This document shows, piece after piece, positions 1-64,000 of a DNA stretch of 64,000 bases (positions within the stretch are counted from its first letter, which is position 1; each line of letters starts with the position of its first letter). The stretch spans positions 32,001 through 96,000 of IMG/VR virus record IMGVR_UViG_3300005663_000028. The stretch is one strand, 5' to 3'. The notes below the pieces were generated by a model that was given only the letters and a program-made list of their open reading frames with translations, was not told the DNA's origin and did no database searches. The position numbers and the translations under genes were made by a program. The DNA comes from a virus.

Positions 1-234
1 GGAGAAACGCATTCTGTAAGGGAGTTTTTAGAAGTAGCTTTTAATACAATTGGTTTGGATTATAGGGATTATTTTGAAGTTGATCCTAAGTTTTTCCGGC
101 CAGTTGATGTTAACTTATTACAAGCTGATCCAAGTAAAGCCAGGGAAGTTCTTGGTTGGAAACCTACAATTGGTTTTGGGGAAATGATAGATCAAATGGT
201 ACAAAGTGATTATGGGGTGTTGATAAATGCCTAG
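1..234 (+). CDS. gmd: GDP-mannose 4,6-dehydratase, C-terminal part (gene starts before window)
   Basis: Frame 1 reads GETHSVREFLEVAF...VDPKFFRPVDVNLLQADPSKAREVLGWKP...FGEMIDQMVQSD, the characteristic Gmd C-terminus; TAG at 232-234 overlaps the next start. Not in the ORF track. Confidence 0.9.
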   Translation, partial: GETHSVREFLEVAFNTIGLDYRDYFEVDPKFFRPVDVNLLQADPSKAREVLGWKPTIGFGEMIDQMVQSDYGVLINA

Positions 235-733
235 GCTTGTTTTACCCACCTATAAAGCGATTCGCGACACTCGCGAACAAAAGGGTTGGACCTTTGATGC
301 TCACGTACCTGATCGTCGCCCACCTAGGTGCGAGGGTATGGTTGTAGAAACTCTTCAAACTGGCGATTATAGCTTGGTTGGTTATACGGACATTTTAGCC
401 ATTGAACGAAAGGCAGATTTTTCGGAGCTTTGGGGAAATTATAGTGCTGCTAAGAGAAAGGCGTTTGAAGCTGAAATGGACCGAATGTCTCAAATTAAAC
501 ATTCGTACATTATTATAGAATCATTGTTTACCCCCGATATTATGGAGTTATCTCCACCTCAGTTTGCTAAAGGTGTTCCTGGTAAGTCTATGGTGAGATG
601 GTTGATGTTTTTAACAACTAAGTATGGGGTGAATATCATTCCGGCAGGAGCATGTGCTCGGAAGATTACCCAAATGATTATGGAAGAAGTTGTTCGTGTA
701 GAAAAAGAAAGGTGGGTTCCTCTTGGTAGTTAA
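227..733 (+). CDS. ERCC4/XPF-family nuclease
   Basis: Motif TLQTGDYSL...IERKADFSEL matches the ERCC4 GDY...ERK core. Confidence 0.8.
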   Translation: MPRLVLPTYKAIRDTREQKGWTFDAHVPDRRPPRCEGMVVETLQTGDYSLVGYTDILAIERKADFSELWGNYSAAKRKAFEAEMDRMSQIKHSYIIIESLFTPDIMELSPPQFAKGVPGKSMVRWLMFLTTKYGVNIIPAGACARKITQMIMEEVVRVEKERWVPLGS

Positions 734-2837
734 TGCTAAAATTAATGCTGAGTTAAACGACTTGCTTTACGGTGATGAGGGCAGGCTGGGTTATCTATTT
801 CCCTATCGCGATAAGGTTCCTAAGATCAAGGACCATATTTTCACCGATATAAAACAGACAAAGGAAGCGCTGGACAGAATTGTTCTTGGCAAAATGCTCG
901 ATGTTAACTATATTGGTTGGACAGCAAAAGCACTCCTTGGTCTTGACTTGCTTCCTATTCAGATAGCCACACTTCAGATTTTATGGAAGACTCCATTCCC
1001 TATGTTGATTGCTTGTCGTGGTGGTGGTAAAACCTTCTTACTTGCTGTTTATGCAGTTCTTCGCGCACTGCTTGATCCGGGAACTAAGGTTGTTATCGTT
1101 GGTGGTGGTTTGCGACAGGCCAAGTTAGTGTTCAACTACATAGAAACTCTTTGGAATCAATCTTCAATACTTCGGAACATTGTCGGTGGGGGCAAAAAGG
1201 CTGGACCGAGGCAAAACGTAGACCTTTGTTATTTTAAGTTGGGGGAGAGTATTATTTATGCACTCCCCACGGGCGACGGAACGAAAATTCGCGGGTTTCG
1301 TGCAAACGTAGTTATCGCCGATGAATTTGCAGCAATTCAGGAAGAAGTGTTTGATGTTGTTATTCGTGGTTTTGCGGCTACGGCGAAAACACCTATTGAG
1401 GAAGTGAAGAAAGCTGCTTTCGACAAGAAGTTGGCCCAACTAGACTTACCTGCTGATATTAAGAAAAAGTTAATTACTGACGACGGGAAAATGCATGGTA
1501 ACCAAATTATATATTCTGGTACTGCATATTATGCTTTCAACCACTTCTCTAGAAGACATGATATGTGGTGTGATATAATTAGGAGTAAGGGTAATCCAGG
1601 GCGTGTTGCAAAAATTTTTGATGGAGAAAACAATGTTCCAGATGATTTCAATTACAAGGATTATGCAGTAATTAGAATTCCACATACCCATTTACCGGAT
1701 CGTTTCCTGGATCATAGACAACTAGCTAACGCTAAAGCAACTCTTCCTAAAAATCTGTTCTTAATGGAATATGGTGCCGTGTTCATTAAGGATTCTGATG
1801 GATTTTTCCCACGTAGTTTAGTTGAGCAATGTACCGTTGGGCCGAATAAGCCTATCGAAACTCCGGATGGTCCAGTGACATTTTCTCCATTGATGAGGGG
1901 ACGACCTAAGCTAAAGTATGTTATGGGGATTGACCCCGCAGCCGAACGGGATAATCTTGCTATTACAATAACAGAAGTTTGGCCTAATCATTATCGAGTT
2001 GTATATTGTTGGGCTGTTAACAAAAAGGAGTTCTCTGATCGAAAAGAGAGGGGTTTAATTACCGACGATGACTACTATGCATACTGTTGTTCGCGAATTA
2101 GGGAACTTGTAAAGCTGTTCAATCCAGTAAGAATAGAAATGGATAGTCAGGGTGGTGGATATGCTGTTTCAGAAATGCTACGGAACAAAAAACTACTCGA
2201 TAAAGATAAGGGTGATTTCCCAATTTATGAAGTAGTAGACAAGGACGAACCTAAATCTACCGATGGTGAAACGGATGGTCGTCATATTTTACATCTAGTT
2301 AAGCAGAGTTCAGAGTACAACCAGGAAGCCAATATTTGTCTTCATAAAAGTATGGAAACTCAAACACTGCTATTTCCAGCATTTGATAGTGCAAATATGT
2401 ATTCTGCTCTTGAAGCTGAAAAGGCCGCAGGCGTTTCTTTTGATACATATGAAGAAAATGTATTCAATATTGAAGAGTTAAAGAACGAGCTTTGTACCAT
2501 TCAAATGAGTGAAACGGCTACGGGTAGAGAAAAATTCGATACCCCCACGGTTGTTCAAGCCGGAGCAGTAGAGGGTAGGGTTAGAAAGGGTAGGCTTCGA
2601 AAAGATCGTTATACCGCCCTTTTGCTGTCTCACAAATATATTTATGAAACAGATATAGCTCCAGACGATGGTATTGATTACAGTGACGTGGTGGGAAATA
2701 TTGAAAAACGCAGTAAACCGGGGAAAAATGAACCTTTATATAGGGGGCCTGGAGTTGGTAGAATGAGGAATTCCCAATATAGTAGAACTGGCGGGGTGTA
2801 CAAGGCCCTTAAGCGAGGAAATATCATTTCTGGTTAG
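723..2837 (+). CDS. terL: terminase large subunit
   Basis: Walker A ACRGGGKT, Walker B VVIADEF, C-terminal RNase H-like motifs GIDPA and D(S)QGGG, KDRYTA; directly upstream of portal. Confidence 0.9.
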   Translation: MVVNAKINAELNDLLYGDEGRLGYLFPYRDKVPKIKDHIFTDIKQTKEALDRIVLGKMLDVNYIGWTAKALLGLDLLPIQIATLQILWKTPFPMLIACRGGGKTFLLAVYAVLRALLDPGTKVVIVGGGLRQAKLVFNYIETLWNQSSILRNIVGGGKKAGPRQNVDLCYFKLGESIIYALPTGDGTKIRGFRANVVIADEFAAIQEEVFDVVIRGFAATAKTPIEEVKKAAFDKKLAQLDLPADIKKKLITDDGKMHGNQIIYSGTAYYAFNHFSRRHDMWCDIIRSKGNPGRVAKIFDGENNVPDDFNYKDYAVIRIPHTHLPDRFLDHRQLANAKATLPKNLFLMEYGAVFIKDSDGFFPRSLVEQCTVGPNKPIETPDGPVTFSPLMRGRPKLKYVMGIDPAAERDNLAITITEVWPNHYRVVYCWAVNKKEFSDRKERGLITDDDYYAYCCSRIRELVKLFNPVRIEMDSQGGGYAVSEMLRNKKLLDKDKGDFPIYEVVDKDEPKSTDGETDGRHILHLVKQSSEYNQEANICLHKSMETQTLLFPAFDSANMYSALEAEKAAGVSFDTYEENVFNIEELKNELCTIQMSETATGREKFDTPTVVQAGAVEGRVRKGRLRKDRYTALLLSHKYIYETDIAPDDGIDYSDVVGNIEKRSKPGKNEPLYRGPGVGRMRNSQYSRTGGVYKALKRGNIISG

Positions 2838-2838
2838 T

Positions 2839-2847
2839 GGTGTATAA
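2839..2847 (+). promoter_or_regulatory. GGTGTATAA putative phage late-promoter motif (before portal)
   Basis: One of nine exact + strand copies, all upstream of gene starts. Confidence 0.7.
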
Positions 2848-2898
2848 TCAATAGAACTGTATTACGATTGTAATTGGATTAAACAAGAAGGAAATAAA

Positions 2899-5022
2899 AT
2901 GGCTGCGAAGAAATCTAGTTCCAACACTCCGAAGCAAGAGGTTATGTACACCAGGGGTGAACAGGCTTTATCTAAACACACTGTTTCAGAAGTATGTCAC
3001 ATAAATCGAGGTATTGCTGGTCGAAGTGTTGCGGCTGACATAAATCTCCGAGCAGGACATAATCGCCACGATTATGATGCACAAAGACCCAGCGATAGGC
3101 TCCCCACCGAACACGCAGAAATTATTCAGGCGTGTCAATCGGTTTACCGTAAGATTGGTATGGTGCGAAATATTATTGATCTAATGACAGATTTTGCTTC
3201 AGAGGGGTTGGAGTTACAACACACAGTAAAGTCACAAGAACAATTTTATCGTGTTTGGGCCGAAAAAGCTGATTTGCCTGGCCGACTTCATGATTTTATG
3301 AAATTGTTGATGCGAGACGGTAATGTTATTGTTCGACGTAAAAATGCACTTATAGCTCGACCCCTTATTAAAGAGATGACTAGAGGTGGGATTGGAGTTA
3401 TGGATACAATTACCGAAACCAATGTTACCGAGCAGCCAGAAAAGATTGGGAAAACGAAACTTAAAACGAAGAAAAATGAAATTCCGTGGAAATATACTTT
3501 TCTATCTCCAGTGGTTATTAAGAAAATAGGTGGTGAAGTAGGTCGGTTTTTTGGTTCAGACGCCTTAGGAATGGAAATTCCATCTTCTCTTGCCAACTCT
3601 ATAAATTCACCCAAGAGCAACGCTGAAAAAGATTTTGTCAAAAAGCTTCCTCCAGAAGTGGTTGCCGCTGCTAAAAAGGGTGGGAGACTGGTGGAGTTAG
3701 ATATGGATCGAATTTATGTTGATTATTATAAAAAGGATGACTGGGAGGATTGGGGCACACCATTTCTATACGGTGTTCTTGAAGACGTGATGTTTAAGGA
3801 GAAAATGCGGCTAGCTGATATGGCAGCGCTTGATGGTGTTATTAATGTTATTCGTTTGTGGAAACTAGGTAAGTCAGAGAAGGAGATTATGCCAGCACCT
3901 GCCATGATTGACAAACTCATCGGCATACTTCAAACAAATGCTGGCGGTGGGGTCATGGACCTTGTCTGGGATGATATGATTGATTTACAGGTTGAATATC
4001 CACCCACAGATAAAATTCTTGGACAAGAAAAATATATTGGTGTAAATTCGGATATTGTTCGTGGTCTTGGCATTCCAGATTCATTGGTTGGTGGTGCCGA
4101 CTTGGGAACACGTAATGCTCAATCCGCTTTTGTTCAATTGAAAACTCTTGTCGAAAGACTTGAATATGTGAGGGGCCGTGCTATTCGTTGGATGAAAGGT
4201 GAATTACGGCTCGTTGCAGACGCAATGGGGTTCAAGAAGATTCCAACTATTAATTTCGGCATCATGTCTTTGCGAGACGAAGCAGCAGAGAAGCAACTAA
4301 TGATCCAATTACTTGATCGTGGGATTGTTTCATCAGAGAAGACTTCAGAGGTATTTGGGACAAACTACATGATTGAACTTGAGAGAATGAAGACTGAACA
4401 AGGTATCCGAGACGATCATCCGGGTGTGCTAGAAAAAGCCGGTCCATATAATGCTCCGTTCTCTGTTATGGAGAAACAAACAGACCTTGCCATTCAAGTA
4501 CAGAAGGTAAAGCAGGGTTTGGATCGAAACAGTAAATTGCCCAGCAATACGAACGACAATGGTGGTGGAGATAATCCCTCGGGTAGTCAACCAAAGAATA
4601 GGGGTACAAATCCATCAGGCAGACCCCCATCTACGAAGGACACAAAACCGCGAGATCAGCGAACTCCAAAAACCCAGTCCGTATTACAAGTTATCGCGGA
4701 GGGGTTTATTGAACAGATTGATCGAATAACCGACGAACCATATCTGAAACAACAAGGGGCCAAGAACATGAGGTCTTTGACAAAACCCCAAAAAGCAGAG
4801 CTAGAAGGGGTAAAACGCACTATATTATCCGTCTTGCTACCTAATGACATAGTGACGAAGGAACTGGTGTCACAGAGGTTGGATAATATTTCGTCTGCCG
4901 GGTGTTTCGAGGTTTATTTCAATGATTTAATGGTAAAGTTTACTGCGTCAGTTCAGCACACCCCTACCACTAAAGAGCGTAGAGCGTTAATGGCCCTAAC
5001 ATGGGTTGATTTGGTTGGATAA
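2899..5022 (+). CDS. portal protein
   Basis: Follows terL; 707 aa; WGTPFLY...LADMAALDG segment and low-complexity C-terminal tail typical of large-phage portals. Confidence 0.8.
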   Translation: MAAKKSSSNTPKQEVMYTRGEQALSKHTVSEVCHINRGIAGRSVAADINLRAGHNRHDYDAQRPSDRLPTEHAEIIQACQSVYRKIGMVRNIIDLMTDFASEGLELQHTVKSQEQFYRVWAEKADLPGRLHDFMKLLMRDGNVIVRRKNALIARPLIKEMTRGGIGVMDTITETNVTEQPEKIGKTKLKTKKNEIPWKYTFLSPVVIKKIGGEVGRFFGSDALGMEIPSSLANSINSPKSNAEKDFVKKLPPEVVAAAKKGGRLVELDMDRIYVDYYKKDDWEDWGTPFLYGVLEDVMFKEKMRLADMAALDGVINVIRLWKLGKSEKEIMPAPAMIDKLIGILQTNAGGGVMDLVWDDMIDLQVEYPPTDKILGQEKYIGVNSDIVRGLGIPDSLVGGADLGTRNAQSAFVQLKTLVERLEYVRGRAIRWMKGELRLVADAMGFKKIPTINFGIMSLRDEAAEKQLMIQLLDRGIVSSEKTSEVFGTNYMIELERMKTEQGIRDDHPGVLEKAGPYNAPFSVMEKQTDLAIQVQKVKQGLDRNSKLPSNTNDNGGGDNPSGSQPKNRGTNPSGRPPSTKDTKPRDQRTPKTQSVLQVIAEGFIEQIDRITDEPYLKQQGAKNMRSLTKPQKAELEGVKRTILSVLLPNDIVTKELVSQRLDNISSAGCFEVYFNDLMVKFTASVQHTPTTKERRALMALTWVDLVG

Positions 5023-5049
5023 GAGTTTGAGAATAAAGGGAGGATAGTT

Positions 5050-5382
5050 ATGGCAATAGTAAATGTTTCATTAGACACGACCATTCGGCAGGTAATTCTT
5101 ACGATTAATGGCATATTGGTGTCTGCAAATGAGGTATCGATTAACAAATACGTATTTGACGATGGTGACGAAAGTATTTCTTTTTCGTATACCATTGAGA
5201 ATGTTGATGGTAGTGGAATGAGGGAAAGACGGCAATTTTCTCTTCCCTCACCAACAACCCCAGCTTCTGAGGCGGGTGCGGCAGTTGATGATAATGGATT
5301 GGTGTCGAAATCTGTGCTCGATCAGAAAAAGGCTGCGGCAGGTTTGGCTAAATTTTTAAAGCCAGACAAGAAAATTGAGTAG
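5050..5382 (+). CDS. hypothetical head-module protein
   Basis: 110-aa ORF with RBS GGAGG between portal and protease. Confidence 0.55.
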   Translation: MAIVNVSLDTTIRQVILTINGILVSANEVSINKYVFDDGDESISFSYTIENVDGSGMRERRQFSLPSPTTPASEAGAAVDDNGLVSKSVLDQKKAAAGLAKFLKPDKKIE

Positions 5383-5458
5383 TGTACTAATGAATAGTCT
5401 TCAGTTTCGTGTGTTTTATATTGACAATTGTGTATAACCAATACGACAGGAGGTATTC

Positions 5459-6919
5459 GTGCGAGTTTATCAATCCGAAAAAGATGCTGGTGTAGATTTT
5501 CAGTTAAATGAGGCTGGAAGCTTATCTGCATTTGTTACAGCTAAAGTTCAAATTCGGGATATTAAAGAGTATTTTGACGGTATGTCTGTCGCAGACCTTA
5601 TGGAGGCTACCCAAACTGTTCAATCTGTAGAGGAGCTTCTTGGTCAAGAACAGCCAGATTTGGCTTTGGTCGTTGCGATTCTGGTTAGTACTGGGTGGAA
5701 TAAGAATGATGATATTTTCACGCCAGACGAGGTGTGGAAAGCTAAATCGTCCCCCATGAACAAACCGATGAATGATAATCATGATGAAGAAAAAATTCTT
5801 GGACACATTGTTCAAAGCAGGGCGTTAGATAAATCCGGCAATGAAATTGTGTTGGCAGATAATGAGTCTCCTCCGGATGAATTTGACATTGAGGTAGCTG
5901 GGGTGCTATATAGGGCGTTTCCGAAACTGAGAGAACGAATTGATGAGATTATTGCTAAGGCTAAAAGTGGTGAAATGTTTGTGTCTATGGAGGCTTGGTT
6001 TCCGGATTTCGGATATGGTCTGATTGATCCAGCAACAGGAGAAACCAAACTAATAGAACGAACTGAAGAAACCGCTTTTTTAACTAAGCATCTAAGAATT
6101 TATGGTGGCTGTGGAGAGTATCAAGATTTTAAGATTGGAAGACACTTAAAGGATATTATTTTCGGGGCACAAGGGTTTGTTGATGAACCCGCTAATCCTG
6201 ATTCTGTGATAAAGAAGGTTGCGGCGAAGAAAAATGCCGCTTCAAGTGTGTTTGTTACTGCTGAATTAAGTGAACTACCGGAAGGGGGTGTAGAAGACGT
6301 GGATGAAAAAGAAATGAAAGAACTTCAAACGAAACTAGACGAGGCTCAGGCAAGTCTTGAAGGCAAAGAAAAGGAAGTTACTGACTTGCAGAAGGCTGCG
6401 GAGGATTTCAAGGCTAAGGACTACGAGGGGCAGATTGCTACTCTGACTGCTAAGGTCGAGGAATTAAATGCGGGCATTGCAAAGACGTCTGAGAAAACAG
6501 AGGTTGATAAGGTTGAACTTCAGAAACAGCTTACCGAAGTAACGGAACGGGCTGAGAAGAGTGATGCTGAATTAGACGAGATTCGTAAGACTGAAACGGC
6601 TCGTGAGCGATTTGCTAAACTTTCTGAGGTGAAGAAGATTACGGACGAAAAGGCGACCCTCGCTGACCTGCGTGGAATGTCTGAAGAGACGTTTGTTGCA
6701 GTTCTAAATTATGCTGGTCAAAGTAAGTCTGAAGGTACCGAAAAGACGGCACCAGAAGATAATGGAACTGAACAAGCGGAAGCTGTTTTGGGTAATGTGG
6801 ACGAAAAAGAAAAAGATGATGCTGATTTCAATGCAAATGAAACTGTTGTGGAATCAAATGTCAAAAGGTATGCGTCGTTGGCGGGTGTGCTAACTGGTCG
6901 CGCAGAAAAGAAAGATTAA
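5459..6919 (+). CDS. prohead protease/scaffold fusion
   Basis: N-terminal STGWNKNDDIF, NDNHD and VSMEAWF motifs; long acidic coiled-coil C-terminus; preceded by TGTGTATAA and RBS AGGAGGT. Confidence 0.65.
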   Translation: MRVYQSEKDAGVDFQLNEAGSLSAFVTAKVQIRDIKEYFDGMSVADLMEATQTVQSVEELLGQEQPDLALVVAILVSTGWNKNDDIFTPDEVWKAKSSPMNKPMNDNHDEEKILGHIVQSRALDKSGNEIVLADNESPPDEFDIEVAGVLYRAFPKLRERIDEIIAKAKSGEMFVSMEAWFPDFGYGLIDPATGETKLIERTEETAFLTKHLRIYGGCGEYQDFKIGRHLKDIIFGAQGFVDEPANPDSVIKKVAAKKNAASSVFVTAELSELPEGGVEDVDEKEMKELQTKLDEAQASLEGKEKEVTDLQKAAEDFKAKDYEGQIATLTAKVEELNAGIAKTSEKTEVDKVELQKQLTEVTERAEKSDAELDEIRKTETARERFAKLSEVKKITDEKATLADLRGMSEETFVAVLNYAGQSKSEGTEKTAPEDNGTEQAEAVLGNVDEKEKDDADFNANETVVESNVKRYASLAGVLTGRAEKKD

Positions 6920-6933
6920 GGGGGTGAACAAGG

Positions 6934-7422
6934 ATGGCTTTGAAACCAGATCGTGAGTATAATGAGATTACTGATATTGCGAACTTTTGGGATGAGGATG
7001 AGACTCGTGCTATCGAAAAGGGTGGCATGGCGAGTGTTGTGACCTCGTCTAGTGGTGCCGCTATGGGTACTAATTATACCGATGAGGCAAATGTTGTTGA
7101 TTATGATGATTCTGTTGGTTCTAGTACAGTTCCAAAGGGTATTCTGTTACAGAATGTGGCTTTGAAGATGAGTACGACAAGGGACTTTATCAATCATTAC
7201 ACACAAGAGATTCGTCCTGGCGATAAGTGTACACTAGTTCGGCATGGCTGGGTTGTTACTGACATGATTACTCCAGGTCAGACGCCTGCTATTGGTGGTA
7301 CGGCTTATTTGGGTCAGAGTGGCCTTTTGGCCACGGGTGCAGTGAGTAGCTCGGTAGCCGTTGGTCGTTTTGAGACGACAAAAGACGGAAATGGTTTTTG
7401 TAGGGTTTTTATCGATCTCTAA
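6934..7422 (+). CDS. capsid decoration/cement protein
   Basis: 162 aa between scaffold and major capsid; beta-rich with G-x-V-V-T-D motif. Confidence 0.6.
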   Translation: MALKPDREYNEITDIANFWDEDETRAIEKGGMASVVTSSSGAAMGTNYTDEANVVDYDDSVGSSTVPKGILLQNVALKMSTTRDFINHYTQEIRPGDKCTLVRHGWVVTDMITPGQTPAIGGTAYLGQSGLLATGAVSSSVAVGRFETTKDGNGFCRVFIDL

Positions 7423-7437
7423 AGGAGGTGAAGAAGA

Positions 7438-8463
7438 ATGAAGCGTAATATTGTAAAACCAACTGATGACCAGATTGAACTTTTGAGAAAAACTGGTTCT
7501 AATGATAGGGATGAGCAAAAAGAGGCAATGAAGTCTTTGGCCGAGGCACTGGAAACTCCCCTGCGTTCGGCATTGCTTGATGGTGATATTTTGGGTGGAA
7601 TCTTCACCCCTGAACTTCTGGCACCAGATGCGACTCCTGAGTATCCATTGGATTTGTATCAGACTGCACAGGAAGGCGATTATGTGGCATACCAGTTGCC
7701 AAGTGAGGGTGCGCTACCACTGAGAACCGTGGTTAGTGATTCTCTGACGGTACAGACATATAGCGTTGGTAATGCTATTGACTGGCCACTGAGGTACGCT
7801 TTCACCGCACGGTGGAACATTGTTGCTCGTGCGATGGCAGTTCTTGAGGCTGGATTCGTCAAAAAGATGAATACGGATGGGTGGCGTGTAATCATTGCTG
7901 GTGGTGCAGGTCGAACAGATTACAACGGTGGTTCGCCACTGGTGTATGACAGTGCGGCTGTTATTGGTCAGTTTACGAAACGTCTTATATCTCTGATGAA
8001 AACGACAATGACTCGCCTGGGCGGTGGAAACACTGCTTCTGGTAATCGGAGTACGTTGACTGATGTGTTTATCAGTCCAGAGGCTCTGGAAGACATTCGT
8101 GAATGGGATGCAGACCAAGTTGATGATGTGACTCGTCGGGAAATTTTTACTGCCAGTGATGGTGGTGGCCCAATGGCTCAAATCTATGGTGTCAATTTGC
8201 ACACATTGGATGAGCTTGGTGTTGGCCAGGAATTCCAGACGTTTTTCGCGACACTAGGTGTTAACATGGGTACTGACGATGAGGAAATCGTTGTCGGCTT
8301 AGACATGAATAAGAACGATTCTTTTGTCATGCCTGTTCGACGTCCTCTCACAATCTTCGATGATGAGAATCTGCACAGACGACAGCGCGCCGGATTTTAC
8401 GGGTGGGCGGAGCATGGCTTTGCGTCACTTGACGGGCGCCGGTGCCTCCTCGCGTCTTTCTAA
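7438..8463 (+). CDS. major capsid protein (HK97 fold)
   Basis: 341 aa, head-module position, strong RBS AAGGAGGTG, C-terminal GFYGWAEHGFASLD, followed by strong terminator. Confidence 0.8.
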   Translation: MKRNIVKPTDDQIELLRKTGSNDRDEQKEAMKSLAEALETPLRSALLDGDILGGIFTPELLAPDATPEYPLDLYQTAQEGDYVAYQLPSEGALPLRTVVSDSLTVQTYSVGNAIDWPLRYAFTARWNIVARAMAVLEAGFVKKMNTDGWRVIIAGGAGRTDYNGGSPLVYDSAAVIGQFTKRLISLMKTTMTRLGGGNTASGNRSTLTDVFISPEALEDIREWDADQVDDVTRREIFTASDGGGPMAQIYGVNLHTLDELGVGQEFQTFFATLGVNMGTDDEEIVVGLDMNKNDSFVMPVRRPLTIFDDENLHRRQRAGFYGWAEHGFASLDGRRCLLASF

Positions 8464-8502
8464 CCCCTTGTAAACAAAGGACTTACGTCTTTTGGTACTT
8501 AT

Positions 8503-8536
8503 GAGAGGGAAGGGTAAAACCTTCCCTCTCTTTTTT
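8503..8536 (+). terminator. intrinsic terminator after major capsid gene
   Basis: Perfect 11-bp stem GAGAGGGAAGG/CCTTCCCTCTC followed by T6. Confidence 0.85.
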
Positions 8537-8616
8537 ATCTAAAAATTTTCACACAAAAGCTAGTTTTTTATCGACAATATTTGGGACAAAATTACAGGTT
8601 GTACGTATAATAGAGT

Positions 8617-10071
8617 GTGAGACCAGTAAAGATAAATGAGAGTTTGTTGCACGACTTATATGTTCATCTCGAATTGACGGCCAAGGAATGTGCTAAAATT
8701 CTAGGTGTCAGTGATACGTCTATCTGTCGTCGTCTAAAAAAGCTTGGAATACGAGTTAGACCTCCAATTAGGGGGTTGATGACAAATATTAGTGATGACC
8801 AAGTTATTGATCTGTACTGGAATAACAAACTTAGTATTTGTGAAACAGCAAAGAAATTAGGGGTTAGCGAGGGGTGTGTAAAAAAGCGATTAAACAAATC
8901 GGGGAAAGGAACCAGGACTGTTCGGGAGGGCGCAAGACTATGGAGAGGTAGCGATGAAATATTGGATGACCAATTAATACATTTATACGATGTATGTGGT
9001 TGGTCATGCGAAAAAATATCGGCTCACTTCAATAAGAGTTCCCAGTTTACCAGACATAGATTTATAGCAATGGGTAAGGAGCGGAGAAAGAACACTGGGA
9101 AAAATAATGGATCATGGAAAGGTGGAATAAACGATATTGGAAGTGCGGTACGTGGTTGTGCTACTTCATTACAGTGGAGAAAAGACGCATTTTCAAAGCA
9201 GCAATACAAAAGTGAAATTTCCAACCAACAAATTAGAGAATTAAATTGCCACCATATATATCCATTTCACGTTATTTTGCGATCCTCAATAACAAAACAT
9301 ACACCCTTGCCAGACGAATACAGAAGCTTGGCAATTGTCAACGACCCCAGATTCTACGATGGTCAAAACGGCTTGGTTGTATCAAAAGAGGAGCACGACA
9401 ATATCGAGATGGGTAAATTAGATCAAGCACACCCTTGGTGGAAAATTTGGCAAGCCTATCCATCGTTTGCAATTAATCGCAGTGATTTTAATGATATGGA
9501 TTTTGATTTATTTAACGATAAGGGAATGATACGTCCGACCGATTACAGTATTAATATTTCCCCCGTAGGGGACATAAAACACATAATTAGATACGAACAT
9601 TATTTAGGGACCATTCCTGGTTCCAAATTAATACTTGTAGCTAGACAGAAAAGTGTCATTGTCGGAATAGCTACGTTTGGCAAAGGCACCAACAGAAATA
9701 TACCTGATAATACTTGGGAGTTAACCCGTCTCTGTATTCCCTTTTATGTGGTAAGACCATTTGCCTGTGAGTTTTTGGACCGGTGCTATGGCTATATCAG
9801 AGAGAATTACCCCCAGATTAAGGAATTGGTGTCATTTGCAGATTCTTCTGTCGGACACAATGGTGGTATTTACCGAATGGCCAAATGGGCGAAAAACGGA
9901 CAAACACCCCCTAGCTATGCCTATTTTGATCCAGCAACGTTTAAATTGATGCACAAATCAGCTTGTAGAAGAATTAAGGGTGTTGATAAAACCGAACGGG
10001 AATTGGCAGACGAAAGAGGGTGGATTCGCATTCCTCTTACTCACAAGTATAAATATTCACTTATTCTGTAA
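8617..10071 (+). CDS. HTH-repeat + HNH-like + Mom-like (GNAT) fusion protein
   Basis: Three HTH repeats, GKNNGSWKGG (NUMOD-like), NCHHIYPF...NGLVVSKEEH HNH-like core, C-terminal HYLG...TFG...WELTRLC...SFAD...GHNGGIY Mom-like domain. Confidence 0.65.
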   Translation: MRPVKINESLLHDLYVHLELTAKECAKILGVSDTSICRRLKKLGIRVRPPIRGLMTNISDDQVIDLYWNNKLSICETAKKLGVSEGCVKKRLNKSGKGTRTVREGARLWRGSDEILDDQLIHLYDVCGWSCEKISAHFNKSSQFTRHRFIAMGKERRKNTGKNNGSWKGGINDIGSAVRGCATSLQWRKDAFSKQQYKSEISNQQIRELNCHHIYPFHVILRSSITKHTPLPDEYRSLAIVNDPRFYDGQNGLVVSKEEHDNIEMGKLDQAHPWWKIWQAYPSFAINRSDFNDMDFDLFNDKGMIRPTDYSINISPVGDIKHIIRYEHYLGTIPGSKLILVARQKSVIVGIATFGKGTNRNIPDNTWELTRLCIPFYVVRPFACEFLDRCYGYIRENYPQIKELVSFADSSVGHNGGIYRMAKWAKNGQTPPSYAYFDPATFKLMHKSACRRIKGVDKTERELADERGWIRIPLTHKYKYSLIL

Positions 10072-10108
10072 CACTCTCACCAACCCAAAAAACTCATTTT
10101 CCACCCCT

Positions 10109-10117
10109 GGTGTATAA
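10109..10117 (+). promoter_or_regulatory. GGTGTATAA motif
   Basis: Exact copy upstream of the HTH gene and neck-region operon. Confidence 0.65.
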
Positions 10118-10154
10118 TCCAATAGCTAATGAAAGGTCTTTTTCTGGGGGTTCT

Positions 10155-10535
10155 ATGTCTTTATCTGATACACGAGCAATTGAATTATATGCCCAGAGAG
10201 ACAGTTGTGCTGACATAGCTGAGATAGACGGTTGCAGTCCTACATCGATGTACAATCGTCTAAAATCGCTTGGTGTGAAAATGCGGACCAGATCAGAAGC
10301 TAATCAGATTTTTCCTGATTTTATATTCGTGGCCCTCTATAACATGGGCCTTTCTGTATCACAAACGGGGCGACTTCTTGGAGTAGATGCTTCAACGGTT
10401 ACAAAGCGGCTACACTCGATCAACTACCCTTTGCGGTCTCGCTGCGTAGCATCTAAAATTCGTTATACAGAAAAAGAATTCAAAGAATACTTTATGACAC
10501 GAAATGTGTTGGATAAACTAGAACAGATGGTTTAG
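10155..10535 (+). CDS. two-HTH DNA-binding protein
   Basis: Two HTH repeats (SCADIAEIDGCSPTSMYNRL; LSVSQTGRLLGVDASTVTKRL). Start moved to ATG 10155 because the track GTG lies inside the promoter motif. Confidence 0.55.
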   Translation: MSLSDTRAIELYAQRDSCADIAEIDGCSPTSMYNRLKSLGVKMRTRSEANQIFPDFIFVALYNMGLSVSQTGRLLGVDASTVTKRLHSINYPLRSRCVASKIRYTEKEFKEYFMTRNVLDKLEQMV

Positions 10536-10545
10536 GGGGTTTGAA

Positions 10546-10902
10546 ATGGCTTTAATAGGACAGTCTATCGCGGAATTTGATTTTTTCCCAGATGCGCCAC
10601 CAGCTATTGTCGGTGAGGGCGATTTGGTTACAGGACAAACTGTGAATATGGAATTGTGGGAAAGTGGTGTGGTTGTGTCCCTTACTGGTGCTAGCGGTTG
10701 TACGGAAATCAATAGCACAGGAAGGTATACTTGGTCTACCAGTGGTATTTCAACGTTAACAGCTAGTCGTCAACAATATCACTGGAGAATGTCGGATGGG
10801 ACCAATAGTGATGAAGGGGATTTTGTACTTGTTGCCCACGAGAGTCGTGACGGTGGCATGCCATCATTAAATAATAAGAGTTCGTACATTGTACAAAATT
10901 AG
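10546..10902 (+). CDS. stand-alone copy of a ~100-aa virion module
   Basis: VNMELW...SGCTEINSTGRYTWST...QYHWRM matches the C-termini of 10918..12405 and 13931..17845. Confidence 0.65.
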   Translation: MALIGQSIAEFDFFPDAPPAIVGEGDLVTGQTVNMELWESGVVVSLTGASGCTEINSTGRYTWSTSGISTLTASRQQYHWRMSDGTNSDEGDFVLVAHESRDGGMPSLNNKSSYIVQN

Positions 10903-10917
10903 AACGAAGGGATAGAA

Positions 10918-12405
10918 ATGGCCGTAACTAATGCATTTGTTAACTTTGGTGCAGAATATGAATTTTTGAGCGCAGATGGTTCAATCTATAATTCCCTGAA
11001 AGTATTGGATGATTCTACGTTTTTGCTTTCATATGATGATGGATCGGATTCTCACAAAGGTAAATCCAGAATTGCTTCAGTTAGTGGTACAACTATCACT
11101 TATGGTTCTATTTATGAATATATTAGCACCCCTGGCATTGGTAACTATGTAGATACAGCAATACTTACCCCGTCTAAGTTTATTTTAGCATTTACTGATG
11201 AAACGGACTCAGGACACGGTACCTTAAGGGTGGGTAGTATTAGTGGCACTACAATCACTTTTGGATCAGAGACAGAATTTCTTAGCACAGGTAGGGCTGC
11301 ATATCTTTCCATTTCTGCATTAGATGATTCTAGTTTTGTTATTTCATATGCAGACTGGTCGGATGGTAGAAAAGGTAAAGTAATTATTGGAACTGTTAGT
11401 GGAACCACCATATCATTAGGTTCTGCAACAACATTTTATTCATCAAATGAAGCTATCAATACTCGTACAGCTTCTTTCAATGCATCAAAGTTCGTTCTTT
11501 GTTATAAACAAGGGAATGCTGGAGATTTGCAGGGAACTGCAAGGATCGGAACAGTTAGTGGTACGACCATCACATTAGGTTCAGAGGTTGATTTCACAAA
11601 TATAGCGAGTAGTTCATCGTTTAGTATTGATGTCGATATTTTAACTTCGTCACGATTTGTAGTTTGTTATCGAGACGAAAACGATTCAGAACATGGAACC
11701 TCTAGAATAGGAGCAGTTGATGGTACAACAATAACTTTTGGTTCAGAGGCGGAATTTTTGCCAAGTGGTGGGGCTTCTCAAACTATTGTTGAAAGAATTA
11801 ACAACATCAATTTTGCAGTTTTTTATCAGGACGAAGCAGATTCTAATCACGGGACCATCAAGATAGGTACAATCGAAGATACCGACATCACTTTTGGAGA
11901 TGAAACTGAATTTTTAAGTACAAATGGAGTTAATTACATAAGTTTTGGAACATTAAGTGTAGACAAGTTAGTTGTAGCATACACAGATGTTGCGGATTCT
12001 AACCATGGAACTGCTAAGATAGGTTTAGCTACTGTTGGGGTTGTCATTGGGAATGCGGTGACAGGAGAGGTGTTGAGAATTATTCACCGCCTTCATAAAA
12101 CACAAGATCATGATCCGCAGTTATTCAACACTTTTGATGTCTCGCCTTCTGGTGTTAATATCCAGGTATGGGATATAATTGATGGGGCAAATAATCTTGT
12201 TTCGACCCCAATCAGTGGCTGTTATCAAATTGGTAGTACTAACACTTGGGGTTGGTCCACGGCGAATTTACCATTTACCCAAAGTCTTCAAAAATACCAC
12301 TATTACTTTAGAATGATCTCAAATGAAAATGAGTCGCAGTATGGTGAGTTCTTCATAACAGTACCAGAACAAGGACATCGATCCTATACGGATTGGGAGG
12401 GTTAA
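10918..12405 (+). CDS. virion protein with beta-propeller-like repeats and C-terminal shared module
   Basis: ~50-aa repeats with G-x-[VI]SGTTITFGSE; C-terminal SGVNIQVWDI module. Confidence 0.65.
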   Translation: MAVTNAFVNFGAEYEFLSADGSIYNSLKVLDDSTFLLSYDDGSDSHKGKSRIASVSGTTITYGSIYEYISTPGIGNYVDTAILTPSKFILAFTDETDSGHGTLRVGSISGTTITFGSETEFLSTGRAAYLSISALDDSSFVISYADWSDGRKGKVIIGTVSGTTISLGSATTFYSSNEAINTRTASFNASKFVLCYKQGNAGDLQGTARIGTVSGTTITLGSEVDFTNIASSSSFSIDVDILTSSRFVVCYRDENDSEHGTSRIGAVDGTTITFGSEAEFLPSGGASQTIVERINNINFAVFYQDEADSNHGTIKIGTIEDTDITFGDETEFLSTNGVNYISFGTLSVDKLVVAYTDVADSNHGTAKIGLATVGVVIGNAVTGEVLRIIHRLHKTQDHDPQLFNTFDVSPSGVNIQVWDIIDGANNLVSTPISGCYQIGSTNTWGWSTANLPFTQSLQKYHYYFRMISNENESQYGEFFITVPEQGHRSYTDWEG

Positions 12406-12942
12406 ATGGCTTGGACAACTGATTTAGTTTTAATGACCAGGGCCTTGATCGGCGATATTTCAACTCCGCAAACTTATGTGGATGAATATATTCAAAGAGT
12501 GTTGATTACTGCTGCGTATCAAGTTGATGCTGAGTTTGTGTTTGATTACGCCTATGTTTACGATATAGGTGCTATAACCATAGTTCCCGATCCAGTAACG
12601 AATAATGATTTTACGTTTATAGCATTAATTCCCCTGAAGGCGGCTTGTATTCTTAATCAGGGGGAATATAGAGCAGCATTAGGACAGGGTATTAAAGTGC
12701 GAGATGGCGATAGTGCAATTGATACTAGTGTTAGTTTTAAGGGATACAGAGATATTTTGGAGTTGGGTCCATGTGCTGCATATGAAAAACTGCGTTGGTC
12801 GCTACTAGCATCGGGTGGTGTTGGTGGGTCTGGTGTTGGCAAAGCCGTTTTTGGACCTTACCGTGAATCCGGTGGTAATGCATTAAGTACAATATCGTGG
12901 TATTATGATCAATTTGTAATTGGTCGAAGAGATCGTTCATAA
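12406..12942 (+). CDS. putative head-tail adaptor
   Basis: N-terminal MAWTTDLVLMTRALIGD typical of connector proteins; position in neck module. Confidence 0.55.
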   Translation: MAWTTDLVLMTRALIGDISTPQTYVDEYIQRVLITAAYQVDAEFVFDYAYVYDIGAITIVPDPVTNNDFTFIALIPLKAACILNQGEYRAALGQGIKVRDGDSAIDTSVSFKGYRDILELGPCAAYEKLRWSLLASGGVGGSGVGKAVFGPYRESGGNALSTISWYYDQFVIGRRDRS

Positions 12943-12972
12943 AGAGCGGAATATTAATTAGGGAGGTAGAGA

Positions 12973-13929
12973 ATGGCAACTTACTATGTAGATGGTGCAG
13001 TGGGTGCCGATGGAAACCTGGGCACCTCTGCGGGTGCGGGTAACGCTTGGGCTACTATCGATAAGGCGATGAACACAGTCGCCGCTGGGGACAAGGTGTG
13101 GGTGAAGGACTCCGCTGCGTACACGGAGAGTCCTACTATCGACACGGCCGGAACAAACGCTTCGCCAATCGTATTTGAGGGCTACGCCGTTGACACTGGG
13201 GATGGTGGACAAGTTGCTGTAACTGGTAAGATTGAGGATACTCTTGCTAGTGTTCCCGGCCATTACTGTTTTAAGAACTTCGATATCGACGGTTCTAACC
13301 GTTGCGTAAATCTTTCAGTGGGTTTTATTACCTTCCGCAATTGTGTTTTTCGGGACACCACGGGAGGTGGAGTGGTTACTACCGGCGGCAATTTTGTTTT
13401 TTACGAGTGTGAGTTTCTTGATTTACCAGGCGACGGCTTCAATAGTGTTGAAACTACCGGGCTAAACGTATTTATCAATTGCAAGTTCTACCGAATAAAT
13501 GGAAACGGTATTGATGCTTCTGCGAGTACCATTTGTTTCAATTGCGTGTTTTTCTCTTGCGGTACTAACGCGGTTATAGCCGGGGACGCTGCTAATGGTG
13601 TGCTAGTGGCCTTAAATTGTACAGTGGACGGGGACGGAAAAGATACGGTCAGTGGAATTACACGGTCTCCCGCTAATCCTGGAAGCCAAGTGGCGGTCAA
13701 CAACATTGTCTACGATTGTATTACAGGTATCGACTGCAACCACGGGGACCGCGATATTCTTGTTCACAACCTCGTGAATGCCTGTACAACAGCCTACGCC
13801 AATAGTGCCTCCGATCAAGAGGGTGGCGTTTCCAGTGCTCCTGACTTTGTAAATGAAGTTGCGGGTGCTGATTATTCACTGAATGATGGGTCTCCAGCTA
13901 TTGGAGCAGGCACAGACGCCGGAGGTTAA
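12973..13929 (+). CDS. right-handed beta-helix (pectin-lyase-like) virion protein
   Basis: YYVDG...GNAWATIDKAM...AGDKVWVK N-terminus, FxNCxF repeats, C-terminal DYSLNDGSPAIGAG. Confidence 0.75.
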   Translation: MATYYVDGAVGADGNLGTSAGAGNAWATIDKAMNTVAAGDKVWVKDSAAYTESPTIDTAGTNASPIVFEGYAVDTGDGGQVAVTGKIEDTLASVPGHYCFKNFDIDGSNRCVNLSVGFITFRNCVFRDTTGGGVVTTGGNFVFYECEFLDLPGDGFNSVETTGLNVFINCKFYRINGNGIDASASTICFNCVFFSCGTNAVIAGDAANGVLVALNCTVDGDGKDTVSGITRSPANPGSQVAVNNIVYDCITGIDCNHGDRDILVHNLVNACTTAYANSASDQEGGVSSAPDFVNEVAGADYSLNDGSPAIGAGTDAGG

Positions 13930-13930
13930 T

Positions 13931-16900
13931 ATGGATATCGGAGCTATTCAACGTAACGGTATGGATATTGGAGCAATCCAATCTACTGCCTCGCCATCGA
14001 CTTCTGGGATAACAGTTTCTGGCAATCTATATATTGAAGGAACTATTAAATCAACAGACAATATAACACTATATACATTTGGGCGAGATACTCGCTATTG
14101 TCTATATTCTGACAATGTAGTTTTTTATCATCCATGTAATAACCGCATAGAAGACACACAACAATTACTATGGAATGAAAATGCCGTTACACTTTCTGAA
14201 GGTATACTCGTCAGTGGGATTACCACAACTACAAGTGGTTTAACACACATGACTTACGATAATCAGAATGGTCGATACCAAACACTGGAGGGTACGACTA
14301 GTTTTGCTGTTGCATTTTGGACCAGATATTTCTTCAGGACTGGGCCGGATGCAAATATATTTATTGGAAGCTGCTCTAATTCCGAAGGAATGGACGTCAC
14401 AGATGGCTTGCACATACATGGTCAAAACGGCAAGCCGTACGTTCACATTAACGGAGATGAAGGTACCGGAGGAAGTTCCCTCAATCCAACACCGACAGAC
14501 GATGAGTGGCATTTTGTTGTTCTGTATACAGAAATATCCGGTGGTCAGTGGCACACATACGGAAGTATAGATGCTGGGGAATTAAATCACCTTACTTCTC
14601 AGGGCAGTATTTTTGCTCCAATGAGTGGGCAAAGATATTTTTTGATTCACATAGAAGATGTCAACGAGGCATCGCCTGCTCCTATAATAGATGAAGTGAT
14701 AGCCTGGACCGGATTGGCTTCGCCATTTACTGCCGATGAAATTCTTGGTTTAAGAGATCGGGTTTGGGTTCATGGTATTCCAATGGATGCAAATATGGAC
14801 CACCTTGACTCGACAAGTAACTTTGATTTGTTTGTTGAGGGATATACTAATTTCACAGCCTCTGGTGATATGTTTATAGAAAGTACTATACAAACAACTG
14901 CTTCTGGAGATATGTTTACGTTTGGAAGATCATCAGATGGTATGCTAAGACCAAATGATGTTGTCTTCTATCATCCTCTTAATGATAATCAAGAATACAC
15001 CGTCCAGAGTGTGTGGTCTGGAGATGCTAATTTTGTAAACGGACAGATAGGTGACGCATTAACAGCAGAATTAATGATAGGCCAATATGGAGATGCTATA
15101 GAATTTAGTGCTAGTAGCAACTTGTATACCTCAATTGAAAGAATAAGCGATAGTACTTTTGTTGTAGGTCACAGGGGGCTTGGTAGTTCTGGTGTGGCGA
15201 AGATAGGAACGGTTACTGGCCAAACGGCAGTGCTGCATGACGATGCTGTTTTTGCGGCAGCAATTGGTCTTAATGACATATCAAGTATCGAAGAAGATAG
15301 GTTTGTTGTTGTCTACGAAGATCGCGACTTACCTAACCATGGGTACGCAAAAGTTGGGTCTATTAGTGGTACAACCATAACATTTGGTGCGTCTGGTGCA
15401 TACATGTCTGATACAGGCAGCCTCGGAGCACCAATGTCTGTGTCTTTTTTAACCCCATCTTCGTTTGTGGTTGCTTATCAAGAGGGTTTGTCTCCAAACG
15501 ATGAAGTTGTCAAAATAGGAACTATGTCAGGTACAACCATAACATTTGGCTCTGGATACACATTTGCTCCGTCAGGAAATTCGTCATATGTAACCGTAGA
15601 CAGAATGTCTGATACAAAATTTGCAATTGCATATACCGACCAAAACGATGGAGCGAAGATAAAAGGTATAATAGGAACTGTTTCTTCTAGTGGGACAGTT
15701 GATTTTGGAGACGCAGCACAGTTTGCTACGAATGGTAGCAATATAGGTATGGCTATTCTAAATAGCGACCAAATAGTAGTTGGCTATAGACAGGGTTTTG
15801 CTAGTCTTGCTGGCGAATCTAAAATAGGGAGTGTGAGTGGAACTACTATTGGCGTAGGGGCTGCTTCACTGTTTTTGACTACTCAAGTATCCAGAGTAAC
15901 CATGAACAGAGTGAATGACACCGCTTTTCTGGTTACTTTTAGGGACGGAAGCAACGGTTTGAGTAAGCTAGGTACAGTTAGCGGTACTACGATAACATAC
16001 GGCGAAAGCTCTGAGTATTACGCAGTTGGTCCTACCCATATAGACTCAACAGTTTTAACAGAAAGTGTTTCTGTGGTAGGTTTTACTGCTAATGTTGGCA
16101 ATGGGCTGCTAACACTAAATCCACTCGACAATTCAAGTAATCTGTCTAGCTTAAGTGATGTTAACGAGTTTGTATATCCTGGCGTGTCTGGGAGCAGTCG
16201 TATCACAACCTGTCTGTGGGGGAACAATCCTACTTTGCAGCTATCTGCTGTAATCATAGAAAGAGGACAAAAAATAACACTTACATCCGATGAGGTGTCT
16301 TTAGGATCAGGTACCGTCTATTGGAATGGGGACAATATATCTTCGATGATGTCGGGGGTCAATGATGGGTTAAATCACTTATTGGTTTTAGATTTTGAAA
16401 ATACTTCTGGAAACGACTGGAGACTAAACACATCTGTTGATGGTGTTGGTTTTGTCGATCAAGGACTCCAGTCTAGCGGGTCTCAGTCCGTAGATGTCAC
16501 AGATACTTCTCCAGGTATTATAATCTCTGGGGTTAGTACATCACAATGGATAGACGAGGTTGTTGTCTGGGCTGGTGATAAAAATGTATTAACTCAATTC
16601 ACATCGACTGAACTTGATAGATTATATGCATTAGGACAATTTTTCGTTGAACCAATGCCTAATTATGATCAACGAATTCCCGTTTCGTCTGGCTCTAAAA
16701 GTCTTTTTATTGAGGGAAGTGTTTCTGCATTTATATCAAATTCGGCAGACCTATACATAAGTAGTTCAGAAGTCGATTCTAGTACAACATCTCTATATGT
16801 AAGAGGGAAAGAAAGTTTAACTGATTCGTCCACTCTGTCTATAGAAGGTCACGGCACAGAAACTCAGTCTGCCAGTCTATTCTTACATGGACTTGAAACA

Positions 16901-17845
16901 ATCAATGAAGATAAGACTCTATTCGTAGGTGGTCATGATACAGTCTTGGCGTCAGGCGAATTGTATGTTAATGGGCATATACCGACAATTGCTTCCGGGG
17001 AATTGTTCGTCAATGGACACAACACACCAATAGCATCTGGAGACATGTTTGTCGAGGGACTTGGTTTTCAAACTGCAACATGTAGTTTATATACAGCGGG
17101 ACCAATGAATATAGTAACAATATCCGGCAACTTGTATATTGCCGGTTGGGATACTTTTACTAGCTCTAGTGATCTGTTTGTTGAAGGACATACCCCATCA
17201 AACGGGAACTTCGATCTATTCACAACCTCTCATGAAATCGTCATAGCTTCGGGAGATATGTTCATCGGCGGATTAACCGATTCTCTGAATGATTCTGCAA
17301 CGTTGTTTATACATGGATGGGATAGCCTGGCGATATCTGGGGACATGGTAGTTACTGGACACGAACCGTTTGTTGCTTCTGAAGACTTATTCACCCTTGG
17401 CCTTACTTCATCTTCTGATTCAATTGGGCTATACACACAGGCGGGTTCGTTTGATTCTATGAATCTATTCATTGGTGGCGCAGCCGCTGGTGGATTAGCT
17501 CGGCCATTAGATTGGTTAATGAGGACATCGGATTATTCTCCGCAACTTATAGGAACAATGGATACAGTGGCGAGCGGTGTTAATATTCAGGTATGGGATA
17601 TCACCAATGGACAAAATGCATTAGTATCTATTACTAGTAGTGGTTGTTATTCCATTGGTGATACCGGTAGATGGGGGTGGTCAACTGCTAACTTATCAGG
17701 ACCACAAATAGACACAAGACAGTATTTCTATCGCATGACTTCTGATACAACCGAGGTATTTGACGGACAGTTTTTCATGAAAACTCCAGAAAAAGTAAAA
17801 TGGATTCATCCTGATGATCGTTCAAATTATTTGGTAATATTTTAG
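13931..17845 (+). CDS. large modular fibre-like virion protein (LamG-like domains, propeller insert, 14-aa shaft repeats, C-terminal module)
   Basis: Start at 13931 with RBS GGAGGT; two FYHP...IDEVxxW LamG-like domains; SGTT[IV]TFG repeats; ASGDLFVEGH-type repeats. Confidence 0.7.
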   Translation: MDIGAIQRNGMDIGAIQSTASPSTSGITVSGNLYIEGTIKSTDNITLYTFGRDTRYCLYSDNVVFYHPCNNRIEDTQQLLWNENAVTLSEGILVSGITTTTSGLTHMTYDNQNGRYQTLEGTTSFAVAFWTRYFFRTGPDANIFIGSCSNSEGMDVTDGLHIHGQNGKPYVHINGDEGTGGSSLNPTPTDDEWHFVVLYTEISGGQWHTYGSIDAGELNHLTSQGSIFAPMSGQRYFLIHIEDVNEASPAPIIDEVIAWTGLASPFTADEILGLRDRVWVHGIPMDANMDHLDSTSNFDLFVEGYTNFTASGDMFIESTIQTTASGDMFTFGRSSDGMLRPNDVVFYHPLNDNQEYTVQSVWSGDANFVNGQIGDALTAELMIGQYGDAIEFSASSNLYTSIERISDSTFVVGHRGLGSSGVAKIGTVTGQTAVLHDDAVFAAAIGLNDISSIEEDRFVVVYEDRDLPNHGYAKVGSISGTTITFGASGAYMSDTGSLGAPMSVSFLTPSSFVVAYQEGLSPNDEVVKIGTMSGTTITFGSGYTFAPSGNSSYVTVDRMSDTKFAIAYTDQNDGAKIKGIIGTVSSSGTVDFGDAAQFATNGSNIGMAILNSDQIVVGYRQGFASLAGESKIGSVSGTTIGVGAASLFLTTQVSRVTMNRVNDTAFLVTFRDGSNGLSKLGTVSGTTITYGESSEYYAVGPTHIDSTVLTESVSVVGFTANVGNGLLTLNPLDNSSNLSSLSDVNEFVYPGVSGSSRITTCLWGNNPTLQLSAVIIERGQKITLTSDEVSLGSGTVYWNGDNISSMMSGVNDGLNHLLVLDFENTSGNDWRLNTSVDGVGFVDQGLQSSGSQSVDVTDTSPGIIISGVSTSQWIDEVVVWAGDKNVLTQFTSTELDRLYALGQFFVEPMPNYDQRIPVSSGSKSLFIEGSVSAFISNSADLYISSSEVDSSTTSLYVRGKESLTDSSTLSIEGHGTETQSASLFLHGLETINEDKTLFVGGHDTVLASGELYVNGHIPTIASGELFVNGHNTPIASGDMFVEGLGFQTATCSLYTAGPMNIVTISGNLYIAGWDTFTSSSDLFVEGHTPSNGNFDLFTTSHEIVIASGDMFIGGLTDSLNDSATLFIHGWDSLAISGDMVVTGHEPFVASEDLFTLGLTSSSDSIGLYTQAGSFDSMNLFIGGAAAGGLARPLDWLMRTSDYSPQLIGTMDTVASGVNIQVWDITNGQNALVSITSSGCYSIGDTGRWGWSTANLSGPQIDTRQYFYRMTSDTTEVFDGQFFMKTPEKVKWIHPDDRSNYLVIF

Positions 17846-17874
17846 TGGCAAATACTATTCATAGGTGGTAAAAG

Positions 17875-20800
17875 GTGGCATTACGTACATACATTGAAGC
17901 TTCCGGATCATGGATGAATCCTTCTGGTCCTACAGACAATCAGTGGTTAGAGCACGATTTGTCTCAGTACGGTGTGCCATCAGGTGCTGTGGCAGAAATA
18001 GCTATATCTAATATTGGCCCTCTTTTTCCCCAACTCGGAGGGGTTAGAGCTACTTCTGGTTCTATTAATCGCTATGTTGATATTATGAAATCAGAACCGA
18101 CTCCCGGCGATACATTTGTTACCATGAATGTTCAGGTAGATGCAAGTGGTAGAATTGATTATTTTTCAGAATTATTCATTTTTATTAAATTTGATCTCCT
18201 GGGATACTGGCCTGGGTGTGAATATGTTGAAAGAATTGATACGTTCGATCCAGTTGCAACCGGAGCTTGGGAAGGGTATGCATTAGATCAATATGGAGTT
18301 AGTGATGGTCAAGTAGTTGACATTCTTATGACCAACAGCGAAGATGACTTTGCTAACAACATGGGTGTTAGAACTAGTGGTTCATTCAGAAGTGAGTTAT
18401 TCGATCTGTCTGAAGCTGAAGATGGTGGTTTTAATCCTCTTGCCATACCGGTTGTGTCTAGCGGAAGTAACTCTGCAATTGAGATTTATACTGAAGACCC
18501 AGCAAATACTGAATTTGGTTTACTTGGTTATTTTTCAGACCCACCAGGAACTTTTGTTGAAACCACTGTATTCTATCCAGAACCAAGTGCTTCTGGTAGT
18601 TGGTCATCACTAGACGTTGGATCGTCTGGCTTGCCAAATAATGGCGTAGCATGTTTAATTGTTGGTAGAGGTTTGAATAGTTATGCTCAGGTTGGTTTGC
18701 GAGAAACAGATTCAGCGATAAATAGATCGTTTGATCTAAGTTTCTCCGAAGAGTCTAGTGGTAGGTCTTATCTATCGATGGCTGTAAATATTGATTCCAG
18801 TGGATATATTGAACAATATTCAAATGTCTTTTCTCCCGATGAACCACAGTTTGTTTGTGTCGGGTATTGGACTGATTTTATTAACGATTTATTAGTACCC
18901 ATTAATAATTCGGCAAACTTATTTATAGAAGGACATCGTGTTGTTTTATATAAAGAAGTTACCAGTATAGACAAAAGTCCCTTAACAACCGGGAGTTGGC
19001 AAACTGTAGATTTATCTTCTGGCGGATGTTCTCCTAACTCTGTAGCTGAAATACTTGTTGGAAATAAAGATACTTCACTTGGTGCTTATCTAGGAGTAAG
19101 AGCTAGCGGTTCAAGTTTGGATAGACATCTTTATTTAAGAGATTCCCCGCCATCTACCGGTAATCGAGATATTTACACGTGGCATGTTGCACTTAATAAT
19201 GATTCTAAAGCAGAAGTTTTTAGTAGCGGTGTCGTTGCAGATAATGACGACGTAAGATGTTTTGGATATTGGACTGGATGTAATTATGTAGAACTTTATG
19301 ATACATTTCAGATAGATACTCAAGGTGGATGGGTTAATCATAATTTATTGACATATGGAGTTCCTGTCGGTAAAGTGGTAGAAATTGTAATTATGAACGA
19401 GAGTATTTCATCACCTTACAGTGGTGGAGTAAGACAGGTTGGTTCAACTCTAAATCGTTTAGTTGATCTAGTTGGTATTTTTGGAAATTCTTCATCTAAA
19501 GTAGATGCTATTCCGATGTTTGTTAATACAAGCGGGGAGAATAGCACCATTCAAGTATATGCAGAGAGTTCTGGGTCAATGAGTTTTGGGGTGGTTGGTT
19601 ATTGGCAAGACGAACCCGGATTGTTTACCGAATTAATTACTTCAATAACTCCTAAACCAACGACTGGCTTGTGGGAGCAATACGACTTATTCACAGATAA
19701 CAGTATACCATCTGGCGTAGTTGCACATATTGCATTAGGAAATTCTCTACATAGTAATAACAATATTCTTGGAGTTAGAGGAATTAATACAAATCTAATT
19801 CAGAGATTACAACTAATTAGAGCAACAAAGGATTCTGCATCATCCTATTATGGTGTAGATTTTTATACATCTCACGTAAACGTAACAGATGGATACGTAG
19901 AATTTTATCACTTCAGATCAGCATCTGATACACAATTCACTGCGTTAGGGTATTGGGATATATTTCAGCAGGGGGGGGGTATAGTGTCTAATATATCTTC
20001 GTCTGGCTATCTGTTTACAGAAGGAATCAGCTTTTCCTCTGCGTCCAGTGATTTATTCACTCAGGGACATAAATTAATTGATTCATCTGGCAATCTTTAT
20101 TCCAAAGGACACACACAATTTAGTGAACAACGTAGTCTGTATATAAATGGACTATCTCTATTTTCAACGTTAGGAAATTTGTTTATAACAGGCACTAAAC
20201 TGGTAACAGCTTCCAGCAACCTATATATTCAAGGTGGTGTGAGTTTGACGCTATATGCCTGTGGGCACGAAGTCGCCAATGAACAATTAGATTTATTCAC
20301 ACATGGTATTGTAACTTTTTCAGACTATCGTGACTTATTTGTTCATGGTTACGCGAATATATCTGGTTCTTGTGTTTTATACACCCATGGTTCGGGAATA
20401 ATAGATTATAGTGAGAATTTTGGCTTGTTTGTCAATGGGTTTGAACCAAAACCTAGTATTTCCTGTCCGATTCTTGATACTTCGGCAGCTATTCAGATTA
20501 AAACTTCTTTAATCACTACTTATCAAAACCATATAGATGCGTTAATTAATCAGCTTGGTAAAAATGTAAATTTGGAATTTGATCCAATTAGAGAGCCGTG
20601 CCCGAATTGCGAATACGATACAATCAGAAATAGATCGACAGGTATCTATATTCCAGATGGACCCCGACCATTTGCTAGGGGACGTAGATGTCCATATTGC
20701 AAGGGTAGAGGTTTTACGGAAACGGCAGTTACAAAGTGTATTAAGTGTTTGATTCAATGGAATCCAGAAGACGCTGAAAAATATGACATATCAGTGGAGA

Positions 20801-20988
20801 GAAAAAAAGGTATTGTACGATTTAAGACCTATTTAACAGAGGCGGATGATTTGCTCAGAGCAAGAACAGTCCTCTCTAATTATGATATTGCCGCACAAAT
20901 GCAATTAAGAGTCAAGTTGGTCGCTGGTCCAATTCCTGTTGGACTTCGAGAAGACAGGTACTGTATCAGTTTTTGGGAGTTGATTTAA
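17875..20988 (+). CDS. repeat-domain virion protein fused to C-terminal head-closure-like domain
   Basis: Six ~110-aa repeats (WxxxDL...GVR...GYW), 14-aa shaft repeats, then CPNC...CPYC domain ending PVGLREDRYCISFWELI; position in neck module. Confidence 0.6.
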   Translation: MALRTYIEASGSWMNPSGPTDNQWLEHDLSQYGVPSGAVAEIAISNIGPLFPQLGGVRATSGSINRYVDIMKSEPTPGDTFVTMNVQVDASGRIDYFSELFIFIKFDLLGYWPGCEYVERIDTFDPVATGAWEGYALDQYGVSDGQVVDILMTNSEDDFANNMGVRTSGSFRSELFDLSEAEDGGFNPLAIPVVSSGSNSAIEIYTEDPANTEFGLLGYFSDPPGTFVETTVFYPEPSASGSWSSLDVGSSGLPNNGVACLIVGRGLNSYAQVGLRETDSAINRSFDLSFSEESSGRSYLSMAVNIDSSGYIEQYSNVFSPDEPQFVCVGYWTDFINDLLVPINNSANLFIEGHRVVLYKEVTSIDKSPLTTGSWQTVDLSSGGCSPNSVAEILVGNKDTSLGAYLGVRASGSSLDRHLYLRDSPPSTGNRDIYTWHVALNNDSKAEVFSSGVVADNDDVRCFGYWTGCNYVELYDTFQIDTQGGWVNHNLLTYGVPVGKVVEIVIMNESISSPYSGGVRQVGSTLNRLVDLVGIFGNSSSKVDAIPMFVNTSGENSTIQVYAESSGSMSFGVVGYWQDEPGLFTELITSITPKPTTGLWEQYDLFTDNSIPSGVVAHIALGNSLHSNNNILGVRGINTNLIQRLQLIRATKDSASSYYGVDFYTSHVNVTDGYVEFYHFRSASDTQFTALGYWDIFQQGGGIVSNISSSGYLFTEGISFSSASSDLFTQGHKLIDSSGNLYSKGHTQFSEQRSLYINGLSLFSTLGNLFITGTKLVTASSNLYIQGGVSLTLYACGHEVANEQLDLFTHGIVTFSDYRDLFVHGYANISGSCVLYTHGSGIIDYSENFGLFVNGFEPKPSISCPILDTSAAIQIKTSLITTYQNHIDALINQLGKNVNLEFDPIREPCPNCEYDTIRNRSTGIYIPDGPRPFARGRRCPYCKGRGFTETAVTKCIKCLIQWNPEDAEKYDISVERKKGIVRFKTYLTEADDLLRARTVLSNYDIAAQMQLRVKLVAGPIPVGLREDRYCISFWELI

Positions 20989-21677
20989 TGACCGGTTCTG
21001 TGCAATTCAAACTAGAATTCACACCGAACACCATGAAGCAATTGCGCGACGGTGTTAAGAGGGAGGGGTCTAGAGTATGGGCAGGACGTGTAATGGCTAA
21101 TGCGTCTGTAATTAGCAGCGAAATTGGGTTTATGCTAGTTCATATTCTAAATAACACTCCTGTAGCTAGGGCTCTCCGAGGGAACGGTATGGATGATTTG
21201 CCTGCACATCTAGGACTGACCGATAGTATGGCTAATGGTTTGGTTGATGGAATGGGTGCATTGATACAAAAATCTGTTCGAATTTCAGGAAAAGGTACTT
21301 CGGTAAGAATCCAGGCTGTGAGCAGTGATTGGGACGAATATTTATCTTTACCTGGAGCCGAATACATATCTCACCCATCAAACGTTACTGTCCCAGTGGT
21401 TAAATGGCTTCTTGTTAATCCAAGCATTGATATAGGTCAGGCTGCGTATGACATTGTGTTTGTGGGAGAAGACAACAAGATCGATGCAAGAATACAAAAA
21501 GTGTCGCGAAGTGGTAGGGCGATTATGGTTTCATTGGACAGTTTGGGTGGCAGTGGTGGGTATGTTTTACCAAGTATTATATCAGGGCAGGCTGGTCAAA
21601 ACTTTATCGAATACGTTATGAGACAAAAGGGTGTTGCAACACAGGCCGCAATCATTTTGATGAAGAGGGTGAAATAG
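20973..21677 (+). CDS. putative neck/tail-completion protein
   Basis: Position between head closure and tail terminator; track start overlaps upstream gene, ATG 20988 likely. Confidence 0.5.
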   Translation: MGVDLMTGSVQFKLEFTPNTMKQLRDGVKREGSRVWAGRVMANASVISSEIGFMLVHILNNTPVARALRGNGMDDLPAHLGLTDSMANGLVDGMGALIQKSVRISGKGTSVRIQAVSSDWDEYLSLPGAEYISHPSNVTVPVVKWLLVNPSIDIGQAAYDIVFVGEDNKIDARIQKVSRSGRAIMVSLDSLGGSGGYVLPSIISGQAGQNFIEYVMRQKGVATQAAIILMKRVK

Positions 21678-21678
21678 T

Positions 21679-22614
21679 ATGTCTTTAACATTCAGGGGAA
21701 TAGACTCTGCGGGATTCGGCGGTTACGCTTTGACCGACCAATTGCTTTATAACCTGAAGTGGTGGGTTGACTGGAATTTACTCAACAATGGTGCTTACGG
21801 AATTTATGAATACGATTCAGCCAGTTGGTATGATGATGATGAATCTAAGTTACACCCAGTCTCCGACGAAAGGTATGTCGCTGGGCGAGTTTGGAATGGC
21901 GCGGGCCGTGAGTGGGTGTGGGAAAGTGGTGTGTCCCTGGGCGGTGGGGCGGTTGATCCATTTCGTGTTTCTGGTGTGTATATTGAGAGTGATTTTTATC
22001 CAATTTCTGAAACCGGCATCAACCAACACCATGTCGATTATCAACATGGTCGTATTATTTTCGACGAACCAAAAAGTTCAACAGACGATATCAGAGCCGA
22101 ATACACCCGGCGGTCAGTATACGTTGGATTCGCAGACGAACCTGATTTTCGGGTTTTAATGCTGGATGCAATAGAGGAATTTCTTACCGACTCTTCTACG
22201 TCTGGCACCCCTTCTAGGGAGCATCAAATCTGGCTACCCAGTATTTTTATTGAAGTTACAAGTACTGGGAAAGGACGGGGCTTAGAGCTTGGTGGGGGGC
22301 AAATAAAAGAAATATATGTTACTTTTCACATATTTGCTGATAATCCCCAAGATAGGAATTTATTAAAAGACTGGCTTGATTATCAAAGTAGGACTACATT
22401 TTGGATGGCCGATCTCAACGCGATTACCATGCCCTTTGATGTATATGGTGATATTGTGCCTGGGGTGACAAATTGGGTAAATATGGTAGCCACAAACCCC
22501 TGGAAGCGGTTGAGGGTTATGAACAGCATCGCAACAACACTTAATTCATTAAATTCTCAGTTATTTAGGGCTCGTGTTGTTTTTGAAATCGAGGTAGATT
22601 TTAAAGGAATTTAG
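21679..22614 (+). CDS. putative tail terminator/completion protein
   Basis: C-terminal LPSIFIE...GLELGGG...FHIFAD pattern; precedes tail tube. Confidence 0.55.
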   Translation: MSLTFRGIDSAGFGGYALTDQLLYNLKWWVDWNLLNNGAYGIYEYDSASWYDDDESKLHPVSDERYVAGRVWNGAGREWVWESGVSLGGGAVDPFRVSGVYIESDFYPISETGINQHHVDYQHGRIIFDEPKSSTDDIRAEYTRRSVYVGFADEPDFRVLMLDAIEEFLTDSSTSGTPSREHQIWLPSIFIEVTSTGKGRGLELGGGQIKEIYVTFHIFADNPQDRNLLKDWLDYQSRTTFWMADLNAITMPFDVYGDIVPGVTNWVNMVATNPWKRLRVMNSIATTLNSLNSQLFRARVVFEIEVDFKGI

Positions 22615-22634
22615 AGTCTGAATCGCATAGAGTT

Positions 22635-22643
22635 GGTGTATAA
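22635..22643 (+). promoter_or_regulatory. GGTGTATAA motif
   Basis: Exact copy upstream of the LAGLIDADG gene. Confidence 0.65.
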
Positions 22644-22664
22644 GATATACAAGGAGGTGTACTT

Positions 22665-23495
22665 ATGCAGGACAGAAAAACAAGATCAGATCAGTGGAAT
22701 CCAGAGGAAAAGGTAGTACAGGAAATAATTGGAAAATACGAGGAGAGAAAGTCTGCTAGACAATTGGGGTTTGAGTACGGTGTGGCCGATGTTACAATTA
22801 CATCATTGCTTGAAAGACGTGGTGTTTTTGTAAGGAACAGAAGCAACGCAAGAAGAACCAATCAGATTAAAGAAGACATATTTGATGTCATTACAGAAGA
22901 AAGTGCTTATTGGATAGGGTTTTTGCTGGCTGATGGGAACGTGTATCACCCTAAAAAACGATCTAAGCAGTTGAACCTAGGTTTAGCAGCAAGAGATTGG
23001 GAGCATTTAGAGAAATTCAAAAAATTCGTTGGGTCAAACAAGAAGTTATATTACAACAGCAATAATAATGGGGTTTTTATCAGCATATACTCAAACAGAA
23101 TTGTCGAGAAGTTGGAAGAATACGGCATTGTCCTCAGAAAAAGTAAGATAGCCAAAGTTCCAGAGTTACTGAAAAACAATAGACATTTTTGGAGGGGAGT
23201 GGTTGATGGGGATGGATGGGTAGGTATTTCGGGCAATGGGTATCCATTTCTAGGTTTGTGTGGTACATTAGATATTGTAAGTGGTTTTATGAATTTTGTA
23301 GGAAAGACTGTTTCTATTCGAACAAAACCTGGGTGTAGTGAATTAAAATATGGTTGTACAACTGCCAAGATTATTTCCGATAGATTATATGGGGATTGTA
23401 CCCTATTTTTACAAAGAAAATATGACAACTATTTACATATTCAAAATTGGATCACAAAATGCGTGCAAAATAGATCACTTCGGTGTATAAGATAG
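22665..23495 (+). mobile_element. free-standing LAGLIDADG homing endonuclease with N-terminal HTH
   Basis: Two motifs YWIGFLLADG and FWRGVVDGDG; C-terminal LQRKY. Confidence 0.85.
23482..23490 (+). promoter_or_regulatory. GGTGTATAA motif inside the last codons of the LAGLIDADG gene, upstream of tail tube
   Basis: Exact copy in CGG TGT ATA AGA TAG. Confidence 0.65.
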
Positions 23496-23543
23496 TGATG
23501 GTTAGCAACTTTGGGATAGTTAATAGAAAGGGAGATGATTTAG

Positions 23544-24662
23544 ATGCCAGGTACTCAATCTAGGCTGTATTACGCAATTCAGGCAGTGGGTTTTGCGCCG
23601 CACGATACGCTGTGTCCACTGGATGCAGCTAATGAACATCCGGGTTCTGGAACGCATCCGTCTGGGTTTATAACGGCACATGGTATGCAAAGTGTAAGTT
23701 TGAATACTACATTTAATCTTGACCCGCTGTTTCAGTTAGGTCAATTGGAACTTTATGAAAATGTCGAGGGTATTCCTGAGATTGAGATGACAGCACAAAA
23801 GGTGCTCGATGGTTATCCGTTGTTATATCACCTAGCTACTCCGGGAGCTTCGTCTGCTACGCTGGTTGGGCGATCTAGCGAAAGGTGTTTTGTTGGCCTA
23901 AATGTTTATCCAGACACATTTGATAATGCATCAGGAACTCCATTACAGTCTGTCGGCATGTCCGGAATGTATGTTTCGTCCCTGGGATATACCCTGAATG
24001 TCGAAGGAAGTTCTACAGAAGATGTTACCCTCGTTGGTAACGACAAAGAATGGACCGCCAGCGGTTTAGATCACTTTGTGCCAACTGAGTTTGATGGTGC
24101 CGATGTTCCACAGTCACTAGCCGCTTCTGGTGGTATTGCTCGTAGGGAAAACATCCTTATGGGTTCCGGCTGTTCTATGGACAGTTCGGCTGTAATTACC
24201 GGTACTAGTGGGAGTATTTTCCCAACAGATATTGATGGAATTAGTGCTGATGGCTGGAACCTTGAATCTGGCGATTCGTTTGCCGCCCACCTTCAAACCA
24301 TCAACGTTAATGTTGATCTTGGTCGTGAAGAGTTATTTGAACTTGGTCGAAGAGGGGCGTATTATCGGTTTGTTGCATTCCCAACCGAAGTTACCTGTTC
24401 AATTGAGATTACAACGTCTCAGGGTGATTTAGTAGACGCCATGGCTGATCCGGTTGGTGGAAGTAATCTCACTAATCAAAAGATTTTCTTCTGGGTCGAA
24501 GAGGGAACTCGAATAAATCTTGGGACCAAGAATAAACTGGCGTCGATCACTTATGGTGGGGGAGACACTGGCGGTGGGAACGTGCAAACAGTACTCAACT
24601 ATCAAAACTTTAACAGTTGTACTGTAACACATGTCTCAGACCCTGCCGGTCTATCTACCTAG
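23544..24662 (+). CDS. major tail tube protein
   Basis: 372 aa; MQSVSLNTTFNLDPLFQLGQLELY and ELFELG...Y[YR]FVAFPTEVT motifs; strong terminator downstream. Confidence 0.7.
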   Translation: MPGTQSRLYYAIQAVGFAPHDTLCPLDAANEHPGSGTHPSGFITAHGMQSVSLNTTFNLDPLFQLGQLELYENVEGIPEIEMTAQKVLDGYPLLYHLATPGASSATLVGRSSERCFVGLNVYPDTFDNASGTPLQSVGMSGMYVSSLGYTLNVEGSSTEDVTLVGNDKEWTASGLDHFVPTEFDGADVPQSLAASGGIARRENILMGSGCSMDSSAVITGTSGSIFPTDIDGISADGWNLESGDSFAAHLQTINVNVDLGREELFELGRRGAYYRFVAFPTEVTCSIEITTSQGDLVDAMADPVGGSNLTNQKIFFWVEEGTRINLGTKNKLASITYGGGDTGGGNVQTVLNYQNFNSCTVTHVSDPAGLST

Positions 24663-24686
24663 GATGCGACTATTGAATAATCAATG

Positions 24687-24724
24687 AATCGGGGTGGTTT
24701 TCGGACCGCCTCGATTTTTTTTAT
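24687..24724 (+). terminator. intrinsic terminator after tail tube
   Basis: AATCGGGGTGGTT-TTCG-GACCGCCTCGATT stem with UUCG loop, then T-run. Confidence 0.8.
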
Positions 24725-24780
24725 TTTATACGCAATAAAGACGTCGTTTGTGCGTATAATGATATGGAGGTAATTCGGAC

Positions 24781-25599
24781 ATGAAAAAGGAAACTACACA
24801 ATACCGTATTGATAATCACCTATGTGTTCGGTGTGGAGAATTGGCTGTTCCCAATAGACGGTCGTGTAGTAAACATCTTGAAGTAAATAGACTTAAGGAG
24901 GAAAAGAAGCGGGAACGTAGAAAAAACAAAAATGTTTGTATTAGGTGCGGACAACGACCGCCTAGGCCCAACAAGGCACAGTGTGAGATTTGTGTTGAAG
25001 GAAGCAGGGGTCAGTATAACGAAACAAAGATGAATACCTACTATCAGCGTCGATCTGCCAGTTGTTGTGTTCGATGCGGTACGCCAACTAGTAGTTTTTC
25101 GGTTCACTGCAACGTTTGTAGCGAGTATATGAAAAAAAAAGACAATAAATACTATCACAGAATTAAAAACAGTGGAGTGTGTGTTCATTGTCGCAAATCT
25201 CAACCTATAGAAAACGAGATATTGTGTTCGGCCTGTAAAAAGAAAAGCAAAATTGCGGGCAAAGACAGTAGGATTAAACTAAAGTTTTCGGTATTTCAGC
25301 ATTATGGCGGAAAATGTCAGGTGTGTAAAGAAATAGACATGGATGTATTGGCTATAGACCATATTAATAATGACGGAGCAGAGCATCGCAAACAACTCAA
25401 GCTGCAAGGAACAACAATTTACAGGTGGTTGGCTAAGAATAATTTTCCATCTGGATTCCAGGTTTTATGCTACAACTGCAATATTAAAAAATACCTTAAA
25501 GAAGATACGTGCCCCCACCAAGACCAGTCCGATCACCAATCACCCCCTCCCAATCGTACCTTATCGGTCAAAACTCGTTACGCACTTCCAGAAGAATAA
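24781..25599 (+). mobile_element. HNH endonuclease with tandem CxxC zinc-ribbon array
   Basis: Repeated CVRCG/CIRCG/CEIC units; C-terminal CQVC...IDHINNDG...QVLCYNCN. Confidence 0.8.
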
Positions 25600-25625
25600 T
25601 TCTCGGACCATAAAATTTTTGTTTT

Positions 25626-25895
25626 TTGATGGGACATTTGGGGGTGTGGGACGTACAATGGTATTGGGAAGTACCCAATACCGTGAGCTTCGCACCTTTG
25701 AAGAGTAGAACGATGACTAGAGCAAAAGGACAATGTTCCAAATGTAGTAGAATGACATCCGAGGAACGATTTCGTTTTTTTGAACTTCTTTGGAAGTGTG
25801 ACTTAATATTAGAGAAGAAACTGTGGCAAGGAATACTTTGCAAAAATTGTCATGAAGAATTAGTTCAAAAACTGATCACTTTTGTGTCTAGCTAA
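25626..25895 (+). CDS. small CxxC...CxxC hypothetical protein
   Basis: CSKC and CKNC pairs; start uncertain. Confidence 0.4.
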   Translation: MMGHLGVWDVQWYWEVPNTVSFAPLKSRTMTRAKGQCSKCSRMTSEERFRFFELLWKCDLILEKKLWQGILCKNCHEELVQKLITFVSS

Positions 25896-25919
25896 GCTGT
25901 CACAACAAAGAGAACCTTA

Positions 25920-26723
25920 ATGACGTGTCCAATTAAATTCAAATATGAATACGAGAATCAATTTTACCCCAGACAACTGGGGAAGTGGAAGAATTATATT
26001 GACGATATTGCCCGTTCCTGTGGTATTCCAGAATCTATTTTGAACGCAGAACCAGACTATGCACGGAAAGAACGAGCGAAGGAGAGAGTAATGTTAACCT
26101 ATCCTAAAGTCACATACGTGAAAACTATTTATCGACCTCCAGTGTGCATAGAATTTAAGTCAGGCGATGAGTTTAATTTTACCGATAAGGATGCAGCCCT
26201 GTTAGCCGATATTGCGCGTGTCGTGAACTTTCAAAGGGTTTGTGAATTCGTAGCTGAACCGATTTATGCGGTTTGGGATGTTAATGTTTATTGGAAGTCG
26301 TGCGACGAATTTTGCATCAACAGTCGCCTTAGAAGTAATGGTGCTATCGTTGACACTACTCTGAGCGCCGAACAGGCACTACATCTATCAGACGAGTTAA
26401 ATAAAGTCTTGAATGCCCAAAGGGCCAAACTTGGGGATATCATTCGGATCAAAAGAAATAATTTTGATCCATCGTGGATGCAAAAGAATGAATACGAAGT
26501 AATTGGAAATTCGAATTGTTTTGCAGACGACGAAATAACGGTAAAAACACGCCGTGGTTCATATTATGTGGAGTCTGGTGATTATGATATAATCCGTCGG
26601 GCAAATGGGCTTGTTACTACCGGTAAAGAAAAGACGGTATGTCAAGACTGTAAAGGGACCGGGCGGATTACTATGTTGATTCGGGATGTTGACTGTGACT
26701 GTGTGAAAAACACAGTCACGTAA
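25920..26723 (+). CDS. hypothetical protein with C-terminal CxxCxGxG zinc ribbon
   Basis: Ends CQDCKGTG...CDC. Confidence 0.55.
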   Translation: MTCPIKFKYEYENQFYPRQLGKWKNYIDDIARSCGIPESILNAEPDYARKERAKERVMLTYPKVTYVKTIYRPPVCIEFKSGDEFNFTDKDAALLADIARVVNFQRVCEFVAEPIYAVWDVNVYWKSCDEFCINSRLRSNGAIVDTTLSAEQALHLSDELNKVLNAQRAKLGDIIRIKRNNFDPSWMQKNEYEVIGNSNCFADDEITVKTRRGSYYVESGDYDIIRRANGLVTTGKEKTVCQDCKGTGRITMLIRDVDCDCVKNTVT

Positions 26724-26749
26724 AAGAAAAAAATTGGGATTGTAATGAA

Positions 26750-28675
26750 ATGAACATCAAACAACTAGAAAAAGCAAGTGCTACATATTATACTGGCAGT
26801 CCTATAATGACTGACGCCGAATTTGATGCGGCTATAGCCGAATTGCGTCAAAATGATCCAGATCACCCATTCTTGAAACGCATCGGCGCACCAACCCCCG
26901 GAACTGTTAAGGCTAAGCATCAAATTCCTATGGGTAGCTTAGCCAATGCAAACAACGAAAAAGAACTCAAAACGTGGATACTTAGATGTGAATTAGCCAT
27001 ACCACACTCTACTTCTGCCTTGTGTCTATCGCACAAACTGGACGGCTCTTCCCTAGAACTTATTTACGAGAACGGTTCATTTGTGCAGGCAATTACTCGT
27101 GGAGACGGGGAAGAGGGGGAGGATGTAACTAAAAATGTCCTACTTTCAAGAAATGTTCCTCTCTCGGTTAATCCATCAATAACTTCCGTTAGGTGTGAAT
27201 GTTTGATCCATAAGAAGGACTGGGCGGAACATTTCGGGGGAGATGCAAATCCGAGAAATTCTGCCGCTGGAACACTACGAAGACATGATGGTAAAAATGC
27301 TCAATATCTTCGCTTTTATGCATTTGATATGATGGTAAATGGTGATGTTCCAAACTCCGAGACCACCAGAATGTTGGTTTTAGCAAAATGGTTCAATGTT
27401 CCAAATAACTTGTTCGTATCCTCCAACGAAAAAGCATATTTACCAGAACATACACAATTGGGGTACACGATAAATTGGTGTAAAGAACAGGAAACAAAAA
27501 GAGACAACTTTCCGTATGAAATTGACGGTGTTGTTGTTAAAATAGACAACCGCGAAATATCAGAACAATTAGGAATTACGGACAATCGCCCAAAGGGACA
27601 AATCGCCGTCAAATTCGAGCCCCGTGGTGGCGAAACCATCCTAAACAATGTGGTGTGGCAAGTGGGTCATACGGGCGAGATAACCCCCGTGGGAAAGGTG
27701 AACCCAGTGGGCGTCGGTGGAGTCACAGTCCGCAGTGCTAACCTATACAACACGGACGAGATTGAGAGACTGGGGATACGCATTGGAGATACAGTAGAAG
27801 TAGTACGAGCCGGAGATGTAATTCCCAAGGTCACCAAACTCGTTTGTTCTAGTACAGATGGTGTCGAGATCAAACCTCCGAAGAAGTGCCCGGAGTGTGG
27901 AAGCAAGACAGAAAAAGATGGGGTTAGGCTTTATTGTCAAAATAGATGGTGTGGTGGTCGATCATTTGCCCGTGTTATGACATGGATTAAAAAGCGAAAT
28001 ATCCTACACATAGGAGAAGGTTTGGTTGAGTCTGCCGCAATAGACGAGACTCGTCAATTGTATGTTCTGTCTTATGCCGACTGGGCTAGGGTCAAGGTGG
28101 GTAATGGTGTGTGGGGTAAAAAAAGAGCAAGTAGTGTTGTGGCGGCTTTGGAGAAATCAAAGAATGTTACACTAGCTGATTTCTTGGGTTCCATCGGAAT
28201 ACCAGGAATTGGTAGAACGTTGACTCGTCAATTATGTGATAGTCTAGATGATAGACCCAATAGCCAATTAACGCTCAGCGATATGTTTCAGTTACTACCG
28301 TCACTAATAATGAAACAGGCGGGGTTTGGAGAATCTAGAGCCAATGATTTTTGTAATTGGTTGAAAGAATACAGAGAAGAAATTAGTGATCTGGCTTTGT
28401 TTATGAATTTTGAGGAGGAAGTAAAAATGGAAAGCGACAACAGGCAGTTTGATGGAGAAGTAATTTGTTTTACCGGTAAGTCTCCAAGGCCGCGTGTGGA
28501 GATGAGTCAATTGGCAGAATCCGCTGGTGCTTCAGTTAGTAGTTCTGTGAGTTCAAAAACAACTATCCTTGTCATAGCTGATGTTGAGAGTCAATCGAAA
28601 AAGGCGGTTAAGGCGAGAGAAATGGGAGTCAGGCTGATGTCCCCCGAAGATTTTTTGGATTTTTGTGGGATATAG
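26750..28675 (+). CDS. ligA: NAD-dependent DNA ligase
   Basis: Adenylation motif HKLDG, AITRGDGEEGEDVT, YEIDGVVVKID, C4 zinc finger, C-terminal BRCT. Confidence 0.95.
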   Translation: MNIKQLEKASATYYTGSPIMTDAEFDAAIAELRQNDPDHPFLKRIGAPTPGTVKAKHQIPMGSLANANNEKELKTWILRCELAIPHSTSALCLSHKLDGSSLELIYENGSFVQAITRGDGEEGEDVTKNVLLSRNVPLSVNPSITSVRCECLIHKKDWAEHFGGDANPRNSAAGTLRRHDGKNAQYLRFYAFDMMVNGDVPNSETTRMLVLAKWFNVPNNLFVSSNEKAYLPEHTQLGYTINWCKEQETKRDNFPYEIDGVVVKIDNREISEQLGITDNRPKGQIAVKFEPRGGETILNNVVWQVGHTGEITPVGKVNPVGVGGVTVRSANLYNTDEIERLGIRIGDTVEVVRAGDVIPKVTKLVCSSTDGVEIKPPKKCPECGSKTEKDGVRLYCQNRWCGGRSFARVMTWIKKRNILHIGEGLVESAAIDETRQLYVLSYADWARVKVGNGVWGKKRASSVVAALEKSKNVTLADFLGSIGIPGIGRTLTRQLCDSLDDRPNSQLTLSDMFQLLPSLIMKQAGFGESRANDFCNWLKEYREEISDLALFMNFEEEVKMESDNRQFDGEVICFTGKSPRPRVEMSQLAESAGASVSSSVSSKTTILVIADVESQSKKAVKAREMGVRLMSPEDFLDFCGI

Positions 28676-28694
28676 GGGTTGGTTAGACGTATAA

Positions 28695-28719
28695 TAAGGT
28701 ATCGGGGGTACCCGATCCC
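28695..28719 (+). repeat. bulged-hairpin element copy 1, just after a TATAAT box
   Basis: TAAGGTATCGG-GGGTAC-CCGATCCC. Confidence 0.7.
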
Positions 28720-28746
28720 GGAGCTTTCACATTTTGGAGACCTAAG

Positions 28747-28932
28747 ATGGATGACGACATAAAAGGGTTCTTTGTTGGATTGGTAGTTGGGTTAATCATA
28801 ATGGCAATAACGATATCGTCTCCGTTCGTGGGTTGCAGATCAGACTTTCAGAAAGAAGCAATTGGGAATGGATGTGGAAAACTGAACTGCGATATAAACG
28901 GTGCGTGTGAATTTGAATGGAATTGCGAATAG
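28747..28932 (+). CDS. small membrane protein
   Basis: N-terminal hydrophobic segment, Cys-rich tail. Confidence 0.5.
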   Translation: MDDDIKGFFVGLVVGLIIMAITISSPFVGCRSDFQKEAIGNGCGKLNCDINGACEFEWNCE

Positions 28933-28942
28933 GAGAGATTAG

Positions 28943-29020
28943 ATGGGTTGTTGTACTCTTAGTTTTATCCTTGGTGTGCTTGTTATGGCCATTATAGCAG
29001 GAATGATTGTTCGTAAGTAA
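28943..29020 (+). CDS. 25-aa hydrophobic peptide (MGCCTLSFILGVLVMAIIAGMIVRK)
   Basis: RBS AGGAG; fills gap; below track cutoff. Confidence 0.5.
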   Translation: MGCCTLSFILGVLVMAIIAGMIVRK

Positions 29021-29033
29021 CAGGAGGGACGGT

Positions 29034-29198
29034 ATGAGAAAAACAATGACACCAGAAGAAGTATCGCAAAAATGTTTTGAACAATTTTCCAATTTAACGA
29101 TAAATGTGTCTGATGAAGATAGATGGGAAGCTGCGGCAGAACTTCAGGCTACCCTTGAGGGTGTCTTGATGGAAAGAGATGAACTGAATAATGAGTAG
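29034..29198 (+). CDS. hypothetical protein
   Basis: RBS AGGAGG before ATG 29034. Confidence 0.55.
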   Translation: MRKTMTPEEVSQKCFEQFSNLTINVSDEDRWEAAAELQATLEGVLMERDELNNE

Positions 29199-29243
29199 TA
29201 GCCGAAGAAAAACAGAAACTGTTACGGTAAGGTCTCCCGTTAA

Positions 29244-29597
29244 ATGTCCTCATTGTGGGGAAAACTGTTTAAGGAGCATCGAATGACAACAACAAGAGAT
29301 GGACACCAACTGTCAATTGGTGAGAAATACACGGTAGTATCATTTGTTGAGGATACTCAAGATATTGAGTCGACAACCGAGTGTATCTATTGGGGCAATT
29401 GGGTTCAAGACAATACTCATTGTTTAGGTGCCATGGGAAATAGTTGTTCTGGTTGGTTCCCACAGACCCTTAATATACATCGTTTTATCCCGATAGATGT
29501 CGATGAGAACTTTGAGCTTATAAAATGTGAGGTTGGAGAATTGGTAGTCAAACACCCATCTGTAATAGAGTCGGTTGTTGTAAGGCGACTTAAGTAA
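29244..29597 (+). CDS. hypothetical protein
   Basis: Co-oriented ORF in small-gene cluster. Confidence 0.5.
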   Translation: MSSLWGKLFKEHRMTTTRDGHQLSIGEKYTVVSFVEDTQDIESTTECIYWGNWVQDNTHCLGAMGNSCSGWFPQTLNIHRFIPIDVDENFELIKCEVGELVVKHPSVIESVVVRRLK

Positions 29598-29657
29598 TAT
29601 CTAGGGGGAGCCCAGAGCCCTCCACTTTTGTGTCTTGCTAACTCCAAAGGAGAAAAA

Positions 29658-29810
29658 ATGGACGACAATAAAAAAATCGAAATGATTTCAATTCCTATCA
29701 CTACATATAATCAACTGATTAAAGATCGGGAGTGGTTAGAAGCATTAGAGGCTGCTGGGGTGGATAACTGGGAGGGTTGTGATGTGGCCCGCGAATCTCT
29801 CGACAACTAA
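29658..29810 (+). CDS. conserved small phage protein
   Basis: RBS AAGGAG; WLEALEAAGVDNWEG motif recalled from many phage hypotheticals. Confidence 0.6.
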   Translation: MDDNKKIEMISIPITTYNQLIKDREWLEALEAAGVDNWEGCDVARESLDN

Positions 29811-29979
29811 GGTGTATCCCGATAACAGAACGGTTATCGTAAGAAACGTTGATCCAGAATGTGTCCCTGACTGGTTAGAATGGGGTTATTTGCTCTGTCG
29901 AATGGCTAATTTTGGTACTTTGACAATTGATCCATTGACGAAGAGACCAAAGAACTGTGGTATAGTGGTATTGAAATGA
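29779..29979 (+). CDS. hypothetical protein
   Basis: Fills gap; stop overlaps hpt start. Confidence 0.4.
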   Translation: MMWPANLSTTKVYPDNRTVIVRNVDPECVPDWLEWGYLLCRMANFGTLTIDPLTKRPKNCGIVVLK

Positions 29980-30551
29980 AAACACTAATAAGTGAACAAC
30001 AACTTCAGACCAGAATTACGGAAATGGCTCTTGAGATCGATTCGTATTACATGGCTCAGGAGTGGTATCGGAACACACAAGAGCCAGTGATTGTTGTTGG
30101 TGTATTAACAGGTGCTTTATTTTTCATGGCTGATTTGATTCGGAAATTATCCATTCGTATCGAACTTGATTTTATGAGGGTATCAACGTATCCAGGCAAG
30201 GCAACAGTAGCCCAGAAACCAAAAATTATTACTCCACCAGACAGATCATTGCGAGATGCTCATATATTATTGGTAGATGATATCCTGGATACCGGTAAGA
30301 CAATTAAGGTGGTAAAAAAATGGTTGTCATGGCCAGTTCCTGAAGATATATGGACTTGTGTATTACTACGTAAGCCGGATAAGAATTCTGAAGTAAAAGC
30401 AGATTTTGTGGGGTTTGATGTTCCTGATGAGTTTTTGATAGGATATGGATTGGATCACGACGGAAAATTTAGAGAAATGCCATACGTGGCATTTCTTTCA
30501 GAAGAGGAGATGAGTAATGAATCTTTCGCAAGCAAGAAAGAAGTTAGATGA
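29976..30551 (+). CDS. hpt: hypoxanthine(-guanine) phosphoribosyltransferase
   Basis: VGVLTGALFFMADL, PRPP-binding LLVDDILDTGKT, ADFVGFDVPDEFLIGYGLD. Confidence 0.92.
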   Translation: MKTLISEQQLQTRITEMALEIDSYYMAQEWYRNTQEPVIVVGVLTGALFFMADLIRKLSIRIELDFMRVSTYPGKATVAQKPKIITPPDRSLRDAHILLVDDILDTGKTIKVVKKWLSWPVPEDIWTCVLLRKPDKNSEVKADFVGFDVPDEFLIGYGLDHDGKFREMPYVAFLSEEEMSNESFASKKEVR

Positions 30552-30825
30552 AATTAGTAAATCTACTGGAACTAAACACGTAAAGGTGTTGGTAAGTGAA
30601 CTGTGCAAAGTATTGCACTCAGTACTAAGTGCGATAGAACGTATTGAAAAATCTATGCATCCTTTGCAGACAATTACTTTTCCGAAACAGAACCCAGTGC
30701 CGCCAACTGAGACGGGTCTCCCTACAACAAACCCCATTGATCCACCGTTTACTCCAAGGCCATTTAGGTCTCCACCAATTAAAGACCCATTTGATGCAAG
30801 GCAGCTTGAGGGGGATTCAGAGTAG
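30517..30825 (+). CDS. Pro-rich hypothetical protein
   Basis: Fills gap between hpt and RNA ligase with overlapping start/stop. Confidence 0.5.
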   Translation: MNLSQARKKLDEISKSTGTKHVKVLVSELCKVLHSVLSAIERIEKSMHPLQTITFPKQNPVPPTETGLPTTNPIDPPFTPRPFRSPPIKDPFDARQLEGDSE

Positions 30826-31793
30826 TGTTCAACACGCCGGAACATACATGTGATATTGTCGAGGTACGGCTAGAGCCGCATCCGAATGCCGATAAGCTAA
30901 GTTTGGTCCGGGTCGGCGATTATCAATGTGCGGTGAGAACAACCGATTGGTCCGATGGAGACCTTGCTGTTTTTATTCCTCCGGACAGTGTTGTGCCAGA
31001 CACCAAAGAGTTTGAGTTTTTAGGCAAACACCGTCGCATTAAGGCCCGCAAGCTACGGGGTGAGTGGTCGGTTGGTTTGTTAATTCCGGCACCTGTTGGG
31101 GCTGATCTTGGACAGGACTGTATGGAGATGTTGGGGATAGTTCATTATGAGCCGCAAGTACACGGGCATTTTTCGACGGGTGGAGACAATGTAACACCAC
31201 CAGAAGGATTTTTCCCAAAGTATGATGTATTAAATTTCCGCAAGTACTCCGATCTGTTTGGTGATGGGGAGGAAGTTGTTGTTACCGAAAAAATACACGG
31301 TGCGAATGCACGTTTTGTTTGTGTCAATGATACTATGTATTGCGGTTCTCGTAGCAACTGGAAAAGGATGGACCCCAATAATCTGTGGTGGAAAGTTTTG
31401 GAACGACATCCTGCACTGGAGGCATGGCTACGACACAATTATGGGTGGGGTATTTATGGAGAAGCTTTCGGGCAGGTTCAGAATTTGAAATACGGCGCTG
31501 TACCCGATAATGACATTTTCTTTGCAACTTTCGATATTCTTGATGGAAATAGGTGGATGGACTTTGACGAGGCCCGTAGTGTTGGGGCTCCTCTTCCTTG
31601 GGTTCCATTGGTTTATAGAGGGCCTTTTGATAAAGATAAGATTCTTGCGATGGCAGAAGGGGATAGTTTGTGGCCCGGAGCGAATCATCATCTTGAGGGC
31701 GTGGTCGTAAAACCAGTAAAGGAACGGACTGATCGTCGACTTGGAAGGGTGCAATTGAAGATAGTAGGAAATAAATATCTTTCCAAAAGCTAA
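30825..31793 (+). CDS. RNA ligase, Rnl2/DRB0094-like with N-terminal OB (tRNA-binding-like) domain
   Basis: N-terminal PHPNADKL; nucleotidyltransferase motifs TEKIHGAN, IYGEAFG, FDI, EGVVVKP, QLK. Confidence 0.9.
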   Translation: MFNTPEHTCDIVEVRLEPHPNADKLSLVRVGDYQCAVRTTDWSDGDLAVFIPPDSVVPDTKEFEFLGKHRRIKARKLRGEWSVGLLIPAPVGADLGQDCMEMLGIVHYEPQVHGHFSTGGDNVTPPEGFFPKYDVLNFRKYSDLFGDGEEVVVTEKIHGANARFVCVNDTMYCGSRSNWKRMDPNNLWWKVLERHPALEAWLRHNYGWGIYGEAFGQVQNLKYGAVPDNDIFFATFDILDGNRWMDFDEARSVGAPLPWVPLVYRGPFDKDKILAMAEGDSLWPGANHHLEGVVVKPVKERTDRRLGRVQLKIVGNKYLSKS

Positions 31794-31814
31794 GGTATCG
31801 GACAAGCCGATCCC
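31791..31814 (+). repeat. bulged-hairpin element copy 2
   Basis: TAAGGTATCGG-ACAAG-CCGATCCC overlapping the RNA ligase stop. Confidence 0.7.
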
Positions 31815-31833
31815 ATGGAGGAGAAGCACAGAC

Positions 31834-31995
31834 ATGTGGTGTAGCAGAGAAAAAAGACAAAAACGGAAAAGAGCTATTCGCGAAAAAGCACTTAAGAACT
31901 TATCTTCGGAGCAATTTGGCGAACTAGCAGGTTATCTATATAAAGAGGGGTTGATAGGGTTAGACCTTAAGCCCATAAAACAAAGAAAGGAATAA
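31834..31995 (+). CDS. 53-aa basic hypothetical protein
   Basis: RBS GGAGGAG; MWCSREKRQKRKRAIRE...; below track cutoff. Confidence 0.45.
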   Translation: MWCSREKRQKRKRAIREKALKNLSSEQFGELAGYLYKEGLIGLDLKPIKQRKE

Positions 31996-31998
31996 ATA

Positions 31999-32445
31999 AT
32001 GCCATACATTAAAGAAGAAGAACGAGAAAAGTACGATCACCTAATAGATAAGCTAGCCGTTATTTTCAACGGTCTAGATGGTAATGATGAATTAAGCGGT
32101 GATCTCAACTATGTTATTTTTCGTCTAGCTTATCTTCTGACCCACACTCAAACGGGTGGAAAACGCAAGTACGCCAGAATGGCCGTGGTCCTATCAGCCC
32201 TGAACGAAGCTGGGGAAGAATTTCGGCGGCGAATTATGGGTCCATATGAAGATGAGGCAATAACCAAAAACGGGGATGTGCAGTTGAAGCCGCAACATCA
32301 GTTATTAAAGCCATCCAGCGTTCAGTGGTGTCCTAATTGTCCTGGGGGAAAGATCGTACAAGACCCTCACTGGCTAGGCCGTCTCCTTTGTTGGAAATGT
32401 CGATCTAATTGGGGTAAAGAAGAAAAAATAGAAGGAATAAATTGA
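31999..32445 (+). CDS. conserved phage hypothetical (MPYIK...GDLNY...YEDEAITKNGDV) with C-terminal zinc ribbon
   Basis: Recognisable phage motif plus CPNC...CWKC tail. Confidence 0.6.
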   Translation: MPYIKEEEREKYDHLIDKLAVIFNGLDGNDELSGDLNYVIFRLAYLLTHTQTGGKRKYARMAVVLSALNEAGEEFRRRIMGPYEDEAITKNGDVQLKPQHQLLKPSSVQWCPNCPGGKIVQDPHWLGRLLCWKCRSNWGKEEKIEGIN

Positions 32446-32458
32446 TAAGGAGAAAGTT

Positions 32459-32758
32459 ATGTTGAGAGTAACAATTGGTGAAGATGAGTTTCAAGTTTGG
32501 TTTTCACATCCAGTTCAAAAACCATTTGAAATTGAAGGGTTAACTGGACGTATAGTTGATGATGATCGTAGATGTACGATAGTACAAATCAGGCAAAACG
32601 GAGCTTTTGGAAGTCAAGGGGTCGCTGTTTGTAATCCCAATGACAATTTTCGCAAGGCAACTGGAAGAAAAATAGCACTTGCTGACGCCATGTGGGATTT
32701 TAATAAGGACGAACGAATAGCGATATGGAATGAATATCATAAACATTGTAGTCTCTAA
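32459..32758 (+). CDS. small conserved phage protein (GxAxCxxxDNFxKxxGRKIAL)
   Basis: Motif GVAVCNPNDNFRKATGRKIALADA; RBS AAGGAG. Confidence 0.55.
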   Translation: MLRVTIGEDEFQVWFSHPVQKPFEIEGLTGRIVDDDRRCTIVQIRQNGAFGSQGVAVCNPNDNFRKATGRKIALADAMWDFNKDERIAIWNEYHKHCSL

Positions 32759-32769
32759 GGGGAAATAAG

Positions 32770-33897
32770 GTGGGATACAGATATTGTGTTTTTGGGGCCG
32801 GTCGTCAGGGCACTGCCGTCATTTATGACTTGGTGAAATTCTGTGAAGCCGATTGGGTGGTTGTTTATGAACCGAGCGACAGGTCTCGTCGACTGGCACA
32901 TGAAAAACTTAACAGCCTACTGGAAGATGACTACGACAAGGTTCTTTGGGTATCAACGCTAGATGATAGACGAACACCAAAAATAGACTGGAAATCGTTC
33001 GATGTCATGATCAGTTGTGCTCCATGGAAGGAAAATCTCGGTTTGACGGAATTTGCAGTTCGGTGGAATACACCATTTTGTGACCTGGGAGGACATCCTG
33101 AAACCGTAGCTAGACAAGAAAATGTTATCACGGACACAGCGATCGTTCCAGATTGTGGGTTGTCTCCTGGTATCTCGAATATTCTGGCAGTTCATCTGGC
33201 AAAGCTCGGGTACGATAACATACAGGTGAGGTGTGGAGGTATTCCCATGGGGAATACTTCTGTTGGTGAATTTAACCAGGGTCTATGTTATCGCTTAACT
33301 TTTGATCCGACGGGACTAATTAGTGAGTATAGTGGTCGTGTACCTATAATAATCAGTGGTGAATTAAAGTATATTGAGTCGTTGTCAACAATAGAGCTAT
33401 ACAAAGATGGAAGATATGAGTGTGCTCCTACCTCGAACAACTCTCCCCAGGTTGTTCAGACTCTTTTGGATTTGGGTGTAAAGTACTATAACTACATGAC
33501 TATTAGACATAAGGGGCACTGGAATTTGGTGAAGGGATGGAAGGCTGCTGGTTTTTTAAGTGGTAATAAGAAAGCAGATGCGTATTTGGTCGAAGTTTTG
33601 GGTGAAAACCCACTTTTGAAGTATGATCCTGAAAAACATGTTGATAAGGTGTTATTGAATATATCTGGTACACGGGGCGAAAATTCGCTTAAACAAACTG
33701 GGGGTTTTGATTTTCTTGTTCTCGCCGATCCAGAAACAAAGTTCTCAGCAATGGAACAAATGACGTCTTGGGGTATAACTATGGTAGCTCATTATATGGC
33801 TACTAGAAATGGTACACCCAATAAATTTGCAACACCAGAACGGTTTGTCTCAGGGGATTGGATTTTAGAAGGATTGAACAAACGATTGCCATCGTAG
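32770..33897 (+). CDS. saccharopine dehydrogenase / lysine 6-dehydrogenase family oxidoreductase
   Basis: Rossmann VFGAGRQG, DLGG, DCGLSPGISN, RCGGIP, LTFDPTGLISEYSG. Confidence 0.8.
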   Translation: MGYRYCVFGAGRQGTAVIYDLVKFCEADWVVVYEPSDRSRRLAHEKLNSLLEDDYDKVLWVSTLDDRRTPKIDWKSFDVMISCAPWKENLGLTEFAVRWNTPFCDLGGHPETVARQENVITDTAIVPDCGLSPGISNILAVHLAKLGYDNIQVRCGGIPMGNTSVGEFNQGLCYRLTFDPTGLISEYSGRVPIIISGELKYIESLSTIELYKDGRYECAPTSNNSPQVVQTLLDLGVKYYNYMTIRHKGHWNLVKGWKAAGFLSGNKKADAYLVEVLGENPLLKYDPEKHVDKVLLNISGTRGENSLKQTGGFDFLVLADPETKFSAMEQMTSWGITMVAHYMATRNGTPNKFATPERFVSGDWILEGLNKRLPS

Positions 33898-33913
33898 AAA
33901 TTAAACAACTTGT

Positions 33914-33985
33914 GCCCGCTAAGCATAGATAGCGATGCGCTGGTTTTGTAAATCAGGGAGGTTGGTGCATGTCCGACAGTGGGCT
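33914..33985 (+). tRNA. tRNA-Thr(UGU), non-canonical D and T loops
   Basis: Acceptor GCCCGCT/AGTGGGC; anticodon arm CTGGT-TTTGTAA-ATCAG; T arm GTTGG-TGCATGT-CCGAC. Confidence 0.7.
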
Positions 33986-34001
33986 TAGTGGAAAAGAGGC
34001 T

Positions 34002-34574
34002 ATGAGAGCCGCAGCTATTCGTGGCAACGAGACACGAAGAGTACGTAATAGAAATAATTATGCAATGAACCTAAAATTTTGTGCTCATTGTGATCGGCAA
34101 TTGGCTTACACCAAACGACACAATCGTTTCTGTAATCACTCGTGTGCCGCTTCTGCGAATAACTTAGGTGTGACACGACACAGTAAGTACATCAAAAGGC
34201 CGTGTGATCTATGTGGAGAAATAACTAGAAACCCAAAATTTTGTTCTACGAGGTGTTGTTGTGACTACATAAAGAAGTTGGCGAAACCGAATATTACAAT
34301 AAATGGGTGTTTTTTGACATCGCTTGCTGCTAAAAGGTATTTATTGAGAATTTATGGCAATACCTGTTCTGTGTGCGGCTTATCAGAGTGGAATAATAAA
34401 CCAATGTCGATATGTATTGATCATATAGATGGGAATTATCAGAACCACAGTATCGCAAATGTTAGGTTGATTTGTCCAAATTGTGACGCGCAAACGGATA
34501 CGTATAAGGGGAGGAATCGAGGCAATGGACGACATGCTCGTATGGAACGATATCACAAGGGGTTGAGTTACTGA
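34002..34574 (+). mobile_element. HNH endonuclease
   Basis: CSVCGLSEWN...IDHIDGN...NVRLICPNCDAQT; start moved to ATG 34002 because the track start lies inside the tRNA. Confidence 0.85.
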
Positions 34575-34590
34575 AAGTTGAGGTGAAAAA

Positions 34591-34764
34591 ATGTTTGTTT
34601 TATTGCTGTCTATATTTGGAGTTTGGATGTTTATGTCTTTATTGGCCCTGGCGTCAGACGTTAGAGATGGACTTGGAGACGGAAGATTTATCTGGTTGTT
34701 TGGTTATCCAGGGGATCGGTTATATGAATTATCTAAAAAACTCTTCATTGTTAGAAATAGATAA
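34591..34764 (+). CDS. 57-aa membrane protein
   Basis: RBS GAGGTG; MFVLLLSIFGVWMFMSLLALASD...; TAATG coupling to next gene. Confidence 0.55.
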   Translation: MFVLLLSIFGVWMFMSLLALASDVRDGLGDGRFIWLFGYPGDRLYELSKKLFIVRNR

Positions 34765-35147
34765 TGCTTGTTTTTATTCTAGAAGATGATCCTGTACGCA
34801 TGGAGAAATTCATCAGAGAATTATCGTGTGATGAAATACATCATGTAGAAACAGTAGACGCTGGAAAAGAACTGTTATTAAAGAATAAATACGATCTTCT
34901 TTTACTAGATCATGATTTGGGTGGAGAACAAATGGTAGACTCGTGGAAACAGAATACTGGTTATCAACTTGCCAAGTTTATTCCAAAAACACAAAATAAA
35001 GATACACCATGTATTACACATACCTGTAATCCTGCTGGGGCAGACAATATTTTGAGTGTACTTCCACACGCAATTAAAGTACCATTTCCGTCACTCAATA
35101 TCGCCGCTATTGGTGAATTTGTAGAACAACACAAACAAGGGATGTAA
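34764..35147 (+). CDS. stand-alone receiver-like domain (cyclic-phosphate-processing receiver type)
   Basis: FILEDD...LLLLDHDLG...TGYQLAKFI...THTCNPAG. Confidence 0.7.
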   Translation: MLVFILEDDPVRMEKFIRELSCDEIHHVETVDAGKELLLKNKYDLLLLDHDLGGEQMVDSWKQNTGYQLAKFIPKTQNKDTPCITHTCNPAGADNILSVLPHAIKVPFPSLNIAAIGEFVEQHKQGM

Positions 35148-35150
35148 AAC

Positions 35151-35411
35151 ATGGGTCAAAGTCAAAAAAAGAAAAAACAAAAACGTAAAGAACAAAAGAG
35201 GGAAGTGGTGGAAATACCAGTTATTGGCCCTATTGATCAAGAAATATTAGATTCAATAGGTAATCCAAATGCTTGGACTCCAAAAATTGAAGATACTTGG
35301 ATCAGGGAACTTCGGAAATTGTCTGGGTATGAAATTTATAGCAGATTTCCGCCGATGCGAAAACCTCCGAATGTTCGTACAAGAGGTAATAGTTCTGGAT
35401 GGGGAGGATAG
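35151..35411 (+). CDS. basic hypothetical protein
   Basis: Co-oriented; RBS AAGGG. Confidence 0.45.
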   Translation: MGQSQKKKKQKRKEQKREVVEIPVIGPIDQEILDSIGNPNAWTPKIEDTWIRELRKLSGYEIYSRFPPMRKPPNVRTRGNSSGWGG

Positions 35412-35413
35412 TC

Positions 35414-35608
35414 ATGTATAGAGTTTTGTTGATTATTTGTTTGGTATTGGGTTGTTGTGGGTGTAATTTACTTGAAATCGCTACGAGTGATATCAATGGT
35501 TGGGACATGAGTGCATGTGTGTCCGGTTTCGATACATGTTGGGAACTCTGGAGTGATAATGCCGATAAATTCGAAGGAGGGTTCGTAGATGCTCTGGAAG
35601 GGCTCTAG
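35414..35608 (+). CDS. putative lipoprotein
   Basis: RBS GGAGG; signal-like MYRVLLIICLVLGCCGC. Confidence 0.5.
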   Translation: MYRVLLIICLVLGCCGCNLLEIATSDINGWDMSACVSGFDTCWELWSDNADKFEGGFVDALEGL

Positions 35609-35637
35609 GAATCGTTGTCGTAGCCTGTGTTGCCTTT

Positions 35638-35925
35638 TTGTGTCTAGCTAAGGGTCGAGAGACCCCCGAATCCGTAAGGAGGCTTAAAATAGATACGTTA
35701 AAAGTAGAACTGGAATATTTCGAGCAACACCGAAAAGAGTGGTGTAAGCACCATTTAGGTAAAGTTGCTGTAATTAGCGGAACCATCTTGCATGGTTTTT
35801 ACGATACCTGTGAAGCGGCTTTAGAGGTGGGGTATGATAAGTGTGGTGTTGACCAACCCTTTCTCATTAAAGAGGTGCGTATTAAAGATAAAGTAGTACT
35901 TATTACTCGTCTTCTGGGGTTTTAA
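35638..35925 (+). CDS. DUF5678-like small protein
   Basis: ELEYFEQHRKEW...GKVAVI...GFYDT...A...GY...PFLIKEV. Confidence 0.5.
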   Translation: MCLAKGRETPESVRRLKIDTLKVELEYFEQHRKEWCKHHLGKVAVISGTILHGFYDTCEAALEVGYDKCGVDQPFLIKEVRIKDKVVLITRLLGF

Positions 35926-36467
35926 TGAGTACAAAAAATACCCATAGACAAAAATACCCTCATTTTGGCAAGAAGGGTGATAGTCCACACAAACATTATT
36001 CAAATAGAGCAGAGATAATCAAAAAGAAGGGTGGAGATATGCCAAATGAGGTTTTCGAATCTGATGGGGGTCAAATACAAAAACACGCAGAAAATCCTAG
36101 TTGGGAATTTGACGACAGCGATTTAATAAAGATGTATTATTGGCGAGATCGATGTCGTCTAGCAGAAAAATTGATACAACACGTTTTAACTAGAAAAGAT
36201 GTTGGTAGGGCGTTACATATACACGGCCTTGAAGAAAAACTTAGGAAACTACAAGAGGAAATGACTCATCAAAGAATTGCCGCAGAGGTCCGAAATAAAC
36301 AGCTTAAAGCTGCCAATATGATTGTGTGTTGTACTGGAGGTTGTGAAGGTGGAATTATCGGGTCTTCAGATAAGGTAGAAGAGGAGTTAGTCGTCGAAGT
36401 CGAGCGCACAGCCAAGAGATTGAGGCAATGGTGGGAAAATCGTAAGCACCGATTGTCTCAAGAATAG
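35925..36467 (+). CDS. hypothetical coiled-coil protein
   Basis: TAATG-coupled to upstream ORF; followed by terminator. Confidence 0.5.
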   Translation: MSTKNTHRQKYPHFGKKGDSPHKHYSNRAEIIKKKGGDMPNEVFESDGGQIQKHAENPSWEFDDSDLIKMYYWRDRCRLAEKLIQHVLTRKDVGRALHIHGLEEKLRKLQEEMTHQRIAAEVRNKQLKAANMIVCCTGGCEGGIIGSSDKVEEELVVEVERTAKRLRQWWENRKHRLSQE

Positions 36468-36495
36468 CTTGCCTGCCATGTGTAGGTGGAGTAAC

Positions 36496-36527
36496 AGTGT
36501 CGTTTTCGGACGACACTAGATTTTTTT
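36496..36527 (+). terminator. intrinsic terminator
   Basis: AGTGTCGTT-TTCG-GACGACACT followed by T7. Confidence 0.75.
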
Positions 36528-36563
36528 ATTTTTTTGGGACAAAATGGTGAGTTAGGGGTATAA

Positions 36564-36599
36564 TAAGGTATCGAGGTATCGGGGAGTACCACCGATCCC
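36564..36599 (+). repeat. bulged-hairpin element copy 3, just after a TATAAT box
   Basis: TAAGGTATCG-AGGTATCGG-GGAGTACCA-CCGATCCC. Confidence 0.65.
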
Positions 36600-36605
36600 G
36601 ATTAT

Positions 36606-36677
36606 GGTTTTGGTAGCTCAGTTTGGTAGAGCAACGGGTCGCACCTGTGGTCGTTGGTTCAAATCCAACCCAAACCA
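36606..36677 (+). pseudogene. tRNA-like element with shortened anticodon arm
   Basis: Canonical TAGCTCAGTTTGGTAGAGC D arm and GTTGG-TTCAAAT-CCAAC T arm; anticodon arm only 15 nt; acceptor has a bulge. Confidence 0.6.
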
Positions 36678-36755
36678 TTTGTTGTCTGCCAGGGGCAGGG
36701 AATCCATAAAGGCTTGGCCACGGAGCCGTATCTGTGGTGATTTGGGGAATAATCA

Positions 36756-36896
36756 ATGAAAAGTTTGTGTACACAATTAAGTGACAAGGATGCTCAGATA
36801 TTTCTGGAGATGTTGCAGGATGATTCTGAACCCAACGAGGCACTTAAAGCCGCTGCGATACGGTACGTATCGCCATTTGGTGGTGATGCGGGCTAG
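36756..36896 (+). CDS. 46-aa TacA/DUF1778 antitoxin C-terminal-like peptide
   Basis: RBS GGGGA; LSDKDAQIFLEMLQDDSEPNEALKAAA; below track cutoff. Confidence 0.6.
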   Translation: MKSLCTQLSDKDAQIFLEMLQDDSEPNEALKAAAIRYVSPFGGDAG

Positions 36897-36970
36897 GGTT
36901 TATTCTTTTAATTAAGATTGGACTTTGGCTCGTGGGAGACTGCGGATCTTTTTTTGTTAGATATAGGACT

Positions 36971-37609
36971 ATGAAAACAACAACAGTTAATATTCGTCGT
37001 AGTGAATATGATGTATATATCGGCCGTGCTGGGCATGGCCACGATGGTATTTTCGGCAATCCATTCAGTGGTATCCGAGACGGTGGACGCGAGAAAGCAA
37101 TTGCGTTATACCGAAAATACTTTTTGGAACGATTAAAAAATGATCAAGAATTTGTTGCACAGGTAGAAAAATTAAAGGGTAAGCGGCTTGGTTGTTTCTG
37201 TAAACCAAAGGCTTGTCATGGGGATGTGATAGTTGAGTATTTGGAGAAACCAATGAAAGTGGTGATATGTGGAGATCGTAATTGGTCGGATGAATCTATT
37301 ATTTGTGAAAGATTACATAAACTTCCTTCCGATACTATCATTATCCAGGGGGAGTGTGACGGTGCAGATACTTTAGCCGGGGATCTTGCTAGGGAAATAG
37401 GACTTGATGTTGTCGGGTTCTATGCCAATTGGACTAGGCACGGTAAGGCTGCTGGGCCAATCAGAAATATTAGGATGTTGAATACGAAACCGTCTTTGGT
37501 AATTGCATTCCATAATGATTTGAGTAAGTCTAAGGGGACTAAGCACATAGTCAATGAAGCAAGGAAACGAGGAATTGAAGTGGAGGTTATTGAAGATAAT
37601 GTTGAATGA
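36971..37609 (+). CDS. DUF4326 + SLOG (DUF2493/YspA-like) fusion
   Basis: YIGR...FGNPF...LKGKRLGCFCKPKACHGDV, then VVICGDR...QGECDGAD...HGKAAGPIRN...KGT. Confidence 0.75.
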   Translation: MKTTTVNIRRSEYDVYIGRAGHGHDGIFGNPFSGIRDGGREKAIALYRKYFLERLKNDQEFVAQVEKLKGKRLGCFCKPKACHGDVIVEYLEKPMKVVICGDRNWSDESIICERLHKLPSDTIIIQGECDGADTLAGDLAREIGLDVVGFYANWTRHGKAAGPIRNIRMLNTKPSLVIAFHNDLSKSKGTKHIVNEARKRGIEVEVIEDNVE

Positions 37610-37874
37610 AATAATTGATTTTTTGAACGAAGCCGTAAAGCAAGATAGTGAATCTGTCGACAATGTGTTTCGAAAGATAAGTGTTCCCGCTACTCAAGAA
37701 ATGATTGAACACCCAACTATTGTAGTTACAATGGATGGTAAGTTAAGGTTAATTGGATTAATAAATGGTTTTATGGAGGAGGGTGGTAATCGCCTAGCTA
37801 TGACAATTGATGATGAAACGGGTAAGATCACTGGATTCTGCGCCGTAACATCACAAGAACTGGGATTAGGATAG
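37554..37874 (+). CDS. hypothetical protein
   Basis: Likely start ATG 37599; phage-type GLINGF motif. Confidence 0.5.
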   Translation: MKQGNEELKWRLLKIMLNEIIDFLNEAVKQDSESVDNVFRKISVPATQEMIEHPTIVVTMDGKLRLIGLINGFMEEGGNRLAMTIDDETGKITGFCAVTSQELGLG

Positions 37875-37893
37875 ATCATGGAAAGAAAGGTGG

Positions 37894-38181
37894 TTGAATA
37901 AGATGTTGGAATGTTGTCTACCCAGTGATCAGATGGTTGAGGTATTGTTCAAGGGCGAAAAAGAAAAAGCTAAATTAGCTATTGCCGCAGCTTTTACAGA
38001 GACCGGAACTCACCTGATATTGATTCTCGCAGACGGTAAACAGCGTACTGTACCAATATCTATTTTTACGGACAATCCGGTTGCAGTGCCAAACTTTAAC
38101 ACTTTAGAGCTTTGTGACTATGGACGTACTGTTAAATTTGGCACATATGAAGCGGCAGTAGATTTTGCTTTGAAATACTGA
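37894..38181 (+). CDS. DUF2442-like small protein (tentative)
   Basis: LILILADGKQRTVPISIF...DYGRTVKFG. Confidence 0.4.
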   Translation: MNKMLECCLPSDQMVEVLFKGEKEKAKLAIAAAFTETGTHLILILADGKQRTVPISIFTDNPVAVPNFNTLELCDYGRTVKFGTYEAAVDFALKY

Positions 38182-38252
38182 CTGTAGCGTAGTCTGGCCA
38201 ACGCGCCGCGTTTGGGACGCGGAGATCGCAAGTTCGAGTCTTGCCAGTCAGA
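38178..38252 (+). tRNA. tRNA-Pro(UGG)
   Basis: CTGACTG/CAGTCAG acceptor, A73, anticodon arm CCGCG-TTTGGGA-CGCGG, TTCGAGT T loop. Confidence 0.9.
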
Positions 38253-38274
38253 ATCTTGAAGGGGAAAGGGGATT

Positions 38275-38439
38275 ATGAGAAAATTAATTCGTAAATTTGT
38301 TTGCTGGCTAATCGGCTGTAACTACATTTGTCTTCATCGTTTTGTGATCGAACGTGATTACAATCTCAGTTCCACTGTAAGTGGATGGCAATGTATCCGG
38401 TGCGACAATCGTAGACACGAACAGTGGGATGATGTGTGA
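38275..38439 (+). CDS. 54-aa Cys/His protein
   Basis: MRKLIRKFVCWLIGC...CIRC; purine-rich RBS; below track cutoff. Confidence 0.5.
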   Translation: MRKLIRKFVCWLIGCNYICLHRFVIERDYNLSSTVSGWQCIRCDNRRHEQWDDV

Positions 38440-38759
38440 TGAATAAAATACCGAAACTAGGAAAAGACTGTGAACAACACCTGTACTCAGAATACTTTGG
38501 ATGTAGATGTACAAGTAATGAGCACCTTGTGTTGTTCACTCTTGATGCTTATGATCCTCAATATGTTGAGTTTTGCGTATCAGTTAAAATGAATCAATAT
38601 CATGGATTTTTTGCAAAACTCTGGGTTGCAGTGAAATATCTGTTTGGTCGTAAATGTAAGGATGCGGTTGATCATTGGGATACTGTTATGCTGAAAATTG
38701 AAGATGTTGATCGGTTAATTGAAATGCTACAAAAGTATAAAAGGCTATCTGAGGAGTAA
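38436..38759 (+). CDS. hypothetical protein
   Basis: Coupled start/stop; CRC...H motif. Confidence 0.5.
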   Translation: MMNKIPKLGKDCEQHLYSEYFGCRCTSNEHLVLFTLDAYDPQYVEFCVSVKMNQYHGFFAKLWVAVKYLFGRKCKDAVDHWDTVMLKIEDVDRLIEMLQKYKRLSEE

Positions 38760-38761
38760 GT

Positions 38762-39229
38762 ATGTCTTTGACGTCAAGCGACATTCATAAAGTAGTTCAT
38801 GAGCTTAGGTATAGCCAGGGTGGTAATGTTGCGGATAATGTGGAGGCATTTGTGATCAATACTGAAGACTTAAGAGATTTGTTAAGGCAAGATCAATTTT
38901 CTAATCAATTTCCCCTTTGGGGTACGGGTTGTGATCCTGGACAGTTGAAGATTTGTGGAATAAAGATTATAGATAGCCCATACATAGAGAAAGGTGTTGT
39001 TTTTAAGATGTTCAAAAATGACCCATTGTACAGAAATTTCACTGATTTCACACTCCCTCCCGAATGGCCGATAAAATATATACCTTCATCATCACCAACT
39101 GGTTCGGATAAGGATGAAATAGAAAAAATGAAATTGAAAATAAAAATCTTGGAGTTAGAAACTGGACCAGTAGTTAAGGAAAAATCTAAGAAGAAGTATA
39201 GCCAGACACGAAAGATTAAATTAGGTTAA
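38762..39229 (+). CDS. hypothetical protein
   Basis: RBS GAGGAG. Confidence 0.5.
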   Translation: MSLTSSDIHKVVHELRYSQGGNVADNVEAFVINTEDLRDLLRQDQFSNQFPLWGTGCDPGQLKICGIKIIDSPYIEKGVVFKMFKNDPLYRNFTDFTLPPEWPIKYIPSSSPTGSDKDEIEKMKLKIKILELETGPVVKEKSKKKYSQTRKIKLG

Positions 39230-39302
39230 GGGGGAGTAGCTCAGTTGGGAGAGCGTTGCCCTTGCAAGGCAAAGGCCGCCGGATCGTAGCCGGTCTCCTC
39301 CA
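39230..39302 (+). tRNA. tRNA-Ala(UGC)
   Basis: GGGGGAG/CTCCTCC acceptor with G3:U70, arm TTGCC-CTTGCAA-GGCAA; T loop ATCGTAG is atypical. Confidence 0.85.
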
Positions 39303-39322
39303 GTTACTCGAAAGGATAGAAA

Positions 39323-39526
39323 ATGTTATCAACAGAAAGAGGTGTTGCACTACAACATTTGTGTGAGCATCGCATTAACGACGCGGATGAATATGGTGCC
39401 GCATTAGAAATGATTGACTTTATAGCGACAGAAGAAAAACTCACCGACGACCAGAAACTGTTTACAGAAACTCTAATATCTATTGTTGATGAGTATGAGG
39501 AAAAACATTATCCTTATGGAAATTAA
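39323..39526 (+). CDS. HigA antitoxin N-terminal-like protein lacking the HTH
   Basis: INDADEYGAALEMID...TLISIVDEYEEKHYP. Confidence 0.65.
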   Translation: MLSTERGVALQHLCEHRINDADEYGAALEMIDFIATEEKLTDDQKLFTETLISIVDEYEEKHYPYGN

Positions 39527-39529
39527 ATT

Positions 39530-39547
39530 GGGTCGATAGCTCAGTAG
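39530..39547 (+). pseudogene. 5' tRNA remnant
   Basis: GGGTCGATAGCTCAGTAG (acceptor 5' strand plus half D arm) running into a TGTATAA motif. Confidence 0.4.
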
Positions 39548-39586
39548 TGTATAAACATATGCACTTACCACAAAATGGTGATATAA

Positions 39587-39769
39587 ATGCACAAAAAAGA
39601 AACTGGAATTCCGTGTTTTGAGTGTGGCAAGCGATCTGGGATAGATTGTCCTGGACGTAGACCAGACGAGGCTACTCGCTGTACTGTGTGTATGGAAGAG
39701 TTTATGGGGCGAATACGTAGAATTTCAGAAAAATATAAAGACTCACTGAAAAGACTAGCTGATTCTTAG
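39587..39769 (+). CDS. zinc-ribbon protein with Doc-partner-antitoxin-like C-terminal helix
   Basis: CFEC...CTVC then MEEFMGRIRRISEKYKDSLKRLADS. Confidence 0.45.
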   Translation: MHKKETGIPCFECGKRSGIDCPGRRPDEATRCTVCMEEFMGRIRRISEKYKDSLKRLADS

Positions 39770-39779
39770 GAGAAAAAAA

Positions 39780-39851
39780 ATGAATAAACAACAGCAATCA
39801 TCCCAATCGAGTAGTCAGCGGCTCAAGAGCCGTCTGGGGTGGATTGTGTAA
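39780..39851 (+). CDS. 23-aa Gln/Ser-rich putative leader peptide (MNKQQQSSQSSSQRLKSRLGWIV)
   Basis: RBS AGGAG; five Gln codons; directly upstream of a terminator and tRNA-Gln. Confidence 0.55.
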   Translation: MNKQQQSSQSSSQRLKSRLGWIV

Positions 39852-39875
39852 ATTCATATATGTGAAAACACACAG

Positions 39876-39909
39876 AACCGGATGGTCCGATAGGGCTGTC
39901 CGGTTTTTT
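39876..39909 (+). terminator. intrinsic terminator upstream of tRNA-Gln
   Basis: AACCGGATGGTCC-GATA-GGGCTGTCCGGTT plus T-run. Confidence 0.75.
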
Positions 39910-39930
39910 ATTTGGAAAGCTTTCCGTTTT

Positions 39931-40002
39931 GGCCCTGTAGTGTAATGGAAACACAATAGTCTTTGAAACTAGAGATTCCTGGTTCGAGCCCAGGCAGGGC
40001 CG
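39931..40002 (+). tRNA. tRNA-Gln(UUG)
   Basis: GGCCCTG/CAGGGCC acceptor, G73, loop CTTTGAA, T arm CCTGG-TTCGAGC-CCAGG. Confidence 0.9.
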
Positions 40003-40014
40003 TTTTTCCTCCTT

Positions 40015-40023
40015 GGTGTATAA
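40015..40023 (+). promoter_or_regulatory. GGTGTATAA motif
   Basis: Exact copy where structural genes resume. Confidence 0.65.
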
Positions 40024-40106
40024 AACAATAGAGATGAATCCATTAAGCCTTCAGTACGCGTGTGCTGGAATCTTTGTGGCCTTATTTGTAAAGAGGAGGT
40101 ATAGTT

Positions 40107-40658
40107 ATGGGTTTAGTAACTGACACATGGGGAGCAAATCGAAATCCAAGTCCAAAACCGTTCACAATGTACAAGACCCTTTCGGTTACGGCTGCATCTG
40201 GGTCGGCAAAAACAGACACGCAGAATTTTTTCAGTAAAAATTGTCCGTTTCCTGTGAAAATCACTAGTTTTGAGGTTCAATGCGTTTCTGTTTCTGGTGC
40301 TGGCTTCAGTGGTAGTGGATCAGCTATGACCGTTGCTTTGCAAAGAGATACGAACGTTGATGCATCTCCAACCGCTCCAGTTACGGCAACATTTAGCAAT
40401 ACTATTTGTACTGTAAACTGCTCTGGTATTGCATCAAGCACAGACAAGAGCTTGTTTAAGGCTCCTTCTAATGCTGGAGACCGGGTTGATGTAGGTCTGG
40501 ATCAGACTTACGTAGCGGTTCCGAAGGGTGGTTCCTTGAGGGCAACACTGTCGGCGCAGGCTAATGATGCAATTGGAGTATCAGGCTCTACCCCTGTTGA
40601 GCTTTTAGCTGTAATAGAATGTGTACCAACAGCAACTTGGGACCAGATATACTTCTAA
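40107..40658 (+). CDS. putative abundant virion decoration protein
   Basis: Ser/Thr/Ala-rich beta protein with own motif, RBS GAGGAGGT and terminator. Confidence 0.5.
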   Translation: MGLVTDTWGANRNPSPKPFTMYKTLSVTAASGSAKTDTQNFFSKNCPFPVKITSFEVQCVSVSGAGFSGSGSAMTVALQRDTNVDASPTAPVTATFSNTICTVNCSGIASSTDKSLFKAPSNAGDRVDVGLDQTYVAVPKGGSLRATLSAQANDAIGVSGSTPVELLAVIECVPTATWDQIYF

Positions 40659-40688
40659 TATAGTAACAAAATACATCTTTATTAGACT

Positions 40689-40720
40689 AAGATCGAGGGT
40701 GAAAACTCTCGGTCTTTTTT
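40689..40720 (+). terminator. intrinsic terminator
   Basis: AAGATCGAGGGT-GAAA-ACTCTCGGTCTT plus T-run. Confidence 0.75.
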
Positions 40721-40729
40721 ATTGGCGAT

Positions 40730-40738
40730 GGTGTATAA
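40730..40738 (+). promoter_or_regulatory. GGTGTATAA motif
   Basis: Exact copy before chaperone/tape-measure operon. Confidence 0.65.
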
Positions 40739-40789
40739 TATTAATAAGGACAGAATTTAGGTTTAGGACAGACAGTACCACTTACATTT

Positions 40790-41896
40790 TTGGGACTGGG
40801 AAGGTGTTATATGAACGTTTCTGAAAAAGAAATGCTGATTGATCAGATAATCTGCAAAGATATTTCAGCAACAATTCTTGATCGCAATGACGCACTTATT
40901 TCGTTTGTACTCCACTCTCCCACCCCCAAAGAACAAGCAAAGGCAGCAACGGTGTATTTGGTTGAATATCAACGAGCCATCATTTCGGGTCTATTCAATG
41001 AGGAGGATACTATAAAAAACATGATCATTCTTGGCGATTGGAGTGAACAAAAAGAAACAGAAATCGCTGGATTATACAAAGACATTCACACTATACGCAG
41101 TGAATTATTAGACCTTATATTTAACACAACCAAATTAGAACGAGCACGCTCCCTTTTGCGTCGTGCTGAAACAGCATTATTGGATCGATTATCACAAAGA
41201 CATACTATACTCAACAATAGTGCAGAGAGCCATGCAATTAATTGTCAACAGAGATATTTGATTAGTTGTATTACGGAAACAGAAGATGGACTATTATTTT
41301 GGGATACTATAAATGACTTTGAAAAATTCGAAGATATCAGCATAGTTACACAGTTATGTGAATTTTTTTTCACGAAGTCCCATCTTTCATCTAAGAAAAT
41401 CAGAGAATTGGCTCGATCTCAAAGATGGAGAATGTATTGGGAGGTAGCCAAAGCCACCAATGATTTGTTTGATGGTTCTGTATCTAGATGGTCTTGGAAT
41501 CAGATAGAATTATCTTATTGGTCCACTATTTATGATTCTGTTTATGAAGCTTATGAACGTCCTTCGAGAGATATTATTGTTGATGACGATTTGTTAGATT
41601 CATGGTTTATAAAACAGGGAGAGAAAAGTAACAATAAAACAACAGTAAACACACCATCGCATTCTGGTAAGTCTGGTGGCCGTAATGAAGAATTTATTAT
41701 GGCCGACAAAGAAGGTGCTAAGCGTGTTTATAATATAAACGATTCTAATTCTCGTGCCAAAATTCAGGCTCGTCAAAAGATATTGAATCGACAGGGTGTT
41801 GTTTCGGATCAAAATATGCCTGACAGTCAAATGGAGCTTAGACAACAAGCGGTGGAAAAGGAACGACAACACATCAAAAGTATTAGTAGTAAATAA
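40790..41896 (+). CDS. putative tail assembly protein
   Basis: Upstream of tape measure; DDDLLDSWFI motif; likely start ATG 40811. Confidence 0.45.
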   Translation: MGLGRCYMNVSEKEMLIDQIICKDISATILDRNDALISFVLHSPTPKEQAKAATVYLVEYQRAIISGLFNEEDTIKNMIILGDWSEQKETEIAGLYKDIHTIRSELLDLIFNTTKLERARSLLRRAETALLDRLSQRHTILNNSAESHAINCQQRYLISCITETEDGLLFWDTINDFEKFEDISIVTQLCEFFFTKSHLSSKKIRELARSQRWRMYWEVAKATNDLFDGSVSRWSWNQIELSYWSTIYDSVYEAYERPSRDIIVDDDLLDSWFIKQGEKSNNKTTVNTPSHSGKSGGRNEEFIMADKEGAKRVYNINDSNSRAKIQARQKILNRQGVVSDQNMPDSQMELRQQAVEKERQHIKSISSK

Positions 41897-41906
41897 GGGG
41901 GTCGTA

Positions 41907-42275
41907 ATGTCTCAAAAAGAAGAAGAGTTAGCGTTGTTACGACAACAAAACAATGAGGTTAAGCGTGGACGCATAGCCAGGGATTCCCGCGACCGTCTAA
42001 AGAAAATAGCACACAAAAAATTTAGAACTTGTTTTATTTCTGCGTTAGTTGAATTTGAGAACACTTTTGGTCTTATTGTTTGGGGTCACAACTTGCCAGA
42101 AGATGGTATTACAATAGAACAAAAAGCAAATCGAGTACTGTGGGAACAGGTTCGAAAAAATATTTTAGACAAAGGAAACACCCAATCGCGTGCATTGGGT
42201 ATGGAAATAGACCTACACAGTGTAGAGTTTGAAGGATATAGGATAGAATTTGGAGGAATAAGAGATGAGCAGTAA
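41907..42275 (+). CDS. hypothetical tail-module protein
   Basis: RBS GGGGG before ATG 41907 (shorter than the track ORF). Confidence 0.5.
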   Translation: MSQKEEELALLRQQNNEVKRGRIARDSRDRLKKIAHKKFRTCFISALVEFENTFGLIVWGHNLPEDGITIEQKANRVLWEQVRKNILDKGNTQSRALGMEIDLHSVEFEGYRIEFGGIRDEQ

Positions 42276-43137
42276 AAGTGAAAAAACAATCATCAATACT
42301 GTTGATGAAGATGGCAAAAAATTACACCTTACTATTAAAATGCCAGGACATAAGGTGTTGCAAGAAGCACAAATGGTTTACAATGTTGAGTTAACATCTC
42401 TTATCAAACAAAGTGTTTCTGGAAACAAACAACTTTTCTCCAAACAACAACTAGAAAGACATCTTAACGAACTTGGCGTGTGGACGGAGGTTGATGCAAA
42501 GAGGTTTCTTCAATTACAGATAGAATTACGAGAATCGGAACTTAAGTTAAAGCAGGGTGGTATTCCTGTCTCTGAAGCAAAAATCATTGCTTTGACGATG
42601 AAAGCTAAAAGGGCGGTTCTACTAGTTCTCTATGGTCAGCGATCTCAATTTGATGCTATTACAATGGAAGCCATTGCTGATAATCATAAATTCAAGTTCT
42701 TACTTACTAAATGCATTGTTGTCGAAGAAACCAATGTCCCACTCTTTACAAGTATCAACGATTATGAAACAAAACAGAATGAAAAATCTGCTATTGATGC
42801 CGCTACAACCCTTGCTGGGTTAATATATGGATACGACGAAAACACTGAAGCTAAGCTTGTTGAAAATCAGTGGTTAGAGCAATTTGAATTTGCCGACAAC
42901 AAGGGTAGACTCGTAGATGATAATAAACGTCTTATCGATTCAGAGGGCAAACTCATTAATGAGGATGGTCGTTTTGTCGATGAGAAGGGAAGTTTAGTTG
43001 ATAATATAGGTAGACCAATAGATGAAGATGGTAATTTTGTAGTCAAGAAAACCAAGCCGTTTACAGATGATAATGGTAATCCAATAACCAAGACTACTAA
43101 AAAGCGAAAAAGCGTGAAGAGTAAGGTTAAGAAATAG
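42265..43137 (+). CDS. putative tail assembly chaperone with 7-aa [LF][VI]DxxG repeats
   Basis: Directly before tape measure. Confidence 0.5.
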   Translation: MSSKSEKTIINTVDEDGKKLHLTIKMPGHKVLQEAQMVYNVELTSLIKQSVSGNKQLFSKQQLERHLNELGVWTEVDAKRFLQLQIELRESELKLKQGGIPVSEAKIIALTMKAKRAVLLVLYGQRSQFDAITMEAIADNHKFKFLLTKCIVVEETNVPLFTSINDYETKQNEKSAIDAATTLAGLIYGYDENTEAKLVENQWLEQFEFADNKGRLVDDNKRLIDSEGKLINEDGRFVDEKGSLVDNIGRPIDEDGNFVVKKTKPFTDDNGNPITKTTKKRKSVKSKVKK

Positions 43138-43149
43138 AAGGTGGTTTGA

Positions 43150-46100
43150 ATGGCACAGCCCTTTATTCTAGATGTTATTTTACAAATTCAGAAACTGGAT
43201 GGTCTTGATGTAGTCAAGCAGCAACTGGCTGGTATACAAGTGGGTGGTATTGGTCAAACTGGTAAATTGGCCAAAGGTCTAAAGAACGTGGGTATCCAGG
43301 CGAGTACTGCTGCAATACATGTAGCTAGGGGTGCTAATGTCACTATTAAAATGGGTAATGCCGCCAAGAAAACAGGTAGTCAACTTAAGGGTGCTGGTAA
43401 GGCTGCTAAAGGTTTCGGTGACCAAATACTTTTGGCGGGCAAGAGATACGGTGCATTTCTTGGTGCCACAGTTGTTGCGTTTAAGGCTTTTCAACTAATC
43501 GGTTCTGGCACTAGGGCTGTAATTGAGTTTGATCAGGCCATAGTTTCATTATCTCAAATCCTTGACAAACCAATTGATCAACTACAAGAGTTGTCTAAGC
43601 AGTTTCTAGATTTGTCGGTTACTACTGGTACGAGTGCAAAAGAAATTGCTGAAGCTGCTAAGCTGCTGGCTCAAGCTGGTTTTAGAGGTAGTGAGCTAAC
43701 AGAGGCAATCAGTCAATTAGCCAAGGTACCTCTTACTCCTATTTTTGAGAATATGGATCAAGCAGTCGACGGCGCTATTGCTGCGTTGAGACAGTTCTCT
43801 GATGAGGGCTTAACGGTAGAGAGTGTCTTTGATAAGATAATCAACGTTTCTAACAAATATGCGGCATCTTTTCCTGACATCATCGAAGGTCTCAAGAGAG
43901 GTGGTTCTGCTTTCCAGGCTATTGGCGGAACACTAGACGAGTTCATAGCAGCCTTTACAACTATCAGGTCCGTTACCAGAGAAAGTGCCTCATCTGTTGG
44001 TACATCTCTGAAAACCCTCTCTTCTCGTCTTGCTGATCCTAAGATCATCAAATTCTTGGAGACCAAAAATATCAGGGTTCTTGAAGAAGGTCAATTCGTT
44101 GGTCCACTTGAAGCGATACGTCGTATCGGTGATGGTCTTGAAAGACAAACAACTATACAAGACAAGATTAACATTGCAACCAAGCTCGGTGGTCGACGAC
44201 AAATCAGTCGTTTCTTAGCGGTGGCACAGAATGCAGAGAAAACAGATAGGATTCTGGAAGATGCCAAAAATTCTTCTGGTGCATTTAGCAAAGTGGCGGA
44301 TCAAGGATTACAGGCTATAGGTAAGCAAATTGACATACTTGTAGCAAAAGCACAAAAATTAGCAATAGACCTCGGTGCAGATTTATTCATTCCATTTATT
44401 GAAGGATTAACAGGTGCCGCAGAAGGTGCAATTGCACTACTTGGTGCACTTAAACCGATACTCCCACTTATTTCTAAAATAGGCGCTGTCTTGGCTGGCG
44501 GGGCCATAATTAAGGGTCTAGGGTCATTCATTGGGCCAAGACTTGGCCAACTTGCTGGTCCTGCTGCTTTTGCTGCCGCAGGTGGGGGTCGAAAAGGTAT
44601 TTCGGCTGGTATTGGCGCTAGTCCTTTTGCACAAGCTGGTCTTTTGATCGCTGCTTCGGAAACTGCTGCTGCTTTGGTTCGTACTGCTGATGGTGCTGAT
44701 TCTTTTACTGCGAGCTTGATTTCATCCATTGGTGCCATCACAGCCGCTATAGCATTATTCAGAGGTCAAACCATAGCACAGTTTGCTACTGGTGGTGGTC
44801 TATTTAAGAACTTAGGCAAATTAGGAAAACTTGGTGCTCTTGCTGGAACAGCAGCTACTATTGGTACCATTGCCTTACCACTTATAATAGGAAAAGCACA
44901 AGATAGTGCTCAAGAATTAACAGACAGAATAATTGAAAGTGCGAGAAAAGCTATATCAAATATTTCTCTAGACGCTGAGGGTCCGAATCAGGTTTCTGAT
45001 ATTCTTGGTAACCTATACCAAGAAGTAGGAAAGGGTATACAAGAATTCATAAAAAGTGCCGATCCACTACAAGACCCAAGTTTGTCCAAATCACTTGCTG
45101 GAATAGGAAGGGCTCTTAGCGGTTTATTCGAAGGCGACTTTGAGGCAGTATTTGGGCCAGAAGGTAGTGCGAGTAGTCGTGGTGGATTATCCAGTAAACA
45201 GATTCAAAAGAAAATAGAAGAACTTATTGGTAGTCGTCCAAAATTAGTGGAAGGACTAATTGACAGTGTTGCTCAAACCCTTATTGACACAGGGAAAACA
45301 AAAAGAGTACGAGGTAATGCTAGGCAAAGTTTGATTACACAAACCATTGCGAGTGGCCGAACTCCTGAAGCTGCTAGTGTATTAGTAGATGCGATTATTA
45401 AAGCAGCGGGAGGTTTAGATAAGTTCAATGATGGAGTTCGTAATAATATCAACACTATTCAAACAGAAAATATTGCGAGAGAAAAAACAGTTGCTTTAAT
45501 GAGAAATTTTATTCCGACTAAAGTGGTTGGTCAACTACTTAGCTTTTCTAAAGCTGTTGATAAAACAACCAGAATAATCAACACATCTGCTAAACTGTTC
45601 CAATCACAAATAGCAGAAATTGCAGGAGGCATTAGGGCTCCTAAGCTTGATTTTGATTTTGGATCACAGCAGGTAGAAAATTTGATTAAAGGTGGCGGTC
45701 TGAAAGACCTGTTCGCATTCACTCCAGATATTCCAAGTTTTGTTGGTGCCTTCGATGATATTGATTCTTTATTAAGCCGTTTTATAACAAGCGTTAGTGA
45801 CTTGCCAACTGGACTCGATTTTAATGTTGAAGACATTGTGGATCAATTTTTTAAGTTAGAAAACATACCCGCTGTTTTGAAAGATAAGTTTGCCGATTTC
45901 TTTGATACTACGGCACAGGATATACGTAATGTTGCTGAGGGAAAATTCATTAGCGCAGACGAAATTAAGCAAAGATTTCAGAAAGAATTTGAAAATCTTG
46001 GTGTAGGTACTACTGATGCTGTTGTTGAATCTGTTGTTCAATTCATGAATAGTACATTTACGCAAATTGAGGATGAATTAAATAGGCTGGCAACAGTCCG

Positions 46101-47466
46101 TCAGTTTGAGCTAGACATAGCAGTGAGGCCAGGAACTCAGGCTAGATTCTTAGAGCAACAGCTTCAACGTGTAGGAGTTTCTACTGGAGGTAGGGGAGGA
46201 CCAGTTAGAGAAGCAAGGGGTAGTATTGCTGAATTAGACTTGATAAGACGAGAAAGGGAGACTAGAGGTGCCGTTGGGGTTCCAGGTTTGCTTCCGACCC
46301 CAGAAGAAGGATTTTTTCAAGGTCCGGGGCAAAGACTTGCGGACATTGTTGGGGATGAGAGAATTAGGGCTCAACTTAGAGATCAATTCAAAGAACTGAT
46401 TACAGAATCTTCTGTTCTCAAAAGAGAATTATCAAACCTTAAACCAGGGTCGATAGATTTTATAAAAGCGTCTGAAGATTTGAGAGAACTGTCTCGTTCT
46501 ACGATCGAATTGCAAACAGCTATGGAGGCTGCTAGCCAGGCAACGCAACAATCATTGGAGATAGAAAAAAGAACACTGACACTACAACAAGGGTTGGAGA
46601 CTGCTCAAGCACAGGCTCGCGGGGCAGAATTGGTGAGACAGGGTCGCATTACACCGTTACAGGCAGATAGAAGAGCTTTCGATCTAACTCAGAGACAAGC
46701 TGAGGAACAGCGGGCTTTGCAAGATAAGTTTGATGGTATTATTGAGAAAGATAATGCATTGCGTGCAGACTTAGCCAAAACCATCAGTATCAATACCAAA
46801 AGTCAAGCAGAAATTGTTGGTGAATTTAGTATGTCTACAAATATTTTCTCCGAAGCTACACGAATTCAATTTTCTGCTGCTGAACTTATGGCGAAAAACA
46901 TCAGTGACTTTGGTCAACGCATTACAAGTACAGCCGATCTTACCGCTGGGTCTCCACCTACAACGTTCGGTGGGTTCGGTCCTGCTGCTGCGTCAAGACC
47001 TGTTGAAGAAATATCACAACAATCGACTAGTAACACGAATGAGAAAATACAAGAAAATACAAATGCACAGCGACAATCATTGGAAGTTCTTAAAGCTATT
47101 TTCAGTAGACAACAAGAGCTTCTTTCAAGAGACTTACCTCCGGAGGATGTTCGGGCCGCTGGAAGAAAAGTGGGCGATATTGAATTCTCTCAGGAAGCTA
47201 TAGAAAATCTTGCGGAAAAAATTGAAAATCTTGAAACCGCGATCAGAGAACCAAGTGAAATCAAACTAGTATCCGATCAGCGTGTAGAAATAGACCTCTC
47301 TACTCTTCCATCGGATGTAGTAAATGAGGTACGACCAATATTCGAAGAAGCTGCCCTGAAAACTGCGTCTATAGTAACCAGAAAAGCTTTGGAAAGCCTA
47401 GCCGCTAACAGCCAGGACTCCGAGATATCAATAGCAGCGACCAATACCGCACAGGAGTTAGTTTAA
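43150..47466 (+). CDS. tape measure protein
   Basis: 1438 aa, Ala/Gly/Leu-rich helical; TP901-like core (TGTSAKEIAEAAKLLAQAG, SSVGTSLKT). Confidence 0.9.
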   Translation: MAQPFILDVILQIQKLDGLDVVKQQLAGIQVGGIGQTGKLAKGLKNVGIQASTAAIHVARGANVTIKMGNAAKKTGSQLKGAGKAAKGFGDQILLAGKRYGAFLGATVVAFKAFQLIGSGTRAVIEFDQAIVSLSQILDKPIDQLQELSKQFLDLSVTTGTSAKEIAEAAKLLAQAGFRGSELTEAISQLAKVPLTPIFENMDQAVDGAIAALRQFSDEGLTVESVFDKIINVSNKYAASFPDIIEGLKRGGSAFQAIGGTLDEFIAAFTTIRSVTRESASSVGTSLKTLSSRLADPKIIKFLETKNIRVLEEGQFVGPLEAIRRIGDGLERQTTIQDKINIATKLGGRRQISRFLAVAQNAEKTDRILEDAKNSSGAFSKVADQGLQAIGKQIDILVAKAQKLAIDLGADLFIPFIEGLTGAAEGAIALLGALKPILPLISKIGAVLAGGAIIKGLGSFIGPRLGQLAGPAAFAAAGGGRKGISAGIGASPFAQAGLLIAASETAAALVRTADGADSFTASLISSIGAITAAIALFRGQTIAQFATGGGLFKNLGKLGKLGALAGTAATIGTIALPLIIGKAQDSAQELTDRIIESARKAISNISLDAEGPNQVSDILGNLYQEVGKGIQEFIKSADPLQDPSLSKSLAGIGRALSGLFEGDFEAVFGPEGSASSRGGLSSKQIQKKIEELIGSRPKLVEGLIDSVAQTLIDTGKTKRVRGNARQSLITQTIASGRTPEAASVLVDAIIKAAGGLDKFNDGVRNNINTIQTENIAREKTVALMRNFIPTKVVGQLLSFSKAVDKTTRIINTSAKLFQSQIAEIAGGIRAPKLDFDFGSQQVENLIKGGGLKDLFAFTPDIPSFVGAFDDIDSLLSRFITSVSDLPTGLDFNVEDIVDQFFKLENIPAVLKDKFADFFDTTAQDIRNVAEGKFISADEIKQRFQKEFENLGVGTTDAVVESVVQFMNSTFTQIEDELNRLATVRQFELDIAVRPGTQARFLEQQLQRVGVSTGGRGGPVREARGSIAELDLIRRERETRGAVGVPGLLPTPEEGFFQGPGQRLADIVGDERIRAQLRDQFKELITESSVLKRELSNLKPGSIDFIKASEDLRELSRSTIELQTAMEAASQATQQSLEIEKRTLTLQQGLETAQAQARGAELVRQGRITPLQADRRAFDLTQRQAEEQRALQDKFDGIIEKDNALRADLAKTISINTKSQAEIVGEFSMSTNIFSEATRIQFSAAELMAKNISDFGQRITSTADLTAGSPPTTFGGFGPAAASRPVEEISQQSTSNTNEKIQENTNAQRQSLEVLKAIFSRQQELLSRDLPPEDVRAAGRKVGDIEFSQEAIENLAEKIENLETAIREPSEIKLVSDQRVEIDLSTLPSDVVNEVRPIFEEAALKTASIVTRKALESLAANSQDSEISIAATNTAQELV

Positions 47467-49301
47467 TGTCTCTTATAAGAAACAGTGATGTTTTATGGTA
47501 TCATCCCTTGGATGATTTCACTGAATACATTAAGGATCATGTTTGGGATTTTTCTACAGGAAACGTGTTGTTTTCTGGAGGCATTATTCTTAGCGGATAC
47601 ACTAGAGATTCTACCTCTTTAACTGAAACCTCTTTGCTGGAAGACCTTGCTGGTGCGGGTTATACTGATATAGATGGAGGAACTTCTCTGACAATTTGTT
47701 TTTGGGCTAGCGGTTTTTATGAGAATAACAGCTACACCAGGTCTATAACTCCAGGGTGGACAAGTGCGAATATTACAAAGAATGGTGTAGGTCTCTGGAA
47801 GTCTAATAGCAATGTTTTAAGCGTTAGGTTAAGAAGAAACAACTTTGAGGTTTCCAACTTAACCGTACCCATTAAGCCAACAGATAGTGGTTGGAATTTT
47901 GCGGTACTCAACGTAACAAAAGAAGGTGTTGATTGGAGAAGTCGTGTTAGTTTTAATGGTTCTGGGTGGCAAGACCTGGGGACCGGTGAGAGCAACGCAG
48001 CATTCAGTAGTAATTCAAGAATGAAACTAGAGATGAACGATACTTCGGATGAAAGATTTGTCATAGACGAAGTGGTGACATGGAAAGATACTGATCTTTT
48101 TACTAGTACCGAATTATCCAATCTATATGAATTGGCCAACACATATGATCTATCCATGGATCAATATACTAATACATTCGGAACTCCCATCAGTAGTGGT
48201 ATAAGTTGTTTCATACACGGCTCAGCACAAGTGGAGGGAAGTGCGACGTTATTTATATCTGCACAGACTGTAAATCAATCAGCTAATTTATCGATCGAAG
48301 GTCATGTGCATACTTCAGGAAATAGTAGTCTATACATCGAGGGTGGACTCAGGACTTCCAGTCAGTCATCGACTTTGTGGATCAAGGGTCGTGAACAGAT
48401 TTCAGGAAATAGTACCCTGTTCATCGAAGGGGCTGCCATCCCAGTGTCGGGTAGTGCCGATCTATTTATGCACGGCTTGACAATCACTTCGGGGTCTGCT
48501 AGTTTGTACATAACAGGCCCTGTTCTGTCTAGCGACAATGCCGATTGTTTTATTAATGGTTTTGCGATAGCTTCAGGTACTAGTACGCTGTATATAAAGG
48601 GACAATTCCCAAACATAGATGCCATCGTCTCTGTTGTTGCGAATACGCCTACAATTAACGCTAACTTATTCATATACGGTACTCCTTCTGGTGAAAGTCA
48701 GACATTTTTTACCAACAACAATGCTACTCTTTTTATTAAGGACGATGGGAGTGACACTACTGTTGATGTTTCTGTATCATCTTTTGTTAAAGTGGCAGAT
48801 GCCATTGCCGTTGAGATTAGTGGAACATGGTCATCTTTTGTAAAGGTTGGGAATATCTCTAGTCTCAGCACTGATTTTTACATTAATGCCCATGCTTCCG
48901 GAAGCAATCCACATGGCGTTCAAGTGTCAACTTCTGAGACTTTGTTTGTCGCAGGGTTTGGTAATACATTAGATGATGGTTATTTTGTTTCTATCTTAGA
49001 TGTTGATGTTTTTACCAGGGTACATTTGGGTTCGAATGGATCATTAGATATGTATGTTTCTGGAGTATTAGGAGTTGTTCAGACCTCTGCCGAATCAAAT
49101 TTGTATACGTTTGGTATTCAAGGTATTCAATCGGGGTCTAAATCGCTATATGTCATAGGAAATAACATCTATGACGACTCATTTAGTCTTTTTGTATTCG
49201 GTATTCAAGGTGTGTTTTCAGGAAGTGTGCCGTTATATCTTGAGGTAACTAATATAGGCTTATTCGATCAAGATACAACATTGTACGCCCATGGGTTCTA
49301 A
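47466..49301 (+). CDS. virion fibre-like protein (LamG-like domain + 14-aa shaft repeats)
   Basis: WYHPLDD...IDEVVTW domain then SGxxxL[FY]IxG repeats. Confidence 0.6.
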   Translation: MSLIRNSDVLWYHPLDDFTEYIKDHVWDFSTGNVLFSGGIILSGYTRDSTSLTETSLLEDLAGAGYTDIDGGTSLTICFWASGFYENNSYTRSITPGWTSANITKNGVGLWKSNSNVLSVRLRRNNFEVSNLTVPIKPTDSGWNFAVLNVTKEGVDWRSRVSFNGSGWQDLGTGESNAAFSSNSRMKLEMNDTSDERFVIDEVVTWKDTDLFTSTELSNLYELANTYDLSMDQYTNTFGTPISSGISCFIHGSAQVEGSATLFISAQTVNQSANLSIEGHVHTSGNSSLYIEGGLRTSSQSSTLWIKGREQISGNSTLFIEGAAIPVSGSADLFMHGLTITSGSASLYITGPVLSSDNADCFINGFAIASGTSTLYIKGQFPNIDAIVSVVANTPTINANLFIYGTPSGESQTFFTNNNATLFIKDDGSDTTVDVSVSSFVKVADAIAVEISGTWSSFVKVGNISSLSTDFYINAHASGSNPHGVQVSTSETLFVAGFGNTLDDGYFVSILDVDVFTRVHLGSNGSLDMYVSGVLGVVQTSAESNLYTFGIQGIQSGSKSLYVIGNNIYDDSFSLFVFGIQGVFSGSVPLYLEVTNIGLFDQDTTLYAHGF

Positions 49302-49303
49302 AA

Positions 49304-50017
49304 ATGAAAAATAAACAATGTAAAAGATGGACTGATATGGAGATTCAAATATTAAAAATTCATTACCCTAATGGTGGGATAAAGGATTGTACTGAGAGGC
49401 TCAGCAGAACTGCTAATGCCATCAAAATTAAAGCTATGCAATTGGGAGTATCAACATATGGCATTCAGGGATGTAAAAAGAGATTGGTGATAGAGGAACT
49501 TGATAACAACAAAGTTATTGCTACTTGTCCTACACATGGGGATGTTTATCACTACAGCAAGAACCAAAGATTTAGATGTATTAAATGTGAGGCTGATAAT
49601 TTCAGTAAATGGTCTAAGAAGTCATCATCTAAAACAAAAATGAGAGCATCACGGAGAATAAGAATGCGAAAACCAATTAAAATGTACGAGAATAGATTGA
49701 GAAGCTCTTTGCATCATTGTTTTGTCGGCCATGTTAGCTTCACGAAACACCTACCATATTCAAGTCAGGAATTGCACAATCATTTAGAGTCCATAAAACT
49801 GAAACAGAACAATAAGTGTCCAATGTGTAGCGATGATTATAACAATACTGGATTCGATATTGATCATATTATCCCAACATCCTCTGCTACGAATGATTGG
49901 GATATGTTGGAATTGTTCAGTTTGAAAAATTTATCACTACTATGTCCCAGATGTAATAGATTTGTTAAGAGAGACAAGATGCCACTTGATCTGAAAGAGG
50001 TGAATAAATGTCAGTAA
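49304..50017 (+). mobile_element. HNH endonuclease with N-terminal HTH/Myb-like domain
   Basis: WTDMEIQIL...; CPMC...DIDHIIP...NLSLLCPRCN. Confidence 0.8.
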
Positions 50018-51675
50018 TTTATACTAGATCAGATAGCATAGGTCGCAAGATTGTGCCTGCTCCATTAGTAACCATGAACAAAAGTTATGACACCGATGGG
50101 GATGGTACTAAGCGGGGTTCTGCCTACAAGATTACACTCACCGGTACCCTTATACCGTTTAGAGGCTCTCCAAGTGGATCATATTCATCATTAAATCAAG
50201 CCTTCTGGACTTTAAGTGGTGATCCGCCAGACGAAACATATGAGGAGAATAACGAAGATTTCAATCATATTCTTCGTAAACAAGAAGCTCTTAGGTGGTT
50301 ATTCAGTGAAGATGGTGGAGTGTTGGAGTGGCAACCATCTAATGGTCAACCGCCTATTAAATGTTACCCAAGAGTTGTGTCTATCAATTTCCCAGAAGGG
50401 CAGTGGGCAGATAGGGGTGAGTATACTGTTGAACTGGAAGCACCGTGGGTGTATATTAATGGTTCTGTTGAACTTGAAGATGATACGTCTACTGACTTGA
50501 TCTCTTCTTCTTCTGAAACATGGTCATTTGAAGATATTACTGGCAGAGAGAATAAACAATACAGAGTAACTCACGAAGTTTCCGCCGATGGGAAATTAGG
50601 TTATGATGGTGCTGGATCGCTGTATGAAAATAAAAATGCATGGGAACATGCCAAAGATTTTGTAGATACGAGAGTTAGTGGTTCTATTAATTCTGATACT
50701 ATGTTTGCCGCTCTCGGTGCTTCCGATAAGATTGCGGGTAGTTACAGCAATGTCGTTAATATAGATCAAGCTGGGGGTACATATGGAGTAACAGAAGAGT
50801 GGCTAGTATCAGACCTGAGTACCTATGAAGAACGACAGTTCACTGTTGATTATGACCAAAGCCAGGATGAATATAGCGTAACATATCAGGGCAAAATAGA
50901 AGGTGTTTCTTTAGATAGTCTTGCTGGGAATGTGTCTGATCTTAATCAGGCGAAAGCTGCTGTACCAAATGTTGAAACGGCACGTATAACGGCTATATCG
51001 TATGTTGGTTCTTTTATTGGCGATAAGACATTACCCATTTCTCCAGATAAGCGAACCTTCTCATTAAATCAACAGGATGGTACTGTAGACTTCACATATA
51101 TATGGAATACATCAGACAGTAGTATAGTATTTATCACAGATACCGCCCAACATTCTTACTCATTAGATAATTCTCTTAATACATTAACATTCTCACAGAA
51201 TATAGAGGGTAAAGGTGAAACCTCAACAGTAAGATTAGCTAATGCAAAAAGTGCGGTTTACAGCAGTAGCGAGGCTTTAGGTTTAGCTAAGACGCTTGCG
51301 GGTACTAGTCTGAGCTACAATTTAGTTTCTATTGTAAAAGCTTTTGATGAGCGACAAGGAACAGTAAGGTCTACTTGGACATGGACAGACAAGGATGCTC
51401 ATAGCACAGAGATCAGTATCCAGACACAGGAAGCGGTTGCGGTTGTTGTAACAATCCCTATTCCTGGTCGTGCTACTGGCCCTATTATTCAAAACATGGG
51501 AACAAAAAATTCAGAAATAATTACCGTAACAATAAGGTCTAAAAGAAATACTAGTCAACCAACCTTAGCAACAGAACCATACGGAGAAAGTGGTACCATT
51601 ATTGGTGATTCAAATACGTGGAATCCTCAAACTGGCGCAGCCGAAAGAACCACACGTTTTTTAAAGGAGACATAA
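50008..51675 (+). CDS. putative distal tail / tail-tip protein
   Basis: Position after tape measure; beta-rich. Confidence 0.5.
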   Translation: MSVIYTRSDSIGRKIVPAPLVTMNKSYDTDGDGTKRGSAYKITLTGTLIPFRGSPSGSYSSLNQAFWTLSGDPPDETYEENNEDFNHILRKQEALRWLFSEDGGVLEWQPSNGQPPIKCYPRVVSINFPEGQWADRGEYTVELEAPWVYINGSVELEDDTSTDLISSSSETWSFEDITGRENKQYRVTHEVSADGKLGYDGAGSLYENKNAWEHAKDFVDTRVSGSINSDTMFAALGASDKIAGSYSNVVNIDQAGGTYGVTEEWLVSDLSTYEERQFTVDYDQSQDEYSVTYQGKIEGVSLDSLAGNVSDLNQAKAAVPNVETARITAISYVGSFIGDKTLPISPDKRTFSLNQQDGTVDFTYIWNTSDSSIVFITDTAQHSYSLDNSLNTLTFSQNIEGKGETSTVRLANAKSAVYSSSEALGLAKTLAGTSLSYNLVSIVKAFDERQGTVRSTWTWTDKDAHSTEISIQTQEAVAVVVTIPIPGRATGPIIQNMGTKNSEIITVTIRSKRNTSQPTLATEPYGESGTIIGDSNTWNPQTGAAERTTRFLKET

Positions 51676-54429
51676 ATGACTGCGACACCTGTTACACCTT
51701 ATTTATTATTCAATGGTTCGATTAGAACCATAAATACAGCATTGGGTATCAATCAGAATCCTACAGTTGTTACGACTACTGTCGTAGAAGATTCTACCCC
51801 CGTGTCTGTGACCAATAGACAGTTTGTTCACATATCCATTGGTAAATTTGATTTTCGTGGAATAGTTCAATCCTGGTCACAGGCTGTCACTGACATTGCT
51901 GGTACTGGAATCTATAATATTCGTATTACCGACACCAAACCTGTCCTTGACGCTGCTCAGGTGATAATCGGTTCTTCTTTCAACGAAGCTAGAACACAAG
52001 CCTATGCTTATGGAGATAATGTTATTCCTATAGTATTCCAAACAGCGTCTCAGAAAAATGATGGAATTCCATTCAGTGTCTTGCAAACCGCCATAGAAGG
52101 TGCGCAAATCAAGTATGGAAGCGAAGTATATACAGTTAATTTCAATTTCACTCTTCCCAATAGGGGTAGTAGTGTTGAGTATTCGCTTAAAAGCAGAGCT
52201 ATGTCTCTTCTTGAGTTGATATCCCAGGCAGCTAACGACAATGGACTCGATTGGTATGTAACGACATCTGCTAACAAGGTTATTTCTGTCAATATGTTCG
52301 GAAGAACCAATGTTACATCTATAACCATAGATCAACTAGCAGCATTGCACCAAGATGCAGTTATCCGCAGGCACCAAGGTCAAGAAAATAGAGATGCAAT
52401 TCAAAAAGTGGTTTTGACAGGTGGATACCGTACTTACTTACACAAGGTCGACGGTTCTTTATGGGAACAGTTTTGGGGTTTCGATGAATATGGACGTAAA
52501 AGAAGAGAACCTCTGTATTCAGAAACGGTTATGGAACAAGTCATTAACAACGATTTCACTAGCGAAGATTATAAAGAAGAGGATGTCCAGAAGATCTTGT
52601 CTTATGCTAATGAATTCTGGGGCAGAAAATTTATAGGTTTGATCACACCGCCTACTGTAATTGGTTCTGACGGACGTTCTTGGGTAACGCCAACGAGTGC
52701 TGCATGGTATGAATCCGATGATAGTCCCTTAGATTATGACGACACAGATTTGCTTGACAGAGATGGTCAATTAAAGTTCCAAACGGAAGATGGTCGATGG
52801 GTTACATTTGCTGCTTTGCCTTTGCCGGGGACAAGATACTCTACAAAGAATGTTAAATTGAATTATCAATGGGATGATGAACTATTCTCCAATCCGAATA
52901 GTCACATAGACAAGAATGGTAATATTTCCATTAAAGCGTCTTCAGAAATTATAGATGGATTTGATGAGATGGAATATTGGTTAGAACAATTTATCATCTA
53001 TCTGCTTAATCTAGATGATGATGAATTTATCAGTCTTGCATGGGCCTTGTCGCAATTCTTTTTGTTAAATCCTGAGATATCTATTGTTGTTCGCTTAGAT
53101 TTTCTACGACTAATCAATTCCAATGCAGATACGATTATTGCTATTGCTGAGGGAGATTTAATATATACAGATGCTGTCAAGAACAGCATTCAAGAAGGAT
53201 TTAGTGATCAATATTTTGTACTTACACTAGCAACCCCACTACGCGTTAGAACAATAACTAAAGAAACTATCATCAATGAAACCACAGGTTTCAATGAACA
53301 ATCAGATGTTATCACTAAAACAAGACTTACAAATATAGAAAATGCATTTTTGGCATTGCTAGACCAAAGAGAGACGTATGGACCATGGCAAAATCGACAG
53401 AATTCTCAAGGAAGAACAGAGGTAATAATAGATTCTTCTCTTACCCCATGGAGCTTTGGTTTTAGAGGTATTATTAATTCTACTGGTATAGATATAATGA
53501 ATGAAGTAGCCCTAGGCAGAATTAAAACTGTTTTGGATATATCTCTGGATGCAGCTACAGCAGAGCTTGAAGTAGCTGGGTTACCGGCGGTAAATATAGG
53601 AGATCAGCTACAAACTACAGGCACTATTACTGCGATTGGTATCGTTTTCGGTATCAACGGGATTAAAACAACCTATAGATCGCTGCAACATACTACTGAG
53701 TTGTCTAAATATTTGAGACAACAACAACGACTATTAGATAAGCTTCGTCGCCAAGCTGCTGAGTTCAATAATACTATGCAACCAATACAGGATATTTGGG
53801 AAACAGACAGAGTTATTAGAACGCTCAAAAAAGAATTGCCAGAACCTCCTGTCGATGTGAGTACTGAGGGAAATAGGAGACAGGCGGGAACTTTACTGGG
53901 CAGAATTGAGTCCAGAGTTAGTAACACAGAACCTAAATATAATATCACGCCTATGGTGTGGGTTGCAGATATTTTTGGAGAACTAACACTAGTCAGAGAC
54001 CCAAAGGTTTTTGGGATATATACAAGAGTAGTAAACATGAGTGAAAAGCAAACTTCGGCAGGCAGGCTTTTGGTTGGTACAGACGTACAGGTTAGAGAAT
54101 TTTTTACTACAGATGGTGGAATTACATCATATTACATGGAAGTATCTGCGCCACCTCCACCAAGTTTTTCAGCTACGATCAATCAGGTTGTAAGTAATTC
54201 CCAGCCAAGATATAAGGTAACACCGATATCTAATTCGGTGCAACAATTACACCTACTGGCAAGTGAATTAAATGCTCTTAACTCTGTGCTCAACATAGGA
54301 GAACCAGAAAATTTTACGGGGTACTTGAGTATCAATTCACAAGTAACCATTAATTGGAATGAAAACGATAATGGATCGTACACACCTTTTATTGAGCAAC
54401 AAGTGAACTTCTTTAAGCCACTTGATTAA
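51676..54429 (+). CDS. putative tail-tip hub protein
   Basis: 917 aa; hub-like SLLELISQAANDNGLDWYV segment. Confidence 0.5.
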   Translation: MTATPVTPYLLFNGSIRTINTALGINQNPTVVTTTVVEDSTPVSVTNRQFVHISIGKFDFRGIVQSWSQAVTDIAGTGIYNIRITDTKPVLDAAQVIIGSSFNEARTQAYAYGDNVIPIVFQTASQKNDGIPFSVLQTAIEGAQIKYGSEVYTVNFNFTLPNRGSSVEYSLKSRAMSLLELISQAANDNGLDWYVTTSANKVISVNMFGRTNVTSITIDQLAALHQDAVIRRHQGQENRDAIQKVVLTGGYRTYLHKVDGSLWEQFWGFDEYGRKRREPLYSETVMEQVINNDFTSEDYKEEDVQKILSYANEFWGRKFIGLITPPTVIGSDGRSWVTPTSAAWYESDDSPLDYDDTDLLDRDGQLKFQTEDGRWVTFAALPLPGTRYSTKNVKLNYQWDDELFSNPNSHIDKNGNISIKASSEIIDGFDEMEYWLEQFIIYLLNLDDDEFISLAWALSQFFLLNPEISIVVRLDFLRLINSNADTIIAIAEGDLIYTDAVKNSIQEGFSDQYFVLTLATPLRVRTITKETIINETTGFNEQSDVITKTRLTNIENAFLALLDQRETYGPWQNRQNSQGRTEVIIDSSLTPWSFGFRGIINSTGIDIMNEVALGRIKTVLDISLDAATAELEVAGLPAVNIGDQLQTTGTITAIGIVFGINGIKTTYRSLQHTTELSKYLRQQQRLLDKLRRQAAEFNNTMQPIQDIWETDRVIRTLKKELPEPPVDVSTEGNRRQAGTLLGRIESRVSNTEPKYNITPMVWVADIFGELTLVRDPKVFGIYTRVVNMSEKQTSAGRLLVGTDVQVREFFTTDGGITSYYMEVSAPPPPSFSATINQVVSNSQPRYKVTPISNSVQQLHLLASELNALNSVLNIGEPENFTGYLSINSQVTINWNENDNGSYTPFIEQQVNFFKPLD

Positions 54430-54440
54430 AGGAATTTGAC

Positions 54441-55544
54441 ATGGCAAGAGTAGGACCAAATCAAGACATCAATGATCCGACAACCATAATAGATGTTGCC
54501 TATCAGTATCAACAACAGAGTAATGATTTTGGTGACTTGTTGGCACAATCATTGTCGCAAAATCCCAATGCAACTGGTGATCCTATAGTTGATATCGTTA
54601 TTCCACTTAGGATGGAAGATGGTTCTACACAATTTATTAGGGGGGTAGATATCAGTTTTTCTGATAATGTGCATTCATATGACACAACATTGGTTGCTAG
54701 TGCTAATATACTTACATATATTGATCTAGCTGAGCGATTCAGAGAGTACTGGAATACATTGAACAATGTCGTTGATCAGGTAAATGACTTTGATTATACG
54801 ATAGAAACAACCATAGACCCAATAGGTCCAACAGTCAGTCACCCAGGAACTGGACAAACAAGAACCCATGGTTCTCTTGGTGGTACGGAGTATAATGAGT
54901 ATTCTTATACATATTCTCCTTTAGTATCTTTATCAGAACCTACATGGCACGGTTTCGGACCTACGGATTATAATCAAATAACATATCCAGAACTTTTGAG
55001 TCAACTATCTATTATTAATTTAACTAGAAGTTTGTCTTCCCTGATAACGTGGGAAACAAATTATTGGTATGATAAATTTAGTGACTCGTCTGGTAGTTTA
55101 AGAAGTGGGAGTGCAAGGTTTACTAAACACGAACAATATGCACCTCCAATTTCTCAGCAATATATACAATTTTATAACTCTGGAGATATAACCATTACTA
55201 TTTCTATTTCCATGAGTATTGTTTCTACGTTCGATACTCGCTTTGCTGCTAGTATTGCTTCTTGGGCCGAAATAGATGATCTAAATGTTTATCCAAATCC
55301 ATTTGCAGGAACCAAATCTTTATTATCTTCATATATTATCCAGAGTCAAGAATTATTATCTCCTGGTGGTACGATATCTCTTAGCGATACAAGAGATGTA
55401 GATATTCCTCCTGGTAAATCCGCTTTTGTAGGGTGTTTCGGGAGTAGTGGTACTACTTTTGGAGGGGTAGCAACTGTTGGTACAATAAGCGTTTCACTGA
55501 CATTAGAGGATGAAACAATAACCCATGCAGTAAGCGTGGTCTAG
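54441..55544 (+). CDS. putative virion protein
   Basis: Ser/Thr-rich, RBS AAGGA, tail-tip operon. Confidence 0.45.
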   Translation: MARVGPNQDINDPTTIIDVAYQYQQQSNDFGDLLAQSLSQNPNATGDPIVDIVIPLRMEDGSTQFIRGVDISFSDNVHSYDTTLVASANILTYIDLAERFREYWNTLNNVVDQVNDFDYTIETTIDPIGPTVSHPGTGQTRTHGSLGGTEYNEYSYTYSPLVSLSEPTWHGFGPTDYNQITYPELLSQLSIINLTRSLSSLITWETNYWYDKFSDSSGSLRSGSARFTKHEQYAPPISQQYIQFYNSGDITITISISMSIVSTFDTRFAASIASWAEIDDLNVYPNPFAGTKSLLSSYIIQSQELLSPGGTISLSDTRDVDIPPGKSAFVGCFGSSGTTFGGVATVGTISVSLTLEDETITHAVSVV

Positions 55545-55548
55545 AAAT

Positions 55549-55557
55549 GGTGTATAA
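55549..55557 (+). promoter_or_regulatory. GGTGTATAA motif
   Basis: Exact copy. Confidence 0.65.
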
Positions 55558-55581
55558 ACAAGTGAATGGAAGGAGTGAACA

Positions 55582-56196
55582 ATGTCAACAATTAATGTAT
55601 ATGTAGCCGAGACCGATGTCAAAATAGATATAGGTGAAGCTCTGGGATTCTATGGGGGTGCAGGATTCGGTAGTCCCTTATCTCTGAATGAAGCCAACGG
55701 ACGCACTTTTATCACAGATGTTGCTGGCACTATTGCAAAAGAGGAGTGTGATAATTGCCGAAAAAACTCATCTTCAGGTGTTATTATAGGTCAGACGGGT
55801 GACGGAATCAGTTTATTGAATTTACCCAATTATTTAACAACAATAAATTTACGCTTTACACATCCAACTGCCGTTTTAATTCAAAATGCTCGCTTAATAG
55901 CCTTCGACGGGACTACCCTTACGGCTGCTCCGACAGGTCTGAACATATATGGCGCAGAAACTATCCACACCAGTAGGCTACAAACAAATACAGGTACTGG
56001 CGACTCCACATGGACTCTTATGGAAGGATCGAGTTCGTCTCTTAATCTGGTTGATTCTCCAGGTATCTCCGGTATTAGCCCTCTAGGACCAGCGAGCGCG
56101 GATACAAGACATGACTGGTACGTTGCCCTATCTGTTATTCCCACAATTCCTGGCGACCGAAATTTTAGCTTCCGTGCGGACCTCGAATATATTTAG
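55582..56196 (+). CDS. virion protein, paralog of 57150..57785
   Basis: Shares QNxxLxxFDxTT, DTRHDWY and terminal LEY[IL]. Confidence 0.6.
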   Translation: MSTINVYVAETDVKIDIGEALGFYGGAGFGSPLSLNEANGRTFITDVAGTIAKEECDNCRKNSSSGVIIGQTGDGISLLNLPNYLTTINLRFTHPTAVLIQNARLIAFDGTTLTAAPTGLNIYGAETIHTSRLQTNTGTGDSTWTLMEGSSSSLNLVDSPGISGISPLGPASADTRHDWYVALSVIPTIPGDRNFSFRADLEYI

Positions 56197-56211
56197 CAAT
56201 CAATTCTCTTT

Positions 56212-56220
56212 GGTGTATAA
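56212..56220 (+). promoter_or_regulatory. GGTGTATAA motif
   Basis: Exact copy upstream of HNH. Confidence 0.65.
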
Positions 56221-56280
56221 ACCATTAGAGGCGGTAATGAATTATCGTCCAAAGCGGTTTGACACCAAGGGATATTTGAG

Positions 56281-57078
56281 ATGGCTATAAGCAGGGAATT
56301 GTATCGGGAAAGAAGAAATAAAAATCTTTGTACCACTTGCGGGGAGCCTGCCCAAGCAAATAAAGCAATGTGTTTGAAACATGCCAAAAGAATTCTAGAA
56401 AAACAAAGAGCTACCACAAATAAAAGAATCAGTCAGGGATTATGTTCTATGTGTGGAAAAAACCCACCAGCACCAAGACGCGAAAGATGTCAACAATGTC
56501 TAGATGTTAAAAAGTTAGATTCTAAAATAAACAGGACACCACTAATACGACAAAGAATAAAAAATGGTCTTTGTACAAGTTGTGGTAAGTCAAAAACAAC
56601 ACCTAATAAGTTATGCGACGAATGCTCCCAAAAATATAACGCATCTGCAAGGCTGAAGGAGCAACAAAGAAAAATTGACAATCTTTGTACAAAATGCGGC
56701 GAAAATCCACCAAAAATCAATAGACGTAAGTGCTTGTCCTGTTTGGAGATTGATAGACAATGGAGGAATCAACCAGAAATTATCAACAAAACAAGGGGCA
56801 AGCGTCAAAAATTAAAGCAGGAGGTAATGAATAAATATGGTGGAAAATGCAATTGTTGTGGCATAAAAGAGCTTAGTTTTTTGAATATAGATCATGTGAA
56901 CGGCAATGGGAGGGCACACTTAAAAAGCATAGATAAAGAGGGCGGTCATCGATTTTATAGATGGCTATTAGCAAACGATTCCTCATCAGAATTTCAGGTT
57001 CTCTGTTTTAATTGCAATATGAGTAAACATTTGTCTGGAGGAACTTGTGCTCATAAATTAAACACTTTTGGTGTATAA
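56281..57078 (+). mobile_element. HNH endonuclease with tandem CxxC zinc-ribbon array (paralog of 24781..25599)
   Basis: CTTCG/CSMCG/CTSCG/CTKCG units; YGGKCNCC...IDHVNGNG...FQVLCFNCN. Confidence 0.8.
57070..57078 (+). promoter_or_regulatory. GGTGTATAA motif formed by the HNH's last two codons and stop (GGT GTA TAA)
   Basis: Exact copy; its TAA is the stop codon. Confidence 0.65.
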
Positions 57079-57149
57079 TATAGTGGATAAGCTGGGTTTG
57101 AAAATCCAGACTAGGTTTGTTAGGTAAGAAATGAAAGGGGGTGTAAGGC

Positions 57150-57785
57150 ATGGCAGCAGCAATTACTTTTTATGCAGGACAAGGTGGTGGAACTTGGGTT
57201 AACCAAAACGCGTCTGGTCTGGGCTTTTTCGGTACAACTTTCGGAACTTCGGTTCAAGTCGGGCAGTATCAAGATACCAGCTATATTACTACTGGAAACG
57301 GTTCAGCAGAGGGGCCACAGGCAACCAATAACAAATTCATCACGTCGTCAGGTATTAGTGTTGATGGAGACGTGACAGTCGCACCTTCAGCAGTTGCAGT
57401 GAATTCTGGTACTATGAACATTCGTTTTACGTTTGACAGTGCCGTGAAAACTCAAAATTGTCAACTTCGTATTTTCGATCGTACTACCATCAACAATGGT
57501 GCTACGGGCGTAACTACTCAGGTTGTTCAATATGCTAATGGGGGTTCTGGAGTAACTTCTAGTGGTACCGCTGAAGCAGCGGCTAGTCACACTGGTTGGA
57601 TTGCTCCATCTGGTTCTGGAGTTACTATGGCGTTGCTCAGTAGCGCTGGTACTAGTGGTCTCAGTCCATCAGGTACGGACACCATAGATACGCGACACGA
57701 CTGGTATATCGGTCTTTCGTGTACTCCGCTGAGTATTGGGAGCAAGGAATTATTCGGTTTGTATACACAGCTGGAATATTTGTAA
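57150..57785 (+). CDS. virion protein, paralog of 55582..56196
   Basis: DTRHDWYIGLSCTP...QLEYL; followed by terminator-like hairpin. Confidence 0.6.
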   Translation: MAAAITFYAGQGGGTWVNQNASGLGFFGTTFGTSVQVGQYQDTSYITTGNGSAEGPQATNNKFITSSGISVDGDVTVAPSAVAVNSGTMNIRFTFDSAVKTQNCQLRIFDRTTINNGATGVTTQVVQYANGGSGVTSSGTAEAAASHTGWIAPSGSGVTMALLSSAGTSGLSPSGTDTIDTRHDWYIGLSCTPLSIGSKELFGLYTQLEYL

Positions 57786-57809
57786 AACTTTTCAGCAAAA
57801 AGGCACTTT

Positions 57810-57856
57810 GAGAGGGTGTTGATTGTCCCGACGATCATAGTTCTCTCTTTTTTTTC
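57810..57856 (+). terminator. imperfect hairpin plus long T-run
   Basis: GAGAGGG...GTTCTCTC followed by a T-run. Confidence 0.55.
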
Positions 57857-57873
57857 TTTTTAAGGAATTTCAT

Positions 57874-58185
57874 ATGTGGCAAAAAGCCATAGGGTTAGAT
57901 GGGGAACTTTACGATTCTATTTCGGAAGCTAAGGTAGCTGATTGGCTTTTGGAAAACGACATAGACTATGAACCCCACAAGAAACTACCCAAAAGCCGTA
58001 GTGTAACAGATTTTTACTTACCACAACTTGACTTATGGGTTGAATATGATGGATTAATGGAAGTACGTGCCGACGATAAACTAGAGAGAAAGCGAAAATT
58101 CTACGAAAAGCACGGATTGAAATTTTTAATAATCACAAGAGATAATTGGCAGAGAGATATACTCGAACAGATAGAATTGGGGTAA
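57874..58185 (+). CDS. PD-(D/E)XK-like small nuclease
   Basis: YDSISEAKVADWL...TDFYLP...WVEYDG. Confidence 0.65.
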   Translation: MWQKAIGLDGELYDSISEAKVADWLLENDIDYEPHKKLPKSRSVTDFYLPQLDLWVEYDGLMEVRADDKLERKRKFYEKHGLKFLIITRDNWQRDILEQIELG

Positions 58186-58188
58186 AAG

Positions 58189-58509
58189 ATGCCCAAAAAA
58201 CATCAAACGTTTTATGCTGCGATATGCTTGGTTTTAAGTGTTGTCAGTGGGATTGCTGGAGCATCTTATTATGTGGGAGCAGGACAACAAAAGATGAATG
58301 ATGCAATAAACACTAATAGCATCAAAGTTGCTACCATTAAAACAGAGATAAATCAAGAACTAGACCGTTTTACCGAATTAATAGTTTTACAAATAACCCA
58401 ACTCCAAAACGCCACAGCACAATTAAACAATTCAGCCACAAGCTTACATACCGAAGTTCAAGTTCTCAAAGTTTTAGTATCTGGCTTAGAAAAAGAACGT
58501 AGTAACTAA
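58189..58509 (+). CDS. membrane-anchored coiled-coil protein (holin/spanin-like, tentative)
   Basis: One N-terminal TM helix then heptad-rich region; last + strand gene. Confidence 0.4.
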   Translation: MPKKHQTFYAAICLVLSVVSGIAGASYYVGAGQQKMNDAINTNSIKVATIKTEINQELDRFTELIVLQITQLQNATAQLNNSATSLHTEVQVLKVLVSGLEKERSN

Positions 58510-58982
58510 TCATTCCATCCATACATAACTTCGATAGCACGACACAAAAGGGTTCGTAATATACAGGCTTCCCCCTCACTTATTGCATGTCTTACTACGG
58601 TTTTCTGGTCATCTCTTTTGACGCTTAGGTGAATACGAAGCATCCTGTTTTTATCGTAACCAAAGTACAGAACAGCATTGCCTTTTGGATTAGAATGGAA
58701 AAGACCTTTATGCTTTTTCGACTCTTGGTCAATTGGTCCAACCCCATCTTTAATACCCATTAGAACAGTGAGAAGCTCACCAAGATCAGATTCCCCCAAC
58801 TTGAATGAAATTTTATTAGGCCAATCGAAATTTGCATTTCCATCTTTATCCTTGCCCTTCTGATTAGCCATTTCAAGAAAAACACAATCCTTTTTGGAAC
58901 CGAGACTCCACTGTGACGCCGCCCCATTACCATCGTTTTTTGCCTTATAGAGTATAAAGCTTTTACTGTATTTATCCGCCAT
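58506..58982 (-). CDS. Whirly/PC4-like ssDNA-binding protein
   Basis: LYKAK...AASQW...VFLEMA...FDWPNKISFKLGESDLGELL. Confidence 0.5.
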   Translation of the reverse strand: MADKYSKSFILYKAKNDGNGAASQWSLGSKKDCVFLEMANQKGKDKDGNANFDWPNKISFKLGESDLGELLTVLMGIKDGVGPIDQESKKHKGLFHSNPKGNAVLYFGYDKNRMLRIHLSVKRDDQKTVVRHAISEGEACILRTLLCRAIEVMYGWND

Positions 58983-60034
58983 TATTCCTTCTCCTTTGCT
59001 TCTTTCATTTCTCTCATTTTTGTAGATATCGCCAAAGCATCTTCATACGTTAATGATCTAAGATTAATATCTCCATCAGAACTGAGTTCGCATACAATGT
59101 TCAAGTCGCCCACAACCTTGTCTATAGAAAACCCTTGTCGTTCGGCTATCATGCGAATCATTGTAATTTGAGCCCCGTGGATGGCACCTCCAGGTTGAAC
59201 ATCAGCAGTAGCAGCAACAGTTTTACTGACTTCTTCTGCCGCAACAACACGTTTTAGACCCAAGGCGTTGCGATACACCCTACCCTTAGCCCTAGTATCT
59301 GCCATGGCAACCAAGTAAGTAGCGTAATCCTCGAAACAATTGGCGGCATTTGCATCAGCTAAAGCCTCAAACCTTTTTTCATAACCATTCTCGGTAAGGA
59401 ATACTACCCAAGCCTTTGCGCATGCCCTAAAATTGTTTTCTTCTGAAGGGGCTGCTATTAAATCGCATCCTTCCTCCATTATGACACCAACTAGTTCTCC
59501 AGCTATACGCCTCAACCCTTCTACCCTAGGATTCCCCTTATCCATTTCATCGTCATCAAATTTGCCCAAAACATATTGGGTCCATCTAGGATCACTGGGT
59601 GTGGGCGGAGCCGAATTGTATGTGTCAGCGGCGTCCTGTAGGGCTTCGTTCGGCTCCACGTCTTTGGTAACCACTTCTTTGAAAATATCTCGATCTCGAT
59701 TGGAAAGCTTCGTTTCTGGAACCTCATTTTTTACAACAACGTCCTGTATTGTCCCAACTACAGTCTCACTTTTTGTGTCTTGCTGAACAACAGCCTTAGC
59801 CTCAACCTTAATTCCCACATCATCGTCATCATCTTCTTCAACAACAACCTTCGTCAATTCTGAAAGTCCCTGTTCTCCACTTTGATGGGCCTTGAGTTTT
59901 GCGAGCAATTCCGGCCTCTTGAGCTTCTTCCCTTCGTCGTCAAGCAAATCCTTTTCACTATAACCACAAGAAAGCAACTTGACGGCTAATTGATTTTTAC
60001 TCATTTTTGTGGGCGATACTGTTTCGTCACTCAT
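58982..60034 (-). CDS. Rad52-like single-strand annealing protein
   Basis: PRVEGLRRIA...ADANAANC...MADTRAKGRVYRNALGL...AAEEV. Confidence 0.55.
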   Translation of the reverse strand: MSDETVSPTKMSKNQLAVKLLSCGYSEKDLLDDEGKKLKRPELLAKLKAHQSGEQGLSELTKVVVEEDDDDDVGIKVEAKAVVQQDTKSETVVGTIQDVVVKNEVPETKLSNRDRDIFKEVVTKDVEPNEALQDAADTYNSAPPTPSDPRWTQYVLGKFDDDEMDKGNPRVEGLRRIAGELVGVIMEEGCDLIAAPSEENNFRACAKAWVVFLTENGYEKRFEALADANAANCFEDYATYLVAMADTRAKGRVYRNALGLKRVVAAEEVSKTVAATADVQPGGAIHGAQITMIRMIAERQGFSIDKVVGDLNIVCELSSDGDINLRSLTYEDALAISTKMREMKEAKEKE

Positions 60035-60611
60035 TTTTTGTCTCCGTTAGTACTAACTTAACCAGTGCCTCTACATCACAATCTGGCACAATAGTATCAT
60101 GTACCTTAATATCAAATTCTGCTTCGATCAACTCTTTGTGGGATTCGTGCCTAACAATAACCACTGCCCGTGGATCACAATATGCAATCCTTAATTTTGA
60201 ACCATACTGTGGCTTGTTAATGAATTCTGGGTCAAAAGCATAATGGTAAATTGTTGATGCATTGCTTTCTAAAGCTTCGATTGTTGTGCCTATGCTTGTA
60301 GTTATCAAGGGGTAATTACCCCATCTCATCAAATCTGACGGAGCAAATATTGGACACAATGGTTGAATGCAAGGTGGAATGATATGTTGACTAAATATAC
60401 AAATATCTATTCCAGCATATGTTTTACATAAACGATTGATTGAACTAATCCCCAGATAATTTAAGTGAGATACACCCAGGTGGTTGAAGAAGAATCCAAC
60501 GATTTGTAAGTCGTCGTTGAGCCCCAATCCAATTTTGGCCATTTCTTTCGTTGCCTTTTCTTTTCGCCGTACTGCTTCTGTGTGCCCAGGATTTTTCTTC
60601 TTCTTACTCAT
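60027..60611 (-). CDS. glycosyltransferase-associated protein (GT-B-like half domain, tentative)
   Basis: Within GT cluster; Rossmann-like alternation; start likely 60611. Confidence 0.35.
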   Translation of the reverse strand: MSKKKKNPGHTEAVRRKEKATKEMAKIGLGLNDDLQIVGFFFNHLGVSHLNYLGISSINRLCKTYAGIDICIFSQHIIPPCIQPLCPIFAPSDLMRWGNYPLITTSIGTTIEALESNASTIYHYAFDPEFINKPQYGSKLRIAYCDPRAVVIVRHESHKELIEAEFDIKVHDTIVPDCDVEALVKLVLTETKNE

Positions 60612-61398
60612 TCTGCTTACCTCGTCGCTGTACAGCACTTTTCCGAGCAGCATCCTCGCATTGATCTATTAATTGTCTAGCAGCGTCATCAATAGGAGTA
60701 ACAGTATTGTGATGAAGTGGGGCGGGTATGTGATATATTAATCCTATTTCAGATAACCTCAAGAGAAGATCGTAATCATCTCTAATTGGCATTTGTTCAT
60801 TGAACCCACTTTTGAGTTTAGGAAACACCTGGGGACGTATTAAAAAATTACGGTCATACGAATAATTAGCCAAAAATCTTTGCATATCAAACGATTGGTG
60901 GAAAATCCTCTCTGTTCTACCATCTGGATGATGATTATCACAATCACTTACTACACAAGCTATCGATGGATTAACCTGGAAAACCCCAATGGTTTGTGCA
61001 ATTTTATCTGGTGTATACCAACTTTCAGGGTCCATAAATCCAAACATAGTAACACCTTGCCACTCTGCCTGAAGTGCCGCATTGAGTGTGTGGCCGATTG
61101 TACTCAATCGCTTACGAAAAATTCTAACAGGAACACCGTTAAGTTCCCCACTAAATTCTGGGGGTAAACCGACTTTGTCGCCAATTGTAACTGGTTCTGC
61201 TTTAAGTAACTTACATAGAACATCGTATGTTCCATCCTGAGAATCATTGTCTCCAACCACCACTTGATTAGCTGGACGAATACCAATAGTTACTGAATTT
61301 AATGCCTTCGCTATGGTTTTGGCATTATTGTGAGTTGCAATGACTATGGCAACATTTTCTTTGTCTTGCATCATAGTAATATATCCGTAGAAAACCAT
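60604..61398 (-). CDS. glycosyltransferase family 2
   Basis: AIVIATHNNAKTIAKALNSV...VVVGDNDSQDGT...DDYDLLLRL. Confidence 0.8.
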   Translation of the reverse strand: MVFYGYITMMQDKENVAIVIATHNNAKTIAKALNSVTIGIRPANQVVVGDNDSQDGTYDVLCKLLKAEPVTIGDKVGLPPEFSGELNGVPVRIFRKRLSTIGHTLNAALQAEWQGVTMFGFMDPESWYTPDKIAQTIGVFQVNPSIACVVSDCDNHHPDGRTERIFHQSFDMQRFLANYSYDRNFLIRPQVFPKLKSGFNEQMPIRDDYDLLLRLSEIGLIYHIPAPLHHNTVTPIDDAARQLIDQCEDAARKSAVQRRGKQNE

Positions 61399-62183
61399 GA
61401 AAGTCCTATTTCAGTTTCGGCTTCTTCATCCCTGAGTCGTTCGGTAAATGACTTATCTGATTCAGTCAAATGTAAATATGGCTTGGTTATAAACAGTCCA
61501 TAAGTAAGATTATAAGGAGTAAATATTGTTGATCCCATCTTATAAGGGAAAGACCAATGAATCACCCTACTAGGGACACGCCTGACCATTGATGCAAATT
61601 GTCTAAATTTTTCTGGTGATATGGTGCTTCCTGCTGGAATGGCAAGAAAAAATGGGGATGTAATTAGTTTCGATATTCTTTTTATTGTTTTTTCACCATC
61701 TTGTATAGGCTCATGGCTTGAACTACTATTTGCTACAATGGGCGTATTTGGTATTGAACCTGCGTCCTCGCATACTAAATTGGAGAGCGTTAATGTTGAT
61801 TGTCTCTTGTTAATATACTGTAATGCTAAATTCTCCCGATGACTTCCAAAACCAGTAACATCCACTATGATAATTTTGTTTGCGTAGTGAAAGTACCAAT
61901 TGGGGTCGAGTGTATGATCTAAATCTTCAATACTATTAAGTGACTCATCAAAAAATATCAATAGATCAAATTTAAGGCCACATTCTTCTAATACTTCTCG
62001 TTGTAATTCTGAAAGTTCAGTTGTATTTTGTTTTTTAGCCCACTTAGAACTTCGACAGAGTCTACAATATCCAGGTGCGAACGCTTGTTCGTTTTTTAGT
62101 GCAAATACCTGTTTCAACACACATTTCTTGGCACAACCTCTTCGATCCAAAAAACAACATCTTTCACAATCAGTTGTTATCAT
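61371..62183 (-). CDS. Cys-rich protein with possibly degenerate GT-A-like domain
   Basis: CERCCF...CRLCR N-terminus; coupled within GT cluster. Confidence 0.35.
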   Translation of the reverse strand: MITTDCERCCFLDRRGCAKKCVLKQVFALKNEQAFAPGYCRLCRSSKWAKKQNTTELSELQREVLEECGLKFDLLIFFDESLNSIEDLDHTLDPNWYFHYANKIIIVDVTGFGSHRENLALQYINKRQSTLTLSNLVCEDAGSIPNTPIVANSSSSHEPIQDGEKTIKRISKLITSPFFLAIPAGSTISPEKFRQFASMVRRVPSRVIHWSFPYKMGSTIFTPYNLTYGLFITKPYLHLTESDKSFTERLRDEEAETEIGLSWFSTDILL

Positions 62184-62650
62184 TTCGAAGCCTCTACGTA
62201 AATAGCAACACCTTCGTATCTTTTTAAGATAAGGGTTAATCCAGTGTCAGATATGATCGCGAGCAACGTATTTACGTCTATCGCAGACAATCTATTGTCT
62301 CCATTTTCCTGTGTGCCAAACATGATCTTTAGGAATTCTGGTAGGTCTAATTGTCCCAGGTAGAATGCTTGCGAGACAACAAAGCAATCAGGTACTAAGA
62401 TTTTCAGGATACCGCCAGGAACCAATTTTTGAGCCCAGTTAGCAATTGCTGGCTGAACTTCATTTGACGGGAGATACTCCAAACAGTCTATTGCTATAAT
62501 TTCATCAACAGTGCCGTCTTCCGCTAGCCAATCTAGGGAACGAATATCTCCTTGACGATACACGTCTTGGGACATCTTTCCTTGTGGCAAGCGGTCGATA
62601 TTCACAAATCCAGATCGCACGTCACTTCCGCACCCTAGATTAATTTTCAT
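62180..62650 (-). CDS. class I SAM-dependent methyltransferase
   Basis: KINLGCG...GFVNID...LVPGGILKILVPD. Confidence 0.8.
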   Translation of the reverse strand: MKINLGCGSDVRSGFVNIDRLPQGKMSQDVYRQGDIRSLDWLAEDGTVDEIIAIDCLEYLPSNEVQPAIANWAQKLVPGGILKILVPDCFVVSQAFYLGQLDLPEFLKIMFGTQENGDNRLSAIDVNTLLAIISDTGLTLILKRYEGVAIYVEASK

Positions 62651-62846
62651 TTTTGTTTACTCCTTTTATAGTTTCCTTGCATATAGCAACAGCCTGACGA
62701 AGAACAGCAAAACCAGCCTGTTCTGCCAAAGTATAGGGAGGTATCTCATACGATGAATCATAACATAAATCAAATTCATAGATACATTCCAAATCGATTC
62801 CCAATTTATCTTTCTTGTCCTTAATTACGATACTTAGTTTAACCAC
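62640..62846 (-). CDS. hypothetical protein
   Basis: Fills gap in minus-strand operon. Confidence 0.45.
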   Translation of the reverse strand: MVKLSIVIKDKKDKLGIDLECIYEFDLCYDSSYEIPPYTLAEQAGFAVLRQAVAICKETIKGVNKNEN

Positions 62847-62860
62847 TTATTGCTCCAGTT

Positions 62861-63880
62861 CTATGCCAACCTACCCGTTGGACATTTTGCGGTTTTCCAA
62901 AGCACTTCATTCCAGGCATCAAGAAATTGTTGCTGCCCAAATTGTTTCAATACTGTTTCTCTGCCAGCAGCACCAATTTCGAGTGCCATATCCTTGTCTT
63001 CGATTAAATCTACGAGTCTTTCCCTCATTACCTTTGGATCATTTGTAATAAACCCATTCTCTCCATCTTTGATGAATTCGGGCATTGCAGTAGTAGCCGT
63101 TGTAACAATAGGACAGCCAACAGACATTGCTTCAAGTAGTCCAAATGGGGTTGTGGACCACAGGGTCGTATTGAGGAAAACTGAAGCATGACGATAAAGT
63201 TCACGTAAATGGTCTGTATTATCTGCCATTACCGAGAAGCCTGGACTATCACCCCATGCAGATGTTTGAAGACCTTTGGTTACCTCTTTGTATAGATCAA
63301 AACCACATATTGAATTTCTTTGTGGATAATTCCATACCGCTGTCATCACTTTAGAATCCCCTCCAACCCAGCCATTCCAATAGTCCGTATCCATGCCATG
63401 TCTGATTACTGTGACATTCGGATCATCTAGGTCGTGGAACCATGCTCCCACAGAAAAATTCGCCATAAACACATTATGATCGCACTTAAGGTGCCCAACT
63501 CTTTCTATTGTTTCGTCGTCCCACGAAGGCCAGGGCAATGTGTGTTGTGCTGCCAGTAGCGAACAATTTAATTGCTGGGCTAATTGGATTAGAATTGGGT
63601 AGTGATCTATCGAATTTTGTGTAAGCACCAAATCAAAAGCAATATCTGTTTTCAATTGCTGAGTAATATCGCCGCCCCCTAACGGGAAAATATTTGGAGG
63701 CATGGCGCGTTCTCTTTGGTCCCATTGATGTGCTTGAGGGTGATTTAACATGAAAAAGTTATGTCCAGTTTTTGCTAATGTGGCTTGGTATGATTCATGG
63801 TTTAACATAAAAAGAATATTTAACGGACGATTCCTGTCTCTGTTGATGCTTCTTAAAATTGAACTCAATGGCGCTGGCAT
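62861..63880 (-). CDS. glycosyltransferase family 4 (GT-B)
   Basis: IRHGMDTDYW...VFLNTT...PFGLLEAMSVGCPIVTT...GENGF; start 63880 with RBS GGAGGT. Confidence 0.85.
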   Translation of the reverse strand: MPAPLSSILRSINRDRNRPLNILFMLNHESYQATLAKTGHNFFMLNHPQAHQWDQRERAMPPNIFPLGGGDITQQLKTDIAFDLVLTQNSIDHYPILIQLAQQLNCSLLAAQHTLPWPSWDDETIERVGHLKCDHNVFMANFSVGAWFHDLDDPNVTVIRHGMDTDYWNGWVGGDSKVMTAVWNYPQRNSICGFDLYKEVTKGLQTSAWGDSPGFSVMADNTDHLRELYRHASVFLNTTLWSTTPFGLLEAMSVGCPIVTTATTAMPEFIKDGENGFITNDPKVMRERLVDLIEDKDMALEIGAAGRETVLKQFGQQQFLDAWNEVLWKTAKCPTGRLA

Positions 63881-64000
63881 TAGTCCCACCTCCTTGGTCG
63901 TCCACCACAAATATCACGGTTGCAATTACATCCAGCACAAACATCACGACCTTCTAGTGTTTCAGAATAAATCAATGGTCCAGCAATATCTATGTGTAAA
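63880..64000 (-). CDS. C-terminal fragment of an upstream Cys-rich ORF
   Basis: Open frame ...RDVCAGCNCNRDICGGRPRRWD; stop overlaps GT4 start. Confidence 0.35.
   Translation of the reverse strand, partial: LHIDIAGPLIYSETLEGRDVCAGCNCNRDICGGRPRRWD

Follow-up and report, generated by a model that had tools for sequence, protein, structure and literature searches.

Gene content of the region

The region that we analyzed lies in a window of 64,000 nucleotides from the 179,553-bp (~180 kb) record of an uncultured phage, and all positions given below are those of this window. At least three small genes encoding pieces of antitoxins are interspersed here with four tRNA genes (Table 1). Each of the tRNAs was identified by both ARAGORN and Rfam, in agreement with an earlier note on this DNA that had placed tRNA-Pro, -Ala and -Gln among the open reading frames. 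Of the tRNA remnants that the note had also described, one tRNA-like 5' fragment, GGGTCGATAGCTCAGT, is visible at ~39531-39546. A strong terminator-like hairpin (39874-39907) is located 5' of tRNA-Gln (UUG), and a second terminator (36496-36517) immediately precedes the predicted promoter, which would transcribe tRNA-Ala (CGC) together with the TacA-tail gene. A search of phage DNA with the region returned tRNA-level matches only.

Table 1. Coordinates of tRNA genes, protein-coding genes and the predicted promoter in the analyzed window
Feature	Position	Strand	Basis
95-aa ORF, possible distant DUF5678 relative, full-length	35638-35925	+	weak leads
Predicted sigma-70-like promoter GGGACA-17-TATAAT	36536-36564	+	consensus scan only
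tRNA-Ala (CGC)	36607-36677	+	ARAGORN + Rfam (46.2 bits)
TacA/DUF1778 C-terminal toxin-neutralising segment, 46 aa	36756-36896	+	Pfam, BLASTP, custom profile
DUF4326 + YAcAr (SLOG) protein	36972-37609	+	Pfam; likely start ATG 36972
92-aa ORF, previously called DUF2442-like	37903-38181	+	similarity not significant
tRNA-Pro (UGG)	38178-38252	+	ARAGORN + Rfam
tRNA-Ala (UGC)	39230-39302	+	ARAGORN + Rfam
HigA N-terminal toxin-binding/dimerisation domain only, 67 aa	39323-39526	+	custom profile, BLASTP, AF2/Foldseek
Zinc ribbon + Doc-antidote-type C-terminal helix, 60 aa	39587-39769	+	custom tail profile
tRNA-Gln (UUG)	39930-40003	+	ARAGORN + Rfam
P0128, 350 aa, second TacA-type motif	58982-60034	-	profile search

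The DUF4326 gene lies directly 3' of the TacA-tail gene in every related contig. Its start is given as GTG 36932 in the list of open reading frames, and the ATG in Table 1 is likelier. A role in ADP-ribose processing has been predicted for the DUF4326/YAcAr-type protein (PMC9503650). We considered and rejected the idea that the TacA tail works together with the DUF4326-SLOG protein: since no link between the two is known and the closest sequenced relative phage (L002) has ORFs inserted between both genes, the linkage was judged to be synteny among close relatives.

Two further ORFs, which the earlier note had tentatively counted among the truncated antitoxins as DUF2442-like and DUF5678-like, are not supported as members of the set. 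The former, a 92-aa ORF (previously reported as starting at 37894), has no match at E <= 1 in Pfam, including DUF2442 (PF10387); a local acidobacterial DUF2442 profile ranks it first, yet with 5.4 bits and an E-value of 2.6. Its AF2 model (pLDDT 44) is too poor for structure searching, a PDB sequence search gave nothing significant, and six-frame searches of five acidobacterial genomes gave chance matches only. The 95-aa ORF matches neither Pfam nor a local profile of the DUF5678 family (PF18929), and its direct six-frame search of five acidobacterial genomes also returned chance matches only. The leads to DUF5678 are one in-register pairwise match to a family member (E 0.016 among 7693 ORFs) and ESM Atlas neighbours that include DUF5678 clusters. 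This ORF is full-length rather than truncated, and DUF5678 is, to our knowledge, no established antitoxin.

Toxin-binding segments of three antitoxin families

The three other ORFs had previously been described as TacA-like, HigA-like and Doc-partner-like pieces without a DNA-binding domain. All three assignments stand, the last of them at moderate strength, and none of the three ORFs has a DNA-binding domain.

ORF 36756 carries a TacA-type motif at residues 7-38. Its match to Pfam TacA1 (PF08681) scores 22.5 bits, above the gathering cut-off of 21 bits, and is confined to positions 48-78 of the 80 in the profile, which form its C-terminal part. The ORF is 67% identical to residues 61-90 of an acidobacterial TacA (BLASTP E 1e-12), a 97-aa protein whose gene overlaps a GNAT toxin gene, and an acidobacterial TacA-C profile scores it at 47.6 bits (E 1.7e-13). 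The L-S-x-x-D...F-L...P-N-x-x-L...A...Y pattern of TacA is present, and the top PDB sequence matches (7ak9_C and 7zg5_C) represent the C-terminal peptide of TacA in crystals with its toxin. The phage piece is like the C-terminal betaB-alphaC-linker-alphaD segment with which TacA, AtaR and KacA (DUF1778) wrap their toxins; for KacA, it has been described that this betaB-alphaC-alphaD region, wound around the toxin, prevents both AcCoA binding and dimerisation (PMC6698736). Unlike these antitoxins, the phage piece has neither an RHH domain nor an adjacent toxin. It begins at the TacA domain boundary, with a tRNA gene upstream, and the best match of an RHH-half profile over the genome (E 0.21) falls in an unrelated ORF. 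A second copy of the motif is fused in frame into P0128 (residues ~107-139, nt 59618-59716), where it is flanked by an acidic N-terminal region and a C-terminal domain without family assignment.

The TacA tail is conserved in four related phage contigs. An exhaustive search identified five short homologues, every one matching only the C-terminal part of TacA, and three of the five are syntenic, with RNA ligase and cREC genes upstream and the DUF4326 gene downstream. Across the syntenic contigs the tails share 59-67% identity, and the toxin-contact positions are all invariant. A scan of IMG/VR with the TacA-tail alignment gave no additional viral loci. In a structure prediction of the kind proposed in the earlier note, the complex model of the tail peptide with the L004 GNAT toxin reached an ipSAE of 0.79 (0.79, 0.79 and 0.49 in the individual runs) versus 0.01 for the best control, which supports binding of TacT by the tail. 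Among solved complexes, 58 of 80 reached this ipSAE mark in calibration, as did 2 of 110 mismatched pairs. The run agreement amounted to at least 0%, the partner pLDDT to at least 55; a pass may merely mirror likeness to already solved complexes.

Pfam has no model of the HigA N-terminal domain. Our profile of 25 acidobacterial HigA N-domains matches ORF 39323 with 28.4 bits (E 1.7e-7 among 3076 phage ORFs), and its controls were clean (5.9 bits for the next-best ORF and a maximum of 10.1 in 2000 shuffles). BLASTP to the HigA N-domain gave an E-value of 5e-5, and in a six-frame search of a 4.7-Mb Pyrinomonadales genome the best match was the N-domain of a HigA that adjoins a HigB, itself similar to E. 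coli HigB (E 5e-16). A narrow enterobacterial N-domain profile left the ORF undetected (rank 3, E 1.2), and a PDB sequence search gave nothing significant. The AF2 model (pLDDT 88) is a three-helix bundle, and the Foldseek search proposed earlier points to the E. coli HigA N-domain as its top PDB match. The fold alone is not diagnostic for HigA, since generic three-helix bundles (Z ~7) outscore HigA (Z ~5) in VIA-align.

The piece resembles E. coli K-12-type HigA and Salmonella SehB (PDB 5IFG, 6KML and 6JQ4) in its three-helix N-domain ending in YE-x-x-HYP, which holds the HigB-binding surface. However, HigA and SehB go on from this domain into a C-terminal HTH_3, whereas the phage piece stops three residues past its YEEKHYP motif, where the HTH linker starts; Pfam gave no HTH match in it, and no higB gene is present. 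Word-index protein searches for phage homologues returned only the ORF itself, and tblastn against phages returned noise, so that conservation offers no backing for the HigA piece.

ORF 39587 consists of a CxxC...CxxC zinc ribbon (residues 10-35) and a Doc-antidote-type helix (residues 36-58, nt 39692-39760). A custom profile made from 17 tails of Doc-adjacent antitoxins matches its extreme C-terminus with 15.9 bits (E 0.0023), versus 6.5 bits for the next best, a maximum of 6.8 in 3000 shuffles, and 10.3 for the next noise match among 2589 decoy ORFs. The match spans only 23 residues, and with so short a motif the support is only moderate. As in the antitoxins encoded directly upstream of Doc, the protein ends in an amphipathic helix with the pattern ...R-x-x-R/K-x-x-L-R/K-R/K-L-A-D/E. 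Those antitoxins, which have a Phd-like role, are AbrB- or RHH-headed in Acidobacteriota, and the tail, found upstream of Doc with an AbrB-like head as well as with an RHH-like one, thus behaves like a module that can be moved between proteins. Unlike them, ORF 39587 has a weakly Elf1-like zinc-ribbon head, with no Phd/YefM, AbrB or RHH head, and no doc gene. A PDB sequence search gave nothing significant, and a direct six-frame search of five acidobacterial genomes gave chance matches only.

Possible roles of the antitoxin segments

Across the whole 179,553-bp record we found no match to GNAT (Acetyltransf_1, Acetyltransf_7), HigB (HigB-like_toxin and HigB_toxin; PF05015, PF09907) or Fic/Doc toxins, which bears out the earlier observation that the pieces have no cognate toxin. 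The matching toxin pairs for all three pieces occur together in one Pyrinomonadales (Acidobacteriota) genome, G002, which holds TacAT, HigBA and two Doc genes. Acidobacteriota are the candidate host lineage, chosen solely by the genomes that hold the nearest antitoxin relatives. Two unpublished genomes (G051 and G154) were used in two tallies only and excluded from all profiles.

Since toxin genes are absent from the phage itself, the pieces most likely disarm host toxins during infection, and the block probably belongs to a set of orphan antidotes with which the phage counters host defence. Of three unrelated families of type II antitoxins, the phage would have retained just the toxin-binding modules: the tail of TacA would wrap TacT, a GNAT toxin, the HigA N-domain would bind the ribosome-dependent RNase HigB, and the Doc-partner C-terminal helix, grafted on a zinc ribbon, would target the EF-Tu kinase Doc. 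Once infection shuts down gene expression in the host, the antitoxins of the cell, being labile, would decay; the toxins set free in this way could be captured by the phage modules, so that translation continues. We infer the binding and neutralisation in vivo, the timing of expression and the host. Antitoxin-toxin pairs are usually highly specific, and cross-neutralisation at 26-67% identity is therefore not guaranteed. It also speaks against this reading that L002 has no TacA motif, HigA-piece gene or Doc-tail gene.

The earlier note had combined minimal antidotes and replacement tRNAs into an anti-TA island that keeps translation running. What stands of this proposal is the presence of three families as toxin-binding modules, without DNA-binding domain or toxin, and with matching toxins in the candidate host lineage, as would be expected of an anti-TA antidote set; the tentative DUF2442 and DUF5678 members and the replacement tRNAs are not supported. 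TacT acetylates charged tRNA, so that additional tRNA genes would offer no way round it, and a second tRNA cluster of this phage was found to hold no antitoxin-like ORFs. The tRNA identities (Ala, Pro and Gln) match no toxin specificity that could be checked.

We give slightly better than even chances to the explanation that antidotes and tRNAs are neighbours only as cargo of a hypervariable accessory region, with the tRNAs meeting codon demand or helping to evade tRNA-cleaving defences, independently of the antidotes. In the corresponding place, flanked by conserved genes, the relative L002 carries other tRNAs (Leu x3, Trp, Tyr and Glu) and other cargo (radical SAM, RNA ligase-like and HNH). 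The lack of antitoxin-like ORFs in the second tRNA cluster fits this explanation as well, and most tRNAs of the phage read codons that it favours (CAA 64%, GAA 70%, CCA 45%). Escape from tRNA-cleaving defences by means of tRNAs has been documented (PMC13728456). On the other side, two antidote genes begin 20-80 nt past a tRNA gene and are apparently co-transcribed with it, and translation is the target of all three toxin classes. Of the proposal, nothing but the notion of a functional island is contested by this explanation. The most likely reason for the co-location is that both kinds of genes lie in one hypervariable accessory region and share transcripts, without depending on each other mechanistically.

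It is unlikely that the pieces act as dominant-negative forms or decoys against host antitoxins or TA operators, releasing toxins for host shut-off or perturbing TA regulation. A dominant-negative form would likewise be without a DNA-binding domain, and the SehB/HigA N-terminus bears homodimerisation determinants besides the toxin-interaction surface (PMC7160566), so the HigA piece could target the host antitoxin in place of the toxin, for instance by heterodimerising with host HigA. However, the TacA and Doc tails are toxin-contacting segments and not known dimerisation elements (PMC6698736), the predicted complex seats the TacA peptide on the toxin, and released translation toxins would hurt a lytic phage. 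Less probable still is that the pieces are decaying remnants of once-captured TA modules with no present function: phages do acquire TA genes, decay in the L002 lineage is suggested by a short ORF whose likeness to the TacA-tail gene is confined to the final residues and to 21 nt of DNA, and for the HigA and Doc pieces there are no homologues in phages from which selection could be read. However, all three families are cut exactly at a domain boundary with frame intact and a start of their own, RHH, HTH or toxin remnants were found neither nearby nor elsewhere in the genome, and the TacA tail is both preserved at its toxin-contact positions in syntenic contigs and fused in frame into P0128.

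Relation to known orphan antitoxins

Orphan antitoxins in phages are already known (DarG-like, Dmd), and counter-defence by DarG-like enzymes is documented (PMC11825919, PMC13716836); what is new here is a group of type II antidotes with domains trimmed off. Like the DarG-like AdfB and AdfM of T-even phages, ICP1 Gp145, T4 Dmd and pseudo-ToxI, the pieces, which are homologous to host antitoxins and lack a toxin partner, would be stand-ins encoded by the phage. Those orphan antitoxins are enzymes, non-homologous mimics or RNA, whereas the single phage described here has non-enzymatic fragments of three type II antitoxins. Loss of an N-terminal domain has also been described for a DarG-like phage antitoxin (PMC13728456). 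If the orphan-antidote reading is true, orphan-antitoxin counter-defence would extend from DarG-like enzymes to classical protein-protein type II systems, toxin-binding tails would be portable modules that work without their DNA-binding head, and we would have an indirect sign that GNAT/TacT, HigB and Doc toxins restrict phages in nature.

More tentatively, and with doubt outweighing confidence, we suggest that phages may build modular antidote kits from the toxin-gripping tails of unrelated type II antitoxins, either bare or on neutral scaffolds such as the zinc ribbon and the 350-aa protein. Such a kit would mirror the TA arsenal of the host lineage, with some of its members co-transcribed with tRNAs as a translation-protection unit. 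In that case the TacT, HigB and Doc systems would be active anti-phage defences in Acidobacteriota, and kit content could predict the hosts of uncultured phages, the match between an antidote set and the TA repertoire of candidate hosts becoming the host-prediction signal. The three peptides (46-67 aa) are also small candidate inhibitors that are directly testable.

Antitoxin fragments encoded by the phage

Three small ORFs located among the tRNA genes had been described in an earlier note as TacA-like, HigA-like and Doc-partner-like. All three assignments are borne out by our profile searches, the last with moderate support, and the absence of a DNA-binding domain is confirmed for the TacA-like and HigA-like ORFs. 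The 46-aa TacA-like ORF scores 22.5 bits with the Pfam TacA1 profile (cut-off 21), and the match is confined to positions 48-78 of 80, which follow the RHH domain. Among PDB sequences, it is closest to the 36-aa TacA peptide of 7ak9 and to the C-terminal end of a DUF1778 chain in 7zg5. Scanning of 185,579 species genomes identified close relatives of the peptide at two loci only, both in Acidobacteriota MAGs (one from Pyrinomonadales), where a 163-aa GNAT gene overlaps tacA and the peptide matches residues 61-90 of the 97-aa full-length TacA (67% identity, BLASTP E 1e-12). In the KacA-KacT structure, the equivalent antitoxin region wraps the toxin and blocks AcCoA binding and dimerisation (PMC6698736). 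A DUF1778 match was previously tabulated for Klebsiella phages without follow-up (PMC10100988).

Searched exhaustively with phmmer, 1.84 billion representatives yielded five short relatives (47-76 aa), all matching the same part of the TacA1 profile only, and thirteen positions are invariant in the alignment (L8, S9, D12, I15, F16, L17, L20, P26, N27, L30, A34, Y37, G43). A DUF4326 gene is located directly downstream in three of the five, as in this phage, and one contig also has RNA ligase and cREC genes upstream; we therefore consider these to be syntenic relatives of this phage. When the peptide was modelled with a TacT-type toxin, as the earlier note had proposed, the complex with the GNAT toxin encoded at 2675-3166 of acidobacterial contig L004 had an ipSAE of 0.79 (0.79, 0.79 and 0.49 in the individual runs) versus 0.01 for the best control, with run agreement of at least 0% and a partner pLDDT of at least 55; in calibration, 58 of 80 solved complexes attained this ipSAE, as did 2 of 110 mismatched pairs. 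Since homologous complexes have already been solved, the predicted complex shows likeness to these rather than proof of binding.

A profile constructed solely from acidobacterial TacA C-termini also matched residues about 107-139 of a 350-aa phage protein (28.9 bits, E 1.2e-7; BLASTP E 6e-10 to the TacA of acidobacterial contig L006), in which a domain search identified nothing outside this second TacA tail. The 158-aa protein encoded directly downstream has a sub-threshold match to Whirly, an ssDNA-binding family (E 2.7e-4).

For the 67-aa HigA-like ORF, the Pfam search gave no match; Pfam also lacks a model for the N-domain of E. coli HigA, where HTH_3 alone is detected. Four signals point weakly in one direction, to HigA: a BLASTP match to residues 24-62 of E. 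coli HigA (E 0.02), a confident three-helix AF2 model (pLDDT 88), a Foldseek PDB search whose first match is the E. coli HigA chain of 6kml, a HigBA complex, though at E 2.1, and structural neighbours in the ESM Atlas, most of them XRE proteins of 120-160 aa, together with a 73-aa cluster auto-named HigA. Across all six frames of the Pyrinomonadales genome G002, the ORF matches best to the N-domain of a HigA of 136 aa (residues 3-64 aligned, E 5e-5). This HigA adjoins a 99-aa HigB encoded on the minus strand at L011 676-975, and these two proteins are true relatives of E. coli HigA (E 1e-13) and HigB (E 5e-16). With a profile that represents the N-domain in 25 acidobacterial homologues of HigA, the ORF scores 28.4 bits (E 1.7e-7) among all 3076 six-frame phage ORFs, the runner-up reaching 5.9 bits and the best of 2000 shuffles 10.1 bits. 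It stops three residues past the conserved YE-x-x-HYP, the point where HigA runs on into the HTH domain. N-terminal surfaces for toxin interaction and dimerisation have been described for SehB and HigA (PMC7160566).

The 60-aa Doc-partner-like ORF contains a CxxC...CxxC zinc ribbon with a weak likeness to Elf1, followed by a helix. We gathered Doc loci from 251 acidobacterial genomes using TIGR01550 (74 positive) and took as antitoxin candidate the ORF that terminates where doc begins. The heads of these antitoxins differ (AbrB-like, RHH-like) and the terminal helix is common to them. At L117, L120, L129, L132 and other Doc loci the antitoxins end in a common C-terminal tail (...R-E-D-R-D-x-L-R-K-L-A-E, with variants), which clearly illustrates that a toxin-specific module can be portable. 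Using 17 distinct tails, we built a profile from their 26 C-terminal residues; it matched residues 36-58 of the phage ORF at 15.9 bits (E 0.0023), versus 6.5 bits for the second phage ORF, at most 6.8 bits in 3000 shuffles and a noise ceiling of 10.3 bits in 2589 unrelated acidobacterial ORFs. Because the motif is short, we regard the support for this ORF as a putative carrier of a Doc-antidote tail as moderate.

Cognate toxins and the candidate host

In agreement with the claim that cognate toxins are missing, no match to Acetyltransf_1, Acetyltransf_7, Fic, HigB-like_toxin or HigB_toxin was found in the whole phage record, which is 179,553 bp long and rated complete by CheckV; the window covers its bases 32001-96000. 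TacAT (locus L005), HigBA (locus L011) and two Doc genes occur together in one genome, G002; thus, the phage set mirrors a real TA repertoire, and this lineage is a tentative lead for the host. Orphan antitoxins are an established means of counter-defence, exemplified by DarG-like enzymes and by mimics including Gp145 and Dmd (PMC11825919, PMC11481870, PMC13716836; reviewed in PMC13728456). The HigA form reduced to its N-domain, the zinc ribbon that bears a Doc tail, and the presence in one genome of three or four antidote modules matched to one candidate host lineage are new here, where we infer the antidote function.

In metagenomic loci, the TacA-GNAT pair lies between a UvrD-PD-(D/E)XK helicase-nuclease and a DNA methylase (L006 841-4701; also L004, L007 and L008), a defence-island-like setting. 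L006 has an extra insertion within this layout, a DUF5678 protein with an aspartyl-protease-like gene, which may be a two-gene module without prior description.

tRNA genes and the accessory region

Features of the phage genome
Feature	Position	Remark
Terminase and portal genes	723-5022	
NAD-dependent DNA ligase	26750-28675	Accessory block upstream of antidote block
RNA ligase, Rnl-type with PHA02142 OB domain	30825-31793	Accessory block upstream
Saccharopine-dehydrogenase-like enzyme	32770-33897	Accessory block upstream
cREC receiver domain (cyclic-phosphate processing)	34764-35147	Accessory block upstream
Putative lipoprotein ORF	35399-35608	69 aa
TacA-tail ORF	36756-36896	46 aa
21-nt match to L002	36879-36899	L002 about 9531-9551
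DUF4326 + YAcAr/SLOG fusion	36972-37609	
ORF amid tRNA/antidote block	38436-38759	107 aa
HigA N-domain-like ORF	39323-39526	67 aa
Probable tRNA remnant	39531-39550	
Candidate Doc-tail ORF	39587-39769	60 aa
Whirly-like protein (sub-threshold)	58506-58982 (-)	158 aa
Protein with second TacA tail	58982-60034 (-)	350 aa

The antidote block includes four tRNA genes, Ala-CGC, Pro-UGG, Ala-UGC and Gln-UUG (ARAGORN, Rfam concordant), and four further tRNAs (Glu, Met, Leu, Tyr) are located near the far end of the phage genome. The TacA-tail gene starts 78 nt after tRNA-Ala(CGC), with one promoter-like site ahead of both, and 20 nt separate tRNA-Ala(UGC) from the start of the HigA piece. The related phage L002 has different tRNAs and different cargo at the equivalent place. 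As the second tRNA cluster also shows no antitoxin-like Pfam matches and the codon preferences of the phage are consistent with ordinary tRNA supplementation, we treat the co-location as common cargo of an accessory region rather than as a sign of a mechanistic link, and the proposed role of these genes as replacement tRNAs is unsupported.

The DNA ligase, RNA ligase, cREC and DUF4326-SLOG genes (26750-35147 and 36972-37609) form an RNA/nucleotide-conflict toolkit around the block, which fits a wider counter-defence and RNA-repair region. The DUF4326 and YAcAr/SLOG fusion has been predicted to process ADP-ribose derivatives (PMC9503650).

Tentative members and additional observations

Two further ORFs had been more tentatively listed as antitoxin-like. 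For ORF 37903 (DUF2442-like), neither Pfam nor NCBIfam gave a match; it ranks first with a local DUF2442 profile, but at a non-significant 5.4 bits (E 2.6), and its predicted structure is unusable. ORF 35638 (DUF5678-like) matches neither the Pfam nor the local DUF5678 profile; it has a single pairwise match to a DUF5678 protein, in register and with an E of 0.016 among 7693 ORFs, and some of its ESM Atlas neighbours carry DUF5678. Because the ORF spans DUF5678 proteins from end to end, it is not truncated as had been claimed. Our literature search found DUF5678 nowhere termed an antitoxin; in one acidobacterial island, its gene is paired with an aspartyl-protease-like gene.

The 107-aa ORF has a match (E 1.7e-6) to phrog_12660, annotated as 'virion structural protein'. 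The 69-aa ORF has a lipoprotein-type signal (...LVLGCCGC...), is kept in L002 (8166-8387), and could encode a spanin or superinfection-exclusion lipoprotein. The segment GGGTCGATAGCTCAGTAGTG resembles a tRNA at its acceptor/D-arm start, the remainder being absent, and is probably a tRNA gene remnant; a promoter-like motif, AGTGTATAA, follows directly. L002 is otherwise diverged from this phage and has a higher GC content, and the two have in common the exact 21-nt match GGTGGTGATGCGGGCTAGGGT, which covers the TacA-tail stop codon (...GGDAG*). In both phages a weak hairpin and T-run lie 3' of the match, upstream of the DUF4326 gene, and GGTGGTGATGCGGGCTAGGGT may owe its conservation to a role as an RNA or regulatory element instead of reflecting protein conservation.

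Follow-up and report, generated by a model that had tools for sequence, protein, structure and literature searches.

We identified, in front of a tRNA gene in the window (the whole 64,000-nt stretch of phage DNA analyzed here), an element that we read as an attenuator of transcription for a phage tRNA operon, of the ribosome-mediated (leader-peptide) kind. With no expression data at hand, we put the probability of this reading at roughly 0.7. The analysis established the parts of the element and their conservation, the covariation of hairpin P2 and of the terminator, the mutual exclusion of the alternative folds, and that the space in front of the tRNA is too short for a promoter. In its anatomy the element has all testable features that define leader-peptide attenuators, save that covariation of the antiterminator pairing (2:3) is not firm. 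The features of the window are listed below in order of position.

39546-39554, plus strand: phage promoter motif AGTGTATAA, which starts the unit of ORF60, leader and terminator
39587-39769, plus strand: ORF60, a 60-aa CxxC...CxxC protein, whose stop codon overlaps the leader Shine-Dalgarno (SD) sequence
39768-39772, plus strand: SD sequence AGGAG of the leader ORF, 7 nt 5' of the AUG
39780-39851, plus strand: 23-codon leader ORF, stop codon included; start codon, frame and stop position (codon 21 or 24) are conserved
39789-39818, plus strand: putative regulatory codon run QQQSSQSSSQ (codons 4-13); nearly all variants keep Gln or Ser throughout codons 5-13
39795-39805, plus strand: 5' strand of helix P1, inside codons 6-9; in every variant checked, the minimum-energy fold pairs it with 39835-39846
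39818-39823, plus strand: segment 1, the 5' strand of P2, starting inside Gln codon 13; its 6 pairs are formed in 11/11 variants
39827-39837, plus strand: segment 2, which is the 3' strand of P2, the start of the 3' strand of P1 and the 5' strand of the antiterminator
39835-39846, plus strand: 3' strand of P1, partner of 39795-39805
39844-39849, plus strand: 5' strand of P3, the helix inside the antiterminator hairpin; shares bases with P1 and with the stop codon, and pairs with 39870-39875
39870-39875, plus strand: 3' strand of P3
39875-39888, plus strand: segment 3, the 5' arm of the terminator; its part 39878-39888 doubles as the antiterminator's 3' strand
39893-39909, plus strand: segment 4, the 3' arm of the terminator with the U6 tract
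39914-39925, plus strand: 12-nt acceptor-stem remnant (GGAAAG/CTTTCC) of a lost tRNA-Ser(UGA) gene
39930-40003, plus strand: tRNA-Gln(UUG), the sole gene left under the putative attenuator in this phage (ARAGORN; Rfam tRNA model, 65 bits)
40015-40023, plus strand: next promoter motif GGTGTATAA, serving a 183-aa structural-block gene (40107-40658)

Leader ORF, promoters and neighboring genes

The leader ORF (39780-39851) translates as MNKQQQSSQSSSQRLKSRLGWIV, with Gln at codons 4, 5, 6, 9 and 13 (CAA CAG CAA, CAA and CAG) and Ser at codons 7, 8, 10, 11 and 12, making codons 4-13 an unbroken Gln/Ser run. Gln and Ser codons together account for 10.7% of the codons in the genome; from this codon class, ten in succession are expected by chance at about 2e-10 per position. 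The conserved core of the run, QQSSQSSSQ, written CAR CAR UCA UCC CAR UCN AGU AGU CAR, is itself an event of about 1e-9 per position, and it contains CAR, UCN and AGU codons only, i.e., the families decoded by the three tRNAs of the ancestral operon (see below).

Using neighboring proteins and degenerate DNA patterns to search for relatives, we found 11 distinct variants of the element (the window, L003, L011, L015/L039, L035, L038, L017, L028, L030, L004 and L034). Nine of these have a free-standing leader ORF with GGAG or GAGGA 7-8 nt 5' of the AUG, and in such leaders SD and AUG are kept both behind the end of ORF60 and behind unrelated upstream DNA. In the remaining two, L004 and L034, the codon run is fused in frame to a longer upstream ORF (ORF60). 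Across the variants, codons 5-13 show 6 synonymous vs 2 non-synonymous changes (codon 10, in an unpaired stretch, is UCG, UCA or UCC), and codons 15-23 are free to vary in amino acid, their helices being preserved by their nucleotides. The stop codon comes three codons earlier in L004 and L030, and the nucleotides 3' of that stop are still conserved. Judged from this pattern, it is the codons that appear to matter, rather than a functional peptide. The SD, the AUG and the synonymous bias are signs that the leader is translated; translation itself is inferred from them. Looking at whether loss of AGU codons tracks loss of tRNA-Ser(GCU), we found a mixed pattern across lineages that gives no conclusion (AGU codons are lost in L004, half lost in L030 and kept in the window, L011 and L017).

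The 8-mer GTGTATAA occurs 15 times on the plus strand and 3 times on the minus strand of the genome (179,553 bases, of which the window is bases 32001-96000), nearly always shortly before a gene start, and is read here as the putative phage promoter. Sites of the form (T)GGTGTATAA are found at 39546, 40015 and 40730 and at 12 more places in the genome, with a strand bias of 15 (plus) vs 3 (minus); in relatives, GTGCGCA stands just before the motif, directly past the upstream terminator. TGTGTAAAT at 39844 was considered as a promoter inside the leader, since it resembles the phage motif, and was rejected because it is not conserved as such in the relatives. Elsewhere in the window, positions 8617-10071 encode a 484-aa protein with a sigma-70 region-4 helix-turn-helix and a Mom-family domain (Pfam E = 1e-13).

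Between the U tract of the terminator and the tRNA-Gln gene there is a gap of 20 nt, into which no promoter fits. The next promoter motif is 3' of the tRNA, so tRNA-Gln cannot be transcribed from the promoter at 40015; with a strong terminator 20 nt upstream and a promoter downstream, its transcription can come only from read-through of the terminator, a conclusion drawn from the sequence itself. A sigma-70-like promoter and a 47-aa ORF are inserted between the terminator and the tRNAs in L015/L039, an insert that would bypass the switch.

ORF60 homologues precede the leader in most variants, and L019, L040 and L041 have ORF60 without the leader and without Ser/Gln tRNAs. Neither ORF60 nor the 183-aa gene matched any Pfam or PHROG family. 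The 5' UTR of the 183-aa gene (40024-40106 in the window) is conserved across the clade (e.g. L001:3915-4000 and L004:3365-3447) and contains GAATC-N6/7-GCCTT twice, on either side of a variable hairpin; this stretch could serve as an operator for translation or stabilize an abundant late mRNA. In another unit, common to L028, L037 (2280-2375) and L042 (2320-2400), the promoter motif is combined with a hairpin (CCAGCC...GGGCTGG) of some 60 nt and with a U7-8 tract. In L028 it is found directly before the leader, just upstream of the SD (reverse strand). Possibly this unit encodes a small RNA or acts as a second attenuator.

Alternative RNA structures and the proposed switch

Hairpin 1:2 (P2) pairs 39818-39823 with 39828-39833 (6 bp). 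It is 100% paired over the 11 variants, and three of its pairs have changes on both sides. P2 is enclosed by the long-range helix P1, one position of which is A-U, A.C or G-C depending on the lineage. The terminator stem (39875-39906) has 14-15 bp and a GAUA loop, its energy is -22.6 kcal/mol, and the U6 tract is at 39904-39909. For P2 and the terminator together, 99.1% of cells in the alignment are paired, with 6 two-sided pair changes, and 0/500 shuffles did as well. The region from leader to terminator folds with z = -5.4 against shuffles, and P1/P2 plus the terminator is the minimum-energy fold in all eight variants tested as well as in L035 and L038.

The competing pairing joins segment 2 (GCCGUCUGG, 39829-39837) with segment 3 (CCGGAUGGU, 39878-39886) by 9 bp, three of them G-U. 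Its duplex energy is -14.9 kcal/mol vs a shuffle mean of -9.0 kcal/mol, with 5 of 500 shuffles as strong. The 2:3 pairing alone is suggestive, not decisive, because the element ranks 5th among the 39 terminator-like hairpins of the genome for upstream complementarity of the terminator arm. The antiterminator is extended by P3, whose pairs are 6/6 in nine variants, 5/6 in L030 and 3/6 in L034 (where gaps block alignment of the rest). In the window itself, P1 and P2 are formed (6/6 P2 pairs), and 10/11 antiterminator and 14/14 terminator pairs are present.

We then folded transcripts that were cut before segment 4, with the region under a ribosome stalled on the codon run masked. The 2:3 antiterminator is the predicted fold in 11/11 variants, including the most diverged, L034, and in these folds the 2:3 helix is lengthened to 9-11 bp and joined by P3. 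The computed domain energies are similar, at -17 to -27 kcal/mol for P1/P2, -13 to -29 kcal/mol for the antiterminator and -16 to -24 kcal/mol for the terminator. Before segment 4 is made, the two states are 0.1-6 kcal/mol apart; afterwards, the terminator state is ahead by 4-15 kcal/mol. This predicted balance of energies is what an attenuator decided by kinetics would have. The antiterminator is the thermodynamic optimum even without a ribosome in four variants, so control there would rest on folding kinetics. The stop codon is 3-12 nt 3' of segment 2 and 21-32 nt 5' of the terminator stem; given a ribosome footprint of the size generally known, a ribosome terminating at this stop overlaps segment 2 and leaves the terminator free, and would therefore mask the former and not the latter.

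A sequence-only reading of this region had proposed an AGGAG ribosome-binding site followed by a 23-codon ORF with Gln at codons 4, 5, 6, 9 and 13, a hairpin 1:2 starting at the last Gln codon, a terminator 3:4, and a 2:3 pairing of 9 bp with 3 G-U between 39829-39837 and 39878-39886, in mutually exclusive combination as in the trp and his leaders. All of these parts are present, segment 1 does start inside the last Gln codon, and the 1:2, 2:3, 3:4 logic is supported by folding, geometry and conservation over the 11 variants; the five Ser codons, P1 and P3 were absent from that reading. It had also named outcomes that would count against it. Contrary to these, the 2:3 helix is competitive in predicted folds once a ribosome is placed on the run, and the leader is conserved in related phages, with SD, AUG and codon run kept through mostly synonymous changes. 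Covariation, which it had suggested as a check, holds for P2 and the terminator and is weak for 2:3. The antiterminator has 95.6% of cells paired but only a single two-sided change, and 56-151 of 500 shuffles do as well. This sole change is in L034, where segments 2 (C to U), 3 (G to A) and 4 (C to U) changed together; the rest of the antiterminator variation consists largely of G-U wobble that would be tolerated in the terminator arm in any case.

From these parts we infer translation of the leader, stalling within it, and read-through that is regulated in response to stalling. Transcription would start from the promoter at 39546 and run through ORF60 into the leader, where a ribosome would load at the leader's own SD. 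When Gln and Ser codons are decoded fast, the ribosome would reach the stop codon at 39849 and cover the 3' half of segment 2; on its release P1 and P2 would re-form, leaving segment 3 free for segment 4. The terminator would then form and RNA polymerase would halt 20 nt short of the tRNA. When charged tRNA-Gln or tRNA-Ser is scarce, the ribosome would stall in codons 4-13 and hold the 5' strands of P1 and P2 apart, and segment 2 would pair with segment 3, lengthened by P3; no terminator would form and the polymerase would enter the tRNA gene(s). The outcome would be negative feedback, with slow decoding of these codons switching on the genes of their cognate tRNAs, such that the phage tops up precisely those tRNAs whose decoding has slowed. 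Probably, then, the phage makes these tRNAs only when ribosomes decode Gln/Ser codons slowly. Possible triggers would include codon-usage mismatch, breakdown of host tRNA in infection, and tRNA-cleaving defense nucleases.

RNA ligase Rnl1 of phage T4 repairs tRNA cut by an anticodon nuclease. A T4 Rnl1-type RNA ligase gene (PF09511) is found in this genome outside the window (G000:C1:165744-166313, minus strand), by the second tRNA cluster, and the same ligase adjoins the present tRNA island, among the upstream genes, in L034, L035, L037, L039, L041 and L042. This circumstantial observation fits exposure to tRNA damage and does not show it; nothing else seen here speaks for the anticodon-nuclease attack that the sequence-only reading had offered as an example of a trigger.

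tRNA genes and distribution of the element

The tRNA-Gln(UUG) that had been placed after the terminator was confirmed at 39930-40003, and in the relatives it is part of a larger block. The module order in L028, L035 and L034 is leader, terminator, tRNA-Ser(UGA), tRNA-Ser(GCU), tRNA-Gln(UUG), promoter and 183-aa gene, and in L038 tRNA-Ser(ACU) takes the second place instead of tRNA-Ser(GCU). The site of the 12-nt remnant in the window holds a whole long-arm tRNA (5' GGAAAG or GGAAGA, with the 3' complement) in L003, L028, L035 and L038. The window has lost both tRNA-Ser genes, and its genome is without any tRNA-Ser. The state of the block in the other lineages is as follows.

L003, L011, L030, L039: the same long-arm Ser-type tRNAs, some decaying; tRNA-Gln present
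L004: tRNA-Ser remnants only; tRNA-Gln present
Window: tRNA-Ser as the 12-nt remnant; tRNA-Gln present
L017: tRNA-Ser remnant only; tRNA-Gln absent (leader and terminator intact, with no tRNA behind them)

The claim of a Gln-sensing attenuator is supported and has to be widened: the Gln codons and the tRNA-Gln are there, but the sensing would not be of Gln only, the ancestral leader being a Gln+Ser one in front of a tRNA-Ser/Ser/Gln operon. The comparison supports the view that the window is a reduced version of this operon, with only tRNA-Gln surviving. As the operon has shrunk to tRNA-Gln and no tRNA-Ser is left, the Ser codons in the window's leader would be a vestige that still reports on host tRNA-Ser.

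The two tRNA-Ser genes that follow the attenuator are of an unusual type: the variable arm is long, the acceptor stem has 8 bp and the T stem 4 bp. They are below the Rfam tRNA threshold and reach 33-36 bits with the tRNA-Sec model (cut-off value: 47). We located them at L028:2507-2591 and 2645-2732 (both minus strand), L035:2106-2314, L034:1425-1599 and L038:1442-1521. The anticodon of the second tRNA-Ser in L038, ACU, is cognate to the AGU codons of the leader. Other RNA genes seen in the relatives include a tRNA-Tyr with anticodon AUA, i.e., with an unusual A34 (ARAGORN; L037:659-742 and L042:951-1034), and a full tmRNA gene (L030:14072-14421, minus strand; Rfam 120 bits, E = 2e-46).

Apart from the 11 leader-bearing lineages, we found 13 related phages without the element; all relatives are uncultured and about 120-180 kb in size, those bearing the element about 160-180 kb. 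tRNA-Gln is found downstream in 10/11 leader-bearing lineages, and at this locus all 13 leaderless relatives lack Ser and Gln tRNAs. Conversely, the leader is found only where Ser/Gln tRNAs or their remnants occur, and no comparably enriched small ORF precedes any of about 30 other tRNA clusters (in the genome and five related loci). In this clade the attenuator design is confined to the Ser/Ser/Gln block. All variants derive from one ancestor; the match between leader and tRNAs therefore counts as one evolutionary event, not many.

Searching with a looser leader pattern gave no further variants. Two matches from the metagenome scan (L010 and L014) turned out on inspection to be chance matches, and three matches in bacterial genomes (L031-L033) were set aside, their number being equal to the chance expectation; these three loci were not inspected individually. 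Searches of the region with blastn against public phage records gave no matches, and neither did a search for the exact tRNA-Gln sequence in IMG/VR. For the terminase, identity to any cultured phage is 27% at most. Three DNA runs of one marine-sediment study contain the stretch, and none of the listed runs with this sequence is recorded as RNA. Using cmscan on 39300-40200 (E up to 10), we found tRNA only, with no T-box, no glutamine riboswitch (glnA RNA, Downstream-peptide motif) and no known sRNA.

Other explanations and comparison with known attenuators

Could this simply be an ordinary gene end, that is, a small or chance ORF and the terminator of ORF60 with constitutive leaky read-through, the match of Gln/Ser codons to the tRNAs being coincidental? 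A terminator followed directly by a promoter is the default layout here in the leaderless relatives, L017 does carry leader and terminator without any tRNA, and covariation of the antiterminator is weak. Coincidence would nevertheless have to supply nine or ten consecutive codons from a 10.7% class in exact match to three tRNAs, at this locus and at none of the approximately 30 other tRNA clusters, and restrict the leader to the company of Ser/Gln tRNAs or their remnants. Moreover, the C-terminal half of the peptide is not conserved as a protein, and P2 covaries without being needed by a plain terminator. We regard an ordinary gene end as unlikely on these grounds. A relic is more doubtful still: the switch would be ancestral and now decaying in this phage, the tRNA-Ser genes gone and termination unregulated. 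Loss or decay of tRNA-Ser in the window, L004, L011, L017 and L030, and a genome without tRNA-Ser, would agree with that; decay is not what is seen in the window's element, which retains SD, AUG and all ten codons of the run, P1, P2 (6/6), the antiterminator (10/11) and the terminator (14/14), along with a tRNA-Gln of 65 bits.

The least probable of the alternatives, in our judgment, is that P1/P2 and the terminator form a non-coding RNA or the binding site of a termination-setting factor, protein or RNA (like TRAP or PyrR, or a small regulatory RNA that ends at the terminator), with an incidental ORF. An incidental ORF would hardly have its SD and AUG at fixed spacing in differing contexts, synonymous changes in the unpaired part of its run, or a run in frame with a longer upstream ORF in L004 and L034, and no Rfam family, T-box or glutamine riboswitch matched. 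On the other hand, the nucleotides of the element are more conserved than the flanks, the domain is strongly structured (z = -5.4), and L015 gives up a Gln codon (CAA to AAG) where the P1 pair becomes G-C.

The leader-peptide reading has well-known precedents. Leader-peptide attenuators control amino-acid biosynthetic operons of Proteobacteria (trpL, hisL, pheL and leuL, and the multivalent thrL and ilvL). As in trp/his-type leaders, the phage element has a short SD-led ORF with a regulatory codon run, a 1:2 hairpin overlapping the ORF, a predicted 2:3 antiterminator set against a 3:4 intrinsic terminator, and a stop codon placed so that the terminating ribosome would block segment 2; as in thr and ilv, two amino acids would be sensed together. 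Unlike in the amino-acid operons, the regulated genes here are tRNA genes, not enzyme genes, and therefore signal and product belong to one class of molecule, the former being charged-tRNA supply and the latter tRNA. The phage element further differs from those leaders in being viral, in the extra long-range P1 around 1:2, and in showing no sequence similarity to them.

Aminoacyl-tRNA synthetase genes can also be controlled in this way, as in pheST (pheM) of Escherichia coli. A leader with His codons precedes hisS paralogues in bacilli (PMC2965389). In the pheST and hisS leaders, as proposed for the phage, stalling at cognate codons controls a component of translation and not a biosynthetic enzyme; unlike the phage element, which would control the tRNA gene itself, they control the charging enzyme. 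T-box riboswitches are similar in that competition between terminator and antiterminator reports tRNA status by transcription attenuation, but the T-box binds uncharged tRNA directly and translation is not needed; the phage element has no specifier loop or T-box sequence and matched no such model (E up to 10). In the literature searched, leader-peptide control was described only for amino-acid operons and synthetase genes, with none on tRNA genes or in phages. The mechanism is thus a known one, and we could not find its application to tRNA genes described.

Somewhat less firmly than the attenuator itself, we hold it probable that these phages keep their own tRNA genes under a trp-like stalling attenuator, its leader spelled with the codons that the tRNAs past the terminator decode, with tRNA supply feeding back directly on transcription of the tRNA genes. 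The element is about 130 nt long and self-contained, and is easily moved into a reporter. What phages need tRNA genes for, and how they express them, are old questions; under debate are compensation for codon usage, replacement of lost host tRNA and escape from anticodon nucleases (e.g. PMC10264068, PMC11464382). If our reading is true, the phage monitors how fast chosen codons are decoded and produces tRNA on demand only, which would favor rescue of failing decoding over constitutive supplementation. Leader-peptide attenuation, a textbook mechanism in amino-acid operons and in a few genes for synthetases, would in that case also apply to tRNA genes and occur in viruses.
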